From: a phage
Sequence record: PX418922.1
Reading direction: 5' to 3' (one strand)
Length of the DNA stretch: 64,000 bases
This document shows, in pieces, positions 1 through 64,000 of the stretch. The notes below the pieces were generated by a model that worked only from the letters and a program-made list of their open reading frames with translations, had not been told where the DNA came from and made no database searches. Within the stretch, counting starts at the first letter, position 1; each line of letters opens with the position of its first letter. Both the position numbers and the translations under genes were made by a program.

Positions 1-158
1 TCCCCATCATCTACTTTTAAATAAACAATGATTTCACTAAGGTCTAAACCATTTTCGTCAAATGCATTTTCATAGACGAAAGTATCTCCTACATCCAAAT
101 CTTTAATGGTAAGGCATCGTTTATTTACTTTTTGCTCATCAATTTCGAAGTTTAACAC
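1..158 (-). CDS. hypothetical protein, N-terminal part only (gene runs off left edge)
   Basis: Minus-strand frame open from GTG at 158-156 (AGGAGG just upstream) to the window edge; not in ORF track because it is truncated. Confidence 0.3.
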   Translation of the reverse strand, partial: MLNFEIDEQKVNKRCLTIKDLDVGDTFVYENAFDENGLDLSEIIVYLKVDDG

Positions 159-387
159 TTCTTCCTCCTAATGTTATCTCCGGTTTGTATATACGAAGAA
201 TTATAGCATTTTCATTTTCTTTGTCAACCCATTCTTCATAATCAGGCCATACATGAATCTCTACTCTACTTACAATATCTTCCATTCGCACAGTCCCAAT
301 GAAATACTCTTTGAGACTGCGCATAATGAAAGCTTCTCTCTCGCGCCAATAATTTTCTATGACTTGAGAGGCAAGCTCGTCGATCAT
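139..387 (-). CDS. hypothetical protein (82 aa)
   Basis: ORF track; tightly packed with the downstream vWA gene. Confidence 0.4.
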   Translation of the reverse strand: MIDELASQVIENYWREREAFIMRSLKEYFIGTVRMEDIVSRVEIHVWPDYEEWVDKENENAIILRIYKPEITLGGRSVKLRN

Positions 388-1178
388 TTTTTAGCACCTA
401 CTTTAACAACCCACTCTCCGAACTCTTCAGATAAGAGTTTGTCATAAAGCTCTGAATCTGTCAAGTCTAAATCTTTAATGCCAATAAAACCAACATTATC
501 ATAAGCATTTGCCAGTTCTTTCAGGAAGCCAAACTTCTCATTACCAACACCAACCATGAACCAATAAATAGGTTTATTCTTATTCTCTTCGATAAGACGA
601 CGAACAGCACTAGGATCACCATTCTCACCATCCGTCTGGAAGAATACAACACCAGGGGTAATGTCAGCACCTGGTTCAGATACAGCTACAACTTTTTCAC
701 GCTCTACAGACACTGTTTCAGTTTTACCAAGCAGACGATTAAAGAAGCCTTTCTTTGGAGCCTCCTCTTGTACCACTTGTTTAGTGGTAATATATTTAGT
801 AACAGTGCCAAAATACTCATCGTAGATATCCGCCATTACAGGGGCGTAATTTGTTCCACCTCCGATACGAACATTACGCATACATTTACCAACATAGTCA
901 TCGTAAACATCTGCTGTTGCTGGAGTAAGCTCTTGGGAACTCGTATTGAAGGCCCACATATCAATTTGTTGATTATCGTCGAACAGCATACCAAAAGGAA
1001 GCAGTTTACCTACAAAATCACTCACTACCCCATTAGAATATAGACCATGCATACTACCAGAAATATCTAGAGCACATGCTACACGAAGAACAATCTTACC
1101 TTCATTCAGGTTCTTATTCTTTTTCAGAGAGAAAGCAAGGTTTTCTTGACGTTTTTTCAGGCTGATTTTCTCGGACAT
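384..1178 (-). CDS. von Willebrand factor A domain protein (TerY-like)
   Basis: MIDAS motif DISGSM (DxSxS) near N-terminus; 264 aa; 4-nt overlap with neighbour. Confidence 0.6.
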   Translation of the reverse strand: MSEKISLKKRQENLAFSLKKNKNLNEGKIVLRVACALDISGSMHGLYSNGVVSDFVGKLLPFGMLFDDNQQIDMWAFNTSSQELTPATADVYDDYVGKCMRNVRIGGGTNYAPVMADIYDEYFGTVTKYITTKQVVQEEAPKKGFFNRLLGKTETVSVEREKVVAVSEPGADITPGVVFFQTDGENGDPSAVRRLIEENKNKPIYWFMVGVGNEKFGFLKELANAYDNVGFIGIKDLDLTDSELYDKLLSEEFGEWVVKVGAKK

Positions 1179-1179
1179 A

Positions 1180-1458
1180 TTATTTCTCCTTCTTAAGTGT
1201 AATATTGGTAACTTCTAAATCTACTTCCACCATATTTGTATCTGGTGGGATGCAATGAGTATAGCCTCGTTGTGCTAGTGATCCATTAATACAGATCGCA
1301 CTGTTTGTGGAATTTTTAATGAACACCAAGTTACGGTAGGTATCCAACCCTGCGTCTTCATAGGCATCATAATACATGAATGTGGCCCCTACGTCAAGAT
1401 CTTCGAAAGCAATAGGTAAATCCTGACTTTTTTCTTCTTGAATATTGAATCTAAACAC
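1180..1458 (-). CDS. hypothetical protein
   Basis: ORF track frame; start moved to GTG 5 nt after GAGGAGG, overlapping the upstream stop. Confidence 0.45.
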   Translation of the reverse strand: MFRFNIQEEKSQDLPIAFEDLDVGATFMYYDAYEDAGLDTYRNLVFIKNSTNSAICINGSLAQRGYTHCIPPDTNMVEVDLEVTNITLKKEK

Positions 1459-2014
1459 GCATACCTCCTCTACCAATTTTGAAGCCCAAATCGTAAGCTT
1501 CCTTGGTGATCTTTTGTAACTCACTTATAGGAAGTGTTACAAGAGGATCATCTTCTTCAATTTCCATCTTATCATCTTCTGTTTCAATGAGAGTATTATG
1601 CACTTTGTGATAAGGGTTGTCAACACGTTTAAACTTATTCTTTTCTGTGCTGAAAAAACAATCTGGATCTTCTTCGCCATCACCCCAACCTTGGTTAGGA
1701 TCTCCGTCAGATTGTTCTGTAGGGATTTCACCTGTAAAGTACTCTTCCAGCACCATAGCGATACCGTCCCTTGGATTTGAGGAATGCATCAAATCACAAA
1801 CCTTACCCCAATCCATAGCCCATTCGAACCGTTCACGAACGCCGTTTTCATCCTCCTTTCCAGAGAAAACACAACCATAACTATCATAGTTGCCATACAT
1901 CTCTTCAATAACAACACCGTCCTTCAAAAGAAAGAGATAACAAGGTGATCCGTCGAAAGAAGTAGAAAGGGCAGCTTTGCCCGATTCTTTGCACAAAAAG
2001 CTAAAACAACCCAT
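1451..2014 (-). CDS. hypothetical acidic protein (187 aa)
   Basis: ORF track; coding-like composition. Confidence 0.5.
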   Translation of the reverse strand: MGCFSFLCKESGKAALSTSFDGSPCYLFLLKDGVVIEEMYGNYDSYGCVFSGKEDENGVRERFEWAMDWGKVCDLMHSSNPRDGIAMVLEEYFTGEIPTEQSDGDPNQGWGDGEEDPDCFFSTEKNKFKRVDNPYHKVHNTLIETEDDKMEIEEDDPLVTLPISELQKITKEAYDLGFKIGRGGMRV

Positions 2015-2412
2015 TACAAACCCTCCTTCAGATTATCAAGAGCTACAGTGGTTTCACAAAATTCTCCATAAGCTTTATGATGTTCCAGAAAAGCTTCGGG
2101 TCCACCCCAGTCATTATCTTGTGTATTCCAGCCATCAATAAAAGCATCTTCAATGATTGTGATCAGTTCCTGTCGAGTCAACGTAATGGTATCAGGTTTC
2201 TGCGTAGTTTCCACACGGAACCCTGGTTCTTCATAAAAACCTTTAGTTACAATGGATTCTAACTCTTCTGCATCACAGAGGAAGTAGCCACAAAGATAAC
2301 ACCAACCGTCACCATCTTTCATTACTTCATAAACTTCACCACTTGCTAACTTGGTGAAAAGAGTAGGGTCTGTTACTGTAAGTTTTAAAAGAATACCTGT
2401 TGGATTATACAT
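2014..2412 (-). CDS. hypothetical protein (132 aa)
   Basis: ORF track. Confidence 0.5.
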   Translation of the reverse strand: MYNPTGILLKLTVTDPTLFTKLASGEVYEVMKDGDGWCYLCGYFLCDAEELESIVTKGFYEEPGFRVETTQKPDTITLTRQELITIIEDAFIDGWNTQDNDWGGPEAFLEHHKAYGEFCETTVALDNLKEGL

Positions 2413-2578
2413 CTTCTTCCTCCTCTAAAATATGGAACCCGTAATTACAATAATCCTGAAAGGTTTCGTGCGCAAGATCTTCTATATCCTCTTGAGACAT
2501 ATCATCTTCAATTTCGATATCCACAACCTCATTGCATCCACACCAAGCAGTTTCAATATTCACTCGTAATATTTTCAT
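2405..2578 (-). CDS. small hypothetical protein (57 aa)
   Basis: Read manually from reverse complement; ATG overlaps upstream stop (TAATG) and its stop overlaps the next start; below ORF-track size cutoff. Confidence 0.3.
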   Translation of the reverse strand: MKILRVNIETAWCGCNEVVDIEIEDDMSQEDIEDLAHETFQDYCNYGFHILEEEEDV

Positions 2579-2775
2579 TACTCCTCCTCCTCATTGAAGT
2601 CAATATCTGCAAGGAGTTCGAATTTACGGAAGTTACGACAACCTTCATAAATATAACAATCACGACAAACTGCTAGAACACTTGGGGGATATATACCTCC
2701 CATCGGTGCGAATCGTTTTTCGTCATCATAACGGACACCAATGTCTTCATCAATTATATAGATACGGATTCTCAT
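2578..2775 (-). CDS. small Cys-containing hypothetical protein (65 aa)
   Basis: ORF track; translationally coupled to the TelA-like gene. Confidence 0.4.
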   Translation of the reverse strand: MRIRIYIIDEDIGVRYDDEKRFAPMGGIYPPSVLAVCRDCYIYEGCRNFRKFELLADIDFNEEEE

Positions 2776-3884
2776 TTACCAAGCCCTCGTTTCACAGCAG
2801 CTACCATCCCGTCTTCCAGAGATTGAACTTCATTAATATAATCAACACGAGCAGCACGGGCTTCCGTATTGATGCGGTTAGTTTCTTCCAACATCTTAAC
2901 CAAGTTTTCCTGATCGTGACGCAGAGTTTCAATATCCAACACTTGACGGTTAGCCAGTGCTGCTGCTTCGATCTGATTCTGTGTGGCAAGATCGCTACCC
3001 AGTTTAATTGCCAGGTTAAATTCATCAAGAACGTTATTCTGCGTCTCTGCTGCTTTCATTTGACGTAAGCTCTCGATATACATTGAGAAGTTAGCAGAGT
3101 AAGCAGGAATAACATTATTTACTATGTTACGCGCAGATCGCATTAAGCTTGCAGAAACTTTTTGCATACCTTGTACACGCGGTCCCATTTGGACACACAG
3201 TAGGCGCAATGCTTTTAAATCTGCAATACGAATCTCCAGAAGATCCAAAGTATCTCGGATCACTTGTCGCTGTTCTACTGCATCTTCTGGAAGAGCAGCC
3301 AAAGCTTGTTCTTCTTTTTCATAGGTTGTTGTTAGAAGCTGCATATCTCGGTTCAAACTTGCAGCATATTGTCCAATAGCTTGATGTAGCTTTTCAAGAT
3401 ATACCAAAGAATCTTCTTCTTTGCGAATATCCATTTGAAGGTTCTTTACCAACTCTTCAATACGGTTATTAACATTATCAAACTCCCCAAACAGGTCTTC
3501 TTTCATACCCATAACTTTTTTAATGAGTTTAGTAATACCCTTGCTTTGTTTAATAGAGTTTGGATCAAGTTGTTTTGCCTGTTTAATCAAAGCTGTGAGT
3601 CGTTCACTCATCTGATCGCCTTGATTACTACGTTGATGTTTTAATACCTCGGCATTCAAGGAACGCAAGGTTGTTCCTGCCTCTGCCCCAATCTCTTCGA
3701 TCTCTTGTCGGGTCATAGAAGGCAAAACTGGAACTTCTTGCGGTGCGGCTGGTGCATAAACAGGACTGGCATCTAACACGCTTGGAGCGAATACAGATTT
3801 ACTTGCATCTGTTGTTGCAGCAAATACGCTCATTTCAGGCTTCTTCTGACCGCCAGTAGCTGCTTTTAAAAATGGACTTGTCAT
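2772..3884 (-). CDS. TelA-like coiled-coil protein (toxic anion resistance family)
   Basis: 370 aa, long heptad-like coiled-coil character; family assignment by resemblance only. Confidence 0.45.
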   Translation of the reverse strand: MTSPFLKAATGGQKKPEMSVFAATTDASKSVFAPSVLDASPVYAPAAPQEVPVLPSMTRQEIEEIGAEAGTTLRSLNAEVLKHQRSNQGDQMSERLTALIKQAKQLDPNSIKQSKGITKLIKKVMGMKEDLFGEFDNVNNRIEELVKNLQMDIRKEEDSLVYLEKLHQAIGQYAASLNRDMQLLTTTYEKEEQALAALPEDAVEQRQVIRDTLDLLEIRIADLKALRLLCVQMGPRVQGMQKVSASLMRSARNIVNNVIPAYSANFSMYIESLRQMKAAETQNNVLDEFNLAIKLGSDLATQNQIEAAALANRQVLDIETLRHDQENLVKMLEETNRINTEARAARVDYINEVQSLEDGMVAAVKRGLGK

Positions 3885-4471
3885 TCTTCATTCTCCTCTT
3901 CTGCATCTCTTATATATGGTGAAACACCGTACTCTTTAGCTACTTTAACCCAATCGTCCCATTTATACAACCATAATTTTCCTTCGGTCCCTTCTTTATC
4001 TGATTTCAACCACATATTAGGTTGCTTACCCGGGTACATGCGATTAGGTTTACGATTATAACCTCTAACACATCTTGTCGCAAACCTATCTACCAGAACA
4101 AGAACATATTTATACTCGTGGTTCAACGGCTCTTTGGAAGTGGCTTTAGGATTAGCCCCTAATTCTGCTGCCAGTTTTTGCCAATGAGCACCGTGCCTAC
4201 TAAACTTACCCATACAACCATCAATAGCATGAGCAATTTCGTGCTTCATTGTATCCACGATCATATCTCTTGTGGAGTTCTTATGCAAGTGCCAATTTAC
4301 AACAACAATTTTATCTCGGTAGTTGCACCAACCGAAAGAGTTATTCACTTTGTTTCTAACACAAGCTTTATATCCTGCTTCACGTAACATGTTGTAGTAA
4401 ACAGGAAAATCTTCTTTTATTTCCTGCATCACTTCCCACCACAAGAGTTGCAAGTCTCTCTCGGTATGCAT
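3881..4471 (-). CDS. SprT-like zinc metallopeptidase
   Basis: HExxH motif (HEIAHAIDG) in a 196-aa protein. Confidence 0.55.
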   Translation of the reverse strand: MHTERDLQLLWWEVMQEIKEDFPVYYNMLREAGYKACVRNKVNNSFGWCNYRDKIVVVNWHLHKNSTRDMIVDTMKHEIAHAIDGCMGKFSRHGAHWQKLAAELGANPKATSKEPLNHEYKYVLVLVDRFATRCVRGYNRKPNRMYPGKQPNMWLKSDKEGTEGKLWLYKWDDWVKVAKEYGVSPYIRDAEEENEE

Positions 4472-4474
4472 AAC

Positions 4475-5068
4475 TTACACCTTAAAAGCGAAATGCGTGG
4501 TCGTGGCTTCAAAATCAGGGCCAGATAAACTTGCACTGAAATCTGAAATATTTGTAATTAAAAAGCTTTTATGCATACCTAACACAGCCACGCTTTCAAT
4601 ATCTTCTACTAACATTTCAATCATGTTAGAAACATGGCTGAACGTATAGTTTTGTTTTTTGATGGTGTAGAAAGAAAGACTCCCACCTGCTGTATAAGAT
4701 ACCTCTTCAAAATCTTTAATCGTATATTGTGTGCCATCAGTAAAGAAAATGGTAGCTTTATTAGTAGCACGTTTCTTGTTTTTTGGTCCTTTTTTACGTT
4801 TACTGCGAGTAGGCAAACCGTTTGGGAACACCATAGCTACAAATTCTTCAGCAGAAACCTCCTTACCGAAATCATAACCATAAGAAACAGCGTCTATAAA
4901 CTCGTCATCTTCATTTTTAAAATAATGGAAATAGGGCCGATTTGAAAGATTATCAAGCATCTTATGCTCGTCCACAGCAGAGAATGTATCCCTCAAAGCG
5001 CGTGTGATTTGCAAAGCATTAGGCAACCTTTTAACACCTACGATGGAAGTACGAATAGAAATTGTCAT
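4475..5068 (-). CDS. hypothetical protein (197 aa)
   Basis: ORF track. Confidence 0.5.
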   Translation of the reverse strand: MTISIRTSIVGVKRLPNALQITRALRDTFSAVDEHKMLDNLSNRPYFHYFKNEDDEFIDAVSYGYDFGKEVSAEEFVAMVFPNGLPTRSKRKKGPKNKKRATNKATIFFTDGTQYTIKDFEEVSYTAGGSLSFYTIKKQNYTFSHVSNMIEMLVEDIESVAVLGMHKSFLITNISDFSASLSGPDFEATTTHFAFKV

Positions 5069-5082
5069 TGTTTTTCTCCTTA

Positions 5083-5520
5083 TTAACGCCGCTTGCTACG
5101 AGATGAACTCTTTTTACTTAAAGGGCTATTGTAAGATTTACGAGTTGTATAGCTACTATTTGTTTTAAAAGTTTGTCTCGGCTTTTCATAAGTTTTTATC
5201 TCTTGTTTAGGCTTACCATAAAAATTAGTTTTCGGTTTAGGTGTATTATAATGCTTATTAATAATCGTTCTGTTATCGTTATAATCCCCACTGCTACGAT
5301 TACTACCACCACTCATCATATGCCCTAACAACATACCTGTAGCAAACTCACTAACACCGCTACTACTAGAACCGCCACCATTGTTGATAATAGTTGTATC
5401 TCCGTCAGATCCTTGTTGAGCGTATTGTTGAGGAGGTTGTTGGTATTGTGCAGGATTTGTTTCATCCTCGCAAGCTGTTAAAAAGATACAACCAATTAAA
5501 ATCAGGGCTAGTTTTTTCAT
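5083..5520 (-). CDS. putative lipoprotein, Gly/Ser-rich
   Basis: Start moved to internal ATG (MKKLALILIGCIFLTAC) with GAGGAAAG upstream; signal peptide plus lipobox LTAC. Confidence 0.5.
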   Translation of the reverse strand: MKKLALILIGCIFLTACEDETNPAQYQQPPQQYAQQGSDGDTTIINNGGGSSSSGVSEFATGMLLGHMMSGGSNRSSGDYNDNRTIINKHYNTPKPKTNFYGKPKQEIKTYEKPRQTFKTNSSYTTRKSYNSPLSKKSSSRSKRR

Positions 5521-5707
5521 ATTTGCTTTCCTCGTTTTGGCTATTAATACATCTGTGTTTGAAATCTCCAGAGAAGCAATAAAGTTGCTCTCCATCTCGG
5601 TATAAACTCACTTTACTGCCGTTGATTACGCTTGTCAATACAAAAATTACAACAAACAACCCTATTGCAAAACAGATATTTTCAAACACAACCAACAAGT
5701 ATTTCAT
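5462..5707 (-). CDS. small membrane protein (81 aa)
   Basis: ORF track; hydrophobic N-terminus; ATGA overlap with upstream gene; 3' end overlaps lipoprotein gene. Confidence 0.35.
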   Translation of the reverse strand: MKYLLVVFENICFAIGLFVVIFVLTSVINGSKVSLYRDGEQLYCFSGDFKHRCINSQNEESKYEKTSPDFNWLYLFNSLRG

Positions 5708-6054
5708 TTTAAAAACACCTCATCATCAGTCTCATTATCCCAGAAGAACAAATCCCAACCATTTGGATCATTCCATTTGGCTGCTGGAGAAGTCCATATT
5801 TGCTCAATATCAATATTCAAAACTTCACCGTTTCGTTTTGAAACAGCTTTAGTTAATTCCCAACGAGATACAGGCTCTACTTCTCCTGAACCACTTCCAC
5901 AACAAGCTACAACATTAGGAGGCAAATTAATTGGATCTTTGGTCACAATCATAACGCTTACCCCAGGGTAAACTTTTGAAAGATAATCTAAAACGTAATC
6001 CACATCACCAGATAAATCCCAAACAAGTTCTTGAATTTCATCAAAATTATTCAT
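5704..6054 (-). CDS. hypothetical protein (116 aa)
   Basis: ORF track. Confidence 0.5.
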   Translation of the reverse strand: MNNFDEIQELVWDLSGDVDYVLDYLSKVYPGVSVMIVTKDPINLPPNVVACCGSGSGEVEPVSRWELTKAVSKRNGEVLNIDIEQIWTSPAAKWNDPNGWDLFFWDNETDDEVFLK

Positions 6055-6067
6055 AAGTCTCTCCTAT

Positions 6068-6090
6068 AAAATAGCCTCCCGAAGGAGGCT
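6068..6090 (-). terminator. putative intrinsic terminator after TerC gene
   Basis: Minus-strand hairpin GAGCCTCC-TTCG-GGAGGCT followed by ATTTTAT. Confidence 0.35.
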
Positions 6091-6096
6091 CATCTA

Positions 6097-7071
6097 TTAA
6101 ACAGCAGCTTCTTCTTTTTCAGGGAAGATAAAGCTTGCAATAACACCAAGAGCTAATGTGCCTAGAACAATCATCAGACTTACGTTAGGGGAAATATCAT
6201 GCGGGAGGAATGACCACTTGGCATGAAGTGTTTCACCGAACGGGTGATACATAAGTTTAGCACCGACAAATACCAGAACCACAGCAACAGCTTTCTCTAA
6301 GTGAACCAGATATTTCACAGCTACACTTAACACAAAGAAAAGTGCACGTAAACCAAGAACAGCCATCAGCATTGCAGAATAAACTAGCAGAGGTTCTTGT
6401 GTCACACCGATCACAGCCGGAACTGAATCAAAAGAGAAGACAATATCTGTAAGCTCAATAACAAACACACAAAGAAGAGCAGGAGTTGCATATTTAATAC
6501 CATTCTTAATGGTGATGAACTTTTCACCATCCAGTGCATTGTGCACAGGCAGAACTTTACCTACTAAACGAACAGCCCAATGCTTAGAGTAATCAATATC
6601 CTCTTCTTCGTCACCACCTTTGATGATAGCCACGGCAGACCAAGCTACAATCAAACCGAACAACACTTGGACCGACCAATGAAGGTTAAACAAAGCGGTC
6701 CCTGCTGCAACAAAAATACCTCGGAAGACAATGGCTCCTGCAATTCCCCAAAGTAAAATCTTATGTTGGAGATGTGTGCTCTTAATTCCAAAGCTTGCAA
6801 AAATTGCCATGAACACCATCAGGTTATCTACAGAAAGACTCTTTTCCAACACATAGCCACTTAGGAAAAGCGCGGCAAACTCTTTACCATGTTCTACCCA
6901 AATGAATGCGTAATATCCTAAAGCTAAAGCAATCCAAAAAACAGACCAAAGCAAAGCAGATTTAATTCCAATTTCTTTATTCTCTTTATGACCAAAGAAA
7001 TCAATACCAATAGACAATGCTAAAATACCAACTAAAACAACTACATCAATAATGGGGAAACCAAGTTGCAT
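6097..7071 (-). CDS. TerC-family integral membrane protein
   Basis: Multi-pass hydrophobic protein with the two TerC-type motifs EKSLSVDN and FSFDSVPAVIG. Confidence 0.65.
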   Translation of the reverse strand: MQLGFPIIDVVVLVGILALSIGIDFFGHKENKEIGIKSALLWSVFWIALALGYYAFIWVEHGKEFAALFLSGYVLEKSLSVDNLMVFMAIFASFGIKSTHLQHKILLWGIAGAIVFRGIFVAAGTALFNLHWSVQVLFGLIVAWSAVAIIKGGDEEEDIDYSKHWAVRLVGKVLPVHNALDGEKFITIKNGIKYATPALLCVFVIELTDIVFSFDSVPAVIGVTQEPLLVYSAMLMAVLGLRALFFVLSVAVKYLVHLEKAVAVVLVFVGAKLMYHPFGETLHAKWSFLPHDISPNVSLMIVLGTLALGVIASFIFPEKEEAAV

Positions 7072-7084
7072 TATTTTCTCCTTT

Positions 7085-7143
7085 CTCTTTGCGGGGAACC
7101 ACTCCCCGCCTCATGTGATACATCTTACTCTATTCTAAAACTT
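7085..7143 (-). promoter_or_regulatory. sigma70-like promoter plus 5' leader hairpin driving TerC gene
   Basis: Minus strand reads TTGACA-N16-TAAGAT-GTATCAC-AT-GAGGCGGGGAGTGGTTCCCCGC; same architecture as the island promoters. Confidence 0.5.
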
Positions 7144-7152
7144 TGTCAACAC

Positions 7153-7374
7153 TTATTTTGAAGAACTTGAGGAAAAGATCCCACGTAGTACAGCCATGAT
7201 AAATGCCACACACACCACAGTCCAGAAGGTGACAGGAACAGTGATATCTGTGTGACCCATCATTTCAACAACGTAGTTATAAGCCAGCAGCAGAAGCCAT
7301 GCTGGAATCATACTAATCAGAAAAGCAATAACAAACACAATAATCACTGCAAGAATACCTGCTAAAACGCCCAT
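7153..7374 (-). CDS. small membrane protein (73 aa)
   Basis: ORF track; two hydrophobic segments. Confidence 0.45.
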   Translation of the reverse strand: MGVLAGILAVIIVFVIAFLISMIPAWLLLLAYNYVVEMMGHTDITVPVTFWTVVCVAFIMAVLRGIFSSSSSK

Positions 7375-7387
7375 AATATTTCTCCTC

Positions 7388-7861
7388 TTAAAGTTTATAA
7401 ATAGTCACATCGTGACCTGTTTTTACTAAAGTTTCTTCAATCATCACTTCAATGATAGCCCAATTACCTCCTGCCAACCCTGCTCCAATCATAGGTAAGC
7501 CGATCTTACATTTTTGGTCACGGAGAAGCAAATCATTAGCCATAGCTATTAGTGCATCGTACAAGGCATCATAGTCCAACTGACGACCTTTAGCATTGTA
7601 TCCATAACGATACTGCCCGTATAGATTATATACCAAAGGATCTGATTGTTCGTCTGGCACCCCTAAACTAAAACAACCTAGTTTACTTTGATCACCAGCC
7701 ATTGTGTCTAAATCTGCCGCATATGCATAAGGGAATGCTCGTTTAATTTGCGGAGCAATTCCTGCTCCCATATTACACATACAATTGCAACAATGAGCAA
7801 TAACAGTTACTTCACCTGCTTTAGCGGCATCGATAAGATTACCTGTTTTCATTTTAAGCAT
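7388..7861 (-). CDS. macro domain protein (ADP-ribose binding / processing)
   Basis: Macro-like motifs TVIAHCCNCMCNMGAGIAPQI and GLPMIGAGLAGG; start moved to ATG after GGAG. Confidence 0.55.
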   Translation of the reverse strand: MLKMKTGNLIDAAKAGEVTVIAHCCNCMCNMGAGIAPQIKRAFPYAYAADLDTMAGDQSKLGCFSLGVPDEQSDPLVYNLYGQYRYGYNAKGRQLDYDALYDALIAMANDLLLRDQKCKIGLPMIGAGLAGGNWAIIEVMIEETLVKTGHDVTIYKL

Positions 7862-7874
7862 TTTTAGCTCCTTA

Positions 7875-8702
7875 TTACAGAATGTGTTGTTTTGTGTAAC
7901 GATCCAAGAATTCAAAGTTTTCAGCATACTTTGAAATTCGGTTGTAACCTTCTCCCAAACATCCGAAGAAAAGTTGCTCTACATAGTAGTGTGGCAATTG
8001 GCTAAGAATGATTTTGAAGTCTTCGTGATTTTGGCCCATAAGATACTTAATAGGACGAACAAGACACTGTGCATCACGTTCTTCATTAATCATTTTAACA
8101 AAAGCTTCTGGTGTATTAATATAATTAAAATTCAGTTTAGCTTCGGTATCTGCTTGATTACCTTCATATTTTGCAAAATACAGGAAGTAAACATCATTTT
8201 TAACTTGATTTTCATCAAGGATCTCAATCAGTTTGTCTTCGTGCGTTCCAGTGATATTTACATCATCAATGAATACAAGCTTCTTATCACCCCAGAATTC
8301 TTTGTTGCAGTAGAATGTATCCCCATCAATAAGTTTCTTACGACTAGCTTTATCCAAGAAGCCATAATCATTAATATAGCTAACTTTACGATGAATAATA
8401 TCCAGTTCTGCTGAACGACCTTGATCATATTGTGCTTGCAACATATTAAAGTAATTAATAAAATGATCTGTCATCATTGTGGCAGCATTATGCACATGGT
8501 TGTAAGGAGAAGGAATGATAACAAATTGTTCCCCAATATGTTTCATTGCCACTTGAGCAAAAAACTGAAGTGCCAATTCTTTACCCATACGACGCGCGGC
8601 TTGGTTACTACCAAATTTCAATTTTGAATAATCTTGGATATCAAAAGTAGCAGTTTCCAGGTCATCAAATTTATTTGCAAAAATTTGAGTTTGATTACGC
8701 AT
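7875..8702 (-). CDS. phosphoribosyltransferase-fold protein
   Basis: PRPP-binding-type motif KLVFIDDVNITGTHE; 275 aa. Confidence 0.5.
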   Translation of the reverse strand: MRNQTQIFANKFDDLETATFDIQDYSKLKFGSNQAARRMGKELALQFFAQVAMKHIGEQFVIIPSPYNHVHNAATMMTDHFINYFNMLQAQYDQGRSAELDIIHRKVSYINDYGFLDKASRKKLIDGDTFYCNKEFWGDKKLVFIDDVNITGTHEDKLIEILDENQVKNDVYFLYFAKYEGNQADTEAKLNFNYINTPEAFVKMINEERDAQCLVRPIKYLMGQNHEDFKIILSQLPHYYVEQLFFGCLGEGYNRISKYAENFEFLDRYTKQHIL

Positions 8703-9351
8703 TTACAATTTCTCCTCTTTTAAGTTTCTCTAGTAAGTCGTTAGGGTTCTTAATATGACAGAAGTTAAATCCTAAGTCAACACATTTTCCATCATATTCT
8801 TCACTATCGCCTACGTGCAATACTTCGTGCCCTAACAGAGGGATCGGAGAATACGTGAGCGTGCGAGCAAAGAATCGCGGATCTGGTTTACAAAGTAAAG
8901 CTTCATCCGAGAAATGGGTGAACTCAAAACAATTCCAACTATCAAACTTACAAGCACGACGCAGGATATCCCCTGATATAAAGTTGGTATTGCTCTTAAT
9001 ACTCAAATCATAACGTCCCGAAAGATACAGCAAGTACATCGGCAGATCCACGGCTACGTGTGGTGGAAACTTAAGGAACCACTGTTCACACTCGAAACGA
9101 AGCTTTGCAGACTTCCAAGGTGTTATCCCAAGTTCAGAACCAAGTTTTTCCCAAGCGTATGCTGCACACTCGGCTTTGCCTTGAAGTGCTGCATTATCCA
9201 GTTCCTTTTTGATCTTCTTATAAGCTGCTCTTGCTTCCACTTCCGTAATATCTCCATATTTTGCGATAGTCCAGGCTCGCATGTCTGCGTAATTGGAGTT
9301 TGCTGTGATCAGTGTGTTCCATACATCAAAAGAGATATGTTTAATAGTCAT
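8695..9351 (-). CDS. HAD-like hydrolase (divergent motif I)
   Basis: N-terminal FDVWNTL and later HVGDS resemble HAD motifs; second Asp of motif I is absent. Confidence 0.4.
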   Translation of the reverse strand: MTIKHISFDVWNTLITANSNYADMRAWTIAKYGDITEVEARAAYKKIKKELDNAALQGKAECAAYAWEKLGSELGITPWKSAKLRFECEQWFLKFPPHVAVDLPMYLLYLSGRYDLSIKSNTNFISGDILRRACKFDSWNCFEFTHFSDEALLCKPDPRFFARTLTYSPIPLLGHEVLHVGDSEEYDGKCVDLGFNFCHIKNPNDLLEKLKRGEIVNA

Positions 9352-9352
9352 A

Positions 9353-9958
9353 TTAAGCCCACCATGCGTCTAAGTTAAGATTACTGTCCACTACCACTTG
9401 TTCTATGTGGTAGCCTTTTATCTGTATCCCACTGTTCAAGAGCATATCATACGCTTCATTGAAACGCAACTTATCTTCTGCGGAATATAAGCGAGCATTA
9501 TAAAATCGGTAATCAATTTCTTCAGCATTAGAAGAAATACGGAAGAAGTTTGTTTCTACTTCGGGATCACTTGCTGAAGTCTTAATGTGAACTTCTCCGT
9601 AATTTTCTTTACTTAGATCCATGAAAAGAACACAGGCAACATGTTTAAACATTCGTTCCAGTTTGTAACGAACAACATTGAAACCTGCATTCTCAAGTTT
9701 TTCTACACACTGCAACATTAAAGTAGTGTCGAGATCGCTTTGATACTTTGTTAACATACGATCACGTTGAGACTTTGTATCCCGATGTAAATCAATTGTT
9801 GTGCATTTGGCACCAATAATCTTAGCTGCTTTCATCAACTCTTCAGAACTAACGTTAGATAAAGTAAGATGAAAATGGGCTTTCCACACTTTTTTAGCAG
9901 GGACACCAAAAGATTTATCCCCACTATTCGGCATGCTGACTACTACACTATGTTGCAT
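9353..9958 (-). CDS. 2H phosphoesterase-like protein (LigT / cyclic phosphodiesterase family)
   Basis: Two HxT/S motifs: HFHLTL and VHIKTS. Confidence 0.45.
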   Translation of the reverse strand: MQHSVVVSMPNSGDKSFGVPAKKVWKAHFHLTLSNVSSEELMKAAKIIGAKCTTIDLHRDTKSQRDRMLTKYQSDLDTTLMLQCVEKLENAGFNVVRYKLERMFKHVACVLFMDLSKENYGEVHIKTSASDPEVETNFFRISSNAEEIDYRFYNARLYSAEDKLRFNEAYDMLLNSGIQIKGYHIEQVVVDSNLNLDAWWA

Positions 9959-9973
9959 TACTTATCTCCTCAC

Positions 9974-10165
9974 TTAAAATGGAAGTCTTTGAAGTTCATC
10001 TCCTCCGATATCAAGTAATTTAGCAACATCTCGATCAGAAAGCAACTCTTTTCTTTGTAAAATATCCACAAGGGTTGCAAGAATGTCCTTAACGTCCCGA
10101 TCACTGTTCTTCAAAAGTTCTCCTGCCGTCCCTACTCTATCTCCTACAGCAAAATATGTAACCAT
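9974..10165 (-). CDS. small hypothetical protein
   Basis: ORF track frame; start moved to ATG 7 nt after AGGAGG, removing overlap with nrdG. Confidence 0.35.
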   Translation of the reverse strand: MVTYFAVGDRVGTAGELLKNSDRDVKDILATLVDILQRKELLSDRDVAKLLDIGGDELQRLPF

Positions 10166-10178
10166 GAAACCTCCTAAG

Positions 10179-10649
10179 TTAATCTGATTGCCAACCACTT
10201 GCCGTTTTGGTCCATAATCTTTGATTATCTGACCCTCTGAAAGGTTTTGTAGTTGGATTGTTTATTTCATACTTTCCGTCTACAATAATGTCAACAATAT
10301 TTTTAATATACAAAGGCACTTCCTCAAAAGTATATCCTGTATACACCATTATATCTTTGCTTGACCCATAAACATCTCTAACCTTTTCTATAAGGTTTTT
10401 AACATTGTAAATATTCTGCGGATCTAATGGCTCTCCTCCTAAAATTGTTAAACCTTTTACAAACGGTCTTGACAAATCTTTTAAAACTTGCTCTACATTT
10501 TCGTGAGTAAACGGTTTCCCATAAGAATAAGACCAGGCTTTTTGGTTAAAACAGCCACGACAACCGTGGCTACAACCACTAACCCAGAGGGAGCACCTAA
10601 CTCCCTCACCATTAATAAGATCTACAGGTTCGTATCCTGCAAAATTCAA
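10179..10649 (-). CDS. nrdG: anaerobic ribonucleotide reductase activating protein
   Basis: Radical-SAM Cys cluster GCSHGCRGC; 4-nt overlap with nrdD. Confidence 0.75.
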   Translation of the reverse strand: MNFAGYEPVDLINGEGVRCSLWVSGCSHGCRGCFNQKAWSYSYGKPFTHENVEQVLKDLSRPFVKGLTILGGEPLDPQNIYNVKNLIEKVRDVYGSSKDIMVYTGYTFEEVPLYIKNIVDIIVDGKYEINNPTTKPFRGSDNQRLWTKTASGWQSD

Positions 10650-12460
10650 AAATGTTTCTCCCTTTGCAAAACTTCCTGCATTTTACCTTTGTTATAAGGC
10701 CGTGAATTAGGGGCAGAAAGATACCCTGATACACGTCTAACTACAGAAATAGTTTCTTCTTCATGGTTGCCACAATCAGGACACTCAAACCCTTTAGCCG
10801 TTGCCTTAAATTCCCCATGAAAACCACACTTAAAGCATTGATCCACGGGCTGATTAATACCAAAATAGTGAATATGTTCATAAGCGTAGTCTACTAAAGT
10901 CTCCAAAGCTTCTAAGTTATTCTTTAAGTTTGGTGTTTCGACATAACTTATGTTACCACCATTACTAATCTGTGCAAAACCTGCTTCATAATCCCATTTT
11001 TCAAAAGGATTTGTTACCAACCATACAGGTTGATGAAAAGAGTTAGTAAGATAGTCTCTTTCTACCAAACCTGGGTATTTTTCATTTAAAGCTGTTGCAA
11101 ACTTATAGCACAAAGATTCTGCTGGAGTTCCATAGAGACTAAACGCCAGCTTAGATCGTTCTTTAAACACAGCACACACATCTTTCATATGTTGCAGAAT
11201 GCTTTTACCAAGTTCCTTTTTATCTTTTTCTTCTGGATAAAGGATTTCCAAAGCTTCGGCAAGACCTACATAACCAATACTAATAGAAGCATAACCACCT
11301 TCAAACAAAACACCAATTTCATCATTGGCATTTAAACGCGCTAAAGCCCCTTCCATGAAAAGAATAGGGTTTTCAGATGCTTTGGTATGTCTGATACGGT
11401 TTACACGTAGCATGTGAGCATCGTAGGCTATCTCCATATGTTTATTAAGAAGATCGGTGAAAGATTCTCCTTTACTTCTCGCTTCCGCAGCGATCAGAGG
11501 TAAGTTGATAGAAACTACTCCAAGGTTGAATCGTCCATCGTATTTTTCTCCTTGTTCGGTGGCATAGTACGACAAAAAGGAACGACAACCCATACTCGTA
11601 ACAGTACCATCTGCTGATCCCGTAACTTCTTTGTTCAAAGGAACAGAAATAAAATCTGGATAAATACGATCAGCACAACATGCCAAAGCTTGTTGCTTAA
11701 GGTCATAGTTAGGATCACTAGGTTTCATGTTAACACCTTCTTGTAAAAAGAAAATAACTTTAGGGAATACAGGTGTTACATGATCTTTGCCTAGACCGTT
11801 ACTATGCACTTTAAGATAGTTAGCTGTGATCATTCTGCCAAAAACAGAGGTATCCAGACCCATACTGATTGTAATAAAAGGAGATTGTCCATTAACACTC
11901 ATTAAAGTATTAACCTGATACAAGAGAGTTTGCATAGCATCGTATACATCTTGTTCGGTCATTTCTAGGGCTTCTTTCCTTGCATAACAACCGTAGCGAC
12001 GTTTGGTTATCTCCATGTTTTTAAGGAAACTAGCTTCAACATAAGGACTAAGACCTTTATCAATGTGCGCACACGTCTGACCTCCATACTGACTGGAGGC
12101 AACAGCTTGGATGATTTGAGTTAGCACTGTGGTAGCTACTCCAATAGATTTTGGTTTTTCTATCTGTGCAGCACCGATCTTAAAACCATTTTCTAACATA
12201 TCTTGATAATTAACAAGACAACAGTTTGTAAGAGGAGAGAGCAGATAATCCAAGTCGTGAATATGTCCAAAACCTTCTGTATGCCATTCTGACAAGTTTT
12301 TTGGCAGTATCTGTGTCATTGCCATATGTTTGCTTAAAATCCCAGCCAAGAGATCCCTATGCGTGTTAACGAGGTGGGAAGGTTTGTTTGCATTCTCTCT
12401 AGTGTATGTTTCTGAAGTACGATCTAAAAAAGAAAAAACATCTTGGTACAAATCTTTCAT
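10646..12460 (-). CDS. nrdD: class III anaerobic ribonucleoside-triphosphate reductase
   Basis: 604 aa; C-terminal zinc ribbon (CFKCG...CPDCG) and glycine-radical motif RVSGYLS. Confidence 0.85.
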   Translation of the reverse strand: MKDLYQDVFSFLDRTSETYTRENANKPSHLVNTHRDLLAGILSKHMAMTQILPKNLSEWHTEGFGHIHDLDYLLSPLTNCCLVNYQDMLENGFKIGAAQIEKPKSIGVATTVLTQIIQAVASSQYGGQTCAHIDKGLSPYVEASFLKNMEITKRRYGCYARKEALEMTEQDVYDAMQTLLYQVNTLMSVNGQSPFITISMGLDTSVFGRMITANYLKVHSNGLGKDHVTPVFPKVIFFLQEGVNMKPSDPNYDLKQQALACCADRIYPDFISVPLNKEVTGSADGTVTSMGCRSFLSYYATEQGEKYDGRFNLGVVSINLPLIAAEARSKGESFTDLLNKHMEIAYDAHMLRVNRIRHTKASENPILFMEGALARLNANDEIGVLFEGGYASISIGYVGLAEALEILYPEEKDKKELGKSILQHMKDVCAVFKERSKLAFSLYGTPAESLCYKFATALNEKYPGLVERDYLTNSFHQPVWLVTNPFEKWDYEAGFAQISNGGNISYVETPNLKNNLEALETLVDYAYEHIHYFGINQPVDQCFKCGFHGEFKATAKGFECPDCGNHEEETISVVRRVSGYLSAPNSRPYNKGKMQEVLQREKHF

Positions 12461-12530
12461 TATTAATCCTTATTTTGTGAGTAGAACTATTATTCTACCT
12501 CTTCCAACCGAAAAAAGCTTTGAGGAAAAT

Positions 12531-12552
12531 CAAAAAAGGCGCAAAGTGCGCC
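12531..12552 (-). terminator. intrinsic terminator
   Basis: Minus-strand hairpin GGCGCA-CTT-TGCGCC followed by TTTTTTG. Confidence 0.5.
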
Positions 12553-12560
12553 TTTAAGTT

Positions 12561-13907
12561 TTATCGTTTGGAGAGGAATTGTCTTCCCATGATCTTACCG
12601 TTCTTTACAGCGGTCCCATCGTGTCCATTATAATCCCAAGTTCCATCAATGTTACGCAAGAAACTATCACGAACAGTGTAGGCTTTACCGTTCTCTACTT
12701 TACTTTCTTCCACAATGATTGCCATAACAAGCTTATTTTCAATTTCGGTAGTAACCGATTCTTTAATACCCTCTGTAACTTCACGATCATATTGGATATA
12801 AACTCGCTCCTCGGTCACTTGCACGTCTACCACATTTTTAAATGTGTATGTCTGCTGTGTAGTGTAAAGGACACGAACGACACTCTTCTTACCTACTGGC
12901 GGCTTCTGACGACGCTTGCGGTAACGGGGAGACGGGTTAAGTTTAATATAACCTACAATATCTGATCCATCTCCAGAGTGGCTCCAATAAAACGTCTCTG
13001 CCAAACCTTTTCCTTGGTCCCCATTTCGAAAAAGAACATTAACAGGACCATCACAAGGGCGTCTACCTCCAATGTGGGCTTGGTATTTTGCTGTTCTTGG
13101 GAGAACAAAATATTCTTCAATCTGCCATTCACTATCGTATTTCTCCCATTCAAAGTGGTTGGCTTTGCATACTTCTAAAACACCATTTTTGTAACGGACT
13201 TGAACAAAGTCCTCACAAGGTTGAATACCTGTATTAGGAATATAGGTAGGCTCTGTGTCTTCTGGTTCAAAAGTCTCTTTTTGTTGTTCCATATCTTCCA
13301 CTTTCCTTACATGCTTAGTATAAAACATATCTTTAAACTCCTGTGCTTCAACCTCAACTGCAAATTCATGTTCTCTGACAGCCGGAGGCACAAGGCTTCC
13401 ACACTCAAGATGCAGCGCATCCAGACCTGCCACTTTATCGTAAAAGATAACTTTTCGATACTTCTTACCGTTTTCTGGAAAAGCAGGGTCTACTCGTTTA
13501 AGACGGGAAGCATCACTTTTAGTCCAAAAACTCTTCCCTGTTGTATTATTGAAAGTAGTAATCATCTCTCCAATTTCTTCTTCAGAAAGGTTACTAGTGT
13601 CTGTGTAAACATCTTCAATTTTTAGCATTTTAGTTTTCTTAAGAATTAAATCTAGCATTGCATCTCCTGTAAAACGTAGCTCATTATCTCCTACTGTCGG
13701 CTCTCCAGAAAATTCATTGGTCCCGACTGTGTGACAGACGTATGGAAAATTTGTGCAACCGTGTAAAAGAGCATATTGTCCTGTAAGTTTAGGATCTGTC
13801 TCTTTAGTCCAACCATATGCAATTTCAATAGCTTTGCAAAGCCTATCGAACAAGCCCCGATTGTTTGCCGCTGTTACCAAATCTTGCTTATGTGTATATA
13901 CATTCAT
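12561..13907 (-). CDS. hypothetical protein (448 aa)
   Basis: Long ORF; no motif recognised. Confidence 0.6.
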   Translation of the reverse strand: MNVYTHKQDLVTAANNRGLFDRLCKAIEIAYGWTKETDPKLTGQYALLHGCTNFPYVCHTVGTNEFSGEPTVGDNELRFTGDAMLDLILKKTKMLKIEDVYTDTSNLSEEEIGEMITTFNNTTGKSFWTKSDASRLKRVDPAFPENGKKYRKVIFYDKVAGLDALHLECGSLVPPAVREHEFAVEVEAQEFKDMFYTKHVRKVEDMEQQKETFEPEDTEPTYIPNTGIQPCEDFVQVRYKNGVLEVCKANHFEWEKYDSEWQIEEYFVLPRTAKYQAHIGGRRPCDGPVNVLFRNGDQGKGLAETFYWSHSGDGSDIVGYIKLNPSPRYRKRRQKPPVGKKSVVRVLYTTQQTYTFKNVVDVQVTEERVYIQYDREVTEGIKESVTTEIENKLVMAIIVEESKVENGKAYTVRDSFLRNIDGTWDYNGHDGTAVKNGKIMGRQFLSKR

Positions 13908-14458
13908 AATAACCCTCCTCGTTTTATTGCAATAGATGCCCTAGGCTCTGCGATACCAGTGGCGTATAAATACGGATGACCTTGTGGAGAAGTTCTCATC
14001 CCAAACGAACCTAATTCTAACCCATACATATCTTCCACGTCAAGACCAATATCTGTCTCTATGATTTGAGTTTGAACTTTGTAATACGTCCAAAAGAAAT
14101 AGCGCATAGTTTCGGCATATTCTTTGACGGACGCTCCTGGATAAAACTCAATAATTTCCAACTTTAAGAAAATGTTAAAATGAGCATCATCCAACTCTTC
14201 TTCTGTTCGGTAGCAAGGTGTTAGAGCCATATAAGGATGATCTGTTGAAAATTCAAACCCGTCTTTCTCCATTTGGAGGAAAGACTGCTCTGCACTGGCT
14301 ACGTAGAACTTACCATTAGGATGCCCCAAGGGGCGATCCTCTTTACCTTCTGGTAATGTATATGCAAGGATATCCGCATCTACAAGATAAGGGACTTCCA
14401 ACATCTCCGCAAATCGCCCATAGTAATCAATAGCTTGAGCAATAACAGCTACGTTCAT
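13904..14458 (-). CDS. hypothetical protein (184 aa)
   Basis: ORF track; 4-nt overlap coupling on both sides. Confidence 0.55.
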   Translation of the reverse strand: MNVAVIAQAIDYYGRFAEMLEVPYLVDADILAYTLPEGKEDRPLGHPNGKFYVASAEQSFLQMEKDGFEFSTDHPYMALTPCYRTEEELDDAHFNIFLKLEIIEFYPGASVKEYAETMRYFFWTYYKVQTQIIETDIGLDVEDMYGLELGSFGMRTSPQGHPYLYATGIAEPRASIAIKRGGLL

Positions 14459-14706
14459 GATCTCCCTCCTGTGCGGAAAGCGCGTTTAGTAATGTTGGAC
14501 ATAATGATTAAATCTTGTAAAGTCATATCTGGGAACTGTTGTTCTAAAACTCCCTCGACAGCACCTATAATATCAGATAGTTCAACAAGTTGCATTATTT
14601 TGCAATCCTGTTCAACAGCATCGAAAAGTTCTTCCACTTCCTCTTTAATCTTTTCTATGCTTCCGTAAGATTGTTTCTTAATGTCTGTTATGTGATACCC
14701 TGCCAT
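14455..14706 (-). CDS. hypothetical protein (83 aa)
   Basis: ORF track; coupled to neighbours. Confidence 0.45.
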   Translation of the reverse strand: MAGYHITDIKKQSYGSIEKIKEEVEELFDAVEQDCKIMQLVELSDIIGAVEGVLEQQFPDMTLQDLIIMSNITKRAFRTGGRS

Positions 14707-16299
14707 TTAACGATCCTCTCTGATTTGATTAATCTTACGAGCAAGGGCAGCTATAAGTTTATCTTCTTCAGATACAGGAGCTGTGCTCTTACCTAAACGA
14801 TGCATGTCTAAAATCTCTTGAACAGTTCGGTTCCATTGCAGGCATTTAATACAACGTGTATGTGCAACATACAGAAGATTTCGTTCTGATTCTTCAAGAC
14901 CTACCCACTCACCCTTCTTATCATAATTGGAAGGAAAGTCATTTGCAACAATAACCTGATCCCATTCCAAACCTTTTGATTTGTGGGCTGTAGTTAAAGT
15001 AACTTTAGCCGTTGGAGAGTTACGGTGCATACGTAAAGTATATGCAATATTATTAGCTTTACCAGAAACAACAATATTTAAAAGTCGTTTTGCATCAGGA
15101 TCTGATTCTGCACACTCTACAAATTCTTCCCAAGAAGTGTAAGGGAGAACTGTCTCATGCTTAACTTTGTCCAAATCGCCTCTACGTAAAGCATTAACAC
15201 TATCAACCATAGAAATGAAATCTTTGGTATCTACGTTAATAATAATCTCTTCTCCGTTAGCGATTCGGTCCATAGCTTCGAGCAACAGGGTCAAATTCTT
15301 ACGGAAAATAATGGTGTAAGGTTTACTATAATCTACCACATCAGAATGAAAACTTCCAGTGACAGTATCATAACCTTTGCCTACCAGCGGATGCTTCAGA
15401 GGTGAACGATCAGAAAGGATCGCATTAGCAATGTCCGCAACTTTAGGACCAAAGCGAAAACAAGCTGTCAGAGGCAACTCAACCCCATATGTAGCCGTTT
15501 GCTTCATCATGTTCTGGCTTCCACGGAACTGATAAATACTCTGAAATTCATCACCCACAACAACAATACGTTTAGCCGATTTAGCATTGCGAAGGATAGA
15601 CAGGAATGCAGGGTTAACATCCTGGAATTCATCTCCAAAAATAATATCGTATCCTAAATCTTCTTTACTCAATTCAAAGAGTTTCACATAGGTGTCATGA
15701 GTCATAATGGTTTCTGATTTAGGATCAATACGCTCACGCCAAAGTTGCTTCGCATATTTAACAACTTCGTTAATAAGTTTTTGTTCGTTGATGTTCTTAC
15801 GTTTAAGATCTGACATATGCACTTTAGGAAAATGTTTATGTCCAATATGTTCATCGTCAGAAAACTCATATTTAGCTAAAGTTTGTTTTACCATTAACCC
15901 GATCATTGCACGAGTCAGTAGCACTTTACCATTCTTATCAATCAAGTTCTGAATCTTGAATTTTTTGGCAATCTCGCTACCAGTTCCAGCTACGTTAACA
16001 TATTGACCTTCTGGACGAGACAATTTGTGTCGAAGGTTTTGTGGAAGACGCTGGTAACAGATTGAATGTAGCGTTCGGCACATAACGTTAGGCGGCATTT
16101 TACGTCGAGCTTCCTCTGCCATACTTTTGTTAAACGCCAAGTATAGAATACTATCATTTGTGCCATTAGCCAACATATACAGTGTTGACGTTTTACCTGA
16201 TCCAGATTTAGCTTGAATTGTAACGAAACGATTTTCTTTATACCCGCTTTCAATAGCGTATTGTTCATCAGTAGGTGTAAAACTCAATTGTGTAGACAC
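14707..16299 (-). CDS. UvrD/Rep-family SF1 DNA helicase
   Basis: Walker A AKSGSGKTST, motif II DEFQD, motif III GDEFQSIYQFRGS. Confidence 0.7.
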   Translation of the reverse strand: MSTQLSFTPTDEQYAIESGYKENRFVTIQAKSGSGKTSTLYMLANGTNDSILYLAFNKSMAEEARRKMPPNVMCRTLHSICYQRLPQNLRHKLSRPEGQYVNVAGTGSEIAKKFKIQNLIDKNGKVLLTRAMIGLMVKQTLAKYEFSDDEHIGHKHFPKVHMSDLKRKNINEQKLINEVVKYAKQLWRERIDPKSETIMTHDTYVKLFELSKEDLGYDIIFGDEFQDVNPAFLSILRNAKSAKRIVVVGDEFQSIYQFRGSQNMMKQTATYGVELPLTACFRFGPKVADIANAILSDRSPLKHPLVGKGYDTVTGSFHSDVVDYSKPYTIIFRKNLTLLLEAMDRIANGEEIIINVDTKDFISMVDSVNALRRGDLDKVKHETVLPYTSWEEFVECAESDPDAKRLLNIVVSGKANNIAYTLRMHRNSPTAKVTLTTAHKSKGLEWDQVIVANDFPSNYDKKGEWVGLEESERNLLYVAHTRCIKCLQWNRTVQEILDMHRLGKSTAPVSEEDKLIAALARKINQIREDR

Positions 16300-16313
16300 G
16301 TATTTCTCCTCTC

Positions 16314-16829
16314 TTAATAAAAACTCTTGACAATCCTCATCATTTCCTTAGCTCTGCTGGCGTAAGGTTCTTTTAGATTAGGTGGCAAATGTGCATTAAT
16401 GTACCCCATTTGTTTTTCCCATGTCCACTTATCTTTAAATCTTGGCATGGTGTCTCCTGCTAAACTGTTTTCTTTTCGTGTTTGAATAATCCAATTACAT
16501 GGAAAATGCACACCACCTTTACGGAAGGGAATATAATGTCCCAATGTGAATGCCTTATTGTTCTTTAAACGTCCAGCTAAATTAAGATTAACAATAAGAC
16601 TACGAAACACGTAGTATTGATAAAGATTGTCAACAGTATATACAGAGTAGTATGCTCTAAGTGCATTATCTCGACTAAGATTACCAACATCCAAACTACA
16701 CCAGTTTAAATTACTTGGATCATAGTTGTGATTATCAATCCATTCTTCTCTTTCCTCAAATTCTGCATTAACAGCAGATTGCCCTGCTGTAGATACAAAA
16801 AGAGAATTTGCATCAAAGAACATACTCAC
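16314..16829 (-). CDS. hypothetical protein (171 aa)
   Basis: ORF track. Confidence 0.5.
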   Translation of the reverse strand: MSMFFDANSLFVSTAGQSAVNAEFEEREEWIDNHNYDPSNLNWCSLDVGNLSRDNALRAYYSVYTVDNLYQYYVFRSLIVNLNLAGRLKNNKAFTLGHYIPFRKGGVHFPCNWIIQTRKENSLAGDTMPRFKDKWTWEKQMGYINAHLPPNLKEPYASRAKEMMRIVKSFY

Positions 16830-16837
16830 TCCCTCCT

Positions 16838-17191
16838 TTAGTTTACATCGTTTAGAGCATTACCAATCTTTAAGATAATAACATCATTAAGAGCTTCTTC
16901 TCCATTAAGGCCAGAGAAAGCAGGAGTAACGAAAGTTATCATATAATAATGGTCTTCTTGTAGGATTGCGATAACGCCATCTAGTTTAACATCTCCTGTG
17001 AAACGAAAAACTTTCAACTTTTGTTCTAAAGGAAGATCTCCTTCAACATTTAAAACCATATCTCCGACACCAAACTTTTCTGCCCCGATGTAGATGTAAG
17101 CTTGGTCCTCTTTTTTATGATAATACAATGTTGCTTGTTTGTCTTGTAGTGTTGTGATACCAAACACATCTACATCAATAATATTTTTCAA
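16838..17191 (-). CDS. hypothetical protein
   Basis: ORF track frame; start moved to TTG after GGGAGGAG to remove a 61-nt overlap. Confidence 0.4.
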   Translation of the reverse strand: MKNIIDVDVFGITTLQDKQATLYYHKKEDQAYIYIGAEKFGVGDMVLNVEGDLPLEQKLKVFRFTGDVKLDGVIAILQEDHYYMITFVTPAFSGLNGEEALNDVIILKIGNALNDVN

Positions 17192-17556
17192 AAATTCTCC
17201 TCCCAAATCCAATAATTGTCTACATAAGTAGGATGCCTTTTGTCCCACTCTTTTCTAGCCCAAGCTACGGCTGCTACCAATACATCTCCATGACAAGGTT
17301 GAGGTGAGCAGTAGCAAACTAAATCTTTCCCTTCTAACTCTAATAAATCTTCAAGAGTGATCTTACCACAACGAATTTGCTCCCACAACCACTCTTTATA
17401 CCTTTGTATGGTTGATCCTCGTGGTTCATCATCTTTTAACTTAAAAGGATTTGCAAACTTAGAGGCTTTTAGTCCCATATGTGGCATTGCTCTACCAATA
17501 TAAACAGCACCCTCTGGGATTGTTTTGCCTAAATGGTAAAAGTTTAATACCTTCAT
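17188..17556 (-). CDS. DUF4326-like protein
   Basis: Motif CYCSPQPCHGDVL. Confidence 0.45.
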   Translation of the reverse strand: MKVLNFYHLGKTIPEGAVYIGRAMPHMGLKASKFANPFKLKDDEPRGSTIQRYKEWLWEQIRCGKITLEDLLELEGKDLVCYCSPQPCHGDVLVAAVAWARKEWDKRHPTYVDNYWIWEENF

Positions 17557-17557
17557 A

Positions 17558-17920
17558 TTAACCTAAACACATACGTGCGATCAGACCCTGGATGAGTTTA
17601 TCTGCTTCTTCGCGATCATAGTCGGTATCTTCTATACCACCATCTTCATCACGATAAACTTTACCTTCCAGGTACCCAGCATCGATCAAACCAATAATCA
17701 AATCGAACTGCCAGCAAGAGTTACCGAAAGGGCGTTTTCCACTGAAACTATCTTCTTCTTCCCAAAGCGTAGAGAGCAGTCGTCTGAAATATTCACGCAC
17801 AGTAACAGTGCCAAGATCATCGTCTTCAAAAACAACATCTAAAGCATCTGGTTCAGCTTTCTCTACAACAGGCACATAACGTTGACCATTAATAACAACA
17901 TCTACGATTGTTTCTCTCAT
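17558..17920 (-). CDS. hypothetical protein (120 aa)
   Basis: ORF track. Confidence 0.5.
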   Translation of the reverse strand: MRETIVDVVINGQRYVPVVEKAEPDALDVVFEDDDLGTVTVREYFRRLLSTLWEEEDSFSGKRPFGNSCWQFDLIIGLIDAGYLEGKVYRDEDGGIEDTDYDREEADKLIQGLIARMCLG

Positions 17921-18279
17921 TTTTCCTCCTTTTTGTATTCAATGAACATATCTGCATAGTAAGCTTTACGTTCTTCAAATTTAGCAGGGTTTACCACAAT
18001 GAACAACACCTTTCTGTTGTCTTGTGGTTCTTTGACTGTAATATATAAATCTTTTGTGCAATAGAAACCTGTGGCTTTGTAAGCGTCACCCCAATTATCC
18101 ACTCCACGATCTATACGATCAAACTTGCAGTTATACTTTTTATCATCCACTTGGTAGACAGCCTCCCCACCATACCAAGTGAAGAATTGGCTACCTTCCA
18201 CCCCAATCTTGAAACCATCACGGGCGGCTGTAGCATTGGTGGCAATCATCAACATCAGGACACAAAGTAGCCTTTTCAT
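17917..18279 (-). CDS. secreted hypothetical protein
   Basis: N-terminal signal peptide MKRLLCVLMLMIATNATA. Confidence 0.5.
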   Translation of the reverse strand: MKRLLCVLMLMIATNATAARDGFKIGVEGSQFFTWYGGEAVYQVDDKKYNCKFDRIDRGVDNWGDAYKATGFYCTKDLYITVKEPQDNRKVLFIVVNPAKFEERKAYYADMFIEYKKEEK

Positions 18280-18585
18280 TTAGAATTCCTCTTCAGTCTT
18301 CTGTCGGTTTTTGAAGAATACTACGTCATATACCTCTCCGTAACCATCATTTACATAGAACATAATAAAACGATCATCTTCTGCTGTTGGTGCGCGATGT
18401 TCAAGTTCAAAACTTTCAATAAAACCGCGTGAATTTACGTAGTAGATTTCATCCTCGCCAGAGAACATCCAATCCCTGTCTATCAAATAGAAAGCTAAAC
18501 TCACAGGCGACAACTCATCCTTCACAGAATCATTGTACAGCATGTGGGCTGCAACTGCCAAGCTTAAAGTCGTATTGTGCTGCAT
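18280..18585 (-). CDS. hypothetical protein, tandem paralog 1
   Basis: Shares LSLAV...YYVN.G.GE...VVF pattern with the adjacent gene. Confidence 0.5.
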   Translation of the reverse strand: MQHNTTLSLAVAAHMLYNDSVKDELSPVSLAFYLIDRDWMFSGEDEIYYVNSRGFIESFELEHRAPTAEDDRFIMFYVNDGYGEVYDVVFFKNRQKTEEEF

Positions 18586-18896
18586 TACATCTCCTCGTCG
18601 GACTTCAAGGCTTTAGAGAATACTACGTTAAACGTTTCACCGCAACCATTATTAACATAATACATGATGTAATTGTCATCTTCGTCTACAGGCGCACGAT
18701 ACTCCAGTTCATAACTGTATAAATTAGAATTACTTGTGCAACCTTGTGGATACCAAAAGTAGAGTTCATCCCCAGATTCTACCCATTTAAGACCAGTCCG
18801 ATCTTCAAATACTAATGTAGATGGATTTTCTGAATCTTTTACAGCTTCTTCGTAATACTGGTGCACCGTAACTGCTAATGATAATGTACTCATCAC
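18585..18896 (-). CDS. hypothetical protein, tandem paralog 2
   Basis: Paralogous to 18280-18585. Confidence 0.5.
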   Translation of the reverse strand: MMSTLSLAVTVHQYYEEAVKDSENPSTLVFEDRTGLKWVESGDELYFWYPQGCTSNSNLYSYELEYRAPVDEDDNYIMYYVNNGCGETFNVVFSKALKSDEEM

Positions 18897-19109
18897 GCCT
18901 CCAAATAGTGTTTACAAATGACAAAACGCCATGTTTGTTTATAATAGTCTCTTTTTTCAAGAGCCTCTTTGTAAGAGGGTATACGTTGCGACAGAAGCAT
19001 CCATTCACAATCTGCACCCATTCTTCCATAAAGCGCGTAACGGATGTTACTTTGTTTATCTCCCATAAATGCCTCCTTAATCTTGTTTACAAGTATACCC
19101 TCTAATTAG

Positions 19110-19307
19110 TTACACTTTTTCCCAAGTACCAAAAGCACAGGAAGGGTAGATTCCAACTTGAGGGTTTCCGTTATCATCTTTGAAAGTAAAACTGTTGTTG
19201 TCTTTATCAAGAACTGTAGAATAAATCTTACCAACAGTAACGCAGTTGGAAGCTTGACCCAGTTCAGTGAGAGTAAGACATTTCATTTTCTGTTTCTTTG
19301 TAGCCAT
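19110..19307 (-). CDS. hypothetical protein (65 aa)
   Basis: ORF track; promoter just upstream. Confidence 0.45.
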   Translation of the reverse strand: MATKKQKMKCLTLTELGQASNCVTVGKIYSTVLDKDNNSFTFKDDNGNPQVGIYPSCAFGTWEKV

Positions 19308-19337
19308 TTATAAAATCTCCTTAGTAAGTGAATCTTT

Positions 19338-19367
19338 ATTCTACACAAAGAGCTTTGCACATGTCAA
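19338..19367 (-). promoter_or_regulatory. sigma70-like promoter
   Basis: Minus strand TTGACA-N18-TAGAAT. Confidence 0.45.
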
Positions 19368-19389
19368 GTAACTCTTTGTCAGATTAGTC

Positions 19390-19659
19390 TTAATGATTGG
19401 TGATGTTGATGACAATCTTAGTTTCAACCTTAGCCCAACAGTAATCTGCTTCATTAAAACGACTATTCACAATGTATTCTCCTGCACGAGAACCTGTTAA
19501 GCACACTGCACCTGTATCTGTAGCCAAATAGTATTCCCGTTCTTGTTCATCTACTTCTGCAATGTAATAGTAGAAAACAGACATAGGTTCAATTTCAGAT
19601 AAACGGTATAACTTTGGAACAGGGGATTTCTCGATAAACTCAACAGAAGTTTTACTCAT
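19390..19659 (-). CDS. hypothetical protein (89 aa)
   Basis: ORF track. Confidence 0.45.
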   Translation of the reverse strand: MSKTSVEFIEKSPVPKLYRLSEIEPMSVFYYYIAEVDEQEREYYLATDTGAVCLTGSRAGEYIVNSRFNEADYCWAKVETKIVINITNH

Positions 19660-19892
19660 TTGTTTTCTCCTAGATCTAAACTAATTAAGAAGTCACGAAG
19701 GATGATCATTTGTTCTGTAGACAATGATAATACACCTTCTCCATAAATATCACCAGACCATTCAGCAGTTAGATCTAGTGTACCAGTACCAGGAAACCAA
19801 TCAACAGTGATCTGATTACCATTAGAGTCAGGTAGTATTTCACTGACTAACATAACACACTCTCCTATTATTGTTCTTGATCTTACGATCAT
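19656..19892 (-). CDS. hypothetical protein (78 aa)
   Basis: ORF track; coupled. Confidence 0.45.
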   Translation of the reverse strand: MIVRSRTIIGECVMLVSEILPDSNGNQITVDWFPGTGTLDLTAEWSGDIYGEGVLSLSTEQMIILRDFLISLDLGENK

Positions 19893-19967
19893 CTACCGAT
19901 AAGAACAAGTACTTAAATCTCTGTTCTTCGAACATCTAACGATAGAGATTAATCTATTACATAATCT

Positions 19968-20026
19968 ATACTCGCTATCGCTCGACCCTTCGGGGTTAGG
20001 GTAGCATATTTTTTGAAAAAAGTCAA
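19968..20026. repeat. conserved ~60-bp intergenic element, copy A
   Basis: TACTCGCTATCGCTCG + hairpin (CCC-TTCG-GGG) + TAGGGTAGCATATTTTTTGAAAAAAGTCAA; second copy at 52633-52690. Confidence 0.6.
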
Positions 20027-20029
20027 CAC

Positions 20030-20347
20030 TTATTTTTTGGTAAGTAGATAAATCAATTGTTCACCTGCTTCTGGTGCATATAGTGCTTTAGTATCGAAGT
20101 CAAAGAAGTGAGTGACTCCTGTTACTTTGGATGCATGAATAGATAATCGTGCAAGCTTAAGCAGATTATCCATTTCCGCAATCTTTGCACGAAATACTGC
20201 ACGTGTAGCGTCAAAAGCTGCATGTGGCATGTATTTACGATTTAGACTACTACGTTTAAATTTACGATAATCTGCAATGATCCTGTTACGTTCTTTGTTC
20301 AAGTGCTTTACCAGTGCAGTATATACATGTGGTTCTTTGTTAGCCAT
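20030..20347 (-). CDS. hypothetical protein
   Basis: ORF track frame; start moved to ATG 7 nt after GAGGAG. Confidence 0.45.
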   Translation of the reverse strand: MANKEPHVYTALVKHLNKERNRIIADYRKFKRSSLNRKYMPHAAFDATRAVFRAKIAEMDNLLKLARLSIHASKVTGVTHFFDFDTKALYAPEAGEQLIYLLTKK

Positions 20348-20552
20348 TGTTAATCTCCTCTTCATATGTTGGTAGTGCATGGTATACGATCACAGGTGCC
20401 AAGTCAAAATAAAAATGACCATTGATAACAGCTATCGTGCCATTGCGTGTTTTGTTAACTTCACAGAATCCCTTCTTGCCGTTTGCCATGATTACAAGCC
20501 ACTCTCCGATAGGAACATCCTCGGTACCAGATACTTTAATCCATCCACTCAC
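20340..20552 (-). CDS. hypothetical protein (70 aa)
   Basis: ORF track. Confidence 0.45.
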   Translation of the reverse strand: MSGWIKVSGTEDVPIGEWLVIMANGKKGFCEVNKTRNGTIAVINGHFYFDLAPVIVYHALPTYEEEINNG

Positions 20553-20809
20553 TTTACTTCCCCTTTGTAATCGGACACTATACCAGGTCTTACTTTTGCC
20601 TTAAGATGTTTCAACTCTGCCATAGGAGTTGCCACTTGTATAAGGTTAATAATTTCAACCTCGTAGATAGTATACTCATAACCCGCATACTTCCCGATGG
20701 AATGCAGGTATTTGATAGCATGTTCAGGTGAATCTGCTTCAACATACCCCAAATCTTTTGTAGTGCGGCCTTCACAGTCGCCTTCTGTAGTTACGTGATA
20801 AAGTGTCAT
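20549..20809 (-). CDS. hypothetical protein (86 aa)
   Basis: ORF track; GAGGAGG upstream. Confidence 0.45.
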   Translation of the reverse strand: MTLYHVTTEGDCEGRTTKDLGYVEADSPEHAIKYLHSIGKYAGYEYTIYEVEIINLIQVATPMAELKHLKAKVRPGIVSDYKGEVK

Positions 20810-20955
20810 AAAACCTCCTCATAGTAAGGTAAAGCCTTGATCAGTTGTTCTGAAGTGCCATTTTGCACCCACGTAACACCCTTGTCAAGAGAAACATACC
20901 CTTTCTTATTGATAAATTTACGGAGACAACCAGTGAACTTGTTTTTGTAGATCAT
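20806..20955 (-). CDS. small hypothetical protein (49 aa)
   Basis: Read manually; AAGGAAG upstream; stop overlaps next start; overlaps 3' end of 20918-21394. Confidence 0.3.
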   Translation of the reverse strand: MIYKNKFTGCLRKFINKKGYVSLDKGVTWVQNGTSEQLIKALPYYEEVL

Positions 20956-21394
20956 TTCTTCTTTCCTTTTTTAATTTGTTGTGACCTTTACCCTTATAAA
21001 GCTTGTGATTACGAGCAGACGGGTTATTTTGGTTCTCCAGTCGGCTAACAGGTGTATTCCAAAGGTTTCCTGCTACAAAAGATGCTGCCACAAGTTCTTC
21101 CAGGTATACAAAATCTAAAGCAGGTATCTTTGTTTCCCTCATCTCGCGTTCTACATTAGACAACACGCCTTCTTCCTTACTATCTTCTTTTTCAATTACA
21201 GACCAACCCTCTTCCTGCCAAGCTTCCCCTCTGAACCAAGTTTCCATGTTATAACCTTGTTCGTCGAGAATAACACCATCTCGCATCTCAAACCATTCGC
21301 CACCACAAAAATGGCGGTGCTCAACACGTCTACCTTCCTTCATTGCTTCTTTAGCTTCGGGCCAAGTCAGTTTGATGTTTTGGATGTTTTGCAT
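20918..21394 (-). CDS. hypothetical protein (158 aa)
   Basis: ORF track; first gene of the minus-strand block. Confidence 0.5.
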   Translation of the reverse strand: MQNIQNIKLTWPEAKEAMKEGRRVEHRHFCGGEWFEMRDGVILDEQGYNMETWFRGEAWQEEGWSVIEKEDSKEEGVLSNVEREMRETKIPALDFVYLEELVAASFVAGNLWNTPVSRLENQNNPSARNHKLYKGKGHNKLKKERRNDLQKQVHWLSP

Positions 21395-21423
21395 TTGTTT
21401 TCTCCTTTTGTTTGGTAGGAGTT

Positions 21424-21483
21424 GATCTTAACAAGATTAAAAAGTATGTCAATACTTGATCTGAAATTATTTTCAGGTATCAT
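21424..21483. promoter_or_regulatory. divergent sigma70-like promoter pair at the strand switch
   Basis: Minus: TTGACA-N16-TAAGAT; plus: TTGATC-N16-TATCAT ahead of 21509. Confidence 0.45.
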
Positions 21484-21508
21484 GTATGAACATTAACAAG
21501 AGAGGTAG

Positions 21509-21802
21509 ATGATGAACATTACTTTAGCAACTAAGAATATTTCTGAAACAATTAACGGTTTTGGTGTGATTGTAGCCTTGCACGGTAACAATGAGAAATG
21601 GTTGGCTTCTTTTGAAGAGGATCGTCAACACAACATTATTTTAGATGCCCCTATAAAAGTTATGCATATCGTTGGTGAAAACAAAGTGCTCACTTCCTCC
21701 CGTTCAAAGGAACAAATTACAAACGAATTAGTAAAACTGCTTGACAATGTTCTTAACATGTTTGATAATGCACCCATCGACACAAAACGTGTCTTAATGT
21801 GA
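21509..21802 (+). CDS. hypothetical protein (97 aa)
   Basis: ORF track. Confidence 0.5.
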   Translation: MMNITLATKNISETINGFGVIVALHGNNEKWLASFEEDRQHNIILDAPIKVMHIVGENKVLTSSRSKEQITNELVKLLDNVLNMFDNAPIDTKRVLM

Positions 21803-21814
21803 GAGGAGAACCAA

Positions 21815-22099
21815 ATGTATTATTCACAAAATGAAGCAGCAAACATTAAACTGGCAGTTGGCGATCTTATTGTGTCACCTAACTACCATTGGGATAACAC
21901 AGATTTGGTTGAAGTAGTAACTCATGTTGGGTTTGAGGGTGTTGTGCTCTACACATTAGGTGGAGGTGTTGTTGGGGAAATGGAACGTTATACAACAACG
22001 AAGAAACTGGTAAGCTCTTATCGCATGTTTTTACACCAAGGTTCGGAAGAGTATACAGCTTTCTTGTTGAAATTAGATGCAGATCGGGAGAAGGCATGA
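21815..22099 (+). CDS. hypothetical protein (94 aa)
   Basis: ORF track. Confidence 0.5.
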   Translation: MYYSQNEAANIKLAVGDLIVSPNYHWDNTDLVEVVTHVGFEGVVLYTLGGGVVGEMERYTTTKKLVSSYRMFLHQGSEEYTAFLLKLDADREKA

Positions 22100-22455
22100 T
22101 GAAAATTGTACACGATGAAATTCAAATAGAAGAAAGTGACCTGATGGATTTGGATGCAGCTTTGGGGAAGGTAATCTATGCAGGAATTAAAGCCTTCCGT
22201 GAGAAGGCAAACAATAGCACGTTTGTCATGATCCCCACTAAACTGATGCGTGTTTTGTATCCAAATAGAAGTGCGCCGTATACAGATGAAGAAGAGGAGA
22301 CAGGTAGAAGAGAGTGGTTAAATATTTTAGAAAAGATGGAGAATGCTTTTATTGATAGTGGTAATCCAGAAATCGTGTATGCTGAAGATCAAAGGAAGGC
22401 ACGGTTAGAGGGCCGTCTTTTATTCGCTAGTTATTTTGATAATCTTTGGAGCTAA
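22096..22455 (+). CDS. hypothetical protein (119 aa)
   Basis: ORF track; ATGA overlap. Confidence 0.5.
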   Translation: MMKIVHDEIQIEESDLMDLDAALGKVIYAGIKAFREKANNSTFVMIPTKLMRVLYPNRSAPYTDEEEETGRREWLNILEKMENAFIDSGNPEIVYAEDQRKARLEGRLLFASYFDNLWS

Positions 22456-22457
22456 AT

Positions 22458-22634
22458 ATGTCTGAATTCTTCACAATGGCTTTCTTAGGGATCTATCTGA
22501 TTATTAGTGCTGTTGGCTTAATCATGTCTCTAATAGAGGAAATGGGAATTAAGTGGAATTGTGCATTCGGTATAGCTCTTATGCTCACTCCGGTTTGGAT
22601 CTACATCTGCAAAGCAGTTGAACTAATTGGTTAA
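22458..22634 (+). CDS. small membrane protein
   Basis: Start moved to ATG after GGAG; two hydrophobic helices. Confidence 0.45.
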   Translation: MSEFFTMAFLGIYLIISAVGLIMSLIEEMGIKWNCAFGIALMLTPVWIYICKAVELIG

Positions 22635-22645
22635 TAGGGGGTAAT

Positions 22646-22897
22646 ATGATTCAGTTTCAAAAAGGTCAAAAGATGACGGTATACGACGCAAAAGATATGG
22701 AATTTGCACTTGAACTTCTCGAAGATGCAGGTTTTGTGTGGATCAACGGCGGAGAGAAGCCTACGGCTTGGCTTCCACATGAAAAAGTAGTCAACCACAC
22801 CTTTCCTGACAGTATCAACTGGCATTCTGATGGTAAGATTTGCCGTGGAAGTTACCCAACAGGTGTCGAGTGGACCATTAAATTAGGAGGGCTTTAA
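22646..22897 (+). CDS. hypothetical protein (83 aa)
   Basis: ORF track. Confidence 0.5.
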   Translation: MIQFQKGQKMTVYDAKDMEFALELLEDAGFVWINGGEKPTAWLPHEKVVNHTFPDSINWHSDGKICRGSYPTGVEWTIKLGGL

Positions 22898-22898
22898 T

Positions 22899-23237
22899 AT
22901 GTTTAGTAAAGAGATGAGAGACGTAATTGCCACTCTGGTAGTTGATCATGGTGTTGAAGTTGAGCGTCACGTTTGGAAAGATGAGCCTCCTTTCTTTGAT
23001 TTGGCATCACGGGCTAAAAGTCACATGTATCTCCTTGAAGATGATAAGGATTTTATTCTGCGTATGCGTTATGATCGAGAGTTTAGAATTCCTCTTGACA
23101 CAGATCCTGATGATGTAGTATTGTGGTTGGCAGAGCATTTCGCATTTAACGCTCTACATGGAAGAAGTTTTGGTAATGAACGTTGGGATACCATTTGTCG
23201 TAAACATAATATTGAACCAGAATACGGGAGTATGTAA
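22899..23237 (+). CDS. hypothetical protein (112 aa)
   Basis: ORF track. Confidence 0.5.
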   Translation: MFSKEMRDVIATLVVDHGVEVERHVWKDEPPFFDLASRAKSHMYLLEDDKDFILRMRYDREFRIPLDTDPDDVVLWLAEHFAFNALHGRSFGNERWDTICRKHNIEPEYGSM

Positions 23238-23488
23238 TGTTAAGCATCAAACCTAAAATGATTACTGAAGATCAAAAAGATTACATTTATAAATGTGGTC
23301 GGGTGTGGAAAGAATACACTAAAGGTAATGAAGTTATTGTAGTTACGGAACATGCTATTTCTTTATCAGATCTTTTTGGTGATTATTTGCAAGTCATTAA
23401 AATTGGTATTGACAGAGGTTTGGTGCAGGTGTTAACATTATCCCAAGTTGAAGCAGAACACTTAGACAAAATCATTGTCGAGTTCTAA
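23237..23488 (+). CDS. hypothetical protein (83 aa)
   Basis: ORF track. Confidence 0.5.
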   Translation: MLSIKPKMITEDQKDYIYKCGRVWKEYTKGNEVIVVTEHAISLSDLFGDYLQVIKIGIDRGLVQVLTLSQVEAEHLDKIIVEF

Positions 23489-23501
23489 GAGGAGAAAGAA
23501 T

Positions 23502-23666
23502 ATGATCTCTTTAGAATCAATAGCTTTTAAGAAAGGGTATACCGCAGGGTTCAAGTTTGGTATGTTTAATAAAGTAAATCCATACTGTCCAATGACACAC
23601 AAAAAGGAATTTGAAGAATGGGAAGATGGATTTTCTAAAGGCTACCAGGCAAAGGGTTGGTTGTAA
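23502..23666 (+). CDS. small hypothetical protein
   Basis: Start moved to ATG after GAGGAG. Confidence 0.45.
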   Translation: MISLESIAFKKGYTAGFKFGMFNKVNPYCPMTHKKEFEEWEDGFSKGYQAKGWL

Positions 23667-23675
23667 GGAGAGAAT

Positions 23676-23840
23676 ATGATTTTAAACTTCATCATCAACT
23701 TGTGTTTGACATTGGGACTACTCTGTGCAATAGTATCCCCTCTGATTGGTGAATATTTTTCTGAACTGGCGATGTTTATAGTTCTTGGTGCGGCTGTTGC
23801 TAACATGTTTGTCGCTGCGATTTGTATGTTGTGGGAATAG
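23676..23840 (+). CDS. small hydrophobic membrane peptide (54 aa)
   Basis: Read manually; AGGAGAG upstream; below ORF-track cutoff. Confidence 0.35.
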   Translation: MILNFIINLCLTLGLLCAIVSPLIGEYFSELAMFIVLGAAVANMFVAAICMLWE

Positions 23841-23851
23841 GAGGGAAGTTT

Positions 23852-24208
23852 ATGAAAAAATTAATCTTAGCCACATTGCTGGCTACCGTAAGCTTCACCA
23901 CTTACGCTCAAAAATTTGTAGCAGTTAAAACAGATATTGGTAAAGATGTTGTGATCACAGGCAACAAGTTTTACTATACACCTGGAAATGGTGTTCTAGA
24001 AGAGTGTAAAGATGTTGAGGCATATACAGGAAAAGAAGATAACACGGAACGTCCTTTTTATTCGATTATAGCCACTTGCAAAAATGAAATAGTAGCTATT
24101 AAACAATATAAAGATGCCCCTGGAGGAGAATACTTATTAGTCAAGAATATTAAGAGTGAAAAAACTGCAAAGTTTACAGTAATTATTTTAAAAGGAGAAA
24201 CGTTCTAA
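23852..24208 (+). CDS. secreted hypothetical protein
   Basis: Start moved to MKKLILATLLATVSFTTYA signal peptide. Confidence 0.5.
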   Translation: MKKLILATLLATVSFTTYAQKFVAVKTDIGKDVVITGNKFYYTPGNGVLEECKDVEAYTGKEDNTERPFYSIIATCKNEIVAIKQYKDAPGGEYLLVKNIKSEKTAKFTVIILKGETF

Positions 24209-25347
24209 TGAAATACACTATTTTTGGAGATGTGGCTGTTGTAAATAAGGAATATGGTGTTGAAGCTAATAAACTTCCTGCTGGAGTTTGGGTTGTCAAC
24301 TGCGATCCGCACGGTAACTACTCTTTAGTGCGTGGCGAAAGTTTCTCTCTTCCGAACACTCTTTATGGGGAAACTAAAGACCGCGCCGCACATGTTATTA
24401 AAACATTTGCTCGTCGTAGTAAAGAAGGTAAAAATACTGGGGTGTTACTGACAGGCACAAAAGGCAGTGGTAAGACGATGTTAGCTAAACTAATTAGCAT
24501 GTCCCTAATGTCCACAGAAGGTTTAGGTATTCCAACCATTTTGGTTACACAGCCTTACACAGATGCTGGCTTCTTAGAATTTATGAGTAAAATTACAGAT
24601 CGTGCTGTTGTTTTATTTGACGAATTTGATAAAGTGTACGCTAAGAAAGAAGATCAGGAAGCACTGTTGACCTTGTTGGATGGAACAGGAAGTGGGAATA
24701 AACTTTACATCCTAACTAAAAATAGTGGTTATATCTCGGAATATTTTGTAAACCGTCCTAGTCGTATCTATTACAGTTTCAATTACGATAAACTGTCTAG
24801 TGAAACTATGTTAGATTACTTGGATAAGAACTTGGTAAATAAAAAACACGTAGATAACTTCCAACGTTTATGGGATGTTAGCACAGAGTTGTCTTTCGAT
24901 GTTATTCAAGGTATTGTAGAAGAATTGAATTTCTATCCAAAAATGACTTTTAAAGAATGTCTTGAAATGATGGGTATTTCTTTAGGCAACGATGCTAAAT
25001 GGAATGTGGCTTCTATCGTAGCTAATGGCAAAACTCTGAAGGTGAATTGGATCAATAACTGGCACGACTTCACCCCTACTAAGTTTTTGTCGGGTGCTTG
25101 TTCCCTGAACATCTATCTGCAAAGCTTGAAAGATGATGAAGTGGAAGCAATGGAAACCAACAGTTATGTTATCCTGGATGAAGATGGTGATCCACATATT
25201 GATCTATGTGCAACTGCTGATGGTCTAACTTGTGATCTGATTGAAGGTGGTAAGATCCTGGTGATGAGCACTACACCAGGAAACACTCTGCGAGTGGTGC
25301 TGGAGCCTGTAACACAACGTTCCACCACATTAGGTAGCGTGTTCTAA
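24208..25347 (+). CDS. AAA+ family ATPase
   Basis: Walker A GTKGSGKT and Walker B VVLFDEFDK. Confidence 0.6.
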   Translation: MKYTIFGDVAVVNKEYGVEANKLPAGVWVVNCDPHGNYSLVRGESFSLPNTLYGETKDRAAHVIKTFARRSKEGKNTGVLLTGTKGSGKTMLAKLISMSLMSTEGLGIPTILVTQPYTDAGFLEFMSKITDRAVVLFDEFDKVYAKKEDQEALLTLLDGTGSGNKLYILTKNSGYISEYFVNRPSRIYYSFNYDKLSSETMLDYLDKNLVNKKHVDNFQRLWDVSTELSFDVIQGIVEELNFYPKMTFKECLEMMGISLGNDAKWNVASIVANGKTLKVNWINNWHDFTPTKFLSGACSLNIYLQSLKDDEVEAMETNSYVILDEDGDPHIDLCATADGLTCDLIEGGKILVMSTTPGNTLRVVLEPVTQRSTTLGSVF

Positions 25348-25366
25348 TAAGTTGAGATTTATTAAA

Positions 25367-25388
25367 CCCGCTTCGGCGGGTTTTCTCT
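25367..25388 (+). terminator. intrinsic terminator
   Basis: CCCGC-TTCG-GCGGG hairpin followed by TTTTCTCTT. Confidence 0.6.
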
Positions 25389-25422
25389 TGTATGGATATC
25401 AGATTAATAAGAGGAGCAACAG

Positions 25423-26409
25423 ATGGCAGCACCAAAATCATGGGAACAATATAAAGAAGAGTGTCAACCAATAGCAGAGAGTAAGCAAATCCAAATCTTA
25501 GGATGGACGGGAGAATGGAAAGGGGTTAATACAAAACTTGATTTGTTGTGTCATTGTGGTTATAAATGGGATACTACAAGTATTAACAATTTTAAACGTG
25601 GTAGTGGTTGTCCTTTATGTGGATATGAGAATACAAGGAAGGCACAAACAATATCCGACGATCAACATATTGCAGATTTCTTTTCTACAGGGAAGTTTAA
25701 GGAAGGCACTATTTTCACCAATACGGGGGAACGTAAAGGGTGTGATCCAGTATGGATGATTCAGTGTCCTGTTTGTTCTCATGATGAATATGTTAAAGCT
25801 GGACTATGTGATGGTAAGTTTTATATGACGCGTGGCAATCTTAAATATGGATACTTACCCTGCCGTTGCTCTGCATCTTATAGGTATACAGCGGAACAGA
25901 TTACGTATAAAGTAAGAAAGAAAATAGAAAAGAAAGGGTATGTTTGGATAGGATGGATTACCAAACCATCTTCTATAGGTAAGTTTAAATATATATGTAA
26001 GAGTCATGGGGAACAAAAAGGAACTGCAAACAACCTTTTAAACATAGGACAAGGTTGTCCGCAGTGTGCTAACAAAAATCAACAACAAGCCTACATTAAT
26101 TATATTTACGATGAGCAAGATATTATCTGTGCACTGAAGTTTGGTATTGCTAATAATAGTAATCGCCGTATGAAAGAACAAAATAGTCATAATGTGTTCA
26201 CTATGAAACAACACCAAGTGTGGCACTTCCCTACTGTTAAGCAATGCCAAAACGCAGAGAAATATTGCAAGAAGGTGTTAAACACGGAAGCAGTGAGCAA
26301 ATATTCTATGCAAGATGGCTACACAGAAACAGTGGAGCTATCTTGCATGGCATCCGTACAGAATATTTATAAACTTTATGGTGGAACATTACAGGAGGAA
26401 ACATGTTAG
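25423..26409 (+). CDS. zinc-ribbon repeat protein with C-terminal GIY-YIG / T5orf172-like domain, copy 1
   Basis: Repeated CxxC pairs; C-terminal YINYIY-(10)-KFGIA...R; paralog at 42111-43091. Confidence 0.45.
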   Translation: MAAPKSWEQYKEECQPIAESKQIQILGWTGEWKGVNTKLDLLCHCGYKWDTTSINNFKRGSGCPLCGYENTRKAQTISDDQHIADFFSTGKFKEGTIFTNTGERKGCDPVWMIQCPVCSHDEYVKAGLCDGKFYMTRGNLKYGYLPCRCSASYRYTAEQITYKVRKKIEKKGYVWIGWITKPSSIGKFKYICKSHGEQKGTANNLLNIGQGCPQCANKNQQQAYINYIYDEQDIICALKFGIANNSNRRMKEQNSHNVFTMKQHQVWHFPTVKQCQNAEKYCKKVLNTEAVSKYSMQDGYTETVELSCMASVQNIYKLYGGTLQEETC

Positions 26410-26768
26410 TTGACGTTCAAATTATGCGCAACGAAAGAATGGACTTCTTTGAAGCAGTAGAGAAACATCTGATCAGATGGGACTATGAATTTGTTCCTGC
26501 TGGATGTGGACCAGTAGAGCATTTAGCGGAAGACGACGATGTATACATGATCATTCGTCAAGTGTACCAGACAGACCAGTGTGAAGAAACGCCCGAACTG
26601 ATTTTGTTTGAGTGTAAAGATCTTGCAAAATATTTTGACTATGGCGGAAAAGAGGGTCATAATCTCTCCAGATACAATAAACGTCTACTTATCTTAGACT
26701 ACATGCGGAACAACAAACACAAACTCATCGACGCAGACGCAGTTTATGGCTACTGGTGGATGGATTAA
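26403..26768 (+). CDS. hypothetical protein (121 aa)
   Basis: ORF track. Confidence 0.5.
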   Translation: MLVDVQIMRNERMDFFEAVEKHLIRWDYEFVPAGCGPVEHLAEDDDVYMIIRQVYQTDQCEETPELILFECKDLAKYFDYGGKEGHNLSRYNKRLLILDYMRNNKHKLIDADAVYGYWWMD

Positions 26769-26781
26769 CAAAGGAGAAACT

Positions 26782-26970
26782 ATGGCACGTTTAGCAGATA
26801 ACCCTGTATTCTACCCCGTTCTTGATCTTTATGATGAATTGACATATGTTGTGGAGCGGTATAATTACAATGAAGACCTCTTGGAGACAAACCTTAAAGT
26901 AGTTCTGATGAAAGCCTATCAGCAAGGGCAACGTGAAATTTTGGAGAGTATGAAAAATGCGAATAACTGA
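26782..26970 (+). CDS. small hypothetical protein
   Basis: Start moved to ATG after AAAGGAG. Confidence 0.45.
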   Translation: MARLADNPVFYPVLDLYDELTYVVERYNYNEDLLETNLKVVLMKAYQQGQREILESMKNANN

Positions 26971-27499
26971 TGATTATGTATTCTTCTTTTCACATAAAGA
27001 TGTTTTTAGTAATTGGTATATTGCACCCTTTACAGAAACCGAACCAGGTTACAATCAGACATTTAATTGTGTCGAACAATACATGATGTGGCGTAAAGCT
27101 TTGCTTTTTAATGACCACAACACTGCACAGGCTATTCTGACTCATAGTTTGATACGGAAAGATGAGAAGATCCAAGCTTATTACAAACGTATGGGTAAGG
27201 CAGTGTCGGATTTTGATAACAACGTATGGGAAGAGAACCGTGAGCGTATTGTTATGCGAGGTTTATGCTTGAAATATGTACAGAATCCAGATTTGTATGC
27301 AGACTTACACCTTTACCAATACAAAACGTTTGTTGAAGCAAGCCCCTACGATAAGGTTTACGGAATTGGAATGGGGATGTATGAACCAGGGGTGCTAAAC
27401 CCTGCCACCTGGAAAGGGCAGAATCTTTTAGGTAAATATCATAATAAACTGATCGAAATACTTTTCCCAGACAAAATACCGCAAAGACGATATTTGTGA
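26957..27499 (+). CDS. NADAR (YbiA-like) domain protein
   Basis: FFFSHKDVFSNWY near N-terminus and YGIGMGMYEPG near C-terminus resemble the NADAR/DUF1768 fold. Confidence 0.5.
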   Translation: MRITDDYVFFFSHKDVFSNWYIAPFTETEPGYNQTFNCVEQYMMWRKALLFNDHNTAQAILTHSLIRKDEKIQAYYKRMGKAVSDFDNNVWEENRERIVMRGLCLKYVQNPDLYADLHLYQYKTFVEASPYDKVYGIGMGMYEPGVLNPATWKGQNLLGKYHNKLIEILFPDKIPQRRYL

Positions 27500-27740
27500 T
27501 ATTTTAACTTTTTTCATTTTTAGAACAAAGGTGTCACTTTGTAGCACAGAAATAAGGCTCCTACAGCACCGTAGAGAGCCTGTTATTTTGTCCTATACAA
27601 ACCCTTGTCTTTTTCAGTTTGCATCACTAGGATTCGATCTAAGTAGGTTCCTGAAGGTCTACCAATAAGATTAAAGGTTATCTCAAATTACCACTACCTG
27701 TTATCTCAAAAATTCCTCAAATTATTTAAACTTTTTAAGA

Positions 27741-27920
27741 ATTTACAAAAGTGAAAGTTGAAAACCAAAATTTAAAGTTTAGGAAAATTATCTTAAAATG
27801 TCAGATACAAAACAAAACTCAAAAGTCAAGGAAAATTTTAAAAATTTTGCGCGCCCACAGTATTTAAAGTTTTTTTGCTTTTACAAAAATGAAAGTACAA
27901 AAGCAAAATTTAAAGTTTAC
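27741..27920. repeat. two ~40-bp imperfect direct repeats in an AT-rich intergenic region
   Basis: TTTACAAAAGTGAAAGTTGAAAACCAAAATTTAAAGTTTA (27741-27780) and TTTTACAAAAATGAAAGTACAAAAGCAAAATTTAAAGTTTAC (27879-27920). Confidence 0.6.
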
Positions 27921-27967
27921 AAAAATTTATGCAGATGGGAATGAGAAGAGTTCTCATGTGGAAATGC

Positions 27968-28046
27968 AAATGATAATGATTCGCATTTAGGTTTATAAAT
28001 GAGATTGATTCTTATTTAATAAAGTAAATGATAATCATTCTCATTT
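27968..28046. promoter_or_regulatory. three Fur-box-like palindromic sites
   Basis: AAATGATAATGATTCGCATTT, AAATGAGATTGATTCTTATTT, AAATGATAATCATTCTCATTT; core GATAATCATTCTC is 1 mismatch from the Fur-box 3' 13-mer. Confidence 0.4.
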
Positions 28047-28304
28047 AGAGAATGACGCGCAGGGGCGGTGTTTGTCTCGCGCTCCCGTGTCCCCTCGCCA
28101 TGTACTAAGAATAACAGATCCAGCCAGGAAAGCAAGCGATTATTTTATCTTTACATTTCTTTACAAATATATAGCGCCCAGCCTACCGGCGATCAACCTT
28201 CCAACCAGTGCCCCTGGTATGTTAGCCCCGCCTTTACGCCGTGGGGTGGCGCTTCCTCTTCTGTATGTAAAACAGTATAAGCCCTATCCCTGGGCTTGTC
28301 AAGA

Positions 28305-28571
28305 TTATTTTTTGTTTTCTTGCCAGGTCAGGACACCTAGCCAAAAATGAATATCACCTTTTCCCCAATGTGGTATATTGCTTTCTTTCCCACCTTCACG
28401 CGCCCAGGTAAAACCGCCCGTGTAACTTTGTAATTGATAACTATCCTCGACCTTATAATCTGATAGGTTGAGAACGGTTTCAACCTTTAAGCCCGTTGCG
28501 CTTGCTACCTGGTGCACCGTGCCGCCTTGCCAGCCCAATGAGTGCATAAGATGTAATGTAGTATTTGTCAT
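28305..28571 (-). CDS. hypothetical protein (88 aa), GC-rich
   Basis: ORF track; AAGGG upstream; lies in an otherwise non-coding stretch, so uncertain. Confidence 0.3.
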   Translation of the reverse strand: MTNTTLHLMHSLGWQGGTVHQVASATGLKVETVLNLSDYKVEDSYQLQSYTGGFTWAREGGKESNIPHWGKGDIHFWLGVLTWQENKK

Positions 28572-28680
28572 GGTGTCGCCCTTTCTTTGTTGTGCGCCCT
28601 GGTTGGCGCGGTAGAAAGATGATAGCCCTTTCCTTTATATATAGCAAGCAAAAAGAAAATAAAAAAGATTGAAAAAGTGG

Positions 28681-28738
28681 TTGACGTTCGCCAGGTGGCG
28701 GCATAATATTTACCACGTAGCGCGGCAATGGTGCCGCT
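28681..28738 (+). promoter_or_regulatory. island promoter + 5' leader hairpin (P1)
   Basis: TTGACG-N17-TAATAT-TTACCAC-GTAG then hairpin GCGGCA-ATGG-TGCCGC. Confidence 0.55.
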
Positions 28739-28758
28739 CACTATTTGGAGTTAAGATC

Positions 28759-28956
28759 ATGGCAACATTGCACATTGTGGCGAAAGCTGGACAAATCAAC
28801 GTAATAGTAAACGGTTTTACTGAGTTCAGTCATCCCCAGGATGATCATGAAACGGTTTTATCTTTCATTGATTCCCTGTTAGAAATGGGAGTCATTACAG
28901 AAGACCAGCACGCTACAAAATGCAAGCGCGTTAATCAAATTGCAGGGATAGAATAA
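28759..28956 (+). CDS. island small protein (65 aa)
   Basis: ATG after GGAG; ORF-track frame trimmed so the start is downstream of the leader hairpin. Confidence 0.5.
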   Translation: MATLHIVAKAGQINVIVNGFTEFSHPQDDHETVLSFIDSLLEMGVITEDQHATKCKRVNQIAGIE

Positions 28957-28962
28957 AAAGTA

Positions 28963-29017
28963 TTGACAACAAACAACAACCTGATAAGATGTATCACATA
29001 GGGGCGACAAGCGCCCC
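28963..29017 (+). promoter_or_regulatory. island promoter + 5' leader hairpin (P2)
   Basis: TTGACA-N16-TAAGAT-GTATCAC-ATAG then hairpin GGGGCG-ACAA-GCGCCCC. Confidence 0.55.
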
Positions 29018-29041
29018 GCCTAACAGAAGAGAGAAATCATC

Positions 29042-29314
29042 ATGGCATCATATAGCGCAACAATGATCGTAACTGGCACCACTGGTAAACCTATGAGCGG
29101 TGGCGGATCTTTCGCTAATATTAATATTGACGGGCGCTTATCCCTGGACGCAGCGATCACCGTGGCGCGGGAAACATTTAAGAAAGAATGTAAATTCAAT
29201 AAACAAGATTATCTCGGTTTCGCTATTGAAAAAACCGCGCGCTTTGTTGATTATAAAAGCCCGAAAATGGTTGATACTACACTGAAAGCGCAAGATGTAG
29301 CCTTTTTGCTTTAA
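29042..29314 (+). CDS. island small protein (90 aa), Gly-rich N-terminus
   Basis: ORF track; AGAGAGA RBS. Confidence 0.55.
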   Translation: MASYSATMIVTGTTGKPMSGGGSFANINIDGRLSLDAAITVARETFKKECKFNKQDYLGFAIEKTARFVDYKSPKMVDTTLKAQDVAFLL

Positions 29315-29317
29315 GGC

Positions 29318-29371
29318 TTGACATTAACGAATAATTTGTTAATATGTTACATAAAGCGGGAATAGTTCCCG
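29318..29371 (+). promoter_or_regulatory. island promoter + 5' leader hairpin (P3)
   Basis: TTGACA-N16-TAATAT-GTTACAT then hairpin GCGGGAA-TAG-TTCCCGC. Confidence 0.55.
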
Positions 29372-29390
29372 CTATTTGTAAGGTGGTAGA

Positions 29391-29648
29391 ATGTTTTACA
29401 TCAAATTAAAAGGTCACGTGATCGCGTTCAAAGATAACGCTTTTTACAGATTAGCAAAATATGCGTTAATACATCCCCACTATGTTTATATAAGGGGGCG
29501 TGATGAAATAAATATTTTTGATCAAACAACATGCGAAAACATCGAGATCCGCAAGGTTGGCGTACGTGATTATCGTACATCTTTCTACCCTTGCAAGGAT
29601 TCAGCAAGTCTTTTTAAAGTATGCCAATTGTTGAAAAAAGGTGGTTAA
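29391..29648 (+). CDS. island small protein (85 aa)
   Basis: ORF track. Confidence 0.55.
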   Translation: MFYIKLKGHVIAFKDNAFYRLAKYALIHPHYVYIRGRDEINIFDQTTCENIEIRKVGVRDYRTSFYPCKDSASLFKVCQLLKKGG

Positions 29649-29649
29649 T

Positions 29650-30207
29650 ATGGGCCGCGAATATGTGATCCAGTCTTGGGTAAAACATGAAGCAGATGAT
29701 CCGCGCATCATTCCCGATCATCTTATCGATGAATCCACGGGATATAGCGGTGAGCAAATAGGTAACAGATTAGCACGTAGTAACGGCAACGTAAAAGCGC
29801 GTTATGTGCGCCCTGGCTGGCTGGCAAATGGTAACGCTGATTTATCCAGTGCGGAAGATGCGAGCGACGGCGCGAAAGATAATCCTTTGTACAAAATTGA
29901 TCCGGCTTTTCGTGTCCTGGATGAATACCCCAGCAAGATAGCGGCGCTCGATCAGGCCCTGGAAAGTAAGCGCATCACCTGGACCGCTTACAACATGGCA
30001 AAAAACGTACTTGATGGTAAATTGATTCAAGCTGAAAGAAAATTAGCCAAAATTGCAGCCATAACCCAGGAGGAAGACGAGGAGACAACGGAAGAGGAAG
30101 AGTACGAAGAGATCCCGCCGTTGTTGTGTGTTGATGCTTTCCCTGATTATCAGCCGACAGAGGAAGAAAAAAGGATCGCACTAGAAAACTTTGAAAATAG
30201 TCTTTGA
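29650..30207 (+). CDS. island protein with acidic C-terminal tail (185 aa)
   Basis: ATG after AAAGGTGG; C-terminus EEDEETTEEEEYEE; no own promoter. Confidence 0.5.
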   Translation: MGREYVIQSWVKHEADDPRIIPDHLIDESTGYSGEQIGNRLARSNGNVKARYVRPGWLANGNADLSSAEDASDGAKDNPLYKIDPAFRVLDEYPSKIAALDQALESKRITWTAYNMAKNVLDGKLIQAERKLAKIAAITQEEDEETTEEEEYEEIPPLLCVDAFPDYQPTEEEKRIALENFENSL

Positions 30208-30260
30208 CATATCGCCGCCACTGGCATAATATTTACCACGTAGGGCGGCAATGGTGCCGC
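30204..30260 (+). promoter_or_regulatory. island promoter + 5' leader hairpin (P4)
   Basis: TTGACA-N17-ATAATA-TTTACCAC-GTAG then GCGGCA-ATGG-TGCCGC. Confidence 0.55.
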
Positions 30261-30289
30261 TCATAGTGAAATTATGCAAGAGGTTTGCA

Positions 30290-30385
30290 ATGATTAATAA
30301 AGAAAATAGCTTGACGGTTGGAACGATTAACGCTATCATTCTTGCCGTTCCATTTTGGATTGTATTAGCGGCTATTATTTTCTAA
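30290..30385 (+). CDS. hydrophobic micro-protein (31 aa)
   Basis: MINKENSLTVGTINAIILAVPFWIVLAAIIF; only coding capacity downstream of P4. Confidence 0.35.
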   Translation: MINKENSLTVGTINAIILAVPFWIVLAAIIF

Positions 30386-30394
30386 AAAATATTC

Positions 30395-30455
30395 TTGACA
30401 ACGTTTTTTAATCTGATAAGATGTATCACATAGGGCGGCGGAATACTTCCCCGCC
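30395..30455 (+). promoter_or_regulatory. island promoter + 5' leader hairpin (P5)
   Basis: TTGACA-N16-TAAGAT-GTATCAC-ATAG then GGCGG..GGAA-TAC-TTCC.CCGCC. Confidence 0.55.
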
Positions 30456-30476
30456 AAAACAAAAAAGGGTAACACA

Positions 30477-30839
30477 ATGAGCAAGCAAATCAATACTATC
30501 ATGTTTAATCTGGTATCTTTCCGCGATGATATGAAAAATTTACCACGTGAAACGGTTGATATTCATGTTTCAGCTTATCGCGCCCTTATTGATATGTTAC
30601 CGCTAAAACGTGATCAACATGCCGCTAATATGATGCTTAATGCTATGCTTAAAAAGATGATTCAAACGGATCTCACCCTGGCGTATGAGTATCAAGGGCG
30701 CTTATATGCAACTTACAACAAGGCGGTACCTGGTCTGGGAAGTACCGAAGAGTTGCACGGCTTAAACCTGGATCAAAACACTTGGGATAGTATGCGCCGC
30801 GTTATGGTATGGGCCGAAAGCGGTAAAATTTACGAATAA
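30477..30839 (+). CDS. island small protein (120 aa)
   Basis: ORF track. Confidence 0.55.
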   Translation: MSKQINTIMFNLVSFRDDMKNLPRETVDIHVSAYRALIDMLPLKRDQHAANMMLNAMLKKMIQTDLTLAYEYQGRLYATYNKAVPGLGSTEELHGLNLDQNTWDSMRRVMVWAESGKIYE

Positions 30840-30844
30840 AAACG

Positions 30845-30902
30845 GTTGACATTGTTTAAAATTCTAGTATAGTTTACCACATAGGGCGGGAAGTGGTTTC
30901 CC
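30845..30902 (+). promoter_or_regulatory. island promoter + 5' leader hairpin (P6)
   Basis: TTGACA-N16-TATAGT-TTACCAC-ATAG then GCGGGAA-GTGG-TTTCCCGC. Confidence 0.55.
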
Positions 30903-30927
30903 GCCAACAATGAAAAAGGTTATCATC

Positions 30928-31293
30928 ATGGCTATTAATATTAATGTTTCCGCTTATGCTACCCTGGCTAACACGGCTAAAATTGAATTATCCAGCATTG
31001 AGGCGGTGCATATTAGCGCCCGTCGCTGGTTTCAACGGTCCTACGGTAACACATATTTTTCTTTAATGGTTGACGTTGAGATCGGCGGTAAACTGATCGA
31101 GGTGGTTAACGTTCCGTTTCAATATGGCTATGGTGATCATTTTGATACCGTCGCCCTAGAAGAGTTTAGCAAGGTTATCAACCTGGAAGGTAAAGAGTTT
31201 TCAAATTATGCCTACCTTTCCCGTTTTTGCCGTGACAATGGGATCACTGTATACAGTCATGCGAGCGATGTAAAACGTAAAAAAGATTTATAA
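30928..31293 (+). CDS. island small protein (121 aa)
   Basis: Second in-frame ATG chosen (AAAAAGG upstream); the first ATG abuts the hairpin. Confidence 0.5.
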   Translation: MAININVSAYATLANTAKIELSSIEAVHISARRWFQRSYGNTYFSLMVDVEIGGKLIEVVNVPFQYGYGDHFDTVALEEFSKVINLEGKEFSNYAYLSRFCRDNGITVYSHASDVKRKKDL

Positions 31294-31299
31294 AAAGCA

Positions 31300-31360
31300 T
31301 TGACAGCACGAATAAAAAGAGTAAACTGTATTACATAGAGAGCGGGAACACTTCCCGCCT
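31300..31360 (+). promoter_or_regulatory. island promoter + 5' leader hairpin (P7)
   Basis: TTGACA-N17-TAAACT-GTATTAC-ATAG then GCGGGAA-CAC-TTCCCGC. Confidence 0.55.
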
Positions 31361-31382
31361 CACTGAAAAAGAGAGAAAAATC

Positions 31383-31622
31383 ATGGCTAAATCTAAAATG
31401 TACAACGGTCACAAAAACAAAACTCATTGGAATGTAAGCCTTTGGATTAATAACGATGAATCGTTATACCGGTTGGCCCAAGATTTTATTAACGCTAATG
31501 CTAATCGTAATGATGCGGCGCGGGATATGATGCTTTTTCTGGAACAAACTGGACAAGATAAAACGCCAGACGGTTTCAAATATAGCACTACTGCGATCCG
31601 TGCCGCGATGGTTGGAATGTAA
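31383..31622 (+). CDS. island small protein (79 aa)
   Basis: ORF track. Confidence 0.55.
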   Translation: MAKSKMYNGHKNKTHWNVSLWINNDESLYRLAQDFINANANRNDAARDMMLFLEQTGQDKTPDGFKYSTTAIRAAMVGM

Positions 31623-31631
31623 TAAAAACAG

Positions 31632-31689
31632 TTGACAACGTTTAAAATTAGTGTAAGATGTATCACATAGGGCGGGAAGTGGTTTCCCG
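31632..31689 (+). promoter_or_regulatory. island promoter + 5' leader hairpin (P8)
   Basis: TTGACA-N16-TAAGAT-GTATCAC-ATAG then GCGGGAA-GTGG-TTTCCCGC. Confidence 0.55.
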
Positions 31690-31712
31690 CCAAAACAAAG
31701 AGATTAAAGATT

Positions 31713-31940
31713 ATGGCTATCAATATTGTTCGCGTATCCGGCACCGTTGGCACTTCCCAGGTTATTGCAGTTGTAACAAACAAAAAGATTAATGATGTAT
31801 GTGAGATCTTGAATAAGTGGGCTATTGCTAATTTTGGGGAATATGCAAGCGTCGAGTACATCGAATCCTACCAGGTGCCAACCATCAGCCTAACCGATCT
31901 CAACGTTGATCGCCTGTTATGCCTGGATGAATTGATCTGA
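31713..31940 (+). CDS. island small protein (75 aa)
   Basis: ORF track. Confidence 0.55.
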   Translation: MAINIVRVSGTVGTSQVIAVVTNKKINDVCEILNKWAIANFGEYASVEYIESYQVPTISLTDLNVDRLLCLDELI

Positions 31941-31949
31941 AAAAGATTG

Positions 31950-32006
31950 TTGACACCGGAAAGAAAAAGAGTAAACTGTATTACGTAGGGCGGCAATGGT
32001 GCCGCT
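31950..32006 (+). promoter_or_regulatory. island promoter + 5' leader hairpin (P9)
   Basis: TTGACA-N17-TAAACT-GTATTAC-GTAG then GCGGCA-ATGG-TGCCGC. Confidence 0.55.
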
Positions 32007-32030
32007 CACAACAAAAGAGAGATTATTACG

Positions 32031-32243
32031 ATGGCTAATATCCGCACACTGTTAAAAAATGCAAGTCAAGTTTTATTTTCAGATGACGAGTATTTCAATA
32101 AAGACATTACAGGCGTGAAGAATATCAAAGATGTAAAAAGTGTTATGGGTATATATTGCAATGTTAAACGTGTTGGAACGTTCGGTGATAAAGTATTGTA
32201 CCAATCAGGTGATTACAATTTTACTTTGACGATTATTTCATAA
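32031..32243 (+). CDS. island small protein (70 aa)
   Basis: ORF track. Confidence 0.55.
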   Translation: MANIRTLLKNASQVLFSDDEYFNKDITGVKNIKDVKSVMGIYCNVKRVGTFGDKVLYQSGDYNFTLTIIS

Positions 32244-32248
32244 AACGC

Positions 32249-32310
32249 TTGCAATACTGCAAAAATAAAGTAAACTGTATTACATCAAGGCGGCGGAATG
32301 GTCCACCGCC
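32249..32310 (+). promoter_or_regulatory. island promoter + 5' leader hairpin (P10)
   Basis: TTGCAA-N16-TAAACT-GTATTAC-ATCAA then GGCGGCGGA-ATGG-TCCACCGCC. Confidence 0.5.
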
Positions 32311-32334
32311 TAACAAAGAGAAGAGGAAAATATC

Positions 32335-32502
32335 ATGATCACTTTCGCTACCCGTGAAGCCGCTCGCAACGTTGCACGTAAAGTTAACGCCGCCAACCTG
32401 GGCGCTACTTTTAAAGCGCCTGTAAAAGATGAATCAGGAAAATGGATCTTCCCTGGTCTGCGTCACGCTGATAAGCTAGGCACTTTAAGCCTTAAAAAAT
32501 AA
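32335..32502 (+). CDS. island small protein (55 aa)
   Basis: Read manually (MITFATREAARNVARK...); AGAGAAGAGG upstream; shares MITFA N-terminus with the next gene. Confidence 0.4.
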   Translation: MITFATREAARNVARKVNAANLGATFKAPVKDESGKWIFPGLRHADKLGTLSLKK

Positions 32503-32505
32503 TCG

Positions 32506-32540
32506 TTGACTTTTCGTTATAGCGCCCATTATAAGGCGCT
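32506..32540 (+). promoter_or_regulatory. island promoter with variant hairpin (P11)
   Basis: TTGACT then hairpin AGCGCC-CATTATAA-GGCGCT; -10 element unclear. Confidence 0.35.
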
Positions 32541-32576
32541 ATAGAGAAGAGAAACCACTACTAACAAGGAAACATC

Positions 32577-32798
32577 ATGATCACTTTCGCTATTGTCGCC
32601 GTTGTCGCTGGTCAGGTTTACGTAAACGATACATTCACCACAGAAGACAAGGCCGCAGGAGACATAACCGCCGTTTACAATGAGTGCAAGGCAGTAGAAA
32701 GGATGTTAGCGCCTTGTATGTTAATGAGTGAACGCCAGGACGGGATAACAGTGTTTACTAACATTGAAACAGGGTACCAAATGGTAGTAACAAAATAA
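32577..32798 (+). CDS. island small protein (73 aa), hydrophobic N-terminus
   Basis: ORF track. Confidence 0.5.
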   Translation: MITFAIVAVVAGQVYVNDTFTTEDKAAGDITAVYNECKAVERMLAPCMLMSERQDGITVFTNIETGYQMVVTK

Positions 32799-32801
32799 AG
32801 C

Positions 32802-32858
32802 TTGACACGGATTTAATTTTCAGTAAACTGTTACACGTAGGGCGGGAATAGTTCCCGC
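32802..32858 (+). promoter_or_regulatory. island promoter + 5' leader hairpin (P12)
   Basis: TTGACA-N16-TAAACT-GTTACAC-GTAG then GCGGGAA-TAG-TTCCCGC. Confidence 0.55.
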
Positions 32859-32876
32859 TAAAAAGAGAGAAAGACC

Positions 32877-33230
32877 ATGAAAGCACAAAATGCAATTAAA
32901 GAGTACATCCTTGCCGCTATCGATTTTAATGATTACGGTATTACAACCGAAAAAGAGAAGATCGCGGAATTGATGCGCCGTTTTAATTCCGAGTACTGGT
33001 ACCCTGATAATCAATCACGTTTTAATTATAGTATTGTTAAAGCACTTGCATCATGGTTACAAGGCTTGCCATCAGATATTAATATAGCTTTCGAATATTG
33101 GGAAATTGATCGTTTGTTAACATCCTGGGGATACATTAAAGAGAATAGCAGCGATGATAAAATCCAACGAGAAAGGGAAAATTATTGGCTTTATATTGCA
33201 GGCGTGATCCTTGCTTGCTCTTATGAATGA
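32877..33230 (+). CDS. island small protein (117 aa)
   Basis: ORF track. Confidence 0.55.
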   Translation: MKAQNAIKEYILAAIDFNDYGITTEKEKIAELMRRFNSEYWYPDNQSRFNYSIVKALASWLQGLPSDINIAFEYWEIDRLLTSWGYIKENSSDDKIQRERENYWLYIAGVILACSYE

Positions 33231-33236
33231 TAAACC

Positions 33237-33289
33237 TTGACAATTTTACAAAACAGTTTAAATTAATAATATAGCGGCAATGGTGCCGC
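33237..33289 (+). promoter_or_regulatory. island promoter + 5' leader hairpin (P13)
   Basis: TTGACA-N16-TAAATT then GCGGCA-ATGG-TGCCGC. Confidence 0.5.
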
Positions 33290-33309
33290 TCATATAAAGA
33301 GGAAACAAA

Positions 33310-33456
33310 ATGAATACATCTAATCGCGCAGAAAAAATTCAATCTTCCAAGATCCGCAAGGCCTGGAATGAGGAAGTGATCCGCAAAGGCGACAAGCGCA
33401 ATAAAACAAAGCGCGGGAAGAGTGACAAATATAATTGGATGGATTTAGAGGATTAA
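33310..33456 (+). CDS. highly basic micro-protein (48 aa)
   Basis: Read manually (MNTSNRAEKIQSSKIRKAW...KRNKTKRGKSDKYNW); terminator follows. Confidence 0.4.
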   Translation: MNTSNRAEKIQSSKIRKAWNEEVIRKGDKRNKTKRGKSDKYNWMDLED

Positions 33457-33464
33457 CATAACAA

Positions 33465-33490
33465 GGGCGCACCAAGCGCCCTTTCTTTTT
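33465..33490 (+). terminator. intrinsic terminator
   Basis: GGGCGC-ACCAA-GCGCCC then TTTCTTTTT. Confidence 0.65.
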
Positions 33491-33511
33491 ACATGTAGAG
33501 GATAAACAAAA

Positions 33512-33697
33512 ATGACTTTAAACGAGCTTAAAACAGCCTATAACGCAACATTAAAAATAGCCGTGCGTTACCGTGACGAATACGGTTTTATTGCGCAGGG
33601 CGTGATCCTGGGCTTTTCTGACGATGGTTTGATCTATGTTGATGCACATCACAACAAGGTTAAACCGGAAAACGTTATCAGTATAAAATATCTTTAA
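33512..33697 (+). CDS. island small protein (61 aa)
   Basis: ORF track; GAGGATAA upstream. Confidence 0.45.
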   Translation: MTLNELKTAYNATLKIAVRYRDEYGFIAQGVILGFSDDGLIYVDAHHNKVKPENVISIKYL

Positions 33698-33703
33698 AAG
33701 TGG

Positions 33704-33760
33704 TTGACACCATAACCGGACCTGTTAAACTGTATTACATCAGGCGGGGAATAGTTCCCC
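33704..33760 (+). promoter_or_regulatory. island promoter + 5' leader hairpin (P14)
   Basis: TTGACA-N16-TAAACT-GTATTAC-ATCAG then GGGGAA-TAG-TTCCCC. Confidence 0.55.
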
Positions 33761-33783
33761 AACCATACAAAAAGGTAAATATT

Positions 33784-33990
33784 ATGATCACCGCAAAACA
33801 AGAAAAAATCATTATCGACGTTGCAGCCGTTGCCGCTATTGCTATTATTGGATCTTATTATGATACCCGTTTCCCGTCGGCTATGCATGAGATCGCCGCC
33901 GTTGCATCAGTTGGCGTGCTGTTTTACGTTGGTAAACGCTATTTATCACCAATGATTAACAAGCTGACACCGTGGAAAAATAAAGGTTGA
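33784..33990 (+). CDS. island small membrane protein (68 aa)
   Basis: Start moved downstream of hairpin; hydrophobic AAVAAIAIIG segment. Confidence 0.5.
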   Translation: MITAKQEKIIIDVAAVAAIAIIGSYYDTRFPSAMHEIAAVASVGVLFYVGKRYLSPMINKLTPWKNKG

Positions 33991-34041
33991 TCCTGTTTTA
34001 TATTGTGTTATAGTTATCGTGTAGGGCGGCAATGGTGCCGC
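33987..34041 (+). promoter_or_regulatory. island promoter + 5' leader hairpin (P15)
   Basis: TTGATC-N16-TATAGT-TATCGT-GTAG then GCGGCA-ATGG-TGCCGC. Confidence 0.5.
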
Positions 34042-34061
34042 GCCCCTTTGAGGATGCAATC

Positions 34062-34346
34062 ATGAGTAAAGCTAACACCGTGCTAATGTTTTCCCTGATT
34101 AATGATCCCGCTTACTTGTCCAACATGACGCAGGAGGGTAACACATTAACGGCAACATTCACCAATAAGCTTGACCGAGTGATCATCATCTCACTGAAAA
34201 CAGTTAGTAAAGGCTTTTACTCGTTAGCTTATCATTGGATCACTGATACCGATGAGACAAGCCAGGACTATAGCGCCCCTTTCCCTGAATCAATGGCACG
34301 GGAGATCATCGCCGCCGTTGTAAATGATGGTTTGTTTACTGCATAA
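34062..34346 (+). CDS. island small protein (94 aa)
   Basis: Start moved to ATG downstream of hairpin. Confidence 0.5.
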   Translation: MSKANTVLMFSLINDPAYLSNMTQEGNTLTATFTNKLDRVIIISLKTVSKGFYSLAYHWITDTDETSQDYSAPFPESMAREIIAAVVNDGLFTA

Positions 34347-34363
34347 ATAATTTAGAAAAAGGC

Positions 34364-34422
34364 TTGCAATCATTTTGAGATAGTGTATATTTAATTCATA
34401 GGGCGGCGGGAATAGTTCCCAA
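34364..34422 (+). promoter_or_regulatory. island promoter + 5' leader hairpin (P16)
   Basis: TTGCAA-N16-TATATT-TAATTC-ATAG then GGGAA-TAG-TTCCC. Confidence 0.5.
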
Positions 34423-34443
34423 AGCAAACGAGAGGATTACACG

Positions 34444-34563
34444 ATGAGCAAGTACACAGTAGAATACACGGTAGAGAATCCGGCAGTATCCGAAGGTAAA
34501 AAGATGACATTTGCCATCAGTATAATCGCTTTCGTTGTCACTATCTTATCAATCATCTTATAA
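34444..34563 (+). CDS. hydrophobic micro-protein (39 aa)
   Basis: Read manually (MSKYTVEYTVENPAVSEGKKMTFAISIIAFVVTILSIIL). Confidence 0.35.
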   Translation: MSKYTVEYTVENPAVSEGKKMTFAISIIAFVVTILSIIL

Positions 34564-34573
34564 GGTACACACC

Positions 34574-34735
34574 ATGAAAATAACAGACATTATCAAAGAG
34601 ATCGCCCTTGCCGCTGGCGTTGAAGTCGAGGAAGTGATCGCGCTCAATCTTACAGAAAACGATCTGCGCAACTATGAAGCGGAAAGCGTGAAAGCAAGCG
34701 GCGCGGTCCTGGTATATGATCCGGCTAACAAGTAA
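34574..34735 (+). CDS. island small protein (53 aa)
   Basis: Start moved to MKITDII... Confidence 0.4.
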   Translation: MKITDIIKEIALAAGVEVEEVIALNLTENDLRNYEAESVKASGAVLVYDPANK

Positions 34736-34744
34736 GGGGGTAAC

Positions 34745-34855
34745 ATGAATCCGAAAGATATGCAAGCATGGAAAGGGTACGACGATCTAAGCGCCTTGCG
34801 CAATAAGTCAAGCCGTAACTTTAGACGGTTGGAAGCAAAGAAAAAGAAAAAATAG
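34745..34855 (+). CDS. basic micro-protein (36 aa)
   Basis: Read manually (MNPKDMQAWKGYDDLSALRNKSSRNFRRLEAKKKKK); GGGGG upstream. Confidence 0.35.
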   Translation: MNPKDMQAWKGYDDLSALRNKSSRNFRRLEAKKKKK

Positions 34856-34856
34856 T

Positions 34857-34912
34857 TTGACAAGTCCGCCTAGTCTGATAATATGTATCTTGTAGGGCGG
34901 CAATGGTGCCGC
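34857..34912 (+). promoter_or_regulatory. island promoter + 5' leader hairpin (P17)
   Basis: TTGACA-N16-TAATAT-GTATCTT-GTAG then GCGGCA-ATGG-TGCCGC. Confidence 0.55.
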
Positions 34913-34933
34913 TCACAAGAAGAGAGAAAAATC

Positions 34934-35218
34934 ATGAAAATTACAAAAAGCCTAACTAATTATGCAGCACGTCGCGGATTATGTTTAACCGTTGAAAACT
35001 TAGGGAAAGAAGACTTTTTGTGTTTTTGGGAGCTTGAGAATGATTGCGAGTGGATGTTTTCTTATTCTATCTGCGAAGATCAAAACGGTTGTTTGTTAAC
35101 CTGGCGCGGTAATATCTATTTACCGGAAGAAATTAAAGAAGAGTTACCAGGTACGATCATGACAGAGAGACAGCTTAAGGAAGTGATCAATTTTGTAGGG
35201 CAAAACATTAAAAAATAA
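34934..35218 (+). CDS. island small protein (94 aa)
   Basis: Start moved downstream of hairpin; AGAGAGA RBS. Confidence 0.5.
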   Translation: MKITKSLTNYAARRGLCLTVENLGKEDFLCFWELENDCEWMFSYSICEDQNGCLLTWRGNIYLPEEIKEELPGTIMTERQLKEVINFVGQNIKK

Positions 35219-35219
35219 T

Positions 35220-35280
35220 TTGACAGCAGGCAAACAACGTAGTAAAGTTTACCACATAGGGCGGCGGAATGGTCCACCGC
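35220..35280 (+). promoter_or_regulatory. island promoter + 5' leader hairpin (P18)
   Basis: TTGACA-N17-TAAAGT-TTACCAC-ATAG then GGCGGCGGA-ATGG-TCCACCGC. Confidence 0.55.
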
Positions 35281-35303
35281 TCACAACAGAAGAGAAACAA
35301 ATC

Positions 35304-35474
35304 ATGATCCCGACTATGTTTTATGTATCGCGCAAAGGTCACAATATTTTTTGGTCTGAAGATTTAAATGAAGCTATGACGTTTGCCCGTGATCGTGTTG
35401 CTATCGGTGGCGTTAACATCACCGTAACCGATGAAAATGGCATTGAATACTATAACGGCGACGATGAAGAATAA
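35304..35474 (+). CDS. island small protein (56 aa)
   Basis: Start moved to MIPTMFYV... Confidence 0.45.
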   Translation: MIPTMFYVSRKGHNIFWSEDLNEAMTFARDRVAIGGVNITVTDENGIEYYNGDDEE

Positions 35475-35479
35475 TTAAT

Positions 35480-35512
35480 GAGGCGGGGGAGTATTCCCCG
35501 CCGTCAATAAAG
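35480..35512 (+). promoter_or_regulatory. orphan leader-type hairpin with no recognisable promoter
   Basis: GGCGGGGGA-GTA-TTCCCCGCC immediately ahead of the RBS of 35522. Confidence 0.4.
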
Positions 35513-35521
35513 AGGTAAATC

Positions 35522-35791
35522 ATGAAAATATCATTAGACGTTGCAATCAAGGCCATCGAATCCGGTTACACCCTGGTAAAAGATGATAAGGCTAAAACCG
35601 TGCACCACGTTAACAAAGAAACAGGCGAAAGCATGATCACATATAAAGCCGCCTACTTTCTCCAATCAGTAGCAGATCCGCGCGTACAACGCCAGGTTAC
35701 AGCGGCTATTGCTAAAAAATTATGTGCTTTACAGGGCACAAGTTTTAACGAGATCGCCCCGTGTTTTGACTGGTCGAGCTTGAAAAAATAG
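35522..35791 (+). CDS. island small protein (89 aa)
   Basis: ORF track. Confidence 0.5.
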   Translation: MKISLDVAIKAIESGYTLVKDDKAKTVHHVNKETGESMITYKAAYFLQSVADPRVQRQVTAAIAKKLCALQGTSFNEIAPCFDWSSLKK

Positions 35792-35792
35792 T

Positions 35793-35845
35793 TTGACAAC
35801 AATTATAAATCGGGTAGAATGTATTTCGTAGGGCGGGGCAATGGT
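35793..35845 (+). promoter_or_regulatory. island promoter with degenerate hairpin (P19)
   Basis: TTGACA-N16-TAGAAT-GTATTTC-GTAG then GGGCGGGGCAATGGTGCAACGCC. Confidence 0.45.
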
Positions 35846-35872
35846 GCAACGCCTACTAATGAGGGTAAAATC

Positions 35873-35977
35873 ATGTTAGAGAAAATTTTCACGGTTGTAG
35901 TAGTGGGCCTGGTGTTATCGGTTGGAGTGGTTGCAACTATGGCTAACATGATCCTATCTTCCCACGGTATTGGATAA
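35873..35977 (+). CDS. hydrophobic micro-protein (34 aa)
   Basis: Read manually (MLEKIFTVVVVGLVLSVGVVATMANMILSSHGIG). Confidence 0.35.
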   Translation: MLEKIFTVVVVGLVLSVGVVATMANMILSSHGIG

Positions 35978-35987
35978 GGTGAATCAA

Positions 35988-36203
35988 ATGATCACGAATA
36001 AGACAGGTAAAACAGAATTTTTACGCGCCTTGCAGATCGGCAAGCCTGAGATCTGGCATTGCACTAAATCCGCGCATAATGAAATGAAAGATTTTACCGC
36101 TACTTTACAACGTGTTAAAATATCTATCACACAGAAAAAAGCCTTGTTAGTAGTAGAAAACGAGATCCCGCAAACTATTATTATTGTCGAGCGTACAGCA
36201 TGA
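35988..36203 (+). CDS. island small protein (71 aa)
   Basis: Start moved from TTG to the in-frame ATG. Confidence 0.45.
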   Translation: MITNKTGKTEFLRALQIGKPEIWHCTKSAHNEMKDFTATLQRVKISITQKKALLVVENEIPQTIIIVERTA

Positions 36204-36586
36204 AAACAGAAATCATTATTGAAATCATCAACGGTTATAAAGAAGCCTTTATTTTTGCTGAATCAGCAAGGGATCATGAAGGTAATTTTATTGATAACTT
36301 AGACGATTATGATTTTTCTCCTAGCGTGGATCAACGGATCGCCCAGGATGTAACAGCCTTTATTAATGCTAATCTTGCCGCTATCTCTGAGGCAATGAGC
36401 GACGGCGCAACAGCCAACCAGATCGGGAATGATTTACATTTTACCCGTAACGGTCACGGCGTAGGCTTTTGGGATCGCCCTGAAATATACACCACTAACA
36501 CGGCGAACCGCCTAACCAATGCAGCTAAGTTTATGCCGAACGTGTCGGCTTACATTGGTGAAGATAATTTGATTTATATTGAATAA
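36200..36586 (+). CDS. island small protein (128 aa)
   Basis: ORF track; ATGA coupling. Confidence 0.5.
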   Translation: MKTEIIIEIINGYKEAFIFAESARDHEGNFIDNLDDYDFSPSVDQRIAQDVTAFINANLAAISEAMSDGATANQIGNDLHFTRNGHGVGFWDRPEIYTTNTANRLTNAAKFMPNVSAYIGEDNLIYIE

Positions 36587-36592
36587 AAAGTA

Positions 36593-36650
36593 TTGACACC
36601 GATCCCCAATATGGTACTATTTACCACGTAGGCGGGAAATGGTTTCCCGC
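36593..36650 (+). promoter_or_regulatory. island promoter + 5' leader hairpin (P20)
   Basis: TTGACA-N16-TACTAT-TTACCAC-GTAG then GCGGGAA-ATGG-TTTCCCGC. Confidence 0.55.
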
Positions 36651-36674
36651 CAGGTAATCAAAAAGGTAAATACT

Positions 36675-37064
36675 ATGCGCAACCTGGTTTCTGTTTCTAA
36701 CGTTGAAAAATTTCAATCTTTACAGGGTATCGTTAACAACGTAGCGCCTTTTTTAGTCAACGGCTTGATTGCAAAGATGAAAAATAAACATCATGCGGCA
36801 TGGTCTGCTTACTGCTTTGATAATGATGAAAAAGCGGCTGAAATGATGTTAAATATGCTGTTAGACAGTGTAGAATCATCTTTACCGGAAAACATCGCAG
36901 AAGAGATCACCTATCGTTATAATATGGCGATCACTTACCAGGAGGTTGCGCAATTTAATATGATGGACGATGACGAACAACAGGATCAGGAAATGTTTTG
37001 GGAGTATGCTGATCGTCAATCGGCTTTTGATGAAAAATTAGCGATGTATTATAACGAATATTAA
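36675..37064 (+). CDS. island small protein (129 aa)
   Basis: Start moved downstream of hairpin. Confidence 0.5.
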   Translation: MRNLVSVSNVEKFQSLQGIVNNVAPFLVNGLIAKMKNKHHAAWSAYCFDNDEKAAEMMLNMLLDSVESSLPENIAEEITYRYNMAITYQEVAQFNMMDDDEQQDQEMFWEYADRQSAFDEKLAMYYNEY

Positions 37065-37080
37065 TACACGGTAAAAGAAA

Positions 37081-37105
37081 GGGGCGCACTAAGCGCCCTT
37101 TTTTG
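37081..37105 (+). terminator. intrinsic terminator
   Basis: GGGCGC-ACTAA-GCGCCC then TTTTTTG. Confidence 0.65.
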
Positions 37106-37448
37106 TATTCTTTTTTCACGATGGAAACAACACGTAAAGAATAGGCGTAAAGGTGGCGTAAAACCATCTAAAACCGACTGTAACCGCTTAAACAAGGTAG
37201 GAATGATTAATCACCTTGCCAGGATGAAAAAGCCGTTATAAAGCTATCTAGAGCGTTTAAAGCACATAGGAAATAATTTGCTTTTTATCTTGCCTTTTAC
37301 CCTGCTTTTGATTATTATTATGGAACGGGCGGCACCTGGAGACAGGGGAAGATAATCACCGGAAGATCCCGCTATATATTGATAGCTAATACCTATTAAA
37401 CAACAAAACATCAAAGGAATAAACTATCAAATCTTTACAATTCTACCT

Positions 37449-37495
37449 ATTGACACCGGATCGCCCTTATACTAAGATGTATCACGTAGGGCAAA
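37449..37495 (+). promoter_or_regulatory. island promoter without clear hairpin (P21)
   Basis: TTGACA-N17-TAAGAT-GTATCAC-GTAGGGC; hairpin degenerate. Confidence 0.45.
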
Positions 37496-37524
37496 TGATT
37501 TTAAACGGTAAACGAGGAATCACC

Positions 37525-37908
37525 ATGAGCAATATCATCAACCTGGCAGCGACTGTAAACGGTAAAGACTTTAACGGCGCTGTAGACCGTGATCCTATGT
37601 GGTACTTGTCAGTGTTTAAAGGCGATCTGGTTGAAGTTAGAACAACCGAAGGGTATAGCGATGATTATAAATGCGAGATTCATTTACATAATTGGTACAC
37701 GGGTAAAACTTATGCGCTGAATCACGCGTTTATCGGAAAAATCGAATATCGTGAGATGATCGACGAAGAAACGGGGCAAGATTTTAGCGAAAACGTTTAT
37801 ATTCGTTCCGAGACATTAGCCGAACGTTTGATCGAGAAAATGAAAGCAAAAAATAAAATTAATTTATCTCATTGGATTGATATAACAAACGATCCAGCTT
37901 ATCAGTAA
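37525..37908 (+). CDS. island small protein (127 aa)
   Basis: Start moved to MSNIINLAAT... Confidence 0.5.
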   Translation: MSNIINLAATVNGKDFNGAVDRDPMWYLSVFKGDLVEVRTTEGYSDDYKCEIHLHNWYTGKTYALNHAFIGKIEYREMIDEETGQDFSENVYIRSETLAERLIEKMKAKNKINLSHWIDITNDPAYQ

Positions 37909-37924
37909 ATAACATTTCATACCA

Positions 37925-37950
37925 GGGCGCACAAAGCGCCCTTTCTTTTT
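37925..37950 (+). terminator. intrinsic terminator closing the island
   Basis: GGGCGC-ACAAA-GCGCCC then TTTCTTTTT. Confidence 0.65.
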
Positions 37951-39529
37951 GCCCGAACAATGTTGATAGATTCCGCCTATGGAAAACCGACACAGAACAA
38001 AACTGAATAAATAGCGGTATCAAGCTAATCAACCATTAAATGAATAACCATACCTCCCAGGGTAACAGGCTGTTAGAGAGCCATTTAAAGCGGTTAAAAT
38101 CGATCAACAACCAACAACAAACCATCAAAAACACCCTTTTACCTCCTTTCTAGTGCAATGATAACCATTATCATCTATCCATGTTTATCTATACAATATA
38201 AGTGCATAATTATAATGTTGATAATAGTTCGCAACAACTAACCAACAAACAACATAAAACAATAAGCAAACTAATCATAATCAAAGGAATAATAGCAAGA
38301 TGATTGATAACAACAAACAATCAAACCATGATGAATACTAAGCAAGATAACGATAACACGACAAAACAACCAACTAACGAACAATAACAAACGAAACCAT
38401 TAAAATAATAACTATTGCCATAATAGTGACTAAATGAAATCATTACAAAACGAATCATTCACAGAGTCATCATTAGCACGCTATGCCGGACACATAGCGA
38501 GCTAATAATAAGCCAACTACACCCCAACAATCATAACCATCGGTGATGGTTATTTCTTGTTACTGCGTAGCTTGCAATAATTGCAAGCGTAATGACGCTT
38601 ACACTTATTGCGCTGGCTTATTATTAGCATTATATGTAATTACCAAGATCATAACATTAGCGCAATAACAATAATCATTGTGGTAATTACGTAAGGAAAC
38701 AATTAGCATGGCAATAATTATGGGGCAATGGGAGGATGATTATCATCATTCCGATACATTGCACACTATGCACATAATAGAATAAAAAGCAATAATTTTG
38801 GGGGCGAAATGTTACCGCCACAGGCGGGAATGTTGAGCACTAAGAAAAGAGATAAACCTTAATCATGGGGGCGTAAATATCCGCAGGATTGCCAACGGCG
38901 ATCCGGTAGGATGTTGAGCATCTTCTCTTAAACGTAAATAAAATCAGAAAATTCTTGATTTATTTTAGTTTTTATGTTAATAAACGTTTAAATAATAATC
39001 ATTCTCATATAAATAATAGTCTGCTTGTCATGAGCGGGATTAGTTGACAATGTTCCGTCATATGATGAAGTTGCCAACCTATTGATAAATAAGTGTTTGT
39101 GTGATTTATAATCAAGTGGCCCACCTTGTCGCTACGTTGGCATAAGCCTTGCATAAGTCATTGAATACGAATGATAATTATTCTCATTCGCATGATATTT
39201 GGGAATTGTCGCTGCGTGGACCTGACGGCCCGAAAATTCGCGTTAAGCACTTCTTACGTATGCGCCATGATTTTTGCCATATGATATTGATTCTATTAGA
39301 TATTCTTGCCATGATTGCCATGAAACAGGGTGTCCCGAAATAATCTTTCCCCGTAGATATTTTGGGTTACTTTTTATACAAGAGTGGGGTGTCAAAAATA
39401 ATCGGTATATATGGGATAATTGATAGGAATCCCCTATGATAATTCGATTGTAATTCCCTGAGATTGATCGTATGATGTTGGTGATTGATGATTGCCATGA
39501 AAGATGGCTAACGATGAGAGGAGATTATC
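37951..39529. other. 1.6-kb non-coding, repeat-rich region with strand-skewed A+C content
   Basis: No ORF of 60 aa or more; CAACAA/ACAAAC low-complexity runs; palindromes; Fur-box-like sites at 38991-39010 and 39169-39189. Confidence 0.5.
38570..38588. repeat. 19-bp palindrome
   Basis: GCTTGCAAT-A-ATTGCAAGC, 9-bp arms. Confidence 0.6.
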
Positions 39530-39904
39530 ATGCAAGAGAGTAAAAATATTCCGTTGAGCAGTGCAGCATTGCTTCGCTTCTATAAAGCATGGATTGCCAA
39601 CTATCCTGCAATGAATCGCACAACGAGTGGCTTATGTGGTTGTCTGGTGGATTATGTAGATGATTTTGTTGGTGAGACAACTAGAGAAGAAGATAGAAGA
39701 TGGCGGGATAGTTTGTTGGACCGTTTGAAATATGAAATGAGGAGACAATTTACATGTGCAGGGCTGGACTATAATCTTCCGTTCAATGCAGATTGCATGG
39801 ATTACCTTTCAGAGTGTATAAACTTGGCGTGTCATACCAACACGTTACGTCTTCAGTGGGTGAAAGACAGAATTGAAGATGCAAATAATGTTTGCATTGA
39901 ATAA
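39530..39904 (+). CDS. hypothetical protein, paralog family A copy 1
   Basis: Shares Y..W......GLC.CL....PF.....WVKD pattern with 44137, 49930, 51236. Confidence 0.5.
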   Translation: MQESKNIPLSSAALLRFYKAWIANYPAMNRTTSGLCGCLVDYVDDFVGETTREEDRRWRDSLLDRLKYEMRRQFTCAGLDYNLPFNADCMDYLSECINLACHTNTLRLQWVKDRIEDANNVCIE

Positions 39905-39963
39905 AAATGTCTGTATAGTGGTTTGCATACCGCGCATAACAGATAGCCAATGAGGAGATTGAA

Positions 39964-40173
39964 ATGTCAAATATGAAAACTGTATCCTTGTATTTAGCTA
40001 ACACTGATCGTGTGCACACCCTTGCTAACGCAAGTCGTGTACTCGTGCAGTTCCGAAACTTTAAGCCGTCCGTTGTGACAGGCAGTGAAACGTGTGTTAT
40101 CGATTTCATTAACGAATACTTCCGAGGGAATCCGGTTGGTCGTTACTTTATTAAGGGTTTGAAGGATGCATAG
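39964..40173 (+). CDS. hypothetical protein (69 aa)
   Basis: ORF track. Confidence 0.45.
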   Translation: MSNMKTVSLYLANTDRVHTLANASRVLVQFRNFKPSVVTGSETCVIDFINEYFRGNPVGRYFIKGLKDA

Positions 40174-40396
40174 TATGAAACGCATGAAAATTCGTATTGA
40201 GAATGATGGTGGTTATAAAGGATTGGCACATGCAAAATTTCCACTTGTGTTGGAAGCTACGGTGGAATACAGTGGGCTTGCTCATGTGCGATTCTCGAAG
40301 ATGATGGAAGTGCAGGAATGGTTTTGGGACGAGATAGATGCACGAGAAGGAGAAGATTATGTTTTCTTTCCTCACGAATATAACATTGTTTATTAA
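40166..40396 (+). CDS. hypothetical protein, paralog family B copy 1
   Basis: Shares W.WF..D.....DYVFF..E.N with 44847. Confidence 0.45.
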   Translation: MHSMKRMKIRIENDGGYKGLAHAKFPLVLEATVEYSGLAHVRFSKMMEVQEWFWDEIDAREGEDYVFFPHEYNIVY

Positions 40397-40399
40397 AGG

Positions 40400-40648
40400 T
40401 TGTGTGCAATGATCACACCACAACAGAATGAAGCAGCAATGGATCTTCTTGATAGTTTGTATTTCGATAATTGGTACTCTGAATGTGAATGGATGAATAT
40501 GCAAACTCTGAAAGAGAAGACAAAAGCGTTGATTACAGTAGATCAATTTCTTGCAGAGACGGAAAGAATGAATTATGATATGGCATCTCGCGCACGACGC
40601 GTTTCCATTTTCAATAAAATGTTAGCATTATGGGGAGGTAGAAAATGA
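40400..40648 (+). CDS. hypothetical protein (82 aa)
   Basis: ORF track. Confidence 0.45.
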   Translation: MCAMITPQQNEAAMDLLDSLYFDNWYSECEWMNMQTLKEKTKALITVDQFLAETERMNYDMASRARRVSIFNKMLALWGGRK

Positions 40649-41106
40649 GACAACCATCTATACTGGAAGCGCATGTGCAATGTGTTGTAGATTATGTCAA
40701 AGAACACTCAAGTTTGTTGAATGTAACCTGTGCAGTGCAAAATGATGTAGGTATTGTCTGTGTGCAACATATCTTATCTGAAACTCGTTATGAAGTATTT
40801 CGTGCCACGTTGTTTGGATGTGATCGAGTGCATGTAAACTTCCTGGACTCCAATTATCGTTATGCTTTAGAAAATATTGATGATTATCTTCCTTGCTCTC
40901 CGACAGGATATGTAATGGTAACAGCAAACGAAGTAACACCGAGCAACAGTGAACAGGAAGCTTTGTTACGGAAGAAAATACGCCAACTGCAAGTGTTGAA
41001 TGAACTGAAAGAAGAGATTGAAAAAGAACTGAAAGAAGATTTTGGTATGCTTCCAAAAGACGCTTTGAAATGGTATGATGAGTTAGGAGGAGAGAACAAT
41101 GTTTAA
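40645..41106 (+). CDS. hypothetical protein (153 aa)
   Basis: ORF track. Confidence 0.5.
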   Translation: MRQPSILEAHVQCVVDYVKEHSSLLNVTCAVQNDVGIVCVQHILSETRYEVFRATLFGCDRVHVNFLDSNYRYALENIDDYLPCSPTGYVMVTANEVTPSNSEQEALLRKKIRQLQVLNELKEEIEKELKEDFGMLPKDALKWYDELGGENNV

Positions 41107-41557
41107 AGAAGGTCATGTCTACCGTTTCCAGGATGAGGATTATATGCGATTATATTCTACCTTTGATAACAGTATTGCTGCTATCATTGGAGAGAATTTT
41201 TTCGAGGTGTTGAGCACTGATGCAAATGGTAATATCTTGTCAATGGTTGTAATAGGTATGAGAGACGGTATTATCACTGCTGGTGATGGGGATCGTTACA
41301 TAATCAATTCTGCTCATATAGATTATTTTGTTGACGGTGGTGTTCGTGGTGGTCGTGGAAAACCCCAAGAAGAACCTGTTGATACAACAAAAGAAGAGTG
41401 GTATGTTGTAATGACTGATGACACCTGTATTTCTGGATTTGAAAGTTATGAAGAAGCTTTGAAAGAAGCAGCAGAGCATAAAATGGCTAATCCTACAGAA
41501 GAGGTTGAAGTTTATAAACGTTTGGTTGTTGCTACCATCGGCGTATCTTTTGTTTAA
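41099..41557 (+). CDS. hypothetical protein (152 aa)
   Basis: ORF track. Confidence 0.5.
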   Translation: MFKEGHVYRFQDEDYMRLYSTFDNSIAAIIGENFFEVLSTDANGNILSMVVIGMRDGIITAGDGDRYIINSAHIDYFVDGGVRGGRGKPQEEPVDTTKEEWYVVMTDDTCISGFESYEEALKEAAEHKMANPTEEVEVYKRLVVATIGVSFV

Positions 41558-41569
41558 AAGGGGAATGTT

Positions 41570-42007
41570 ATGTTTAAAGTTAATGCTGTTTACTGTTTCA
41601 AAAGTAAAGCTGCCTGTGAAGCTTTCTCTATGATCTCTGATGAAAATTTCAAAATGGCAGCTTTGATTGAAGGGTCTTGTTTCCGCGTCGAGGATGTTAG
41701 TGAATCAGGGTCTGTTTGCTCATTGACTTTATTGGACAGCGGGGATATTATTGAAGCTGGACAGTATCCGTTCAGGAGTTGGGAGATATTGTTAGCTCGC
41801 GGAGAGCGTAACTTTTTTATGTGCGTGTCTGCGGGGGAAGTTGTGAAAGAAACTAAGGATGTTTCTGTTTACAATTCTGAATTTATAAGTTATAGTGAGT
41901 ATCAACATCTGGAAGGCATTGTTGGTCACTTGTTATCTCTGATTGACATTGAATGTGACCTGCCTGAATCATTGAAAGAAGAGTTGAAAGCATTAGATCT
42001 GCTGTAA
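41570..42007 (+). CDS. hypothetical protein (145 aa)
   Basis: ORF track. Confidence 0.5.
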   Translation: MFKVNAVYCFKSKAACEAFSMISDENFKMAALIEGSCFRVEDVSESGSVCSLTLLDSGDIIEAGQYPFRSWEILLARGERNFFMCVSAGEVVKETKDVSVYNSEFISYSEYQHLEGIVGHLLSLIDIECDLPESLKEELKALDLL

Positions 42008-42110
42008 TGTTTCGCACAACGGAGACTAAGCATGTCGATTGTTTACCTGGCTGTTTGGTTCCGCTGTGATTTGTTTGTCCTGTCGGGGCATTTTTAGGAG
42101 TCTGGAAGTA

Positions 42111-43091
42111 ATGGCTAAAACTAAAAGTTGGGAAGAACATTTAAAAGATTGTTTAGAGGTTGTAAAACCAGGTGTTAAGATACTAGGATGGTCAGGAGAA
42201 TGGAAAGGAGCACATACCCGTTTGCGGTGCGTGTGTTCTGTTCACGGGGAATGGACTTCCACCACAATACATAAGTTTAAAATGGGGAGAAGTTGTCCAG
42301 GTTGTAGGACAGATGCTTCAGCCCATGCTAGACACAACGGAGATAAGTTTTGGTTGGATTTGTTGTATAATTTTTGTCAAGAACGAGATTTCTTTTTTGA
42401 AGTGCCTCAACCTCCTATCTACGGTAGGTCTGAAATCAAGATCTGCTGCCCGAAACACGGTACATTTAGAAGTACACTAAGTAATATACAAAAACAAAGA
42501 TCATGTCCCATGTGTAAAGTAGATGCAGCCAGAGAGAATAATCTTTTACCTGACCAATATCACGTGGAGAAGTACATGGCGACAGGTTCTTTTCCACAGG
42601 GCAGTTTATTTCGTAGAATAGGTAAAACAAGAAGTTCGAAAGGTTCAGCACAAACATGGGAGTGCTACTGTCCCACATGCAATGAAACACATCTTGCACG
42701 TGATAGCAATCTGGCTCAAGGTAAGCGACCATGTTCTTGTTCAGGGAATAATCAGAAGCAAGCGTACATTAATGTGGTATTTGACAACAACACTCCTATA
42801 GCTTTAAAGTTTGGAATAGCAAGAAACAGTGCACAAAGATTAGCCGCACAAAATAAAAAGAATTTTTTGAAGATGGATTGCTTGGCGGTATATTCTTTCA
42901 GAACAGTCAGAGAATGTAAAGCTGCGGAACGCGCTTGTAAGAGGATGCTGGTCTGTAGTACAGTAGGTAAGAAAGAAATGGTTGACGGGTATACTGAAAC
43001 AACATATATTTCTAATTACGATACAATTGTGGATATCTATAAGAAGTTTGGAGGTGTGAAGTTGCAAATGATAAAGAAGAGTACCGAGTGA
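42111..43091 (+). CDS. zinc-ribbon repeat protein with C-terminal GIY-YIG / T5orf172-like domain, copy 2
   Basis: Start moved to MAKTKSWEEH after GGAG; paralog of 25423; C-terminal YINVVF...KFGIA...R. Confidence 0.45.
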   Translation: MAKTKSWEEHLKDCLEVVKPGVKILGWSGEWKGAHTRLRCVCSVHGEWTSTTIHKFKMGRSCPGCRTDASAHARHNGDKFWLDLLYNFCQERDFFFEVPQPPIYGRSEIKICCPKHGTFRSTLSNIQKQRSCPMCKVDAARENNLLPDQYHVEKYMATGSFPQGSLFRRIGKTRSSKGSAQTWECYCPTCNETHLARDSNLAQGKRPCSCSGNNQKQAYINVVFDNNTPIALKFGIARNSAQRLAAQNKKNFLKMDCLAVYSFRTVRECKAAERACKRMLVCSTVGKKEMVDGYTETTYISNYDTIVDIYKKFGGVKLQMIKKSTE

Positions 43092-43188
43092 GGCGTACAC
43101 ATATCTATTAAATTTGGATTGTTTATAAAGAAATGGATCTAAACGGAGCATATGAGTGGATCACTATTGATTGGTCGGAGGTGAAATA

Positions 43189-43398
43189 ATGGTTACTATC
43201 ACGTTGACAGTTACACAAGAGCAAGCAGAAGAATTACGTGATGCACTGGCATATATGGGACGCGCTTATTATATGCCTCACAAATCTCAAGATGTTTTTG
43301 CTACAGCCGTTGAGAAAGCTTTAAACAAATACCGAGAAACTCATGCCGTTCCTAAAGTATCAGCAGAAGAGTTTGGCACTTGGCACGAAGTTCACTGA
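43189..43398 (+). CDS. hypothetical protein
   Basis: Start moved to ATG after GGAGGTG. Confidence 0.45.
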   Translation: MVTITLTVTQEQAEELRDALAYMGRAYYMPHKSQDVFATAVEKALNKYRETHAVPKVSAEEFGTWHEVH

Positions 43399-43408
43399 GG
43401 AGGTTTCG

Positions 43409-43663
43409 ATGAAAGGTAACAAGATGAAAGTTAATCAAGTGCCGAGCGCATACACTTTGTGGCTTGCGCGAGCGTTACACCAGACGATCAAAGACCCTAA
43501 GAAGCCAATGAAGAGTGGGAAGAAGTTTATGTCTAAGGGCAAAACAACCTTTGGCTTCACTCGTATGTCTGTTAAGATGAAAAGGCTGGGGGGTACAAGC
43601 CAAACTACGCTCGTTACCCTTCTGAATACAACTGGTTTGATTAAAGAGGAGAACAAAACATGA
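43409..43663 (+). CDS. basic hypothetical protein
   Basis: Start moved to ATG after GAGGAGG. Confidence 0.45.
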   Translation: MKGNKMKVNQVPSAYTLWLARALHQTIKDPKKPMKSGKKFMSKGKTTFGFTRMSVKMKRLGGTSQTTLVTLLNTTGLIKEENKT

Positions 43664-43944
43664 AAACATCTATTCGCGTAAAACATGATCCAAACAGCAG
43701 TTACCCATATGTGTATGTTGAACGTCATGAAGGGGACTATTACACCATAAAACGTAAAGTCCCAACTGATACAGGGTTTAACTTTGATGTTATTGCACTG
43801 GATGATCAAGGTGTTGATAATCTGGTAAATGCATTACTCGCATTGAAGGAAGTACGACATGAAAATCAGACTAAAGGTAAAGTGGCTTTCGATTCTTGTG
43901 ATCGTTTAGCCGAAGAGATTGCCGAATGGCGTGATACTCACTAA
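43660..43944 (+). CDS. hypothetical protein (94 aa)
   Basis: ORF track. Confidence 0.5.
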   Translation: MKTSIRVKHDPNSSYPYVYVERHEGDYYTIKRKVPTDTGFNFDVIALDDQGVDNLVNALLALKEVRHENQTKGKVAFDSCDRLAEEIAEWRDTH

Positions 43945-43959
43945 AACAGGAGAAAGATT

Positions 43960-44136
43960 ATGGCTACTTTTCAACAACTGAAAGATGTTTCACGTTTAGT
44001 AAGAAAAATCCGAGAAGCAGACGCTGCTGTGCGGAATGCATTAACGCCAGCAGAGCGTGAAGATCTTGAAGAGGAGGTGAAAACAGCCGAGAATGCTTTT
44101 GCTGCGTATCTTTCAACACTGTATACAGGAGGTTAA
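43960..44136 (+). CDS. small hypothetical protein (58 aa)
   Basis: Read manually; AGGAGAAAG upstream; fills the gap before 44137. Confidence 0.4.
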   Translation: MATFQQLKDVSRLVRKIREADAAVRNALTPAEREDLEEEVKTAENAFAAYLSTLYTGG

Positions 44137-44451
44137 ATGTCAGAAGAACTTAAAGAATTTTATCAAGCATATCATAACTGGCTGTTAGCTGGTGCTCCAG
44201 ATAATAATCCTTTCTGGCATGATAAAGGATTATGTAGTTGCCTCTACCTTTGGACTGGAGGTTATGATGATCTAAATTATGAAATGCAAATGCAATTCCG
44301 TGAGGCAGGATTGTCTGAAGAATACCCGTTTGATGACGGAGACTGGTTTAAATATGATTTTGCACAAAGAAACGGGCTATTGCATTTGAATGCTGCCCGT
44401 ATAAAATGGGTAAAAGACCATGCTACACAGGAGGATGTGCAATGCCAATAG
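44137..44451 (+). CDS. hypothetical protein, paralog family A copy 2
   Basis: Family A pattern. Confidence 0.5.
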   Translation: MSEELKEFYQAYHNWLLAGAPDNNPFWHDKGLCSCLYLWTGGYDDLNYEMQMQFREAGLSEEYPFDDGDWFKYDFAQRNGLLHLNAARIKWVKDHATQEDVQCQ

Positions 44452-44642
44452 TGTTTAGTTTCTTAGTAATTGTTATGGTTGTTCTTTTCGCGGCATGGCT
44501 TTGGGATTTTGACCCAGGAGCAGCGCAGCAAAGAGCTACAGACTGGAAAGAACAATGTATTGTGCTCAAACATGAACGAAATGCGGAGAAATTTCTTGAC
44601 CTAGAGTGTGATCGCCTTGTAAGATACAAGCAAGATAAATAA
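44442..44642 (+). CDS. small membrane-anchored protein
   Basis: Start moved to MPIVFSFLVIVMVVLFAAWLW after GGAGG. Confidence 0.45.
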   Translation: MPIVFSFLVIVMVVLFAAWLWDFDPGAAQQRATDWKEQCIVLKHERNAEKFLDLECDRLVRYKQDK

Positions 44643-44656
44643 CCTTGAGGTGCAAA

Positions 44657-44845
44657 ATGGTAATTGAGATTAAACTTGAATATGCTGGGGCTGTTGCTCT
44701 GATCGCACAAATGCTTGGAGCAAAGATTGAAGAAGTGTATATCAATGCCTGGAGCGTAGAGATTGATGTTCCTATGGACAACATTGCTAATCGCTTGCTG
44801 GTGGCAGAGTGTGAACGCACCAACATAATCTACAAAGGAGCATAA
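44657..44845 (+). CDS. hypothetical protein
   Basis: Start moved to ATG after GAGGTG. Confidence 0.45.
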   Translation: MVIEIKLEYAGAVALIAQMLGAKIEEVYINAWSVEIDVPMDNIANRLLVAECERTNIIYKGA

Positions 44846-44846
44846 T

Positions 44847-45068
44847 ATGAAAATTAGAGTTTGTGATGTATTGGGTTATGTTGGTTTTGAGAATGTTCAG
44901 ATTCCTTTTGTTGTTGAAGCACATCTTGTTAGCGACGATATGACAACATTCTTTGTTACGATAGAAGAAATGTCCAAAGTTGAGGGATGGGAGTGGTTTG
45001 AAGAAGATGTTTGGGAAGGTTGTGATTACGTATTTTTCTCTGACGAAGTGAATGTTCTTGCGGAGTAG
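44847..45068 (+). CDS. hypothetical protein, paralog family B copy 2
   Basis: Family B pattern. Confidence 0.45.
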   Translation: MKIRVCDVLGYVGFENVQIPFVVEAHLVSDDMTTFFVTIEEMSKVEGWEWFEEDVWEGCDYVFFSDEVNVLAE

Positions 45069-45070
45069 GT

Positions 45071-45277
45071 ATGTCTTGTTTTACAAAAGCAGTGTCCATA
45101 TGTAAGAAACAGTATGAAAGTGATTACGGAATATTTAATATTCCAGCAGATCATACAAAGTATTGTTCATGTGGTGGCAGAATGAAGAAAACAGTGATTT
45201 ATGCGGATAGTGGAGACGAACTTGTTCCGGTTATGGTTTGCAAAGCTTGTCATTCTGTTAAAACATTAAAAGCGTAA
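45071..45277 (+). CDS. small zinc-ribbon protein
   Basis: CSCGG ... CKACH cysteine pairs. Confidence 0.45.
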   Translation: MSCFTKAVSICKKQYESDYGIFNIPADHTKYCSCGGRMKKTVIYADSGDELVPVMVCKACHSVKTLKA

Positions 45278-45372
45278 GGAGTCGGGACACCCGACGATTG
45301 GAGCTAAAAATTTTGCGTACAACCCTTTCCGCCCAACAGGGGCGCGTCGGGTAAATAAAGAGGAGAGTTTAT

Positions 45373-45771
45373 ATGAAAAAGATCATCGTAGGTTTATTGT
45401 TACTCATTGCATCACTCGGAACAGCAAATGCGTCTCAAGTTTATGAGTGTGTGTCAGATGTGGTTGTTAAAAATCTGAAAGGTGAAGTGATTTCTGGTCC
45501 TAAGAAAATGGCTTCTGTTGTCATTAATAAAGATAACTCCTTTATCCTTAAAAATTCAGGTGGTGCTTTGATGAGTGGCATTCTGCAATACACAGGAGAA
45601 AAAAGTAAAGATGGTAGTGCTATGTATGGTTCACAACAGTTTATTGGCACTACTGAAGTTGTGATGATGCGCACAGAGTATCGAGACACTTTAGCTTGGT
45701 TTGCATTTCTAAAAAATGATAAAACAATAACAAATGTTCTTACTCTAGAAGCCGATTGTACGCAACGATAA
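45373..45771 (+). CDS. secreted hypothetical protein
   Basis: Signal peptide MKKIIVGLLLLIASLGTANA. Confidence 0.5.
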   Translation: MKKIIVGLLLLIASLGTANASQVYECVSDVVVKNLKGEVISGPKKMASVVINKDNSFILKNSGGALMSGILQYTGEKSKDGSAMYGSQQFIGTTEVVMMRTEYRDTLAWFAFLKNDKTITNVLTLEADCTQR

Positions 45772-45781
45772 GGGGGTATTT

Positions 45782-46237
45782 ATGACTAAAGTGCGACATT
45801 ACGCTGTAAACTGCAACGATGCTTGGCGTTTGTGTCCTGATGATCCGACAGAAGGCACATTTGTAAGATATGAGGATTATAAAGAATTATCGGATGCTGT
45901 AATCGCATTGTTAACTGATATCCGTTCACGTTATCCAGGACAAGATTTCACTTGCCCTCACATCAAACTTCTTGCTTGCCTGGTAGAAGGTGAGAAAGAA
46001 GTGGAAGATGGCTTCAAGCGTGTAGAGTATCAAGGTGAAACTTTAGATGTTCCTGAATTTGTTAATTATATTGCAACAGATTCGAGTGGCGAGCGTTATG
46101 GTTACACTCATAAACCGGAGATTCCAGATTTCGCTTATGCGTGGCGTATTCCTTATGAAGTTTTTAATGTTGCAGATTGCTGGTATTTAGGAGAAGGAAA
46201 CAACCTTAATTGGCGTGATTCCTTGGTTCAGGTTTAA
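45782..46237 (+). CDS. hypothetical protein (151 aa)
   Basis: ORF track. Confidence 0.5.
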   Translation: MTKVRHYAVNCNDAWRLCPDDPTEGTFVRYEDYKELSDAVIALLTDIRSRYPGQDFTCPHIKLLACLVEGEKEVEDGFKRVEYQGETLDVPEFVNYIATDSSGERYGYTHKPEIPDFAYAWRIPYEVFNVADCWYLGEGNNLNWRDSLVQV

Positions 46238-46241
46238 CAAT

Positions 46242-46505
46242 ATGAAAGAGACATTGCCAGCAGCATACCGTTTGAATGATGAACGTATTTGGGAGTGGAC
46301 CGACGTTTCTTGTTTTTACCCTGAAATAGTTCAATATTGGCGAGCAAAAGGGTGTGTTGTAGTTATCAACCCATGTGGACCAGTGGATGAAGATTGCTTG
46401 TATCTCGATGGAAAGTGGCACAGTTATTGTCGCTGGCCTTTTGAGTGGATGTGTAAAGAAGATCTCCCAGAGGGTTGGGAGTATCCAAAAGCAAATAGGA
46501 GATAA
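46242..46505 (+). CDS. hypothetical protein
   Basis: Start moved to the ATG just after the upstream stop. Confidence 0.45.
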   Translation: MKETLPAAYRLNDERIWEWTDVSCFYPEIVQYWRAKGCVVVINPCGPVDEDCLYLDGKWHSYCRWPFEWMCKEDLPEGWEYPKANRR

Positions 46506-46506
46506 T

Positions 46507-46869
46507 ATGTCTAAAGATTTTGTTGAAATGTTTGTCAAAGATGAAGAAACTGGTTTAGGCACAGGTTTCATTTGTGAAGAAACCTTTAAACGTGAACAAG
46601 AAAAAGCTATTCTTATGCGAAACTATGATCACGCATTAGAACAATGGAAAAATGCAGAACAAAAATGCAAAAACCTTTATGCAGAAAATAGAAAACTACA
46701 AGATCAAATGGAGTTGTTAGCTATCAGTTTACGATCTCTCATTTTGGCTGTAGAAGATGGTTTTAAAAATCCAGATGGTTTTCCTGTGAGCGATATTGAA
46801 CATGATTTGTATCTTGCTCGTGGTGCTTACTTCTATGTTAAACAGAAGTCTGTAGAAGGAGAGAAGTGA
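46507..46869 (+). CDS. hypothetical coiled-coil protein
   Basis: Start moved to MSKDFVEMF after AGGAG. Confidence 0.45.
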   Translation: MSKDFVEMFVKDEETGLGTGFICEETFKREQEKAILMRNYDHALEQWKNAEQKCKNLYAENRKLQDQMELLAISLRSLILAVEDGFKNPDGFPVSDIEHDLYLARGAYFYVKQKSVEGEK

Positions 46870-47066
46870 TGGAAGAAAAACTGGAACGTATTATCGAGTT
46901 AGCCATGTCTATTGGCTACGACGATTGTTTTCTCCAAACTATTGGAGAAATAGAGAACGATTACGACTCTTGGGTGAAAGAGTTGGAAGAACTTAAAACT
47001 TCCTTGATTGCTGACTTTGCTGAAGCAGAGGATAAAGCAGATCGTTACAACTATCTGTGTCGATAA
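46866..47066 (+). CDS. hypothetical protein (66 aa)
   Basis: ORF track. Confidence 0.45.
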   Translation: MMEEKLERIIELAMSIGYDDCFLQTIGEIENDYDSWVKELEELKTSLIADFAEAEDKADRYNYLCR

Positions 47067-47068
47067 AG

Positions 47069-47096
47069 CTTGACACACGCTTCCTGTATGGTATGC
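47069..47096 (+). promoter_or_regulatory. sigma70-like promoter
   Basis: TTGACA-N16-TATGCT then TTACCAC. Confidence 0.45.
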
Positions 47097-47126
47097 TTAC
47101 CACATCAAGACAATAAGGAGAGAAAA

Positions 47127-47471
47127 ATGACTAAACTTTTGTGCGTATCATCTTCCGTTCCATATTTCACTGTTGGTAAGCAATACCCTGTGACAAATAC
47201 GGACGAGGATGTAGATTACTACTGGATCAATAGTGATGACGGAACAGATTGTGTTATTGAGTTGAGAATGCGCTGCGCCACTTTTGAGGTGGTAACTGAA
47301 AACGTGATGCGTCTTTTCGAGATCCGATATACAAAAGATAACGGCAGTATTAAAACTTATCAGATCCCAGCCCTTTCTATCTACGACGCATGTGTACGTT
47401 TGGGTCAGATTTACGGGGACGATAAATACTACCGTGACGATGTGTCCATTCATGTGGTAGAGGTGGTGTAA
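47127..47471 (+). CDS. hypothetical protein
   Basis: Start moved to MTKLLCV after AAGGAGAG. Confidence 0.5.
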   Translation: MTKLLCVSSSVPYFTVGKQYPVTNTDEDVDYYWINSDDGTDCVIELRMRCATFEVVTENVMRLFEIRYTKDNGSIKTYQIPALSIYDACVRLGQIYGDDKYYRDDVSIHVVEVV

Positions 47472-47472
47472 T

Positions 47473-47745
47473 ATGAATAAAGATCGGTTTCTTTCTTTAG
47501 TCGCGGAAGCTCCTTTTGATGTTCTTGGGGTGAGATTATGGAAAGACAGAAACTATGGGTTAGATGTTCAAACATACTCTCTTTGGTTGGTTGGGGAGCA
47601 CAGCTTAGATGAAAGCTTGTGCATGGGTAGGGATTCTCGTTCCCTCTGTTTAAAGTTCAGAAGCTTAGAACGCGCAAACAAAGAGCAAGAAAAACTAACG
47701 AGGTGGCTAAATGAAAACAAGCGCAAGGTTGATGGAGTTTTATAA
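47473..47745 (+). CDS. hypothetical protein (90 aa)
   Basis: ORF track. Confidence 0.45.
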   Translation: MNKDRFLSLVAEAPFDVLGVRLWKDRNYGLDVQTYSLWLVGEHSLDESLCMGRDSRSLCLKFRSLERANKEQEKLTRWLNENKRKVDGVL

Positions 47746-47932
47746 AATTTATCTAGCATGGATTGATGTTGGTGCTCCTGATGGTAAACCTTTTCGGCGG
47801 GATTGACTTTGGGTCATTGTTTGGCAAACATTGAAGATGTTGTGATCCAAAGGGTTGTTTTAGAGAAAGAGGCTATTTGAGAGAAGACGGCACAATACTT
47901 AAATATAAAGATTAACCACAAAGGAGATAGAT

Positions 47933-48232
47933 ATGCAAGTTGAAGACCTGATTAAAATTTTGAATGAAGCTAAAGAGAAAGGTGCTATCAAGGACTGGAA
48001 ACGTGAAACAAGTGAAGACCTATCTCATTGTTGCCGAGAGTTTTACATCGAAGGTATTGCTGACGATCATTATACTATCGAATGGTATATCAACTTAATG
48101 ACCCTTAAGCACGGTTCATTTGAGATTTGGTTTGATGACATTGATGTAAATGGTTTTCATCCTGGCTATAAAATCGCTATGCAGTTATCTTATCGTAGAG
48201 AAGTTGTAGCACATTTGGGTTTACATAACTAA
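47933..48232 (+). CDS. hypothetical protein (99 aa)
   Basis: ORF track; AAGGAGATAG upstream. Confidence 0.5.
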   Translation: MQVEDLIKILNEAKEKGAIKDWKRETSEDLSHCCREFYIEGIADDHYTIEWYINLMTLKHGSFEIWFDDIDVNGFHPGYKIAMQLSYRREVVAHLGLHN

Positions 48233-48242
48233 GGAGAAAAGA

Positions 48243-48566
48243 ATGCAAGCAGTTGTTAACGAAGCTATTATGAACTTATCCTTCTTGTTAGCTGGTTTAG
48301 GAGGTGTTCTCATAGGTTTGGCTCTTATCTGGTGTATTCGTCGATTAATCGGGTACCGACAAAAAGGTGTTTCATGTTTTGTATCTTACAATTTTACAAC
48401 TGCTTACAGCAATGAAGTTGGATCTGGTAATGCTCAAGCATTTTTACCAACATATCCTCCTACGGTGGAAGATATTCGAAACTTGGAAGTACAACTTATG
48501 GGACTAGGTGATAACTATACATCTCTAGTTATTCAAAATATTTTTCGACTAAAACAGGGGGCGTGA
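48243..48566 (+). CDS. membrane-anchored hypothetical protein
   Basis: N-terminal hydrophobic helix. Confidence 0.5.
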   Translation: MQAVVNEAIMNLSFLLAGLGGVLIGLALIWCIRRLIGYRQKGVSCFVSYNFTTAYSNEVGSGNAQAFLPTYPPTVEDIRNLEVQLMGLGDNYTSLVIQNIFRLKQGA

Positions 48567-48779
48567 ATGAAGGTACATTACCCTCATCCATTTGATCCTA
48601 AAAACAAAGCCGTAATTCTTCGTCAGTGGCAACGGGTTTGTCGTACTAAATGTCCAATCAATAGCCCACACAATGTAGACAAGGACTATCTTGGGACATT
48701 TGTTGAATACACTTACATAGACAAAAACAAGCGTAAACAGCATGTCGAGGAATACTGCTTAAGAGTAGAATGGCTGTAA
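48567..48779 (+). CDS. hypothetical protein (70 aa)
   Basis: ORF track. Confidence 0.45.
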   Translation: MKVHYPHPFDPKNKAVILRQWQRVCRTKCPINSPHNVDKDYLGTFVEYTYIDKNKRKQHVEEYCLRVEWL

Positions 48780-48791
48780 ATAATAAATACC

Positions 48792-48820
48792 TTGACAAGT
48801 GTTTATTCGTTTTGTAAAGT
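48792..48820 (+). promoter_or_regulatory. sigma70-like promoter
   Basis: TTGACA-N17-TAAAGT ahead of the recombinase gene. Confidence 0.5.
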
Positions 48821-48849
48821 GAGAATACAGCAATGGTTTAGGAGTGGTT

Positions 48850-49521
48850 ATGAAAAAGTTTGTTGTTTACAGTCGTCTTTCTAAACAGAAAAAAGGTGAG
48901 GCACAATATGGTATGGAGAGCCAAGAGAATGATATCCGTTACTTCTTAGACTCTGTGCCTGATGCGGAAGTTATTGGTCAATTTTCTGAATACTATTCGG
49001 GTAAGGGCGATTGGAAGCAACGTAAGGAACTGGTTAAAGCGGTTGAAATGTGTAAAGCTACCGGAGCAACTTTATTGGTAGCTAAAGTTGACCGCTTGGG
49101 TCGTAACAACGCCTCCGTAGCAACTCTTCTAGAAATGATCGATGTTAAGATAGCCATTATGCCAGACGCAGATAAAATGGTTATACAGCTTCTGTCTGTT
49201 CTGGCTGAACAAGAAGTTAGAGGTATTGCTGATCGTATTAAAAAGGGTCTTGCTGTAGCAAAAAGCAAAGGTGTTTTATTAGGCAGTGCTAATCCTAAAA
49301 CTGCCGCTGCACGTAGAAAAGGAAAAATGGAATACAACTCTGTTAAAGCAGACGCTTTTGCAGAGACATTCCGTGAACGCTTGGAGATCCTTAGAGATTT
49401 AAATACACCTTACAAAACTATTGCTGAAAAATTCAATAGTAAGAAAATAGCAACAGCACGTGGTGGTAAATGGGATGCTAAAACTGTTTCTCGTTTGTGT
49501 GCCAGACTGAACATTAAATAG
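48850..49521 (+). CDS. serine recombinase (resolvase / invertase family)
   Basis: N-terminal YSRLSKQKK (catalytic Ser region) and LLVAKVDRLGRN motif; start moved to ATG after AGGAG. Confidence 0.55.
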   Translation: MKKFVVYSRLSKQKKGEAQYGMESQENDIRYFLDSVPDAEVIGQFSEYYSGKGDWKQRKELVKAVEMCKATGATLLVAKVDRLGRNNASVATLLEMIDVKIAIMPDADKMVIQLLSVLAEQEVRGIADRIKKGLAVAKSKGVLLGSANPKTAAARRKGKMEYNSVKADAFAETFRERLEILRDLNTPYKTIAEKFNSKKIATARGGKWDAKTVSRLCARLNIK

Positions 49522-49529
49522 GAGAGGAT

Positions 49530-49952
49530 ATGAAACAAGAAAATGAATCTGTAGATCACTTAATCATGCTGTCAGCCCTTTTTGCCGGATGGGACGTATT
49601 TTTTGAAAATTTGTTCAATTCTGCTACAGATGGTTCCGATTTTATGCGCCAGTTTAAACGACGAACTGTTGAGGACTATGCTTTCTATTCAGGTCGGATT
49701 GAAAAAGGTTACGAAGATACAAATACAACACTCACCATTAAAGTTTTAGATGTGATGTTTAGTGTTATAGATGCTATCGACGAAAGTCTTCCGATCCTAG
49801 ACAATTGTAATACGAAAGCCTATGTTTACAAAATAGCTCGTGCTTATGTGTCTGCAAACAGTTGTCTTCTTTCCACCCAGATTGCCGTGAACAATCTTGC
49901 CAACTTGTTTGATGAAGGAGAAACTTTTTATGACAATCGATTTGAAGTGTAA
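49530..49952 (+). CDS. hypothetical protein (140 aa)
   Basis: ORF track. Confidence 0.5.
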   Translation: MKQENESVDHLIMLSALFAGWDVFFENLFNSATDGSDFMRQFKRRTVEDYAFYSGRIEKGYEDTNTTLTIKVLDVMFSVIDAIDESLPILDNCNTKAYVYKIARAYVSANSCLLSTQIAVNNLANLFDEGETFYDNRFEV

Positions 49953-50295
49953 GAGGATTCTTTTAGATTTCTATAATAATTGGTTAGAACACCTCCGGCT
50001 CTTTCCAAGAGAAAGTGGTTACGCTGATGTTGGCTTATGCCGAGGTCTACGTATGTATATAAGTGGTGAATTTCGGGCCGAGCATTCTTTAGCATATTCT
50101 GTTTATGGTATGCAATTAGCCAGTTTTGAAAACGCTGGCTTAGATACAACTTTCCCATTTAACACAGCAAAATCTTTTGAGCAAGAGTGTAAGGAAAAAC
50201 GTTGCATGTTTAATGAAAAACGTGTACAGTGGGTTAAGGATCGAGTTAAACAACTGGAACAAGAGTTGGATTTCTTCTATGATGAGGCAGAATAA
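49930..50295 (+). CDS. hypothetical protein, paralog family A copy 3
   Basis: Start moved to ATG after AAGGAG; family A pattern. Confidence 0.45.
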   Translation: MTIDLKCKRILLDFYNNWLEHLRLFPRESGYADVGLCRGLRMYISGEFRAEHSLAYSVYGMQLASFENAGLDTTFPFNTAKSFEQECKEKRCMFNEKRVQWVKDRVKQLEQELDFFYDEAE

Positions 50296-50567
50296 TGGAT
50301 AGACAAACCTTAAAAACAATGGCAGATGCCACTAATTCCCCGTACTTTGAAAAAGTAAGTAAATTGGTAGCTAAAGCCGCAGAGGAAGGATATTATAACA
50401 TAAACATCCATAACCCAAGTCTTATACTAGAAATGCCAAGTGATAAGAAGATACAAGAGAGTATCTGTGAAGGTATTGTTAGTTACTGGCGCGAGCGTGG
50501 GTGTGGTGCAAACATGGCTTTAGACAGTGCAAACATTGTAAGATATATAAATATTTCTTGGGGGTGA
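50295..50567 (+). CDS. hypothetical protein (90 aa)
   Basis: ORF track. Confidence 0.5.
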   Translation: MDRQTLKTMADATNSPYFEKVSKLVAKAAEEGYYNINIHNPSLILEMPSDKKIQESICEGIVSYWRERGCGANMALDSANIVRYINISWG

Positions 50568-50608
50568 TTTTATGATTCAATGCACTCATATCCAAATTAC
50601 TTGGAGAG

Positions 50609-51184
50609 ATGAACTTTACCATTTTGGGACAATTTACTGTAGGGGAAACATACCCTGTCATTAAACATAATCCTAACATCGCAAACTTTGATAGGATGGT
50701 TCTTGTTGAGGACGATCTGGGTCAAACTTATTCTTTAGATCTAAAATATCCGTTTTCTTACGGCTACGATTGGATCGTTACTTTTGAAGACGTGGAGGAA
50801 AATAAAACAATGAACGAAAAAAATTCTTGGTATTATCGTTGTGAACTGCCGCCAGTAGGTGAAAAGGTTATCTTTGTTCCTGATTTGGAAAGATATTCTT
50901 GGGACAGTTCTTATTCTATTCCTAAAGAAGGCACCGAAGTTGAAGTTATTGCACATCGCACAACTTCGCATGGTAACGATGTAGCAGTTGTTTTCTGGGA
51001 TGATGAAGGTGCTGCTTGTGCAGGTGGCTTTGTTGCAGGTAATTTTGAACCCCTGCCAGATCCTTTGAAGGAGGCAATTTTAGGCGTAGCTTCTTTTGGA
51101 CTCTCTTACACATCTGCACAAGAGATCGTAGAAGGTATTTTAAACGGTACCGTTCCAAACGAAATTTTTAAACAGATTAAATAA
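50609..51184 (+). CDS. hypothetical protein (191 aa)
   Basis: ORF track. Confidence 0.5.
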   Translation: MNFTILGQFTVGETYPVIKHNPNIANFDRMVLVEDDLGQTYSLDLKYPFSYGYDWIVTFEDVEENKTMNEKNSWYYRCELPPVGEKVIFVPDLERYSWDSSYSIPKEGTEVEVIAHRTTSHGNDVAVVFWDDEGAACAGGFVAGNFEPLPDPLKEAILGVASFGLSYTSAQEIVEGILNGTVPNEIFKQIK

Positions 51185-51235
51185 TAGTTGCACCCCGTTC
51201 TGCGGGGTGTTATTGTATATGTAAAGGAGGCGCTA

Positions 51236-51574
51236 ATGTATTACACTGAAGACTACATATTGTATAACTTTTTTAAAGGTTGGTTGAAATGGGCGGAACA
51301 AGCTCCTGTCGGAGATTGTGTTTTTCCTTGGGATTCTCGTCAAGGCTTGTGTCGTTGTTTGGAAGATTGGCTTATAACCACAAACTACAATTCAGAAACT
51401 AAGAAATCTACATCAAACAGATTAAAAATGTTGTTTGAAGAAGATGGTTTAGATCCAATTTATCCTTTCGGTGAGGAAAGTTTCCACAATGGTCTTTTCC
51501 TTGGCACTCAACATTATGATAAAGATCGTGTAGATTGGGTAAAAGAAAAGGTAGCACAGTATGAATGGGGTTAA
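51236..51574 (+). CDS. hypothetical protein, paralog family A copy 4
   Basis: Start moved to ATG after AAGGAGG; family A pattern. Confidence 0.45.
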   Translation: MYYTEDYILYNFFKGWLKWAEQAPVGDCVFPWDSRQGLCRCLEDWLITTNYNSETKKSTSNRLKMLFEEDGLDPIYPFGEESFHNGLFLGTQHYDKDRVDWVKEKVAQYEWG

Positions 51575-51764
51575 GAATTATCACCGCTGGTTAGAAAGCT
51601 ATCTTAAGAAATGTGAACTTGGTGTTCCAGGTTATACTTACGACACGGACGAGATCCTTGATGAAATGGAAGTTTGGTTTAAAGAGCCTCGTGAACTATT
51701 GGAAAACATTCTAATGGCTTGGGATGGTACGGCACAAAGCATTGAAGGAGGTAGAAATGAGTAA
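51561..51764 (+). CDS. hypothetical protein (67 aa)
   Basis: ORF track. Confidence 0.45.
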   Translation: MNGVKNYHRWLESYLKKCELGVPGYTYDTDEILDEMEVWFKEPRELLENILMAWDGTAQSIEGGRNE

Positions 51765-51892
51765 GAAATTGTTTAATATTCGTGAGAATCGTGATGGATC
51801 GTTCTCTGTAGTCAATGAGTTTAATGTTTCGGTTGGGACTTTTATTACTAAACGTCAAGCAGAACAAGTAAGAGATACTTTAAACAAGTAAA
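51758..51892 (+). CDS. small hypothetical protein (44 aa)
   Basis: Read manually after GGAGG; coordinates may be off by 1-2 nt. Confidence 0.3.
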
Positions 51893-51908
51893 TTTTTAAG
51901 GGGGACTT

Positions 51909-52328
51909 ATGTTAGGTAAGATCAAAGCTTTTTTCAAACGTATTGTTGAAGGAAGTCCAACAGAAGGTGCATTAGGAAGATCTCTAACAGGAGAACCGCT
52001 TGCCATAATTTCTATCAGTCGGTATGGTGGATATTCAATTAAACAAACACCTTTAGGTATAGAAGGTAGTATGCTTTCTTGGACAATATCTCAAGTTGGT
52101 GATAACAGGCTTGCAGCTATAGCATTGCTTCGTGGGGAGTATGACTATTGTTTATCAGCGCCTTGTAAAAAGCATCTCATAGAGCACATTAGAGATAGAG
52201 TAGAAAGAGAAGGCGGATACTTCTTCGAAACTAAGAGAAACGAACAAGGAACTCTTGACTTCACTAAGGTTTACTGGGACAATCATACTCGTCAAACTGT
52301 TGAACAACTTCTGGAGGAAAGATGTTAA
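51909..52328 (+). CDS. hypothetical protein (139 aa)
   Basis: ORF track. Confidence 0.5.
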   Translation: MLGKIKAFFKRIVEGSPTEGALGRSLTGEPLAIISISRYGGYSIKQTPLGIEGSMLSWTISQVGDNRLAAIALLRGEYDYCLSAPCKKHLIEHIRDRVEREGGYFFETKRNEQGTLDFTKVYWDNHTRQTVEQLLEERC

Positions 52329-52531
52329 AAGCTTTTGCTGTATACTCTACTGTAGGATTCTTTTATTGGATTATAGTTGTTGTTGGATGTTGGTTGGGTT
52401 CTTCTGTTGTGATGGGAGAATGGTTAACATACAATGTATTTGAATGGAATGTAGTTTGTAGATCATTACTTGTTATATGGACTGCTATTGTTTGTTGGAT
52501 AACTGTTAGTCTAACATTAGATCTATATTGA
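52322..52531 (+). CDS. small membrane protein (69 aa)
   Basis: GGAGG RBS; two hydrophobic helices. Confidence 0.45.
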   Translation: MLKAFAVYSTVGFFYWIIVVVGCWLGSSVVMGEWLTYNVFEWNVVCRSLLVIWTAIVCWITVSLTLDLY

Positions 52532-52632
52532 TTAATAGATGGTAGATAGATGATCATAGTTTATCTACCTTCACTTACGTTTCATACCTCACTATCGTGA
52601 GTAACATGAAACATTATTATATAGAAATCTAC

Positions 52633-52690
52633 TACTCGCTATCGCTCGTAAACATATGTTTAGGGTACCATATTTTTTTGAAAAAGTCAA
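52633..52690. repeat. conserved ~60-bp intergenic element, copy B
   Basis: TACTCGCTATCGCTCG + hairpin (AAACA-TA-TGTTT) + TAGGGTACCATATTTTTTTGAAAAAGTCAA; copy A at 19968-20026. Confidence 0.6.
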
Positions 52691-52697
52691 TGCTGAT

Positions 52698-52790
52698 TCA
52701 CCTATCAATTATCTGTTTAAGATAAATCTTACCTATCAATCTAACTCTTAACTAGTATTGCACCTATAGTAAGACTATTCCTATAGTTAT
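52698..52790. repeat. iteron-like short direct repeats
   Basis: CCTATCAAT at 2 sites and CCTATAGT at 2 sites within about 90 bp. Confidence 0.4.
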
Positions 52791-52824
52791 TAACCCTCTT
52801 CTTCTGTAGAATGTAATTAGATCC

Positions 52825-52854
52825 TTGACAAACTCACAAAGCTTGTGTTACATT
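52825..52854 (+). promoter_or_regulatory. sigma70-like promoter
   Basis: TTGACA-N18-TACATT ahead of 52892. Confidence 0.4.
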
Positions 52855-52891
52855 GTGTCTCACAAGTGAATAATACCGAACAGGAGGAAGA

Positions 52892-53107
52892 ATGAGTTCC
52901 AATTTTCTATACAAAGCAAAAGATTCACGAGATGGAGAGAACCATTGGTGGTTGATCACAGAAGATGGTGTTATCATCCTACCGTGGGACGGAGAGACGA
53001 AAGTTCAAATACTAGAGAAAGTAAAAGGTGTTAGTTTTAATGTTAATCATGATATAACAACTTTCAAAGCTTTTGCTATGAATCCTAGTCTTGTTGCTGA
53101 ATGGTAA
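52892..53107 (+). CDS. hypothetical protein (71 aa)
   Basis: ORF track; AGGAGG upstream. Confidence 0.5.
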   Translation: MSSNFLYKAKDSRDGENHWWLITEDGVIILPWDGETKVQILEKVKGVSFNVNHDITTFKAFAMNPSLVAEW

Positions 53108-53120
53108 TCCAGGAGAAGAT

Positions 53121-53339
53121 ATGACTAAAATGTATGCAGCCGTTGATAAGCTGGATGGGTCTGATTCTGTTTTTATTTTGAATAAAATGGGTGTCTTAGT
53201 TTATGCCCGAACTTCTCAAAACATAGAGCACCAAGTGGAAGCAGCACAAATTTTAGAGCAAATAACCCCTCCATACCTATACTCAAATGTTGAGCGTTTT
53301 AACGATGCACTTGGTTTGACGTTAATAGCGGAATGGTAA
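53121..53339 (+). CDS. hypothetical protein
   Basis: Start moved to ATG after AGGAG. Confidence 0.45.
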   Translation: MTKMYAAVDKLDGSDSVFILNKMGVLVYARTSQNIEHQVEAAQILEQITPPYLYSNVERFNDALGLTLIAEW

Positions 53340-53539
53340 TAATGGCGAAAATGTTGAAAATTGATAATGTCGTAACAATCACTACGTCCATACCTTGTCC
53401 TCCTATGCCTTGCCCCTATTGTGGTGGTGCAGGATATGTTATGGCGGATGTAGGTCAAATTTACGAGTGTAACCCGTGCAAAACCACAGGTTATATCCAA
53501 ATAGAATCAGAGGAGAAACACTATGAGCCAAAACGCTAA
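53333..53539 (+). CDS. small Cys-rich protein
   Basis: CPPMPCPYCGG ... CNPC; start ambiguous (53333 or 53342). Confidence 0.4.
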   Translation: MVIMAKMLKIDNVVTITTSIPCPPMPCPYCGGAGYVMADVGQIYECNPCKTTGYIQIESEEKHYEPKR

Positions 53540-53972
53540 AGAAAAAGAAGTAATCACGGTAATCCGTCAGATGGAAGGTGCCGAAAACAATGCTTTTGTT
53601 ACTAAGATTCTTCTTAATATCTTTGAAGATGTTATTTTAAACAATCCTGGTCATAAAGATTATCAGTATGATGTTATGATGGGTGCTTTGCTTGAGATTA
53701 ACAAAAACACTTTTGCTGAATATGAGCAACACATGCTTTTACCAGAGGAAGATCAGGATTATTTGTTATCTGGTGCTTTAAGTGCACAAGAAAATTTCTA
53801 CCACGTTCTTAATATGGCTTATGCAGATGAACTTGCTGTCTCCCTTGAAGAGCGGATTCAAATGGTTCGTGACGTAATGAATGAACAAATCCAAGAAGTT
53901 GAGGATCTGGTGGCAGAGCCTTTAGCAGAAATTCGTGCAGCTATTGAAAAACAAAAAGGAACTCAATCATGA
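53523..53972 (+). CDS. hypothetical protein (149 aa)
   Basis: ORF track. Confidence 0.5.
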   Translation: MSQNAKEKEVITVIRQMEGAENNAFVTKILLNIFEDVILNNPGHKDYQYDVMMGALLEINKNTFAEYEQHMLLPEEDQDYLLSGALSAQENFYHVLNMAYADELAVSLEERIQMVRDVMNEQIQEVEDLVAEPLAEIRAAIEKQKGTQS

Positions 53973-54136
53973 TGCAAGTAGGTGATGTGGTTTGCCTTAA
54001 AGGTGCAAACAAACAAATGACAGTAATAGAAAGTTATGGTGAATCTTGTAAAGTAACTTGGTTCGATGAAAACGGGGAATTGCAACACGCCATATTCGAT
54101 CAAAAAGCTTTGAGGAAGGTTGAAGAAAAAGAATGA
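53969..54136 (+). CDS. small hypothetical protein (55 aa)
   Basis: Read manually; ATGA coupling to upstream gene. Confidence 0.4.
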   Translation: MMQVGDVVCLKGANKQMTVIESYGESCKVTWFDENGELQHAIFDQKALRKVEEKE

Positions 54137-54396
54137 GCCATCCGTCAATATTTTTCTGTTTTGTAGATCTTGAAAACGAGTCTTTAATCGTTGATAGTGA
54201 GGGTTACTTCACTTATTGGGAATCCGAGCACGAAACTATAAGTGTAGTGAAAGAAATTATGCAAACCAATCCAAACCTACCAGCACATAAGTACGGTATT
54301 GCAAAAGTGTTTGTTACTAAAACAGAGTACACAAAAGAGCGAAGCACTTTGTACCATAATATTGAAGTGATTCACTATTTCAAAGATGTTATTTAG
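54133..54396 (+). CDS. hypothetical protein (87 aa)
   Basis: ORF track. Confidence 0.45.
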   Translation: MSHPSIFFCFVDLENESLIVDSEGYFTYWESEHETISVVKEIMQTNPNLPAHKYGIAKVFVTKTEYTKERSTLYHNIEVIHYFKDVI

Positions 54397-54404
54397 GAGG
54401 TTAT

Positions 54405-55013
54405 ATGGAAGAGAAGATTTGGGATGGTAAAGATCCTTTAGAAGTTGGACACGTAGCACGTGTCAAAAAATCTACTACAGGTCCTGGTTTTTCTGGTTTG
54501 TATCATATACCAGAAGAAGGTCAGCACGTTACAATTTTGGCTCGTGACAAACAAAACGGAGCAACGCCTGTGTGGATTGTTCGCTGGTATGACAAAGATC
54601 TTAACATTTGCTTGTCACCTATTATGGCTCATTTGCTGGAAGCCCCTTGCTCTGAAGAAGCTCTAATTTTTGTTTCGGCTTTTCAGAAAGCCACAGGTTT
54701 AACATTAGATGCAAAAGATGTGCAAAAAGCATTTGACATTATTCAGGAAGACAACGATACTACATCTAACGACGAACTGGTTGAAGTTACAATCTTATCT
54801 TCAGCAGATATCCGAGAGATTGATAATTGTGATTTTCCAATCACATTTAAAATGTCGCAGAAAGACATGCAGTCATCTGGAAGTTGTTTTGGTATACCTC
54901 GTTGGTTTTTTGATTCTATCAAAAATTCTACTACAGAGGGATCAGACTATGATCAAGATGACATGCTTTGGTTCTTAAAAAACCGAGAGATTGTTCTCTC
55001 ACCACTTAAATAA
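54405..55013 (+). CDS. hypothetical protein (202 aa)
   Basis: ORF track; GGAGG upstream. Confidence 0.5.
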   Translation: MEEKIWDGKDPLEVGHVARVKKSTTGPGFSGLYHIPEEGQHVTILARDKQNGATPVWIVRWYDKDLNICLSPIMAHLLEAPCSEEALIFVSAFQKATGLTLDAKDVQKAFDIIQEDNDTTSNDELVEVTILSSADIREIDNCDFPITFKMSQKDMQSSGSCFGIPRWFFDSIKNSTTEGSDYDQDDMLWFLKNREIVLSPLK

Positions 55014-55022
55014 GGAGAAATA

Positions 55023-55124
55023 ATGGTTTCATTTATCGTAGGTGTAGTTGTAGGCTATCTGATTAACAAATATCAAGACGTTATCACGGCAAAAGTAAAA
55101 GACATTTTAGACTCATCTAAATAA
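55023..55124 (+). CDS. hydrophobic micro-protein (33 aa)
   Basis: Read manually (MVSFIVGVVVGYLINKYQDVITAKVKDILDSSK); AAGGAGAAATA upstream. Confidence 0.35.
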   Translation: MVSFIVGVVVGYLINKYQDVITAKVKDILDSSK

Positions 55125-55176
55125 TCTATCAAAGCTGCATCTTCAATAGGTGCAGCCTTTTAAAAGGAGATATGGC

Positions 55177-55350
55177 ATGACTAAACGCACTGATTTTAAA
55201 TGTATGCATTGTGGGAAATCTTTTGGGGATCATCAAGCTCGCACATTCAACTGTCCACGTAAAGGTCGCGGAAATTTTAAAGGTTTTAATCCCGCACATG
55301 TTTATTCTCCAGATTACGATAAGCCAGAAGAAGAAAAATTTGTTATTTAA
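55177..55350 (+). CDS. small zinc-ribbon protein
   Basis: Start moved to ATG after AAGGAG; CMHCG ... CPRKG. Confidence 0.45.
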   Translation: MTKRTDFKCMHCGKSFGDHQARTFNCPRKGRGNFKGFNPAHVYSPDYDKPEEEKFVI

Positions 55351-55362
55351 TAAGGAGGTCAT

Positions 55363-55644
55363 ATGGAACTCGTTCAAGAATTGTATAATGCTTTAGGAGC
55401 AAAAGGAAAAGATTGGCCCGAACATGCGCTTATTGCTATAAGAGACTCCGATGGTGAGATTAAGTTTTCAAGCGTAAGTAAAGAGCACATCGTAGAAACA
55501 AAACTGGGTATTTACATGCGTGGAACTTATTGCTTATTCAACACCAGAATGGTAGAAGCTCCTGTTATTGAAAATGGGACAAAAGATTGCCCCACAATCG
55601 TAACAAAAGCTGAATATGAGAAGTTTTTCTACGCTAAGGCTTGA
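55363..55644 (+). CDS. hypothetical protein (93 aa)
   Basis: ORF track; AAGGAGG upstream. Confidence 0.5.
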   Translation: MELVQELYNALGAKGKDWPEHALIAIRDSDGEIKFSSVSKEHIVETKLGIYMRGTYCLFNTRMVEAPVIENGTKDCPTIVTKAEYEKFFYAKA

Positions 55645-55687
55645 CACAGGAACAATACTATAGGATAGTAATCCTATCGTAGCAATA

Positions 55688-55711
55688 GAACCCGCTTCGG
55701 CGGGTTTTTTC
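55688..55711 (+). terminator. intrinsic terminator
   Basis: CCCGC-TTCG-GCGGG then TTTTTT. Confidence 0.65.
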
Positions 55712-55735
55712 ATATCTGTAGCAATAGGAGGTCGT

Positions 55736-55966
55736 GTGTTAAATAAAATCGAAGAAGGTTGTATGGCATTTTTGGTAGATAACCCGTTTCCCTTTATGGT
55801 TAAGGTCCATGTAGGAGAGTATTTAGGTTATGACGAATGGGATTGTATTATCAATAGTGAAATGCACCACTACCAACCAACAATACTTAAGACGGATCAA
55901 ATGGCGCGTATTACAGTAGAGGATGAATTGATCATTGAGTTATACGAGAGAGCACTACACAAGTAA
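55736..55966 (+). CDS. hypothetical protein (76 aa), GTG start
   Basis: AGGAGG 4 nt ahead of GTG; sits between two terminators. Confidence 0.4.
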   Translation: MLNKIEEGCMAFLVDNPFPFMVKVHVGEYLGYDEWDCIINSEMHHYQPTILKTDQMARITVEDELIIELYERALHK

Positions 55967-56004
55967 GCTAGAACCCACCTAAATCGAACAGAGACGCTCT
56001 AAAA

Positions 56005-56040
56005 TAGAAAAGGCACCCACTTGGGTGCCTTTGTTTTATT
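56005..56040. terminator. bidirectional intrinsic terminator at the convergent junction
   Basis: AGGCACCCA-CTT-GGGTGCCT flanked by an A-run and TTGTTTTATT. Confidence 0.6.
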
Positions 56041-56308
56041 CTTCGTTAGATTGCGTTTCAGACGCGTTAAATTCGGTTTCAGTACAACTTGCTAGGTAAC
56101 TTATATTTTGCATCACTACAACTACAGGTGTTTGAAGTTTATCTTCTAGCCCAGCAGCCACTTGAGCCAAAGCATTATCAATATTCGATTTCCTAACACC
56201 TGTTCCATGTCCTGTTGCCAAGTAAAGATTACCTTCCCCTTTTTGTGTAGCATTGGCAAAGTAGTAAACGTAATGTGCAAGGTAGTAATCACGGATTTCT
56301 TCAGTCAT
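56036..56308 (-). CDS. hypothetical protein (90 aa)
   Basis: ORF track. Confidence 0.45.
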   Translation of the reverse strand: MTEEIRDYYLAHYVYYFANATQKGEGNLYLATGHGTGVRKSNIDNALAQVAAGLEDKLQTPVVVVMQNISYLASCTETEFNASETQSNEE

Positions 56309-56351
56309 TTTATTCTCCTAATAAGAAAGGGGCCGAAGCCCCTTGAGTGGT

Positions 56352-57152
56352 TTATTTGTTTAAGTGGTCTTCGACCATTTTAATAAAACCTTCATTGCTG
56401 AAGGCTGTTGCAGCTTTTTCTCGGTAAACAAAAACTCCACGATCTTCATAGAGAAGTGTTTCTTCGTAATTAACTTCAGGGTTAACTACAACCATTTTTG
56501 TCCCGATGTTAAGAGCAGGAAAAAGCTCCCAGTTAAAATTGATAACTTGATTAGAGCAACCCACTACAATCACCATATCTTGAGCCGTCAAGCCGTCTAA
56601 GATGTGGTACATATCGTTATACAATGGGGCAGTCTCCCCAAAGAACACTACATTAGGCTTCACATACTTGTAATCATCTACATCGATAGCAGCATAGCCA
56701 ACATCTTTGATGATTCTATTGTCTACGATCACTTCAGGCAGGAAGCCGTGAACATGTAGAACATCTTCATGAACAACACCCGCTTGTTCCAGAAGATCAT
56801 CTACGTTTGTCGTGATGTTGATAACACGATCACAGCCGTACTCTTGAAACCATTCCGCGATCTGGTAATGCGCAGCGTTAGGAGTTACACTATCCATCTC
56901 TACGCGACGTTTATTGTAGAAGTCATGAGTTTTACGGTAGAGGTTGTATCCCTCTGCATCTAATCCGCCAACAGCCCCAGGAACACACTGTTCTTGTTGG
57001 TATCCAGCACGGAAGTTGAAAATGTCACACACTTCAGAAAGGTCGTATTCATCCCACAAAGCTTTCCCACTATCTGTATCAGTGCGGAAAGTACGTACAC
57101 CGCTATCGGCGCTTAAGCCAGCGCCGCTGATCACTATTAATCGTCTTGGCAT
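56352..57152 (-). CDS. Sir2-family NAD-dependent protein (sirtuin-like)
   Basis: NAD-binding motif GAGLSADSGVRTFR and VLHVHG (catalytic His region); no obvious zinc-ribbon Cys pairs. Confidence 0.6.
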   Translation of the reverse strand: MPRRLIVISGAGLSADSGVRTFRTDTDSGKALWDEYDLSEVCDIFNFRAGYQQEQCVPGAVGGLDAEGYNLYRKTHDFYNKRRVEMDSVTPNAAHYQIAEWFQEYGCDRVINITTNVDDLLEQAGVVHEDVLHVHGFLPEVIVDNRIIKDVGYAAIDVDDYKYVKPNVVFFGETAPLYNDMYHILDGLTAQDMVIVVGCSNQVINFNWELFPALNIGTKMVVVNPEVNYEETLLYEDRGVFVYREKAATAFSNEGFIKMVEDHLNK

Positions 57153-57649
57153 TCTTCCTCCTCATAATCATCATAATCTTCATCATCCAAATCGTACACT
57201 TCGTCTTGAGAATAACTCACTTCAAAGTAAATATCAAACTCTGCAAACAAACGTAGAATGTTGGACATGCTGTAATAGTTATCATAAGCTTCCTCTGCTT
57301 CATAGTAGAGGCGTAGCAAACGTTCAGCTTCTTCGTCTTCTACCCATTTATGATCAACATAAACAGAAGCGGCATAAATATTGTAGGCTTGTTCTCGACT
57401 ATCAGCAAGATTTCGGCTTAACAGTTCAGGGAAGTCTTTACCATTTACATTTAGTCTTCCGCATAACCACAAAGCAATATCATGCCAATCTGCATCCTCT
57501 CCGCTGAAGCAGCTTGCGACTTCGCCAAACTTGGCATCCCCTAAGTCTCCGCTAATAGTGATCATGGTTGAACTATTGTAACCACAAGTTTCGCAATTTG
57601 AACAACTGTTGTGCACATGAATTTCTACTTGAAACATATTTCCTCCCAT
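57137..57649 (-). CDS. highly acidic hypothetical protein (170 aa)
   Basis: C-terminus DLDDEDYDDYEEEECQDD; Asp/Glu-rich throughout. Confidence 0.5.
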   Translation of the reverse strand: MGGNMFQVEIHVHNSCSNCETCGYNSSTMITISGDLGDAKFGEVASCFSGEDADWHDIALWLCGRLNVNGKDFPELLSRNLADSREQAYNIYAASVYVDHKWVEDEEAERLLRLYYEAEEAYDNYYSMSNILRLFAEFDIYFEVSYSQDEVYDLDDEDYDDYEEEECQDD

Positions 57650-57680
57650 AAAAGAAAAGCCCCCTGAAACAGGAGGCTTT
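57650..57680 (-). terminator. putative intrinsic terminator
   Basis: Minus-strand AGCCTCCTG-TTTC-AGGGGGCT (one G-U) then TTTTCTTTT. Confidence 0.4.
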
Positions 57681-57695
57681 GTTCAGATTCTGACA

Positions 57696-58346
57696 CTATA
57701 CCAGACTTTGTAGGTATTTGTCAAGGGCTTCTTGATCACCTTGACAAACATAGCAACGGAAGTCTTGAGCCGAAGGTTGTTTATTCTCATCCCAGTCCCA
57801 CATTATATTACCTTTGTAACGTGAACCAGGGAAGTCGAAAAATGCTGTATGGGTGATGTGGTGTGGACCGCCCCAAACCTCTGTAAAGGTGAACTGCGGA
57901 TACGCTACCTTCACCGCCTCCATAAACCAAGCTTTACGAATCAAAGCATTGTTGATAAAATGCGCGTGACGTTCCATTTCTTCCCAGTTCTTCCACACGC
58001 TTTTCTCGTCAAGGGAAAATACAAGATCCTCTTCAATATACAAGCCATCTTCGCATTCGTCAAAATCTGCCTCAAGACCTCCTACAGGTTCGTCGAGTCT
58101 AACACCATCAAAAGCAGAATATACCCACCAACCATCTTCCAGTAAGGCTTTGATAGGGACGAAGCCTTTATCAGCATATTGATCGAATTGTTTCACACGG
58201 TGGCTTGTGCAGTCTTCAAACTCACATTCTAAACGATATGCACCTTTTCGACGAGCCTCAAGACCGTGTGTACTGAAAATAACAACACTTCCTTCACCAT
58301 CATTACGATCTACTTGATAAGCAACTACTGGTTTTGAATTTGACAT
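57696..58346 (-). CDS. hypothetical protein (216 aa)
   Basis: ORF track. Confidence 0.5.
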   Translation of the reverse strand: MSNSKPVVAYQVDRNDGEGSVVIFSTHGLEARRKGAYRLECEFEDCTSHRVKQFDQYADKGFVPIKALLEDGWWVYSAFDGVRLDEPVGGLEADFDECEDGLYIEEDLVFSLDEKSVWKNWEEMERHAHFINNALIRKAWFMEAVKVAYPQFTFTEVWGGPHHITHTAFFDFPGSRYKGNIMWDWDENKQPSAQDFRCYVCQGDQEALDKYLQSLV

Positions 58347-59029
58347 TATTTCTCCTTATCTAGAAGATTGTTAGACAAAAACACGGCACGAGCAAAACCA
58401 CGTGCGGTTAGGGATCTAAGTTGTTTTGTTTTTGCACTAGCTCCACCTAAGCTTTTCCAACCCCAGAAGCAGCCTATATGATCTACTGGTTTCTTCACTG
58501 GTTGAACAAAACCATTGCCGTGCCAAATACAAGTTTTCTTTGTATACCCATCACGGGTAGGCATTTTAGGATGAAAGCTTCCTTCCTCTTCAAACAAATA
58601 CCCACCATATTCATAAGGATTAAAGTAAAAATCGGGTTTACGCCATAAGGTTGAAAGTTTACCTACTGGGTTCTCAATCATCCAAGGAACATTATATTTG
58701 TTACCCAAAGCTTCCACTACACGAATATTAGCTAAAGCTTCATCTAATTCCTCTGTGCTACGTTCGTGTTTGCTACCACTACCTGCTAACATAGTACAAG
58801 GTGGAAATCCAAAAATAATATCGGGTTTAGGTATCCCATGATCTTCAGGGTTGAATGTAGAATCTATCCAGGCATTCACATAGGTTATGTTTGGGTGCTC
58901 CATCCTAACCTCGTATTTACCGTGATCCCCTTCATCAGCGTTTACACAAAAACACTTGTGACCTGCTTCGGCATAACGTAACACCATGATCCCAGATCCG
59001 TCAAACATAGACAAAACTGTTTTACTCAT
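58346..59029 (-). CDS. DNA (cytosine-5)-methyltransferase-like protein
   Basis: Motif I SMFDGSG, motif IV FGFPPCT (Pro-Cys), motif VI IENPVG; start moved to ATG after GGAGGGG. Confidence 0.5.
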   Translation of the reverse strand: MSKTVLSMFDGSGIMVLRYAEAGHKCFCVNADEGDHGKYEVRMEHPNITYVNAWIDSTFNPEDHGIPKPDIIFGFPPCTMLAGSGSKHERSTEELDEALANIRVVEALGNKYNVPWMIENPVGKLSTLWRKPDFYFNPYEYGGYLFEEEGSFHPKMPTRDGYTKKTCIWHGNGFVQPVKKPVDHIGCFWGWKSLGGASAKTKQLRSLTARGFARAVFLSNNLLDKEK

Positions 59030-59435
59030 TACCCCTCCATTCAAGACAAGCCATAACTTTACGCCAATCACTTTCTGTAAGAAAAATCTCGTTTGCTTTC
59101 TTCCACAAATCTAAATCGTGAAGGGTTGGAATACGATATGTTAGTTCACAGAATCTATGCTCTTCTTCTGTAATATAACCAAAATGCAGAGCCACATCGT
59201 GAAACCAACACCAACCATGCATCTCTCGAACAACATGGTCATGCTGAGACATTGTTTTATGCCGTAAACCTAACCAACAAGGAACAGATACTTTAGTAGT
59301 CTTTAATCTGTGATCAACAGTATTAGAGTATTCAATAATAGCTGTCAGTTTCAATCGTGCTTTTTCTAAATCCTCATGGGTCACTTTGAAATAACTTTCT
59401 GAAAGATATCCACACATATTAATAACCTCCTTCAA
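59022..59435 (-). CDS. hypothetical protein (137 aa)
   Basis: ORF track. Confidence 0.45.
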   Translation of the reverse strand: MKEVINMCGYLSESYFKVTHEDLEKARLKLTAIIEYSNTVDHRLKTTKVSVPCWLGLRHKTMSQHDHVVREMHGWCWFHDVALHFGYITEEEHRFCELTYRIPTLHDLDLWKKANEIFLTESDWRKVMACLEWRGNE

Positions 59436-60360
59436 AAGGCTTTACTACATGTTGATTAGCTTTAAAACGTTCAACATAGTCGTTTTCACCCATGTTTTCA
59501 TATAGTTTAGTAACAACATAAAAGTTTTCCCAAGCATATTCCCTAAACCAACCACTAGTGATGGAGGTGCAGACTTTTGATAAAGCCATTATAAAACTTT
59601 GCTTAGGGGTTGGACCTCCGATCTCTTCACCGAAAGGAATTTGTGAACGTTCCAAAGCCAAAACACACGCTTCTTCATAAACACCTAACAGGCGCACATG
59701 TTTTGGTTGAGCAAAAAACTTTTCTTTGCTGGTCATAACTTCACTTCCATCTTTCATATAAGATTTATATGCTGGAGCATCCATTAACGCGATTGCTTCA
59801 TGGATAGAATCATGATCATAAACATACGGAACCTCGTCACCTTTAAAGAACTCTTTACTTTTTACGTTTAAGTTCGGATGAGAGTAAGTGTATGTTTCTT
59901 TCTCACGCAACTCATAAATACTCTTAAGATTTTCTGGGATCTTTGCGCCCAGTGACCGCATGAAATGAATATCTTTCATAGTTTTAAAGAAGTGAGGACT
60001 ATCCTTTTTAAAACGATGACTCATTTTAAGAAGGTAGAGCACATCTAAAGGAGCAACAACATGTCCAGCGTAAGTTCGACGAACATCATCAGAATCTTCA
60101 CAATAACTAATCAAAGCTTCTGTGCTATCTCCTTGAGAAGCAATATCGTATTCCAAATGTGCACCAGCTATCATTTTGACATGGCCTTTGTTCCCTTTAC
60201 GTTCTACAAGTTCAACAAACTCGTCTTGAGAGAACATTTTTGATAATTCTTCCCACTCTTGTTCTGTACACAGGTAATCTAAATCTACACAAGGGCGATA
60301 CAAGTCTTTTCCCATGTCCATAGCATGAATTTGTAATGCACGGCTACCAATTAACACCAT
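59419..60360 (-). CDS. nucleotidyltransferase-fold protein (tentative)
   Basis: N-terminal LIGSRALQ...DLDYL resembles the GS...DxD signature of the Pol-beta-like NTase fold. Confidence 0.35.
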   Translation of the reverse strand: MVLIGSRALQIHAMDMGKDLYRPCVDLDYLCTEQEWEELSKMFSQDEFVELVERKGNKGHVKMIAGAHLEYDIASQGDSTEALISYCEDSDDVRRTYAGHVVAPLDVLYLLKMSHRFKKDSPHFFKTMKDIHFMRSLGAKIPENLKSIYELREKETYTYSHPNLNVKSKEFFKGDEVPYVYDHDSIHEAIALMDAPAYKSYMKDGSEVMTSKEKFFAQPKHVRLLGVYEEACVLALERSQIPFGEEIGGPTPKQSFIMALSKVCTSITSGWFREYAWENFYVVTKLYENMGENDYVERFKANQHVVKPFEGGY

Positions 60361-60420
60361 AATATTTCTCCTCTATTGGTTGATAGGTTAAGTTTATCAA
60401 GCTTCCAGATTCCTGTCAAT

Positions 60421-60445
60421 AAAAAACCCGCCGAAGCGGGTTATT
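60421..60445 (-). terminator. intrinsic terminator
   Basis: Minus-strand CCCGC-TTCG-GCGGG then TTTTTT. Confidence 0.6.
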
Positions 60446-60450
60446 ATTTA

Positions 60451-60723
60451 CTAACACATTGAGGAAGAAGAGATCCAAACACCTCTTGTGGTTAAACCAT
60501 TTTCATCCAACTCTACACCATAATCTTCACAAATGAAATCAATATAGTGATCTGCGGCTGGCGTTCCTGTAGGGTAATAAGTTTCTCCGTTACCGTAGTC
60601 ACCTATCCAAGCTTGTTCCTGAAACTGTTCACAAAGTTCTTCAATTTCCTTACGAAACTTTCCTTGTGCTTGTTCCATCTCTTTAACTTTCTTTTTTATC
60701 AGCAGTTCGCCTTCAGACTCCAC
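60451..60723 (-). CDS. hypothetical protein (90 aa)
   Basis: ORF track. Confidence 0.45.
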   Translation of the reverse strand: MESEGELLIKKKVKEMEQAQGKFRKEIEELCEQFQEQAWIGDYGNGETYYPTGTPAADHYIDFICEDYGVELDENGLTTRGVWISSSSMC

Positions 60724-60732
60724 AATCTCTCC

Positions 60733-60951
60733 TTAACAGCTACTACTGTGCCAAACGCCTTGAGAATTAACAACGAAACCATCATCACCTTCACCATAAC
60801 AAGAAGAGGATTGCCAATCTTCAAAACAGATTGCGTCATCTTCTAAACTAAGACCAAAACCAGCATCTTCAGCTTCTTTTGTAAGTTCGTCCACCAAAGC
60901 CATAATAGCTTGGGCTTTTTCAGTTAATTCTTCAACATTACGATAACTCAT
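60733..60951 (-). CDS. hypothetical acidic protein
   Basis: Start moved to ATG after AGAGGAG (TAATG overlap with upstream stop). Confidence 0.45.
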   Translation of the reverse strand: MSYRNVEELTEKAQAIMALVDELTKEAEDAGFGLSLEDDAICFEDWQSSSCYGEGDDGFVVNSQGVWHSSSC

Positions 60952-61265
60952 TAGTATTTCTCCTCTGGTTGGAAAACGGAACGACAAGCCCACATACTAG
61001 CTTCTTTTAAATGTTTAATAGCACAACGGATTTGATCAATACGTTCGTATGCAAGATCTAATTCTTTTTCTGTGCCGTCAAAAGACCCATGATATGCTTC
61101 ACAATACTCTTCCTCTAAAGCTTTGAAGATTAAACCTAAACGCTCTTCTGCATCTTTAATAGCGTTAACCTTGCCAATCTTATCGTCAGTATGCGCCTTA
61201 TAACCTTTGATATCTTCGATTCCCACTTTACCTCCTATTAACAACTTAAAGAAGATGGATGCCAA
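60951..61265 (-). CDS. hypothetical protein (104 aa)
   Basis: ORF track. Confidence 0.45.
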   Translation of the reverse strand: MASIFFKLLIGGKVGIEDIKGYKAHTDDKIGKVNAIKDAEERLGLIFKALEEEYCEAYHGSFDGTEKELDLAYERIDQIRCAIKHLKEASMWACRSVFQPEEKY

Positions 61266-61435
61266 TTTGTTCCAGTATTCTCATTTTCATCTTCTGGATC
61301 ATAATAGCCACCCATCCCATATTCAGGGGAGAAACGGAAACCTTTACCAGTCTCATCTGCTAACTGCTCTGCTTCCGCTAAAGCCTCATAAGCTGCTTTT
61401 ACGGCTTCTTCTACTGTTTTAAACTTGGTCGTCAT
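61238..61435 (-). CDS. hypothetical protein (65 aa)
   Basis: ORF track. Confidence 0.4.
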   Translation of the reverse strand: MTTKFKTVEEAVKAAYEALAEAEQLADETGKGFRFSPEYGMGGYYDPEDENENTGTNWHPSSLSC

Positions 61436-61709
61436 AAAATTTCTCCTCTCCTAAAGACATGTTGACATGAAATGCACGATATGTAAATTCGTTGTCCGTT
61501 GTGTTTGAATAAAACTCAAATTGAACAACACCGTCTTGAGAAGACAGATACATGCCAATTTGAACTGTTCCTTCTGGTACCAGGTAAGCATACTCTGGAC
61601 GTAGTGTTACATTGTAAAAATAAAGTTCCCCAACACCCATTTCATCCCAAGCTTCCCAAGCGGTAACGAAGTTACTTTCAAAACTTGTTACTGATCTGAA
61701 CTCTGCCAT
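61419..61709 (-). CDS. hypothetical protein (96 aa)
   Basis: ORF track. Confidence 0.45.
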   Translation of the reverse strand: MAEFRSVTSFESNFVTAWEAWDEMGVGELYFYNVTLRPEYAYLVPEGTVQIGMYLSSQDGVVQFEFYSNTTDNEFTYRAFHVNMSLGEEKFYDDQV

Positions 61710-62200
61710 AAAACCTCCTCAATCTTGTAGTTTGACTCCATCTCCAATACATTTCCACGAACGTCTCTCCGAAGAAAGGCATAAGCTTTATTAGGTATTG
61801 TAGACTCATATTTAACCATATCTGGCACAGCAAAAGATACTACTACTCCTGCTGGGCTTCTGTCAAGAGCCTTATTAATATTTCTAAGGATATCGTTAGC
61901 CAAGATTTCTGCCAATTCTCCAAGAACGGTTTCGGTTATATCTTTATATCCCATTAAGTATTTGTTGATATCTTTCATCTCTGTATTGTTCAGAGTATAA
62001 TCCAAAGGATAGAAATTCAAAGCGGAGTCACTTTTATGTGTCCACATGAAATGCACCCGATCCGAGCAGAATCGTAACCCTCTTTGAAGAATATCTTCTA
62101 CAACAGGCAGAATTTCTTTTGTCACATCATTAACCATGTTGTAATCTAAGATTTCTGCCAAGTTTGTTCTTTGTTCACCACGTTTACGTTTAGGAATCAC
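61688..62200 (-). CDS. hypothetical protein (170 aa)
   Basis: ORF track. Confidence 0.5.
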   Translation of the reverse strand: MIPKRKRGEQRTNLAEILDYNMVNDVTKEILPVVEDILQRGLRFCSDRVHFMWTHKSDSALNFYPLDYTLNNTEMKDINKYLMGYKDITETVLGELAEILANDILRNINKALDRSPAGVVVSFAVPDMVKYESTIPNKAYAFLRRDVRGNVLEMESNYKIEEVLWQSSDQ

Positions 62201-62771
62201 TTGTTATTGCCCTCATTACCAAAGGTCGTAGAAAATCGTAAATCTCTTGTTTTGTTTTCCCACGAATGTTTAAACAAGGAACATTATTGGCTTTAGCTAT
62301 CTTCCAAGCCGTAGCTGTTCCACCTTTTGCATCTCCATGTTTATCAGTATTAGCACAAGCCAACAAGAAACATGATGGAGCAGGATTCTCCAAATCTCTA
62401 CCTAACACTTGATGCACATTACGTTGGTGCAATTTTCTAGCACCCTGCTTAAGCTTTTCATAGGCTGGGTGAACATCTTTGATCCATTGCACAGAGATAG
62501 CATAGTTCATTGTATCTGGTTTTGCAAGAACAATAACATCCCCTGGAATCTGATTACCTTTGAAATTTTCCCAAGGAACATAAATCTCCTTGTTAGTAGG
62601 ATTTTCAGACTCTTGGACACCTGTTTCAAAAGCAGAATCACTACCCTCTGCCTTCCCAGACCTTAATTTAAACCCAAGGTTTGAAAGCCATTTCCCTATG
62701 CCTACCATCAAAGCCCACTCTTCTTCGGATATGTCTCTACTTCCAACTCCCGTATAGAACAGTTCTGCCAT
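62190..62771 (-). CDS. DprA/Smf-like Rossmann-fold protein (SLOG-type)
   Basis: YTGVGSRDIS ... SGKAEGSDSAF ... GGTATAW pattern; start moved to ATG after GAGGTG. Confidence 0.45.
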   Translation of the reverse strand: MAELFYTGVGSRDISEEEWALMVGIGKWLSNLGFKLRSGKAEGSDSAFETGVQESENPTNKEIYVPWENFKGNQIPGDVIVLAKPDTMNYAISVQWIKDVHPAYEKLKQGARKLHQRNVHQVLGRDLENPAPSCFLLACANTDKHGDAKGGTATAWKIAKANNVPCLNIRGKTKQEIYDFLRPLVMRAITSDS

Positions 62772-62778
62772 AATCACC

Positions 62779-63087
62779 TCAACAAGTAATTTCAAAAGGT
62801 GTATACGGTTCCGTATTTCTCATGATCCAAGGACTGCTAGGATTGCTCGGATCATAAGGACCAAAAGGTTTTATGGTCGGTTGTGTTTCTTTCTTCTGAA
62901 TCTCTTCAAAAATACGACGAAGTTCAGAATATTCTTGATCCACCATAAGATTCGGTGCATCTGATTCTACAGCTTGCAGGTTATCTTCCTTAAGAACAAT
63001 CTCACGAACAAGATTAACATCTTCTGTTTCTAAGATAACTTCTTTACGGATATTACCTACACTTTGAATAATTGTAATCTTATACAT
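62779..63087 (-). CDS. hypothetical protein (102 aa)
   Basis: ORF track. Confidence 0.45.
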   Translation of the reverse strand: MYKITIIQSVGNIRKEVILETEDVNLVREIVLKEDNLQAVESDAPNLMVDQEYSELRRIFEEIQKKETQPTIKPFGPYDPSNPSSPWIMRNTEPYTPFEITC

Positions 63088-63830
63088 TAATCCTCCTCAA
63101 GAGTTGAATAAAATTGAAGACCACCGTCCATATCGAAATAAGCAAATGTTAAGTTATTATTGAACACAGATCCAGTATCCATATAAACACGATTCGCATT
63201 GATAATAGGTGTTTTTACATAAGAGTGTCCATGAAACACATAATCCACACCCATCACAACAGGAAGTTTCATTCCCTCTTTAGCACAGTCTACCATATCT
63301 CTGTCCCACATAAGTGCTTCAGCAAAACGGTTTTCCTGTGTTTTTGTCATCTTCGAAATGTATTCTGGAATATCTGTTACAGGGAGATATTCCAAAGAAG
63401 ATGGATACCCACCATGAATAAACGCAAGTTTCATGCCTCTGTAGTTAACAATGAGAACAACAGGTAAATCTTCTGTCATCATTGTTAAGGCTGTAGCTCC
63501 TTCTTCACCACATTCTTCAAAGACCGTATATCCTCCATTTTGATACCAACACTCGTAGTAGCTACGATCTCCTTCCAGCATACCTTTAATCATCATGTCT
63601 TCATGATTGCCACGAATAGCGTAGCGATTGTGTTTACGAGTAAATTCTAAAACACAACGAAAGTTTTGCTTTCCACGGTCAGTAAGATCTCCTAGAGATA
63701 CAACCACATCTGTATCTCGGATACCTAACTTTGCCTTTCCTTTTTCATACAAATTATAACAACCGTGTAGATCTCCAATTATAAAAAGATCTTGATCGCT
63801 TTTAACAGTAATTTCTCTGTGTATGATCAC
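63087..63830 (-). CDS. Ser/Thr protein phosphatase (calcineurin-like metallophosphatase)
   Basis: Motifs GDLHG, GDLTDRG, GNHE; GTG start overlapping upstream stop (GTGA). Confidence 0.7.
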   Translation of the reverse strand: MIIHREITVKSDQDLFIIGDLHGCYNLYEKGKAKLGIRDTDVVVSLGDLTDRGKQNFRCVLEFTRKHNRYAIRGNHEDMMIKGMLEGDRSYYECWYQNGGYTVFEECGEEGATALTMMTEDLPVVLIVNYRGMKLAFIHGGYPSSLEYLPVTDIPEYISKMTKTQENRFAEALMWDRDMVDCAKEGMKLPVVMGVDYVFHGHSYVKTPIINANRVYMDTGSVFNNNLTFAYFDMDGGLQFYSTLEED

Positions 63831-64000
63831 TTATCCTCCTCAAAATCTAAGAAAATAAAAATATTCACCTTTCCTTCAATCTCTTGTTCTAAAACAAGAT
63901 CGGCAAATTCTGCATAAGCTTTCTCTTCAACTTTTTCAATATGTTCTGCGGCATCTTTAAAAGGCGTATCCCCATCCACCTTTACTAATAAGAAAAGAGA
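63827..64000 (-). CDS. hypothetical protein, C-terminal part only (gene starts beyond window end)
   Basis: Minus-strand frame open from the window edge (...DAAEHIEKVEEKAYAEFADLVLEQEIEGKVNIFIFLDFEEDK) to TGA at 63829-63827. Confidence 0.4.
   Translation of the reverse strand, partial: SLFLLVKVDGDTPFKDAAEHIEKVEEKAYAEFADLVLEQEIEGKVNIFIFLDFEEDK

Follow-up and report, generated by a model that had tools for sequence, protein, structure and literature searches.

The element reported here resembles the shuffling PeSL cassettes of T4-type phages. Arbiol et al. proposed attenuation for PeSL stem-loops and measured it for one stem-loop of RB49, which lowered lacZ read-through to a similar degree as rrnB T1 (PMC2839356). 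Stem-loops also influence mRNA stability. E. coli mRNAs are stabilised by 5'-terminal stem-loops, as PMC3997798 notes with reference to Emory 1992, Bouvet & Belasco 1992 and Arnold 1998, and an intercistronic stem-loop followed by an RNase E site stabilises the upstream cistron (PMC10667835). In the window analysed here, a 64,000-nucleotide stretch of PX418922.1, the promoter-hairpin-leader unit is best read as a PeSL-type cassette that is repeated and can be exchanged.

In this phAPEC8-type coliphage, 19-20 promoter-hairpin modules stand in tandem at 28681-36651 on the plus strand and serve ~20 small early genes (ORFans), giving each a strong promoter of host type. Promoters were accepted with a -35 element of at most one mismatch, or TTGCAA or TTGATC, a spacer of 16-17 nt and a -10 of TAnnnT. 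By this rule 19 promoters have a hairpin 3' of them, 17 of the hairpins being clear and two degenerate (34364 and 35793). They are listed with the -35/spacer/-10, the bases after the -10, the hairpin, the start codon and the folding z-score of the leader, where available:

28681..28737, plus strand: module 1, TTGACG/17/TAATAT, TTACCAC-GTAG, hairpin GCGGCA-ATGG-TGCCGC (28722-28737), ATG 28759, z -0.96 (weak)
28963..29017, plus strand: module 2, TTGACA/16/TAAGAT, GTATCAC-ATA, hairpin GGGGCG-ACAAG-CGCCCC, ATG 29042, z -3.18
29318..29373, plus strand: module 3, TTGACA/16/TAATAT, hairpin AGCGGGAA-TAG-TTCCCGCT, ATG 29391
30204..30262, plus strand: module 4, TTGACA/17/TAATAT, TTACCAC-GTA, hairpin GGGCGGCA-ATGG-TGCCGCTC, ATG 30290; the -35 overlaps with the stop codon of the gene before it
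30395..30455, plus strand: module 5, TTGACA/16/TAAGAT, hairpin GGCGG(C)GGAA-TAC-TTCCCCGCC with one bulge, ATG 30477
30846..30905, plus strand: module 6, TTGACA/16/TATAGT, TTACCAC-ATAG, hairpin GGCGGGAA-GTGGT-TTCCCGCC, ATG 30928, z -3.15
31300..31361, plus strand: module 7, TTGACA/16/TAAACT, GTATTAC-ATA, hairpin GAG(A)GCGGGAA-CAC-TTCCCGCCTC, ATG 31383 of a DUF7249 protein gene, z -4.35
31632..31691, plus strand: module 8, TTGACA/16/TAAGAT, GTATCAC-ATAG, hairpin GGCGGGAA-GTGGT-TTCCCGCC, ATG 31713, z -3.41
31950..32009, plus strand: module 9, TTGACA/16/TAAACT, hairpin GT(A)GGGCGGCA-ATGG-TGCCGCTCAC, ATG 32031, z -4.20
32249..32311, plus strand: module 10, of 121Q-like flavour, TTGCAA/16/TAAACT, GTATTAC-ATCA, hairpin AGGCGG(C)GGA-ATGG-TCC(A)CCGCCT, ATG 32335, z -3.44
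32802..32859, plus strand: module 11, TTGACA/16/TAAACT, hairpin GGCGGGAA-TAG-TTCCCGCT, ATG 32877, z -3.23
33237..33295, plus strand: module 12, TTGACA/16/TAAATT, hairpin AGCGGCA-ATGG-TGCCGCT starting 8-9 nt past the -10, ATG 33310
33704..33760, plus strand: module 13, TTGACA/16/TAAACT, hairpin GGGGAA-TAG-TTCCCC with one base eroded, ATG 33784, z -1.73
33987..34041, plus strand: module 14, TTGATC/16/TATAGT, hairpin GCGGCA-ATGG-TGCCGC, ATG 34062, z -0.63
34364..34420, plus strand: module 15, degenerate, TTGCAA/16/TATATT, pairing left only in GGGAA-TAG-TTCCC, ATG 34444, z -1.07
34857..34920, plus strand: module 16, TTGACA/16/TAATAT, extended hairpin around GGGCGGCA-ATGG-TGCCGCTC, ATG 34934, z -5.40
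35220..35282, plus strand: module 17, TTGACA/17/TAAAGT, TTACCAC-ATA, hairpin GGGCGG(C)GGA-ATGG-TCC(A)CCGCTC, ATG 35304, z -3.68
35793..35856, plus strand: module 18, TTGACA/16/TAGAAT, imperfect hairpin GTAGG-GCG-GG-GCA-ATGG-TGC-AA-CGC-CTAC, ATG 35873, z -2.71
36593..36651, plus strand: module 19, TTGACA/16/TACTAT, TTACCAC-GTA, hairpin GGCGGGAAA-TGG-TTTCCCGCC, ATG 36675, z -3.77

The order within a module is an A-rich tract, TTGACA, 16-17 nt, TAnnnT, a 7-nt discriminator, Y-R-T, a GC hairpin, a purine-rich leader of 16-25 nt with an SD, and ATG; the upstream gene's stop codon lies at -4 to +17 nt relative to the -35. The initial annotation had described ~18 promoters sharing the -10/hairpin order, and the modules are found where it placed them. 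The stems that it quoted are also present, GCGGCAATGGTGCCGC six times against 0.00 expected, GGCGGGAAGTGGTTTCCCGCC twice, and GGCGGCGGAATGGTCCACCGC(C/T) twice with a C.A mismatch. The spacing between -10 and hairpin is 9-12 nt in 104 of 124 modules of nine phages, and the hairpin lies 16-25 nt before the ATG in 92%. Common descent of the whole module, and not selection, may partly account for this. The 5' arm of the hairpin is 85% purine and the orientation is always the same. Loops vary within one genome (ATGG, GTGG, TAG, CAC, TAC, ACAAG), with a composition biased to A-A/G-T-G/A-G-T, and the first 12 nt of leader after the hairpin are U-poor (11% T).

The hairpin structure is under selection. 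When leaders cut at the predicted start site were compared with dinucleotide shuffles, z-scores fell between -2.7 and -5.4 in 14 of 20 cases and were about -1.8 for the leaders at 30430 (module 5) and 33739 (module 13). The four weak folders are 28717, 34022, 34399 and the 35793 module, which combines a good overall fold with a poor core stem. The stems, which presumably also form in vivo, have energies of -12 to -17 kcal/mol. Across 38 distinct hairpins, pairing holds in 88% of cells, compared with 70.8% in shuffles, and 50 cells are changed on both sides (17.5 +/- 3.0 in shuffles). The covariation score was 0.475, compared with 0.187 for shuffles (reached in 0 of 500) and 0.07-0.14 for slid controls. 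In addition, four different, unrelated hairpins occupy the orthologous site of module 2, three of them in relatives, between identical promoter and leader sequences. These results bear out the earlier proposal that structure, not sequence, is conserved. Between relatives, stems change by 4.7%, a value inflated by whole-hairpin swaps, and loops and promoter spacers each by 10.6%.

The bases after the -10 suggest where transcription begins. A pyrimidine occupies position 7 in 80%, a purine position 8 in 84% and T position 9 in 78%. Since Y-R-T is the preferred E. coli start context, host RNA polymerase would start at the conserved purine 8 nt past the -10, and the hairpin would span roughly +1 to +5 through ~+25 of the mRNA. 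The predicted 5' end has 0-5 unpaired nucleotides in 15 of the 19 window modules, and in modules 9 and 18 pairing begins at the predicted +1. Against 5' protection, three to five unpaired nucleotides lie at the edge of what reportedly blocks RppH and RNase E (Emory/Belasco, Foley).

No module hairpin is followed by a U tract (the 8 nt past the stem hold 1.1 T and 4.7 A on average), and none passes a terminator scan that the true terminators at 33463 (33463-33483, 3' of module 12), 37076 and 37924 do pass. The hairpins are therefore not intrinsic terminators, and a function within the RNA leader is plausible. The stretch from 28681 to 33463 has a single terminator for 12 promoters. Because cassettes lack separating terminators, the same hairpin would also be intercistronic in read-through RNA.

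Related units in the window depart from this arrangement in strand or composition:

7091..7149, minus strand: TerC module, TTGACA/16/TAAGAT, GTATCAC-ATGAG, hairpin GCGGGGA-GTGGT-TCCCCGC (7109-7091), ATG 7071, z -3.24
28585..28647, minus strand: divergent promoter, TTGCTA/17/TATCAT, leader hairpin GCGCC-AACCAG-GGCGC, ATG 28571; layout as in the modules, stem of a different type
32506..32544, plus strand: variant promoter with inverted-repeat arms AGCGCC/GGCGCT on either side of the -10
35482..35502, plus strand: promoterless family hairpin GGCGGGGGA-GTAT-TCCCCGCC
37450..37495, plus strand: hairpin-less recombinant module, TTGACA/17/TAAGAT-GTATCAC-GTAGGGC, unrelated sequence beyond

The minus-strand promoter at 28647 diverges from that of module 1. 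At 32506 the arms flank the -10, and RNA made from this promoter therefore cannot fold into the hairpin; the arrangement is that of the PeSL class 'overlapping -10', and anhysbys and nepoznato carry the 8-nt loop in inverted orientation. A stop codon lies 8 nt before the promoterless hairpin, the next SD and ATG (35522) follow it, and the hairpin is kept in four relatives of two genera. Neither can be a 5'-terminal hairpin, which argues against 5' protection, and together they indicate that the hairpin is more than a 5'-end feature. In the 37450 module, a natural recombinant, homology to relatives ends at 37492, within the former 5' arm. A class of promoters without hairpin is also present in Salmonella and Cronobacter relatives, so the hairpin is dispensable for expression as such.

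The initial annotation correctly placed a module on the opposite strand before a gene that encodes TerC (Pfam PF03741, E = 3e-40); the -35 of this module is at 7149. The conclusion that the element is phage-wide is not borne out. In the window, a covariance model of the hairpin found family-type hairpins only at 28.7-36.7 kb and at TerC, and a whole-genome scan of the 97%-identical anhysbys (149 kb) found them only at TerC and in an early array of ~9.3 kb. Some 20 further sigma70-like promoters in anhysbys, with short leaders of 27-33 nt, have no such hairpin. The leader hairpin thus characterises the early array as a class. The cassette grammar recurs in Justusliebigvirus, Vequintavirinae and jumbo phage 121Q.

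Homology breakpoints between relatives concentrate in the modules, which hold 18 of 43 unique ones in 17% of the sequence (p = 1e-4), and 29 of the 43 lie within -21 to +92 of a -35. Where gene content differs between relatives, the hairpin co-segregates with the downstream gene; at module 19 in anhysbys, for example, both have been replaced jointly. The exchangeable cassette, the swaps of hairpins and genes between relatives, the spread over three lineages, and the promoterless and 32506 copies that go beyond a 5'-end role were overlooked in the initial annotation.

Several other functions have to be weighed. The hairpin might be a PeSL-type attenuator that terminates or attenuates incoming transcription and prevents read-through pile-up from tandem strong promoters. 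The scarcity of terminators between these tandem cassettes, the RB49 measurement, and the promoterless and 32506 hairpins, which suit a role on read-through RNA, agree with this. We consider it quite unlikely, as no U tract is present, no module hairpin passes the terminator scan and termination 3' of its own start site would equally cut the cassette's own transcript; the PeSL stem-loops of PST and nt-1 lie upstream of the promoter, a sensible place for an attenuator. It is also unlikely that the hairpin is only a processing or stabilisation barrier (SRPS or REP-like) that matters mainly in polycistronic read-through RNA, where it would shield the new 3' end of the upstream cistron once an endonuclease has cut the leader. 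The U-poor leader would be cut poorly by RNase E, the hairpin follows the downstream rather than the upstream gene, and a 3' barrier needs no fixed distance to -10 and ATG. This is set against the position of the hairpin between cistrons that must be co-transcribed, the conservation of the promoterless copy in two genera, and stem energies between those of weak (-9.3) and strong (-25.4) reporter stem-loops (PMC10667835).

A leader element common to ~20 genes resembles a regulon tag, and binding by RNA polymerase itself or by a protein of phage or host might regulate the whole early regulon, through nut/put-like antitermination, a translational operator or a timed shut-off. The purine-rich 5' arm in constant orientation, the loop bias and covariance-model scores 4-12 bits higher for sense than for antisense are compatible with such a site. 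Nevertheless, loops differ in one genome and evolve at the promoter-spacer rate, stem sequence and length vary, one site accepts entirely different hairpins, the surroundings of the modules contain no boxA-like element, Rfam gives no match, and 20 sites in 8 kb are unlike nut or put, which makes this reading rather improbable. Least of all do we expect the palindrome to matter at the DNA level alone, be it as a cruciform, an operator palindrome or a site of recombination or template switching, with its presence in RNA incidental. Such a role is suggested by the concentration of breakpoints, the junction inside a 5' arm at 37492, the loop flip at 32506, which is a DNA event between the arms, and PeSL crossovers mapped inside stem-loops. 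An operator, however, would keep its sequence and not complementarity alone, and recombination needs the ~40 bp conserved promoter/start region and no hairpin. Fixed distances to start site and ATG and uniform orientation indicate a transcript feature; the excess of internal G.T wobbles over A.C juxtapositions (19 to 8) also speaks against a role in DNA only, although it is a weak test of pairing in RNA rather than DNA and many of these positions share ancestry. The hairpin most likely does its work as RNA.

With moderate confidence, we favour a PeSL-like exchangeable early-gene cassette whose leader hairpin protects or insulates the mRNA and whose module acts as a recombination patch. The self-contained cassette comprises an A-rich UP-like tract with the upstream stop codon, a near-consensus sigma70 promoter, the predicted start context Y-1/R+1/U+2, hairpin, leader and ORFan start. 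Initiation at the conserved purine would place the hairpin, with 0-5 unpaired nucleotides before it, at the 5' end of the transcript and next to the ribosome-binding region, leaving a minimal naked leader. Decay of this transcript from its 5' end by RppH/RNase E should thereby be impeded, and the hairpin should keep folding of leader and RBS independent of upstream sequence. In read-through RNA, where the hairpin lies between cistrons, it may block 3'-to-5' exonucleases once the RNA has been cleaved (selective processing and stabilisation). As DNA, the conserved module of ~60 bp would be a portable homology patch, at which recombination would swap hairpins and whole hairpin-leader-gene units between phages, as for T4-type PeSL. 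Like these cassettes, the modules shuffle; here, instead, the hairpin is fixed within the mRNA leader, downstream of the predicted start site, whereas PST and nt-1 carry theirs upstream of the promoter.

Over the 6 kb around the finding, identity is 97% to Escherichia phage anhysbys and 94–98% to many further genomes of Phapecoctavirus (phAPEC8/ESCO13 group, Stephanstirmvirinae). The anhysbys counterpart of the array is a run of small hypothetical genes with ~80–95 nt between neighbours, preceded by a non-coding region of ~800 nt and followed by tightly packed operons. The repeated unit can be read directly in the window sequence at 28600-36700. When sigma70-type promoters are searched for and the 40 nt behind each are folded, 19 modules of promoter plus hairpin emerge on the + strand at 28681-36651, close to the about 18 promoters of shared layout counted by the initial annotation. 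The same scan gives a single minus-strand module at 7149-7091 and nothing comparable in the rest of the 64 kb. The gene behind the minus-strand module encodes TerC (PF03741, E = 3e-40), as had been proposed, and the stems quoted earlier are present, GCGGCAATGGTGCCGC occurring six times against 0.00 expected in shuffles. The density of the array is 19–20 modules per 8 kb of hypothetical genes, each of 30–190 aa.

The description of the hairpin as a phage-wide element does not hold, since the hairpins are confined to the early array and TerC. When a covariance model of the hairpin is searched across the window with filters off, all hits with E < 0.5 fall in 28.7–36.7 kb or at TerC, and the sense strand scores above the antisense by 4–12 bits. 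In the whole anhysbys genome, put together from four stretches, ~23 modules are located at 44.0–53.4 kb, plus one at TerC. About 20 other sigma70-like promoters of anhysbys are followed by a Shine-Dalgarno (SD) sequence and an ATG without such a hairpin, and their leaders are only 27–33 nt long.

The cassette has a regular anatomy. The stop codon of the upstream gene lies −4 to +17 nt relative to the −35, within an A-rich tract, and the 20 nt upstream of the −35 are 75% AT compared with 61% for the window. The −35 is exactly TTGACA in 15 of the 19 modules, the spacer is 16–17 nt, the −10 reads TAnnnT, and a 7-nt discriminator of GTATCAC, GTATTAC or TTACCAC follows. Among distinct modules, positions 7, 8 and 9 after the −10 are a pyrimidine (80%), a purine (84%) and T (78%). 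Because Y-R-T is the start context preferred under the start-site selection rules of E. coli, we place +1 at position 8, the conserved purine. Across nine phages, the hairpin of 104 of 124 modules starts 9–12 nt past the −10. With the predicted +1, 15 of the 19 window modules have 0–5 unpaired 5' nucleotides, and pairing extends to +1 itself in three (31950, 34857 and 35793, named by their −35 coordinates). The 5' arm is 85% purine. The distance from the 3' end of the hairpin to the ATG is 16–25 nt in 92% of modules, and this part of the leader is 54% A and 16% T with an SD of the AAGAGAG or AAAGGT type. The leader hairpins have dG values of −10 to −21 kcal/mol, with z-scores down to −5.4. For leaders cut at the predicted start site, z is −2.7 to −5.4 in 14 of 20, and two modules are near −1.8. 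Modules 28681, 33987 and 34364 are weak folders (z −0.6 to −1.1), while 35793 folds well overall around a poor core stem.

Comparison between relatives indicates that the structure is under selection. In a MAFFT alignment of whole modules the 3' arms fall out of register because stem lengths differ; 21-nt windows anchored on the hairpin centre were used instead, giving 38 distinct hairpins from the window and ten related loci. In this set, eight of the nine pairs have changes on both sides, and 88% of all cells pair compared with 70.8% in shuffles, a percentage that is partly circular because the hairpins were picked by folding energy. The measures of partner matching are free of this circularity. 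Double-changed cells number 50, against 17.5 ± 3.0 in shuffles, and the covariation score is 0.475, against 0.187 in shuffles (0 of 500 reach it) and 0.07–0.14 in slid-register controls, with part of the signal coming from symmetric length changes in both arms. The covariation exceeds both kinds of control and bears out the claim of the initial annotation that stems vary with compensatory changes. The clearest case is the site 5' of the gene starting MASYSA, where six phages agree exactly in promoter, discriminator and leader and the hairpin differs:

Window: GGGGCG-ACAAG-CGCCCC
anhysbys and Schickermooser: GGGCGGGAA-GTGG-TTTCCCGCTC
nepoznato: GGGCGGCGGAA-TGG-TTCAGCCGCTC
VEcB and Nernie: GGGCGGCA-ATAG-TGCCGCTC

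The rates of change between relatives are 0.3% in the −35, 4.7% in coding sequence and 10.6% in both loops and promoter spacers. Stems change at 4.7%, a value inflated by whole-hairpin swaps; constraint thus acts on the stems and not on the loops.

Several roles other than protection of the leader, each of them less likely than that reading, can be weighed against these features. As an attenuator, the hairpin would resemble the stem-loops of the PeSL (promoter-early stem-loop) cassettes of T4-type phages, which are interpreted as terminators. Such a role is unlikely here: the 8 nt after the stem contain a mean of 1.1 T and 4.7 A, and none of the module hairpins has a U tract behind it, which argues against intrinsic termination; a reading as intrinsic terminators was rejected on this ground. 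A terminator scan picked up no module, and the only true terminators it found are at 33463, 37076 and 37924. Alternatively, the hairpin might serve only as a 3' barrier. Like the elements of selective processing and stabilization and the REP-type 3' barriers (PMC10667835), it is a stable hairpin between co-transcribed cistrons with effective stem energies, and one family hairpin, at 35482-35502, has no promoter, lies in the interval from a stop codon to the following SD and is conserved in four relatives from two genera. Unlike in those elements, the hairpin here is tied to a promoter and a downstream gene, and its leader is U-poor and not a typical RNase E site.

A site for a trans-acting factor would recall λ nut (boxA/boxB) and HK022 put, which share a promoter-proximal hairpin in the nascent RNA after a conserved linear motif. 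Those elements occur in one or two copies per genome, with a boxA upstream and a conserved loop and stem that N or RNA polymerase recognizes. Here, by contrast, there are about twenty copies, neither stems nor loops are conserved (10.6% loop substitution, at least six loop sequences within one genome), no boxA-like element is found near the modules, and the conserved linear motif, made up of the discriminator and the start site, lies mostly outside the transcript. Assignment to the nut (boxA/boxB) class was rejected for want of a boxA and because the loops vary. A pseudoknot between R-TGG-T loops and the upstream ACCAC was also considered from the sequence; R-TGG loops occur in all five TTACCAC modules. 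It was discarded, since R-TGG loops also accompany other discriminators and ACCAC lies 5' of the predicted start. Pfam searches of 10 array proteins return TerC and DUF7249 only, with no candidate for an RNA-binding partner. Rfam 15 has no match in the window at gathering score and, on 28500-37800, gives one sub-threshold L2-leader hit at chance level. Finally, the inverted repeat could act as DNA only. In the variant promoter at 32506-32544 the arms AGCGCC/GGCGCT flank the −10, so that its own transcript cannot contain the hairpin. A comparison of sense with antisense as a test of pairing at the RNA level is only weakly informative: 29 unique hairpins fold better on the sense strand and 9 fold worse, and internal G.T juxtapositions outnumber A.C by 19 to 8, with common ancestry among many of the cases and a register disturbed by bulges. 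The promoterless hairpin, the 32506 variant and module 37450, where the promoter and GTATCAC-GTAGGGC are intact, the hairpin is missing and homology to relatives stops at 37492, all bear on the function of the hairpin. The 8-nt loop of 32506, CATTATAA, is found reverse-complemented as TTATAATG in anhysbys and nepoznato (compared with 23530-23600 of the relative stretch L001), and a −10-like hexamer is retained after this inversion between the arms.

Homology breakpoints between relatives also concentrate at the modules. BLAST of 28000-38500 against six relatives, evaluated per locus, places 43 unique breakpoints of homology in the array, of which 18 fall in the −35-to-hairpin interval, which is 17% of the sequence (p = 1e-4), and 29 lie between −21 and +92 relative to a −35. 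All six phages have the same upstream gene and promoter at module 36593, and three different hairpin-plus-gene units follow from GTAGG onward. The same cassette grammar occurs in Justusliebigvirus (VEcB, Nernie, PD211, phi92), in Klebsiella phage FBKp34 and in Vequintavirinae (Murica, Salmonella SSBI34, Cronobacter CR9). The SSBI34 and CR9 arrays (stretches L009 and L010) mix hairpin modules with a hairpin-less class composed of TATAAT, a GC-rich discriminator GGGCGGC, ATAG and a purine-rich leader, so that the CATAG start motif predates the hairpin and has the wider distribution. The jumbo phage 121Q, of an unrelated lineage, carries at least 13 promoter-hairpin cassettes in 12 kb (stretch L008, 11900-24688) in a flavour of its own, with TTGCAA, TATAAT, GTTTTACATCA and stems such as GGGGAGAA/TTCTCCCC. 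At least two cassette genes, at ~76% identity (query 30486-31622), are common to 121Q and the window, which points to exchange of cassettes between unrelated coliphage lineages.

The surroundings of the array have features of their own. Just 5' of it, the non-coding region 27500-28300 contains repeats: AATGAnAnnGATTCnnATTTAG is present in three copies at 29-nt spacing (27940-28048) that form a 23-nt inverted repeat. In one of these copies, 16 of 19 positions agree with the E. coli Fur box. A 72-nt A/T-rich direct repeat lies at 27718 and 27856. This region could be an origin or a regulatory region. On the other side, ~1.6 kb of A/C-rich sequence at 37950-~39600, with no gene annotated in anhysbys, has scattered short direct and inverted repeats and a Fur-box-like stretch near 38157. 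At 57724-57660 (−), a genuine terminator hairpin carrying a U tract (AAAGCCTCCTGTTTCAGGGGGCTTTTCTTTT) comes less than 15 nt or so behind a consensus promoter (TTGACA/18/TATAGT) and before the gene. Anhysbys has similar promoter-then-terminator leaders at 74822, 92835, 98320 and 99297 (−). Leaders of this kind may act as attenuators or may be terminator/promoter pairs that overlap. A further promoter type, distinct from the early module, has TTGACT-N17-TACCCT followed by ACGAGCGATAGCGAGTA and occurs twice, at 20026 (−) and 52690 (−).

The promoter-leader-hairpin cassette is real, selected and lineage-spanning. As to its function, the most likely reading, to which we give an about even chance, is that the hairpin would protect or insulate the leader at the RNA level and that the module would also serve as a recombination patch. 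The same cassette stands ahead of every small early ORFan in this array, and such ORFans of unknown function make up about one-fifth of the genes of the phAPEC8/phi92 and rV5 groups, which are widely used as candidates for therapy and biocontrol. If the hairpin stabilizes or insulates, it would explain how a newly acquired gene is expressed immediately in any genomic context and would offer a compact, context-independent promoter-leader part for engineering in E. coli. If recombination takes place at the module, it would explain the mosaic early regions of hundreds of sequenced relatives and carry the PeSL concept to phages outside the T4 type, with exchange that reaches jumbo phages. Natural controls are available in the hairpins that replace one another at a single site, in the hairpin-less recombinant and in the promoterless hairpin.

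A more speculative proposal, which we regard as improbable, is that the leader hairpin is a regulon-wide 5' RNA tag that travels with gene cassettes and singles out the mRNAs of early cassettes to be handled differently after infection. These mRNAs could, for instance, be spared while the phage speeds RNase E-dependent decay of host mRNA (an Srd-like gene is reported in rV5-type phages), or the tag could be a handle for the coordinated shut-off of all early genes. Were this true, the tag would move with cassettes among three unrelated coliphage lineages, and an acquired ORFan would instantly become "early and protected".

Our literature search found neither a description of the element for phAPEC8, phi92, rV5, PVP-SE1, 121Q or CBB nor a transcriptome or map of start sites for these phage groups. 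Among known leaders, that of T7 gene 10 (phi10) is built alike, with a 5' hairpin ahead of an A/U-rich spacer and an SD. With the 5'-terminal stabilizing hairpins of the ompA/papA type (references in PMC3997798), the modules share a hairpin at most a few nucleotides from the predicted 5' end without sequence requirement and a ribosome-binding site close behind it, leaving little naked leader. As in the ompA type, structure rather than sequence is conserved, the loops evolving at a spacer-like rate. Each of those hairpins belongs to one gene whose 5' end is mapped and whose half-life has been measured, whereas here there are ~20 paralogous copies with predicted start sites. The three to five unpaired nucleotides of most copies are borderline for full ompA-type protection, and the longer mRNA half-life through blocked 5'-end entry of RppH/RNase E is a prediction here.

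Of the kinds described, the PeSL cassettes of the T4-type phages RB49/phi1, PST/T4 and nt-1/KVP40 come closest (Arbiol et al. 2010, PMC2839356; Comeau et al. 2014, PMC4122927). Modules and PeSLs both combine an AT-rich tract that contains the stop codon of the preceding gene with an early sigma70 promoter near consensus and a stable GC stem-loop, and both end in the SD and start codon of a small ORFan. Both are densely repeated in a hyperplastic early region of small ORFans and coincide with insertions, deletions and replacements between close relatives. The phage lineages differ, PeSLs being found in T4-like phages and the modules in Stephanstirmvirinae, Vequintavirinae and Asteriusvirus, and BLAST gave no sequence similarity to T4-type phages. 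PeSLs also have experimental properties, namely a terminator/attenuator stem-loop and mini-circles from recombination, whereas the modules are known from sequence. The place of PeSL stem-loops is variable, mostly between or over the hexamers or upstream, and in most copies outside their own transcript; here, it is fixed 9–12 nt after the −10, within the transcript of the cassette. Apart from this variable position, all testable anatomical and genomic features of PeSLs are found in the modules. Even the other position subclasses are mirrored, by two minority copies only: the arms around the −10 in 32506, and a small hairpin CGCC-AGGT-GGCG in the −35/−10 spacer of the first module (28688-28701), which resembles the subclass "between the hexamers".

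Follow-up and report, generated by a model that had tools for sequence, protein, structure and literature searches.

A compositionally distinct island of promoter-hairpin gene cassettes, a putative immediate-early module, in a Phapecoctavirus genome

Results

An island of short genes departs in composition from its flanks

We find that an island of short genes in a 64,000-nucleotide stretch of phage DNA (PX418922.1; hereafter the window) is compositionally distinct from the two arms that flank it, as the first-pass annotation had proposed, weakly so in total G+C but strongly in GC3, CpG and dinucleotide distance. The reading that we favor, and consider moderately probable, is that the island is resident phage DNA, an immediate-early (possibly pre-early) host-takeover module whose composition is set by constraints of the host machinery. 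Judging from 94-97% identity to Phapecoctavirus genomes, the window is from a Phapecoctavirus (phAPEC8-like) coliphage, a myovirus. Genes in island and arms were called heuristically, with an ORF picker, and do not come from a curated annotation; island genes that match protein families fall in every case into phage-only PHROG families, and a search of the island for integrase, tRNA and mobility genes found none, nor was there any tRNA gene in the window. The island, ~10 kb or 7% of the phage genome, is 25% non-coding.

Island and boundary features (strand given where assigned):
27500-28053: non-coding stretch rich in AT and in repeats, at the inner island boundary (GC 29% in 27501-28000)
27718-27789 and 27856-27927: two 72-nt direct repeats within that stretch
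27967-28053: three tandem 29-nt palindromic boxes, core AATGAnAATCATTCTCATT
28054-28300: conserved GC-rich non-coding element of ~230 nt at the start of the GC step, a candidate cis element or small RNA
28305-28571, - strand: 88-aa ORF (phrog_19316), a CDS in the tuntematon annotation, transcribed away from the island array
28681-37950, + strand: island as given, with ~28 short genes (31-185 aa), ~21 promoter cassettes and 3 intrinsic terminators
37525-37908, + strand: last island gene, T4 gp30.8 family (Pfam Phage_30_8, E = 7e-29)
37951-39500: non-coding, A-rich terminal region that retains the island CpG signature
38989 and 39168: two further palindromic boxes, in the terminal region

The total-GC step is real, but amounts to only ~2.5-3 points, with 40.9% in the island compared to 38.5% and 38.7% in the left and right arms. 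Of all 9.27-kb windows in the sequence (mean 38.9%, sd 0.74), the one with the highest GC, 41.4%, begins at 28001. One-kb bins average 0.412 ± 0.017 within the island and 0.385 ± 0.018 beyond it (p = 3e-4, Mann-Whitney), and a GC segmentation with two boundaries fits best at 28051-36550 (41.8% vs 38.5%). Steps had been anticipated at ~28.1 and 37.9 kb; the left one is sharp, at ~28.05 kb, where GC rises to 45% in 28001-28500, but the right boundary is gradual, with GC falling from ~37 kb and the CpG signature persisting to ~39-40.2 kb. A string quoted earlier as an example of G+C-rich sequence has no exact copy, its nearest match (31018-31041) carrying two mismatches. GC3 is 41.4% in the 28 island genes vs 32.0% and 31.6% in the left and right arms (p = 5e-9), and is at most 35.3% in any other contiguous 28-gene block; GC2 is equal in island and arms, and GC1 slightly lower in the island.

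Synonymous codons shift towards the host and away from phage tRNAs

Codon choices in the island are host-like, as had been read by eye: island RSCU correlates with that of 34 ordinary E. coli genes at r = 0.57, arm RSCU at r = 0.10, the shift from arms to island is directed towards E. coli (Spearman 0.78, p = 2e-13), and the codon-adaptation index, another proposed check, is higher in the island (0.628 vs 0.556). The distance from host DNA nonetheless remains large (GC3 0.41 vs 0.55 in E. coli). Preferred codons are CGC, GGC, AGC, CCG, GCG, GCC and ATC, while the A-ending codons AGA, GGA, CCA, ATA, ACA and CAA, favored in the bulk genome, are avoided. The two-fold NNY families (Asp, His, Asn, Tyr, Phe) show no shift to E. 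coli-preferred C-ending codons, which argues against simple selection for host-optimal codons, since this would move those families as well. The phage tRNA set, taken from a 95%-identical relative rather than from the window, comprises Arg-UCU, Gly-UCC, Pro-UGG, Gln-UUG, Thr-UGU, Ile-GAU, Asn-GUU, Ser-GCU and two CAU, and A-ending codons cognate to these tRNAs account for 21.7% of their families in the island vs 32.9% in the arms (p = 3e-9). Published work documents that codon usage differs between early and late phage genes and that phage tRNAs are used late in infection (PMC5683454, PMC12482277).

The dinucleotide signature extends to all codon positions and to non-coding DNA

The tetranucleotide comparison of island and arms gives the strongest signal of all tests: TUD correlation with the rest of the window is 0.13 for the island and ~0.8 for other windows. 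The dinucleotide distance δ* of the island is 0.157 to the rest of the window and 0.167 to its own arms (other blocks, 0.02-0.06), more than the 0.087 that separates it from E. coli. Its profile is high in CpG and GpC and low in GGAG; GCGC, CGCC and CCGC, the hairpin motifs, are strongly enriched, with GCGC (observed/expected 3.4) overshooting E. coli (1.55). CpG observed/expected forms a plateau of 1.15-1.31 across 28 to 39 kb, compared to 0.44-0.97 elsewhere. The CpG difference is seen at all three codon positions, with codon-boundary (position 3|1) CpG at 1.20 in the island vs 0.70 in the arms, and also in non-coding DNA, where the hairpin-masked island holds 55 CpG against 55.3 expected, a small sample, and arm intergenic DNA 83 against 115 expected. 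Matching to tRNAs explains neither the codon-boundary nor the non-coding CpG excess.

Nearly every gene or small gene group has its own promoter, most with a 5' hairpin

Sigma-70-like sites number 52 in the island vs 26 ± 5 expected, and 29 vs 26.5 in a flank. Some 21 near-consensus sigma-70 promoters serve the island genes, such that nearly every gene, pair or triplet has its own, and in most cases the predicted mRNA carries a stable, GC-rich hairpin within 0-5 nt of its 5' end.

Cassettes and terminators (all + strand):
28681-28741: cassette 1, TTGACG-N17-TAATAT then hairpin GCGGCAATGGTGCCGC; serves gene 28759-28956
28963-29019: cassette 2, TTGACA-N16-TAAGAT then hairpin GGGGCG..CGCCCC (-13.6 kcal/mol, z = -3.0); serves gene 29042-29314
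29318-29374: cassette 3; serves genes 29391-29648 and 29650-30207
30204-30262: cassette 4, hairpin GGGCGGCAATGGTGCCGCTC; serves 31-aa ORF 30290-30385
30395-30456: cassette 5; serves gene 30477-30839
30846-30906: cassette 6; serves gene 30928-31293; also a breakpoint relative to tuntematon
31300-31361: cassette 7; serves gene 31383-31622 (Pfam DUF7249)
31632-31692: cassette 8; serves gene 31713-31940
31950-32009: cassette 9; serves gene 32031-32243
32249-32311: cassette 10, -35 element TTGCAA; serves gene 32335-32502
32506-32550: variant cassette 11 as read from the sequence, TTGACT, hairpin TAGCGCC..GGCGCTA overlapping the -10 region; serves gene 32577-32798
32802-32859: cassette 12; serves gene 32877-33230
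33237-33292: cassette 13; serves gene 33310-33456
33461-33490: intrinsic terminator, AAGGGCGCACCAAGCGCCCTT then a T run
33704-33765: cassette 14; serves gene 33784-33990
33987-34046: cassette 15, TTGATC-N16-TATAGT then GGGCGGCAATGGTGCCGC; serves gene 34062-34346
34364-34425: cassette 16, TTGCAA-N16-TATATT; serves genes 34444-34563, 34574-34735 and 34745-34855
34857-34916: cassette 17; serves gene 34934-35218
35220-35283: cassette 18; serves gene 35304-35474
35483-35506: additional hairpin upstream of gene 35522-35791
35793-35856: cassette 19, TTGACA-N16-TAGAAT; serves genes 35873-35977, 35988-36203 and 36200-36586
36593-36652: cassette 20; serves gene 36639/36675-37064
37076-37107: intrinsic terminator
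37450-37492: promoter 21, TTGACA-N17-TAAGAT without a strong hairpin; serves gene 37525-37908
37921-37950: intrinsic terminator closing the array

A strict promoter-plus-hairpin pattern matches 17 times in the array (28681-36593, + strand) and at only two other places in the window, 7149 and 28331, both on the - strand. Each of twelve predicted 5' UTRs folds into a single 5'-proximal hairpin of -12 to -18 kcal/mol that leaves the ribosome-binding site free. These sites, downstream of the hairpin, are AG-rich with weak Shine-Dalgarno character, GGAG or GAGG preceding 10 of 28 island genes vs 92 of 122 arm genes.

Relatives share the signature and the position but differ in part in gene content

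Syntenic islands with the same signature are found in tuntematon, phi92, a Vequintavirus and a Cronobacter Certrevirus, and no second region of this kind was found in a further 100 kb of tuntematon. The CpG/GpC step and the rise in CGC, GGC and AGC are common to tuntematon, phi92, HdK5 and CR9. The islands of HdK5 and CR9 do not differ from their flanks in GC or GC3, so that the original emphasis on G+C, although the rise is real here, slightly missed the mark; what is conserved is the shift in CpG/GpC and in codons. The 29-nt boxes are kept in phi92, CR9 and HdK5 exactly at their CpG step. In the adjoining element (28054-28300), long runs are invariant between the window, phi92 and CR9; Rfam gave no match to it, and a consensus fold from three sequences shows little covariation.

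Compared to tuntematon, the window differs by insertion, deletion and replacement of whole genes, with breakpoints at cassette boundaries. At the position of the last island gene, phi92 has gp248, and tuntematon unrelated sequence. Synteny places the genome terminus and a short direct terminal repeat at ~38.9-39.25 kb, where position 1 of the KKP 3954 and Mt1B1_P17 records corresponds to ~39155; in phi92 the right DTR lies ~1.1 kb past its gp30.8-like gene, i.e. past the island end, and by synteny with phi92 the island would end ~1 kb from the terminus.

T5 first-step-transfer DNA shows the same shift

T5 first-step-transfer (FST, pre-early) DNA is unrelated to the island, no protein homology being found between the two, and shows the same dinucleotide and codon shift. 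GC3 is 0.392 in T5 pre-early vs 0.318 in T5 early genes, and CpG observed/expected 1.1-1.5 vs 0.5-0.9. The RSCU shift vectors of T5 (pre-early vs early) and of the window (island vs arms) correlate at r = 0.81, island and FST usage at r = 0.86, and arm and T5 early usage at r = 0.88. In T7 class I genes and the SPO1 host-takeover module the step is present in weak form only, and the compositional rule is therefore not general.

Discussion

The composition, anatomy and conservation of the island, and its convergence with T5, are direct observations; early timing of its genes is what the promoter consensus points to. With a near-consensus sigma-70 promoter for each gene or group, unmodified host RNA polymerase could transcribe the island on entry, and the GC-rich 5' hairpins may shield the transcripts from 5'-end-dependent decay by RNase E. 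Island genes would then be translated by the naive host apparatus, ahead of expression of a distant phage tRNA cluster that is possibly not yet in the cell, so that synonymous sites would be held near ordinary E. coli usage, the avoided A-ending codons being those that the phage tRNAs presumably read. We infer that such selection, together with GC-rich hairpins and terminators in abundant intergenic DNA, could yield a small rise in G+C, a large rise in GC3 and a host-like dinucleotide and tetranucleotide profile, while gene content would change cassette by cassette through recombination at the repeated promoter-hairpin units. Of the two explanations first offered, different expression constraints fit the dedicated promoters, 5' hairpins, type of ribosome-binding site, tRNA-codon avoidance and T5 pre-early convergence; separate acquisition holds only for single gene cassettes, and is not supported for the island as a block, given its conserved position and signature, a base composition that follows that of each resident genome, and phage-only families.

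That foreign DNA of host or other replicon origin was inserted between two phage arms might be read from the atypical composition, the sharp left boundary and the similar 29-nt boxes on both sides, but is largely refuted and very improbable: the island occupies the syntenic position in all relatives inspected, which span two subfamilies, matches nothing in 5,426 complete E. coli genomes whether searched in near or in distant mode, and has none of the integrase, tRNA or mobility genes sought above, while its tetranucleotide correlation with E. coli is 0.51 compared to 0.91 within E. coli. Nor does the GC excess simply add up from GC-rich spacer hairpins and terminators. These do contribute, as intergenic GC is 40.8% in the island vs 35-39% in arm spacers, and their motifs are strongly enriched; as sole cause they are refuted, and highly unlikely, as coding DNA alone differs (41.4% vs 38.9% GC), with GC3 10 points apart, and island spacers with the hairpins masked have just 30% GC.

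A rather low probability attaches to cassette-wise flux, in which small early genes circulate among enterobacterial phages, recombine at the promoter-hairpin units and are repeatedly replaced before they decay to a CpG-poor, AT3-rich equilibrium. Gene turnover at cassette boundaries agrees with it, as do relatives that cover just 69-94% of the island in 3-9 pieces, island segments with 70-80% nucleotide identity to jumbo phages, Vequintavirus, Certrevirus and 51-kb siphoviruses, the like absence of CpG depletion from non-coding island DNA, and the documented shuffling mediated by T4-type PeSL cassettes (PMC2839356, PMC4122927). However, island G+C follows the resident genome (41% here, 42-43% in HdK5, 50% in CR9), implying residence long enough for base-composition equilibrium, and T5 pre-early genes carry the same signature despite being conserved in T5-like phages (average 89% protein identity; PMC3326045); flux could maintain the signature but leaves its origin and host-ward direction unaccounted for. 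We regard as improbable a regional DNA-level process, in which mutational or repair bias depletes CpG in the bulk genome (with TpG/CpA gain) and is absent or counteracted near the terminus, as biased gene conversion at a hot spot of recombination might do. It would account for CpG of 0.73 and TpG/CpA of 1.15 in the arms vs 1.22-1.26 and ~1.0 in the island, for the difference at every codon position and in non-coding DNA, and for a CpG-defined segment (29001-40200) that extends past the presumed terminus and reaches the first genes at the opposite end; against it, no known mechanism limits such a bias to so small a part of a genome that is copied and packaged as a single molecule, the shift is specific to codon families and anti-correlated with the specificities of the phage tRNAs, and the non-coding sample is small.

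We return to the immediate-early module as the preferred reading, for which the parallel with T5 suggests the hypothesis that the island may be the first part of the genome to enter the cell.

Base and oligonucleotide composition of the island

The island (28681-37950, + strand, about 28 short genes) and its flanks share 94-97% identity with the genomes of Phapecoctavirus (KKP 3954, tuntematon, anhysbys and others), virulent myoviruses of E. coli with ~150 kb of DNA that belong to the subfamily Stephanstirmvirinae; the window contains neither tRNA genes (ARAGORN) nor Rfam families. The first-pass annotation described the island as more G+C-rich than the arms on either side, and this is borne out, with 40.9% G+C in the island against 38.5% and 38.7% in the arms, and a mean over 1-kb bins of 0.412 inside and 0.385 outside (p = 3e-4). 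We find that, among all 9.27-kb windows (mean 38.9%, s.d. 0.74), the one with the highest G+C begins at 28001 (41.4%), and that the best two-boundary G+C segment is 28051-36550. The increase in total G+C is thus genuine, yet small. Of the two steps expected at about 28.1 and 37.9 kb, the left is sharp, at ~28.05 kb for G+C, whereas the right is gradual and extends beyond 37,950. The stretch quoted as an example of island sequence has no exact copy in the window, the closest being 31018-31041 with two mismatches.

Oligonucleotide usage, the comparison proposed for separating island from arms, gives the clearest difference. Measured against the rest of the window, the island has a dinucleotide distance of 0.157 and every other window one of 0.02-0.06, and the corresponding tetranucleotide-usage correlation is 0.13 for the island and ~0.8 for the others.

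Dinucleotide representation, island versus the DNA outside it
CpG: 1.26 versus 0.73
GpC: 1.33 versus 1.02
AG/CT: 0.78 versus 1.01
TpG/CpA: 1.01 versus 1.15

Sliding CpG observed/expected (o/e) values form a plateau of 1.15-1.31 over ~28-39 kb, with 0.44-0.97 elsewhere, and the best CpG segment is 29001-40200. This segment scan used strand-symmetric CpG o/e in place of a strand-specific P(G given C) change-point scan, whose segment, 28391-51878, was confounded by strand GC skew and discarded as meaningless. The CpG difference is also present across codon boundaries (1.20 vs 0.70) and in hairpin-masked non-coding DNA, where the island has 55 CpG with 55.3 expected and the arm spacers 83 with 115 expected, and GCGC in the island overshoots the host value. 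The compositional distinctness of the island is confirmed and is much stronger than could be seen by eye; G+C is its weakest expression. Total G+C is a poor marker of the region, while CpG/GpC, GCGC, GGAG and codon-family usage are good ones.

Short palindromes also vary along the window. GATC, the Dam site, occurs at about twice the expected frequency in 28000-39000 (85 sites in 11 kb; o/e 2.13 vs 1.30 in the arms), with o/e values of 2.0-2.5 in the islands of the relatives phi92, HdK5 and CR9 and 0.71 in the first-step-transfer (FST, pre-early) DNA of phage T5. The arms (1-28000 and 39001-64000) strongly avoid CCGG, found 11 times in 53 kb (o/e 0.15), as well as GGCC (0.25), CTAG (0.28) and GTAC (0.34), and the avoidance of CCGG is relaxed in the island (o/e 0.86). 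Palindrome avoidance in the arms may reflect restriction avoidance.

Codon usage and the phage tRNA set

Genes were called with a simple ORF picker constrained by obvious strand domains. GC3 is 41.4% over the 28 island genes and 32.0 and 31.6% over the 133 genes of the two arms (p = 5e-9), in agreement with the A/T-ending codons ascribed to the arms, and 35.3% is the most reached by any other stretch of 28 adjacent genes. GC2 is equal in island and arms, and GC1 is slightly lower in the island. Chi-square tests by amino acid are significant for Arg, Gly, Ala, Ile, Ser, Pro, Thr, Leu and Cys (p from 1e-3 to 2e-13), with CGC, GGC, AGC, TGC, GCC, GCG, CCG, ACC and ATC raised in the island and AGA, CGA, GGA, CCA, CCT, AGT, TCT, CTT, GCA and ATA lowered. 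No shift is detected in the two-fold families of Asp, His, Asn, Tyr, Glu and Lys, so the shift is family-specific.

The host reference comprised E. coli K-12 loci, 34 ordinary genes and 30 ribosomal or elongation-factor genes. Relative synonymous codon usage (RSCU) of the island correlates with that of ordinary E. coli genes at r = 0.57, as compared to r = 0.10 for the arms, and the island-minus-arms vector is aligned with the E. coli-minus-arms vector (Spearman 0.78, p = 2e-13). The codon-adaptation index (CAI) is likewise higher in the island, rising from 0.556 in the arms to 0.628 against the ordinary reference and from 0.365 to 0.423 against the highly expressed one, and by dinucleotide distance the island lies nearer E. 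coli (0.087) than its own arms (0.167). It is still unlike E. coli DNA, with a GC3 of 0.41 vs 0.55 and a tetranucleotide correlation of 0.51 vs 0.91 between E. coli chunks. The description of island codons as host-like consequently holds for RSCU, CAI and the direction of the shift, and not as a full match.

The phage tRNA set was taken from tuntematon, a 95%-identical Phapecoctavirus, whose ten tRNA genes, located far from its island, are Arg-UCU, Gly-UCC, Pro-UGG, Gln-UUG, Thr-UGU, Ile-GAU, Asn-GUU, Ser-GCU and two with CAU. Within their families, the codons AGA, GGA, CCA, CAA, ACA and ATA account for 21.7% of usage in the island, compared to 32.9% in the arms (p = 3e-9). An early-versus-late partition of codon usage was reportedly noted in T4 by Cowe and Sharp in 1991. 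Such differences, with phage tRNAs serving the later genes, have already been described in virulent phages (Mioduser, Goz & Tuller 2017, PMC5683454; Ross & Doore 2025, PMC12482277). The window resembles this partition in having two gene sets of different synonymous usage, with the putatively early set nearer the host and the non-island set enriched in codons for phage tRNAs. It differs in that one set here is confined to one contiguous terminal stretch whose physical boundary is sharp, and in that the difference extends to dinucleotides, tetranucleotides, non-coding DNA and type of ribosome-binding site (RBS).

Promoter-hairpin cassettes and translation signals

The island differs from its neighbors at every layer of expression. 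One quarter of it is non-coding (arms, 6-13%), and nearly each gene, or group of two to three genes, is preceded by TTGACA-N16/17-TAnnnT, followed ~10 nt past the -10 hexamer by a GC-rich hairpin (GGGCGGCAATGGTGCCGC, GGCGGGAAnnnnTTCCCGCC and variants) and then by an AG-rich RBS; we count ~21 such promoter-hairpin cassettes. Consensus promoter matches number 52 in the island against 26 ± 5 from shuffles, and 29 against 26.5 in a flanking 10 kb. From this roughly twofold excess of sigma-70 promoters, not seen in the flank, we infer that the island is probably expressed early; a literature search found nothing specific on the transcriptome or promoters of Phapecoctavirus or Vequintavirus. A strict promoter-plus-hairpin pattern matches 17 times on the + strand of the island array (28681-36593); the rest of the window yields only two matches, both - strand, at 7149 and 28331. 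The former (7090-7149) reads TTGACA-N16-TAAGAT followed by GCGGGGAGTGGTTCCCCGC and lies upstream of a 324-aa gene (6097-7071) of ordinary arm-type composition (GC3 0.32).

Each of 12 predicted 5' UTRs folds into one hairpin of -12 to -18 kcal/mol, beginning at a distance of 0-5 nt from the predicted +1, with the RBS left free. These hairpins have no T run, and three separate canonical terminators punctuate the array. Since the hairpins are placed at the predicted mRNA 5' end and carry no U tract, they are more likely to act as 5' stabilizers than as terminators.

A GGAG/GAGG Shine-Dalgarno motif is found upstream of 92 of 122 genes in the arms and of 10 of 28 in the island (p = 1e-4), and the word GGAG itself is depleted in the island (o/e 0.35 vs 1.42; E. 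coli, 0.47). Island leaders are mostly AG-rich with a weak Shine-Dalgarno sequence (AAGAGAGAAAnATCATG, AAAGGTAAATnnATG), compared to three-quarters of arm genes that use GGAG/GAGG; independently, the phi92 annotation assigns the weakest RBS class to the phi92 island genes. The island proteins belong to PHROG families without known function, with the sole exception of a 39-aa membrane protein in the category 'moron/host takeover', and two have Pfam matches, to DUF7249 and to the T4 early protein family gp30.8.

This organization recalls the promoter-early stem-loop (PeSL) cassettes that mediate gene shuffling in the hyperplastic regions of T4-type phages (Arbiol et al. 2010, PMC2839356; Comeau et al. 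2014, PMC4122927). Common to both are an intergenic strong sigma-70-like promoter and GC-rich stem-loop repeated ahead of small ORFans, gain, loss or replacement of genes at the cassettes among relatives, and a gene of the gp30.8 family. The lineage here is different, Stephanstirmvirinae, as is the stem-loop, which sits ~10 nt past the -10 hexamer and has no U tract. The two PeSL papers, searched on GC content and codon, report no compositional island.

Genome position and boundary elements

In phi92, the syntenic array (gp225 to the gp30.8-like gp248) stops ~1.1 kb short of the annotated right direct terminal repeat (DTR), which is 343 bp long and lies outside the island, and position 1 of several Phapecoctavirus records maps to ~39,155 in the window. 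On these two grounds the island corresponds to the last ~10 kb (~7%) of one genome end. By synteny, it is transcribed towards the genome terminus, and the end itself is predicted to lie within the A-rich non-coding DNA of 38-39.5 kb. The elements at the two edges are as follows.

27500-28300, inner boundary: AT-rich non-coding DNA with 72-nt direct repeats, three palindromic 29-nt boxes and then a ~230-nt GC-rich element
27967-28053: three tandem copies of the 29-nt box (core AATGAnAATCATTCTCATT)
28054-28300: the ~230-nt GC-rich non-coding element, directly after the boxes
38040-38420: long A-rich, C-containing low-complexity non-coding DNA with repeated AACAACAAAC-type units (AT skew +0.22), separating the last terminator from the presumed genome end
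38989-39017 and 39168-39196: fourth and fifth copies of the 29-nt box

The inner boundary element is kept in phi92, in Vequintavirus HdK5 and in Cronobacter phage CR9, and in each it coincides exactly with the switch in composition. The palindromic boxes, three at the inner island edge and two in the presumed terminal-repeat region opposite, are conserved in the same three phages. A reading of the boxes as Fur boxes was rejected, as a single site falls within three mismatches (16/19 of the E. coli consensus) and 8 of 100 shuffles do equally well. The GC-rich element at 28054-28300 has long invariant runs shared by the window, phi92 and the 50%-GC CR9, is better conserved than most island genes and has no Rfam match; a three-sequence consensus fold finds almost no covariation support for a structured RNA. 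Candidate roles for it are a small RNA and a cis-acting element of the boundary or of replication.

Conservation and gene turnover among relatives

The composition step is also present in tuntematon, phi92 (Justusliebigvirus), HdK5 (Vequintavirus) and CR9 (Certrevirus). In all four, CGC, GGC and AGC are raised 1.5-3-fold, CpG is raised at all three codon positions, island CAI is higher and codons cognate to phage tRNAs are fewer. The GC3 step is not conserved (+9.6 points in the window, +8.3 in phi92, +2.9 in HdK5 and -3.4 in CR9, the last two not significant), and overall island G+C follows the resident genome, at 41% in the window and 50% in CR9. Base composition has thus equilibrated while the dinucleotide and codon bias was retained, which argues against recent acquisition as a block and for a persistent region-specific constraint. 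No 2-kb window across a further 100 kb of tuntematon has a CpG o/e above 1. Highly expressed late genes, e.g., the major head gene, have a high CAI and lack the CpG signature, and the island signature is therefore not simply an effect of expression level.

Separate acquisition had been one of two explanations suggested for the island, and the region does resemble horizontally acquired islands or morons in its atypical composition, its own promoters and terminators, and its accessory genes without known function. It is unlike them in that its position and signature are conserved across two subfamilies: the island is syntenic in all relatives examined, contains no integrase, tRNA gene or mobility gene, shows no similarity to a donor, and has no BLAST match, near or distant, among 5,426 complete E. 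coli genomes. We consider a horizontally acquired genomic island very unlikely, and rejected host-derived DNA, on the absence of any E. coli match, as well as a tRNA cluster as the cause of a GC-rich block with apparent ORF gaps (no tRNA by ARAGORN, nothing in Rfam). Acquisition as a block is disfavored by the conserved position and signature and by the G+C equilibrated with resident genomes; at a finer scale acquisition is real, as seen in whole-gene insertions and replacements relative to tuntematon whose ends fall at cassettes. These breakpoints map to 30935, 32557, 34734, 35528/35783, 36643/37295 and 37492/37925, at the resolution of BLAST HSP ends. The gp30.8-family gene at 37525-37908 closes the island in both the window and phi92 and is occupied by unrelated sequence in tuntematon (13943-15235); the preceding gene (36639-37064) is likewise replaced in this otherwise 95%-identical phage.

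Segments of the island are 70-80% nucleotide-identical in jumbo phages, Certrevirus and 51-kb siphoviruses. The parts at 30421-32245 and 35025-35159 show 70-76% identity to the ~350-kb jumbo coliphages G17, SHEFM2K, JNE01 and Turkey5, and also to the 51-kb siphoviruses and to Klebsiella jumbo phage Muenster, in which the matching sequence falls inside the predicted terminal repeat. Such sharing suggests that unrelated phage families exchange small early genes.

Comparison with T5 first-step-transfer DNA

The FST DNA of T5, its first 10.2 kb, enters alone, and its pre-early genes are expressed ahead of the arrival of the remaining genome, all tRNA genes included (T5 annotation; PMC13250531). 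We find that CpG o/e is 1.06-1.49 and GpC 1.36-1.67 in this DNA, and 0.5-0.9 and ~1.0-1.2 after the injection-stop signal; pre-early and early genes differ in GC3 (0.392 vs 0.318) and CAI (0.615 vs 0.540). The composition step of T5 (1-10219) falls at the injection-stop signal, with a GC3 of 39% vs 32%. The T5 shift in RSCU correlates with the island-minus-arms vector at r = 0.81, and RSCU itself matches island to T5 FST (0.86) and arms to T5 early genes (0.88), with cross-comparisons at 0.51-0.55. GCGC o/e is 3.36 vs 0.62 in T5 and 3.44 vs 0.69 in the window; GCGC is also the core of the T5 nick consensus, according to the T5 record's own notes. When 17 T5 pre-early proteins were compared by phmmer with the products of every window ORF, none matched at E <= 1, and neither A1 nor A2 is found. 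With no shared proteins and yet matching RSCU and GCGC, two unrelated coliphages have converged on the same two regimes of codon and oligonucleotide usage. The literature searched holds no report that T5 FST DNA is compositionally distinct.

The parallel extends to layout. Both segments are ~7-8% of the genome at a terminus and carry small genes of host takeover, putative in the island, behind strong sigma-70 promoters; both have an inner boundary of repeat- and palindrome-rich non-coding DNA (27500-28300 in the window, conserved across genera and a candidate counterpart of the T5 injection-stop region); and in both GC3 is up by 7-10 points, CpG o/e is ~1.2-1.5 vs 0.6-0.9, and GGAG is low. The differences are the lack of protein homology, a GATC enrichment in the island that is absent from T5, and, going by phi92 with its 343-bp DTR, the placement of the island outside any ~10-kb terminal repeat. 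To our knowledge, no two-step injection is known for rV5-like or phAPEC8-like phages. As controls, the host-transcribed class I region of T7 is weakly shifted, and the shift in the terminal host-takeover module of SPO1, whose entire genome is CpG-poor, is marginal; we therefore claim no universal rule.

Discussion

Different expression constraints, the other explanation suggested at first pass, are favored by the persistence of the signature across relatives and, most strongly, by the convergence with T5, where the host-like regime is that of DNA shown to work alone in a naive cell. On balance, we think it likely that the island serves as a compartment for host takeover, immediate-early or pre-early in timing, in which coding and regulatory sequences would be tuned to the transcription, mRNA decay and translation machinery of the unmodified host and genes would turn over by cassette. 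Selection for tRNA matching does not explain the CpG difference across codon boundaries and in non-coding DNA, the GCGC overshoot or the unshifted NNY two-fold families. Gene flux from a shared early-gene pool and a regional bias at the DNA level may each contribute, as rivals to the tuning of a host-takeover compartment or as co-factors in it.

A bolder proposal, which we consider doubtful, is that the island is a functional analogue of T5 FST DNA, i.e., an FST-like, first-acting segment. The rV5-, phi92- and phAPEC8-like myoviruses would then deliver their terminal ~10 kb first, or at least express it in isolation, and the conserved palindrome and repeat element at 27.5-28.3 kb would serve as a pause or boundary signal. 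The shared signature, rich in CpG, GpC and GCGC, poor in GGAG and free of codons that depend on phage tRNAs, would mark DNA needed before the remaining phage genome and its tRNAs are available. We found no report of the sharp CpG/GCGC step, of its conservation in Stephanstirmvirinae and Vequintavirinae, or of its identity with the T5 FST signature, and these features motivate the FST-like hypothesis. If it is true, pre-early segments in coliphages would be predictable from sequence alone.

On the favored reading, a vague 'GC-rich island' becomes a defined expression compartment in understudied therapeutic coliphages (Phapecoctavirus, Justusliebigvirus and Vequintavirinae). Its ~28 genes are apparently needed in the first minutes of infection, and this makes them prime candidates for host-takeover and anti-defense functions. 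The near-identical T5 FST signature suggests a sequence-only route to pre-early DNA in tRNA-bearing coliphages, and the T5 parallel suggests a testable hypothesis of ordered genome entry in rV5-like phages. The island also offers a natural test bed for any time-dependent effect of phage tRNAs on codon usage.
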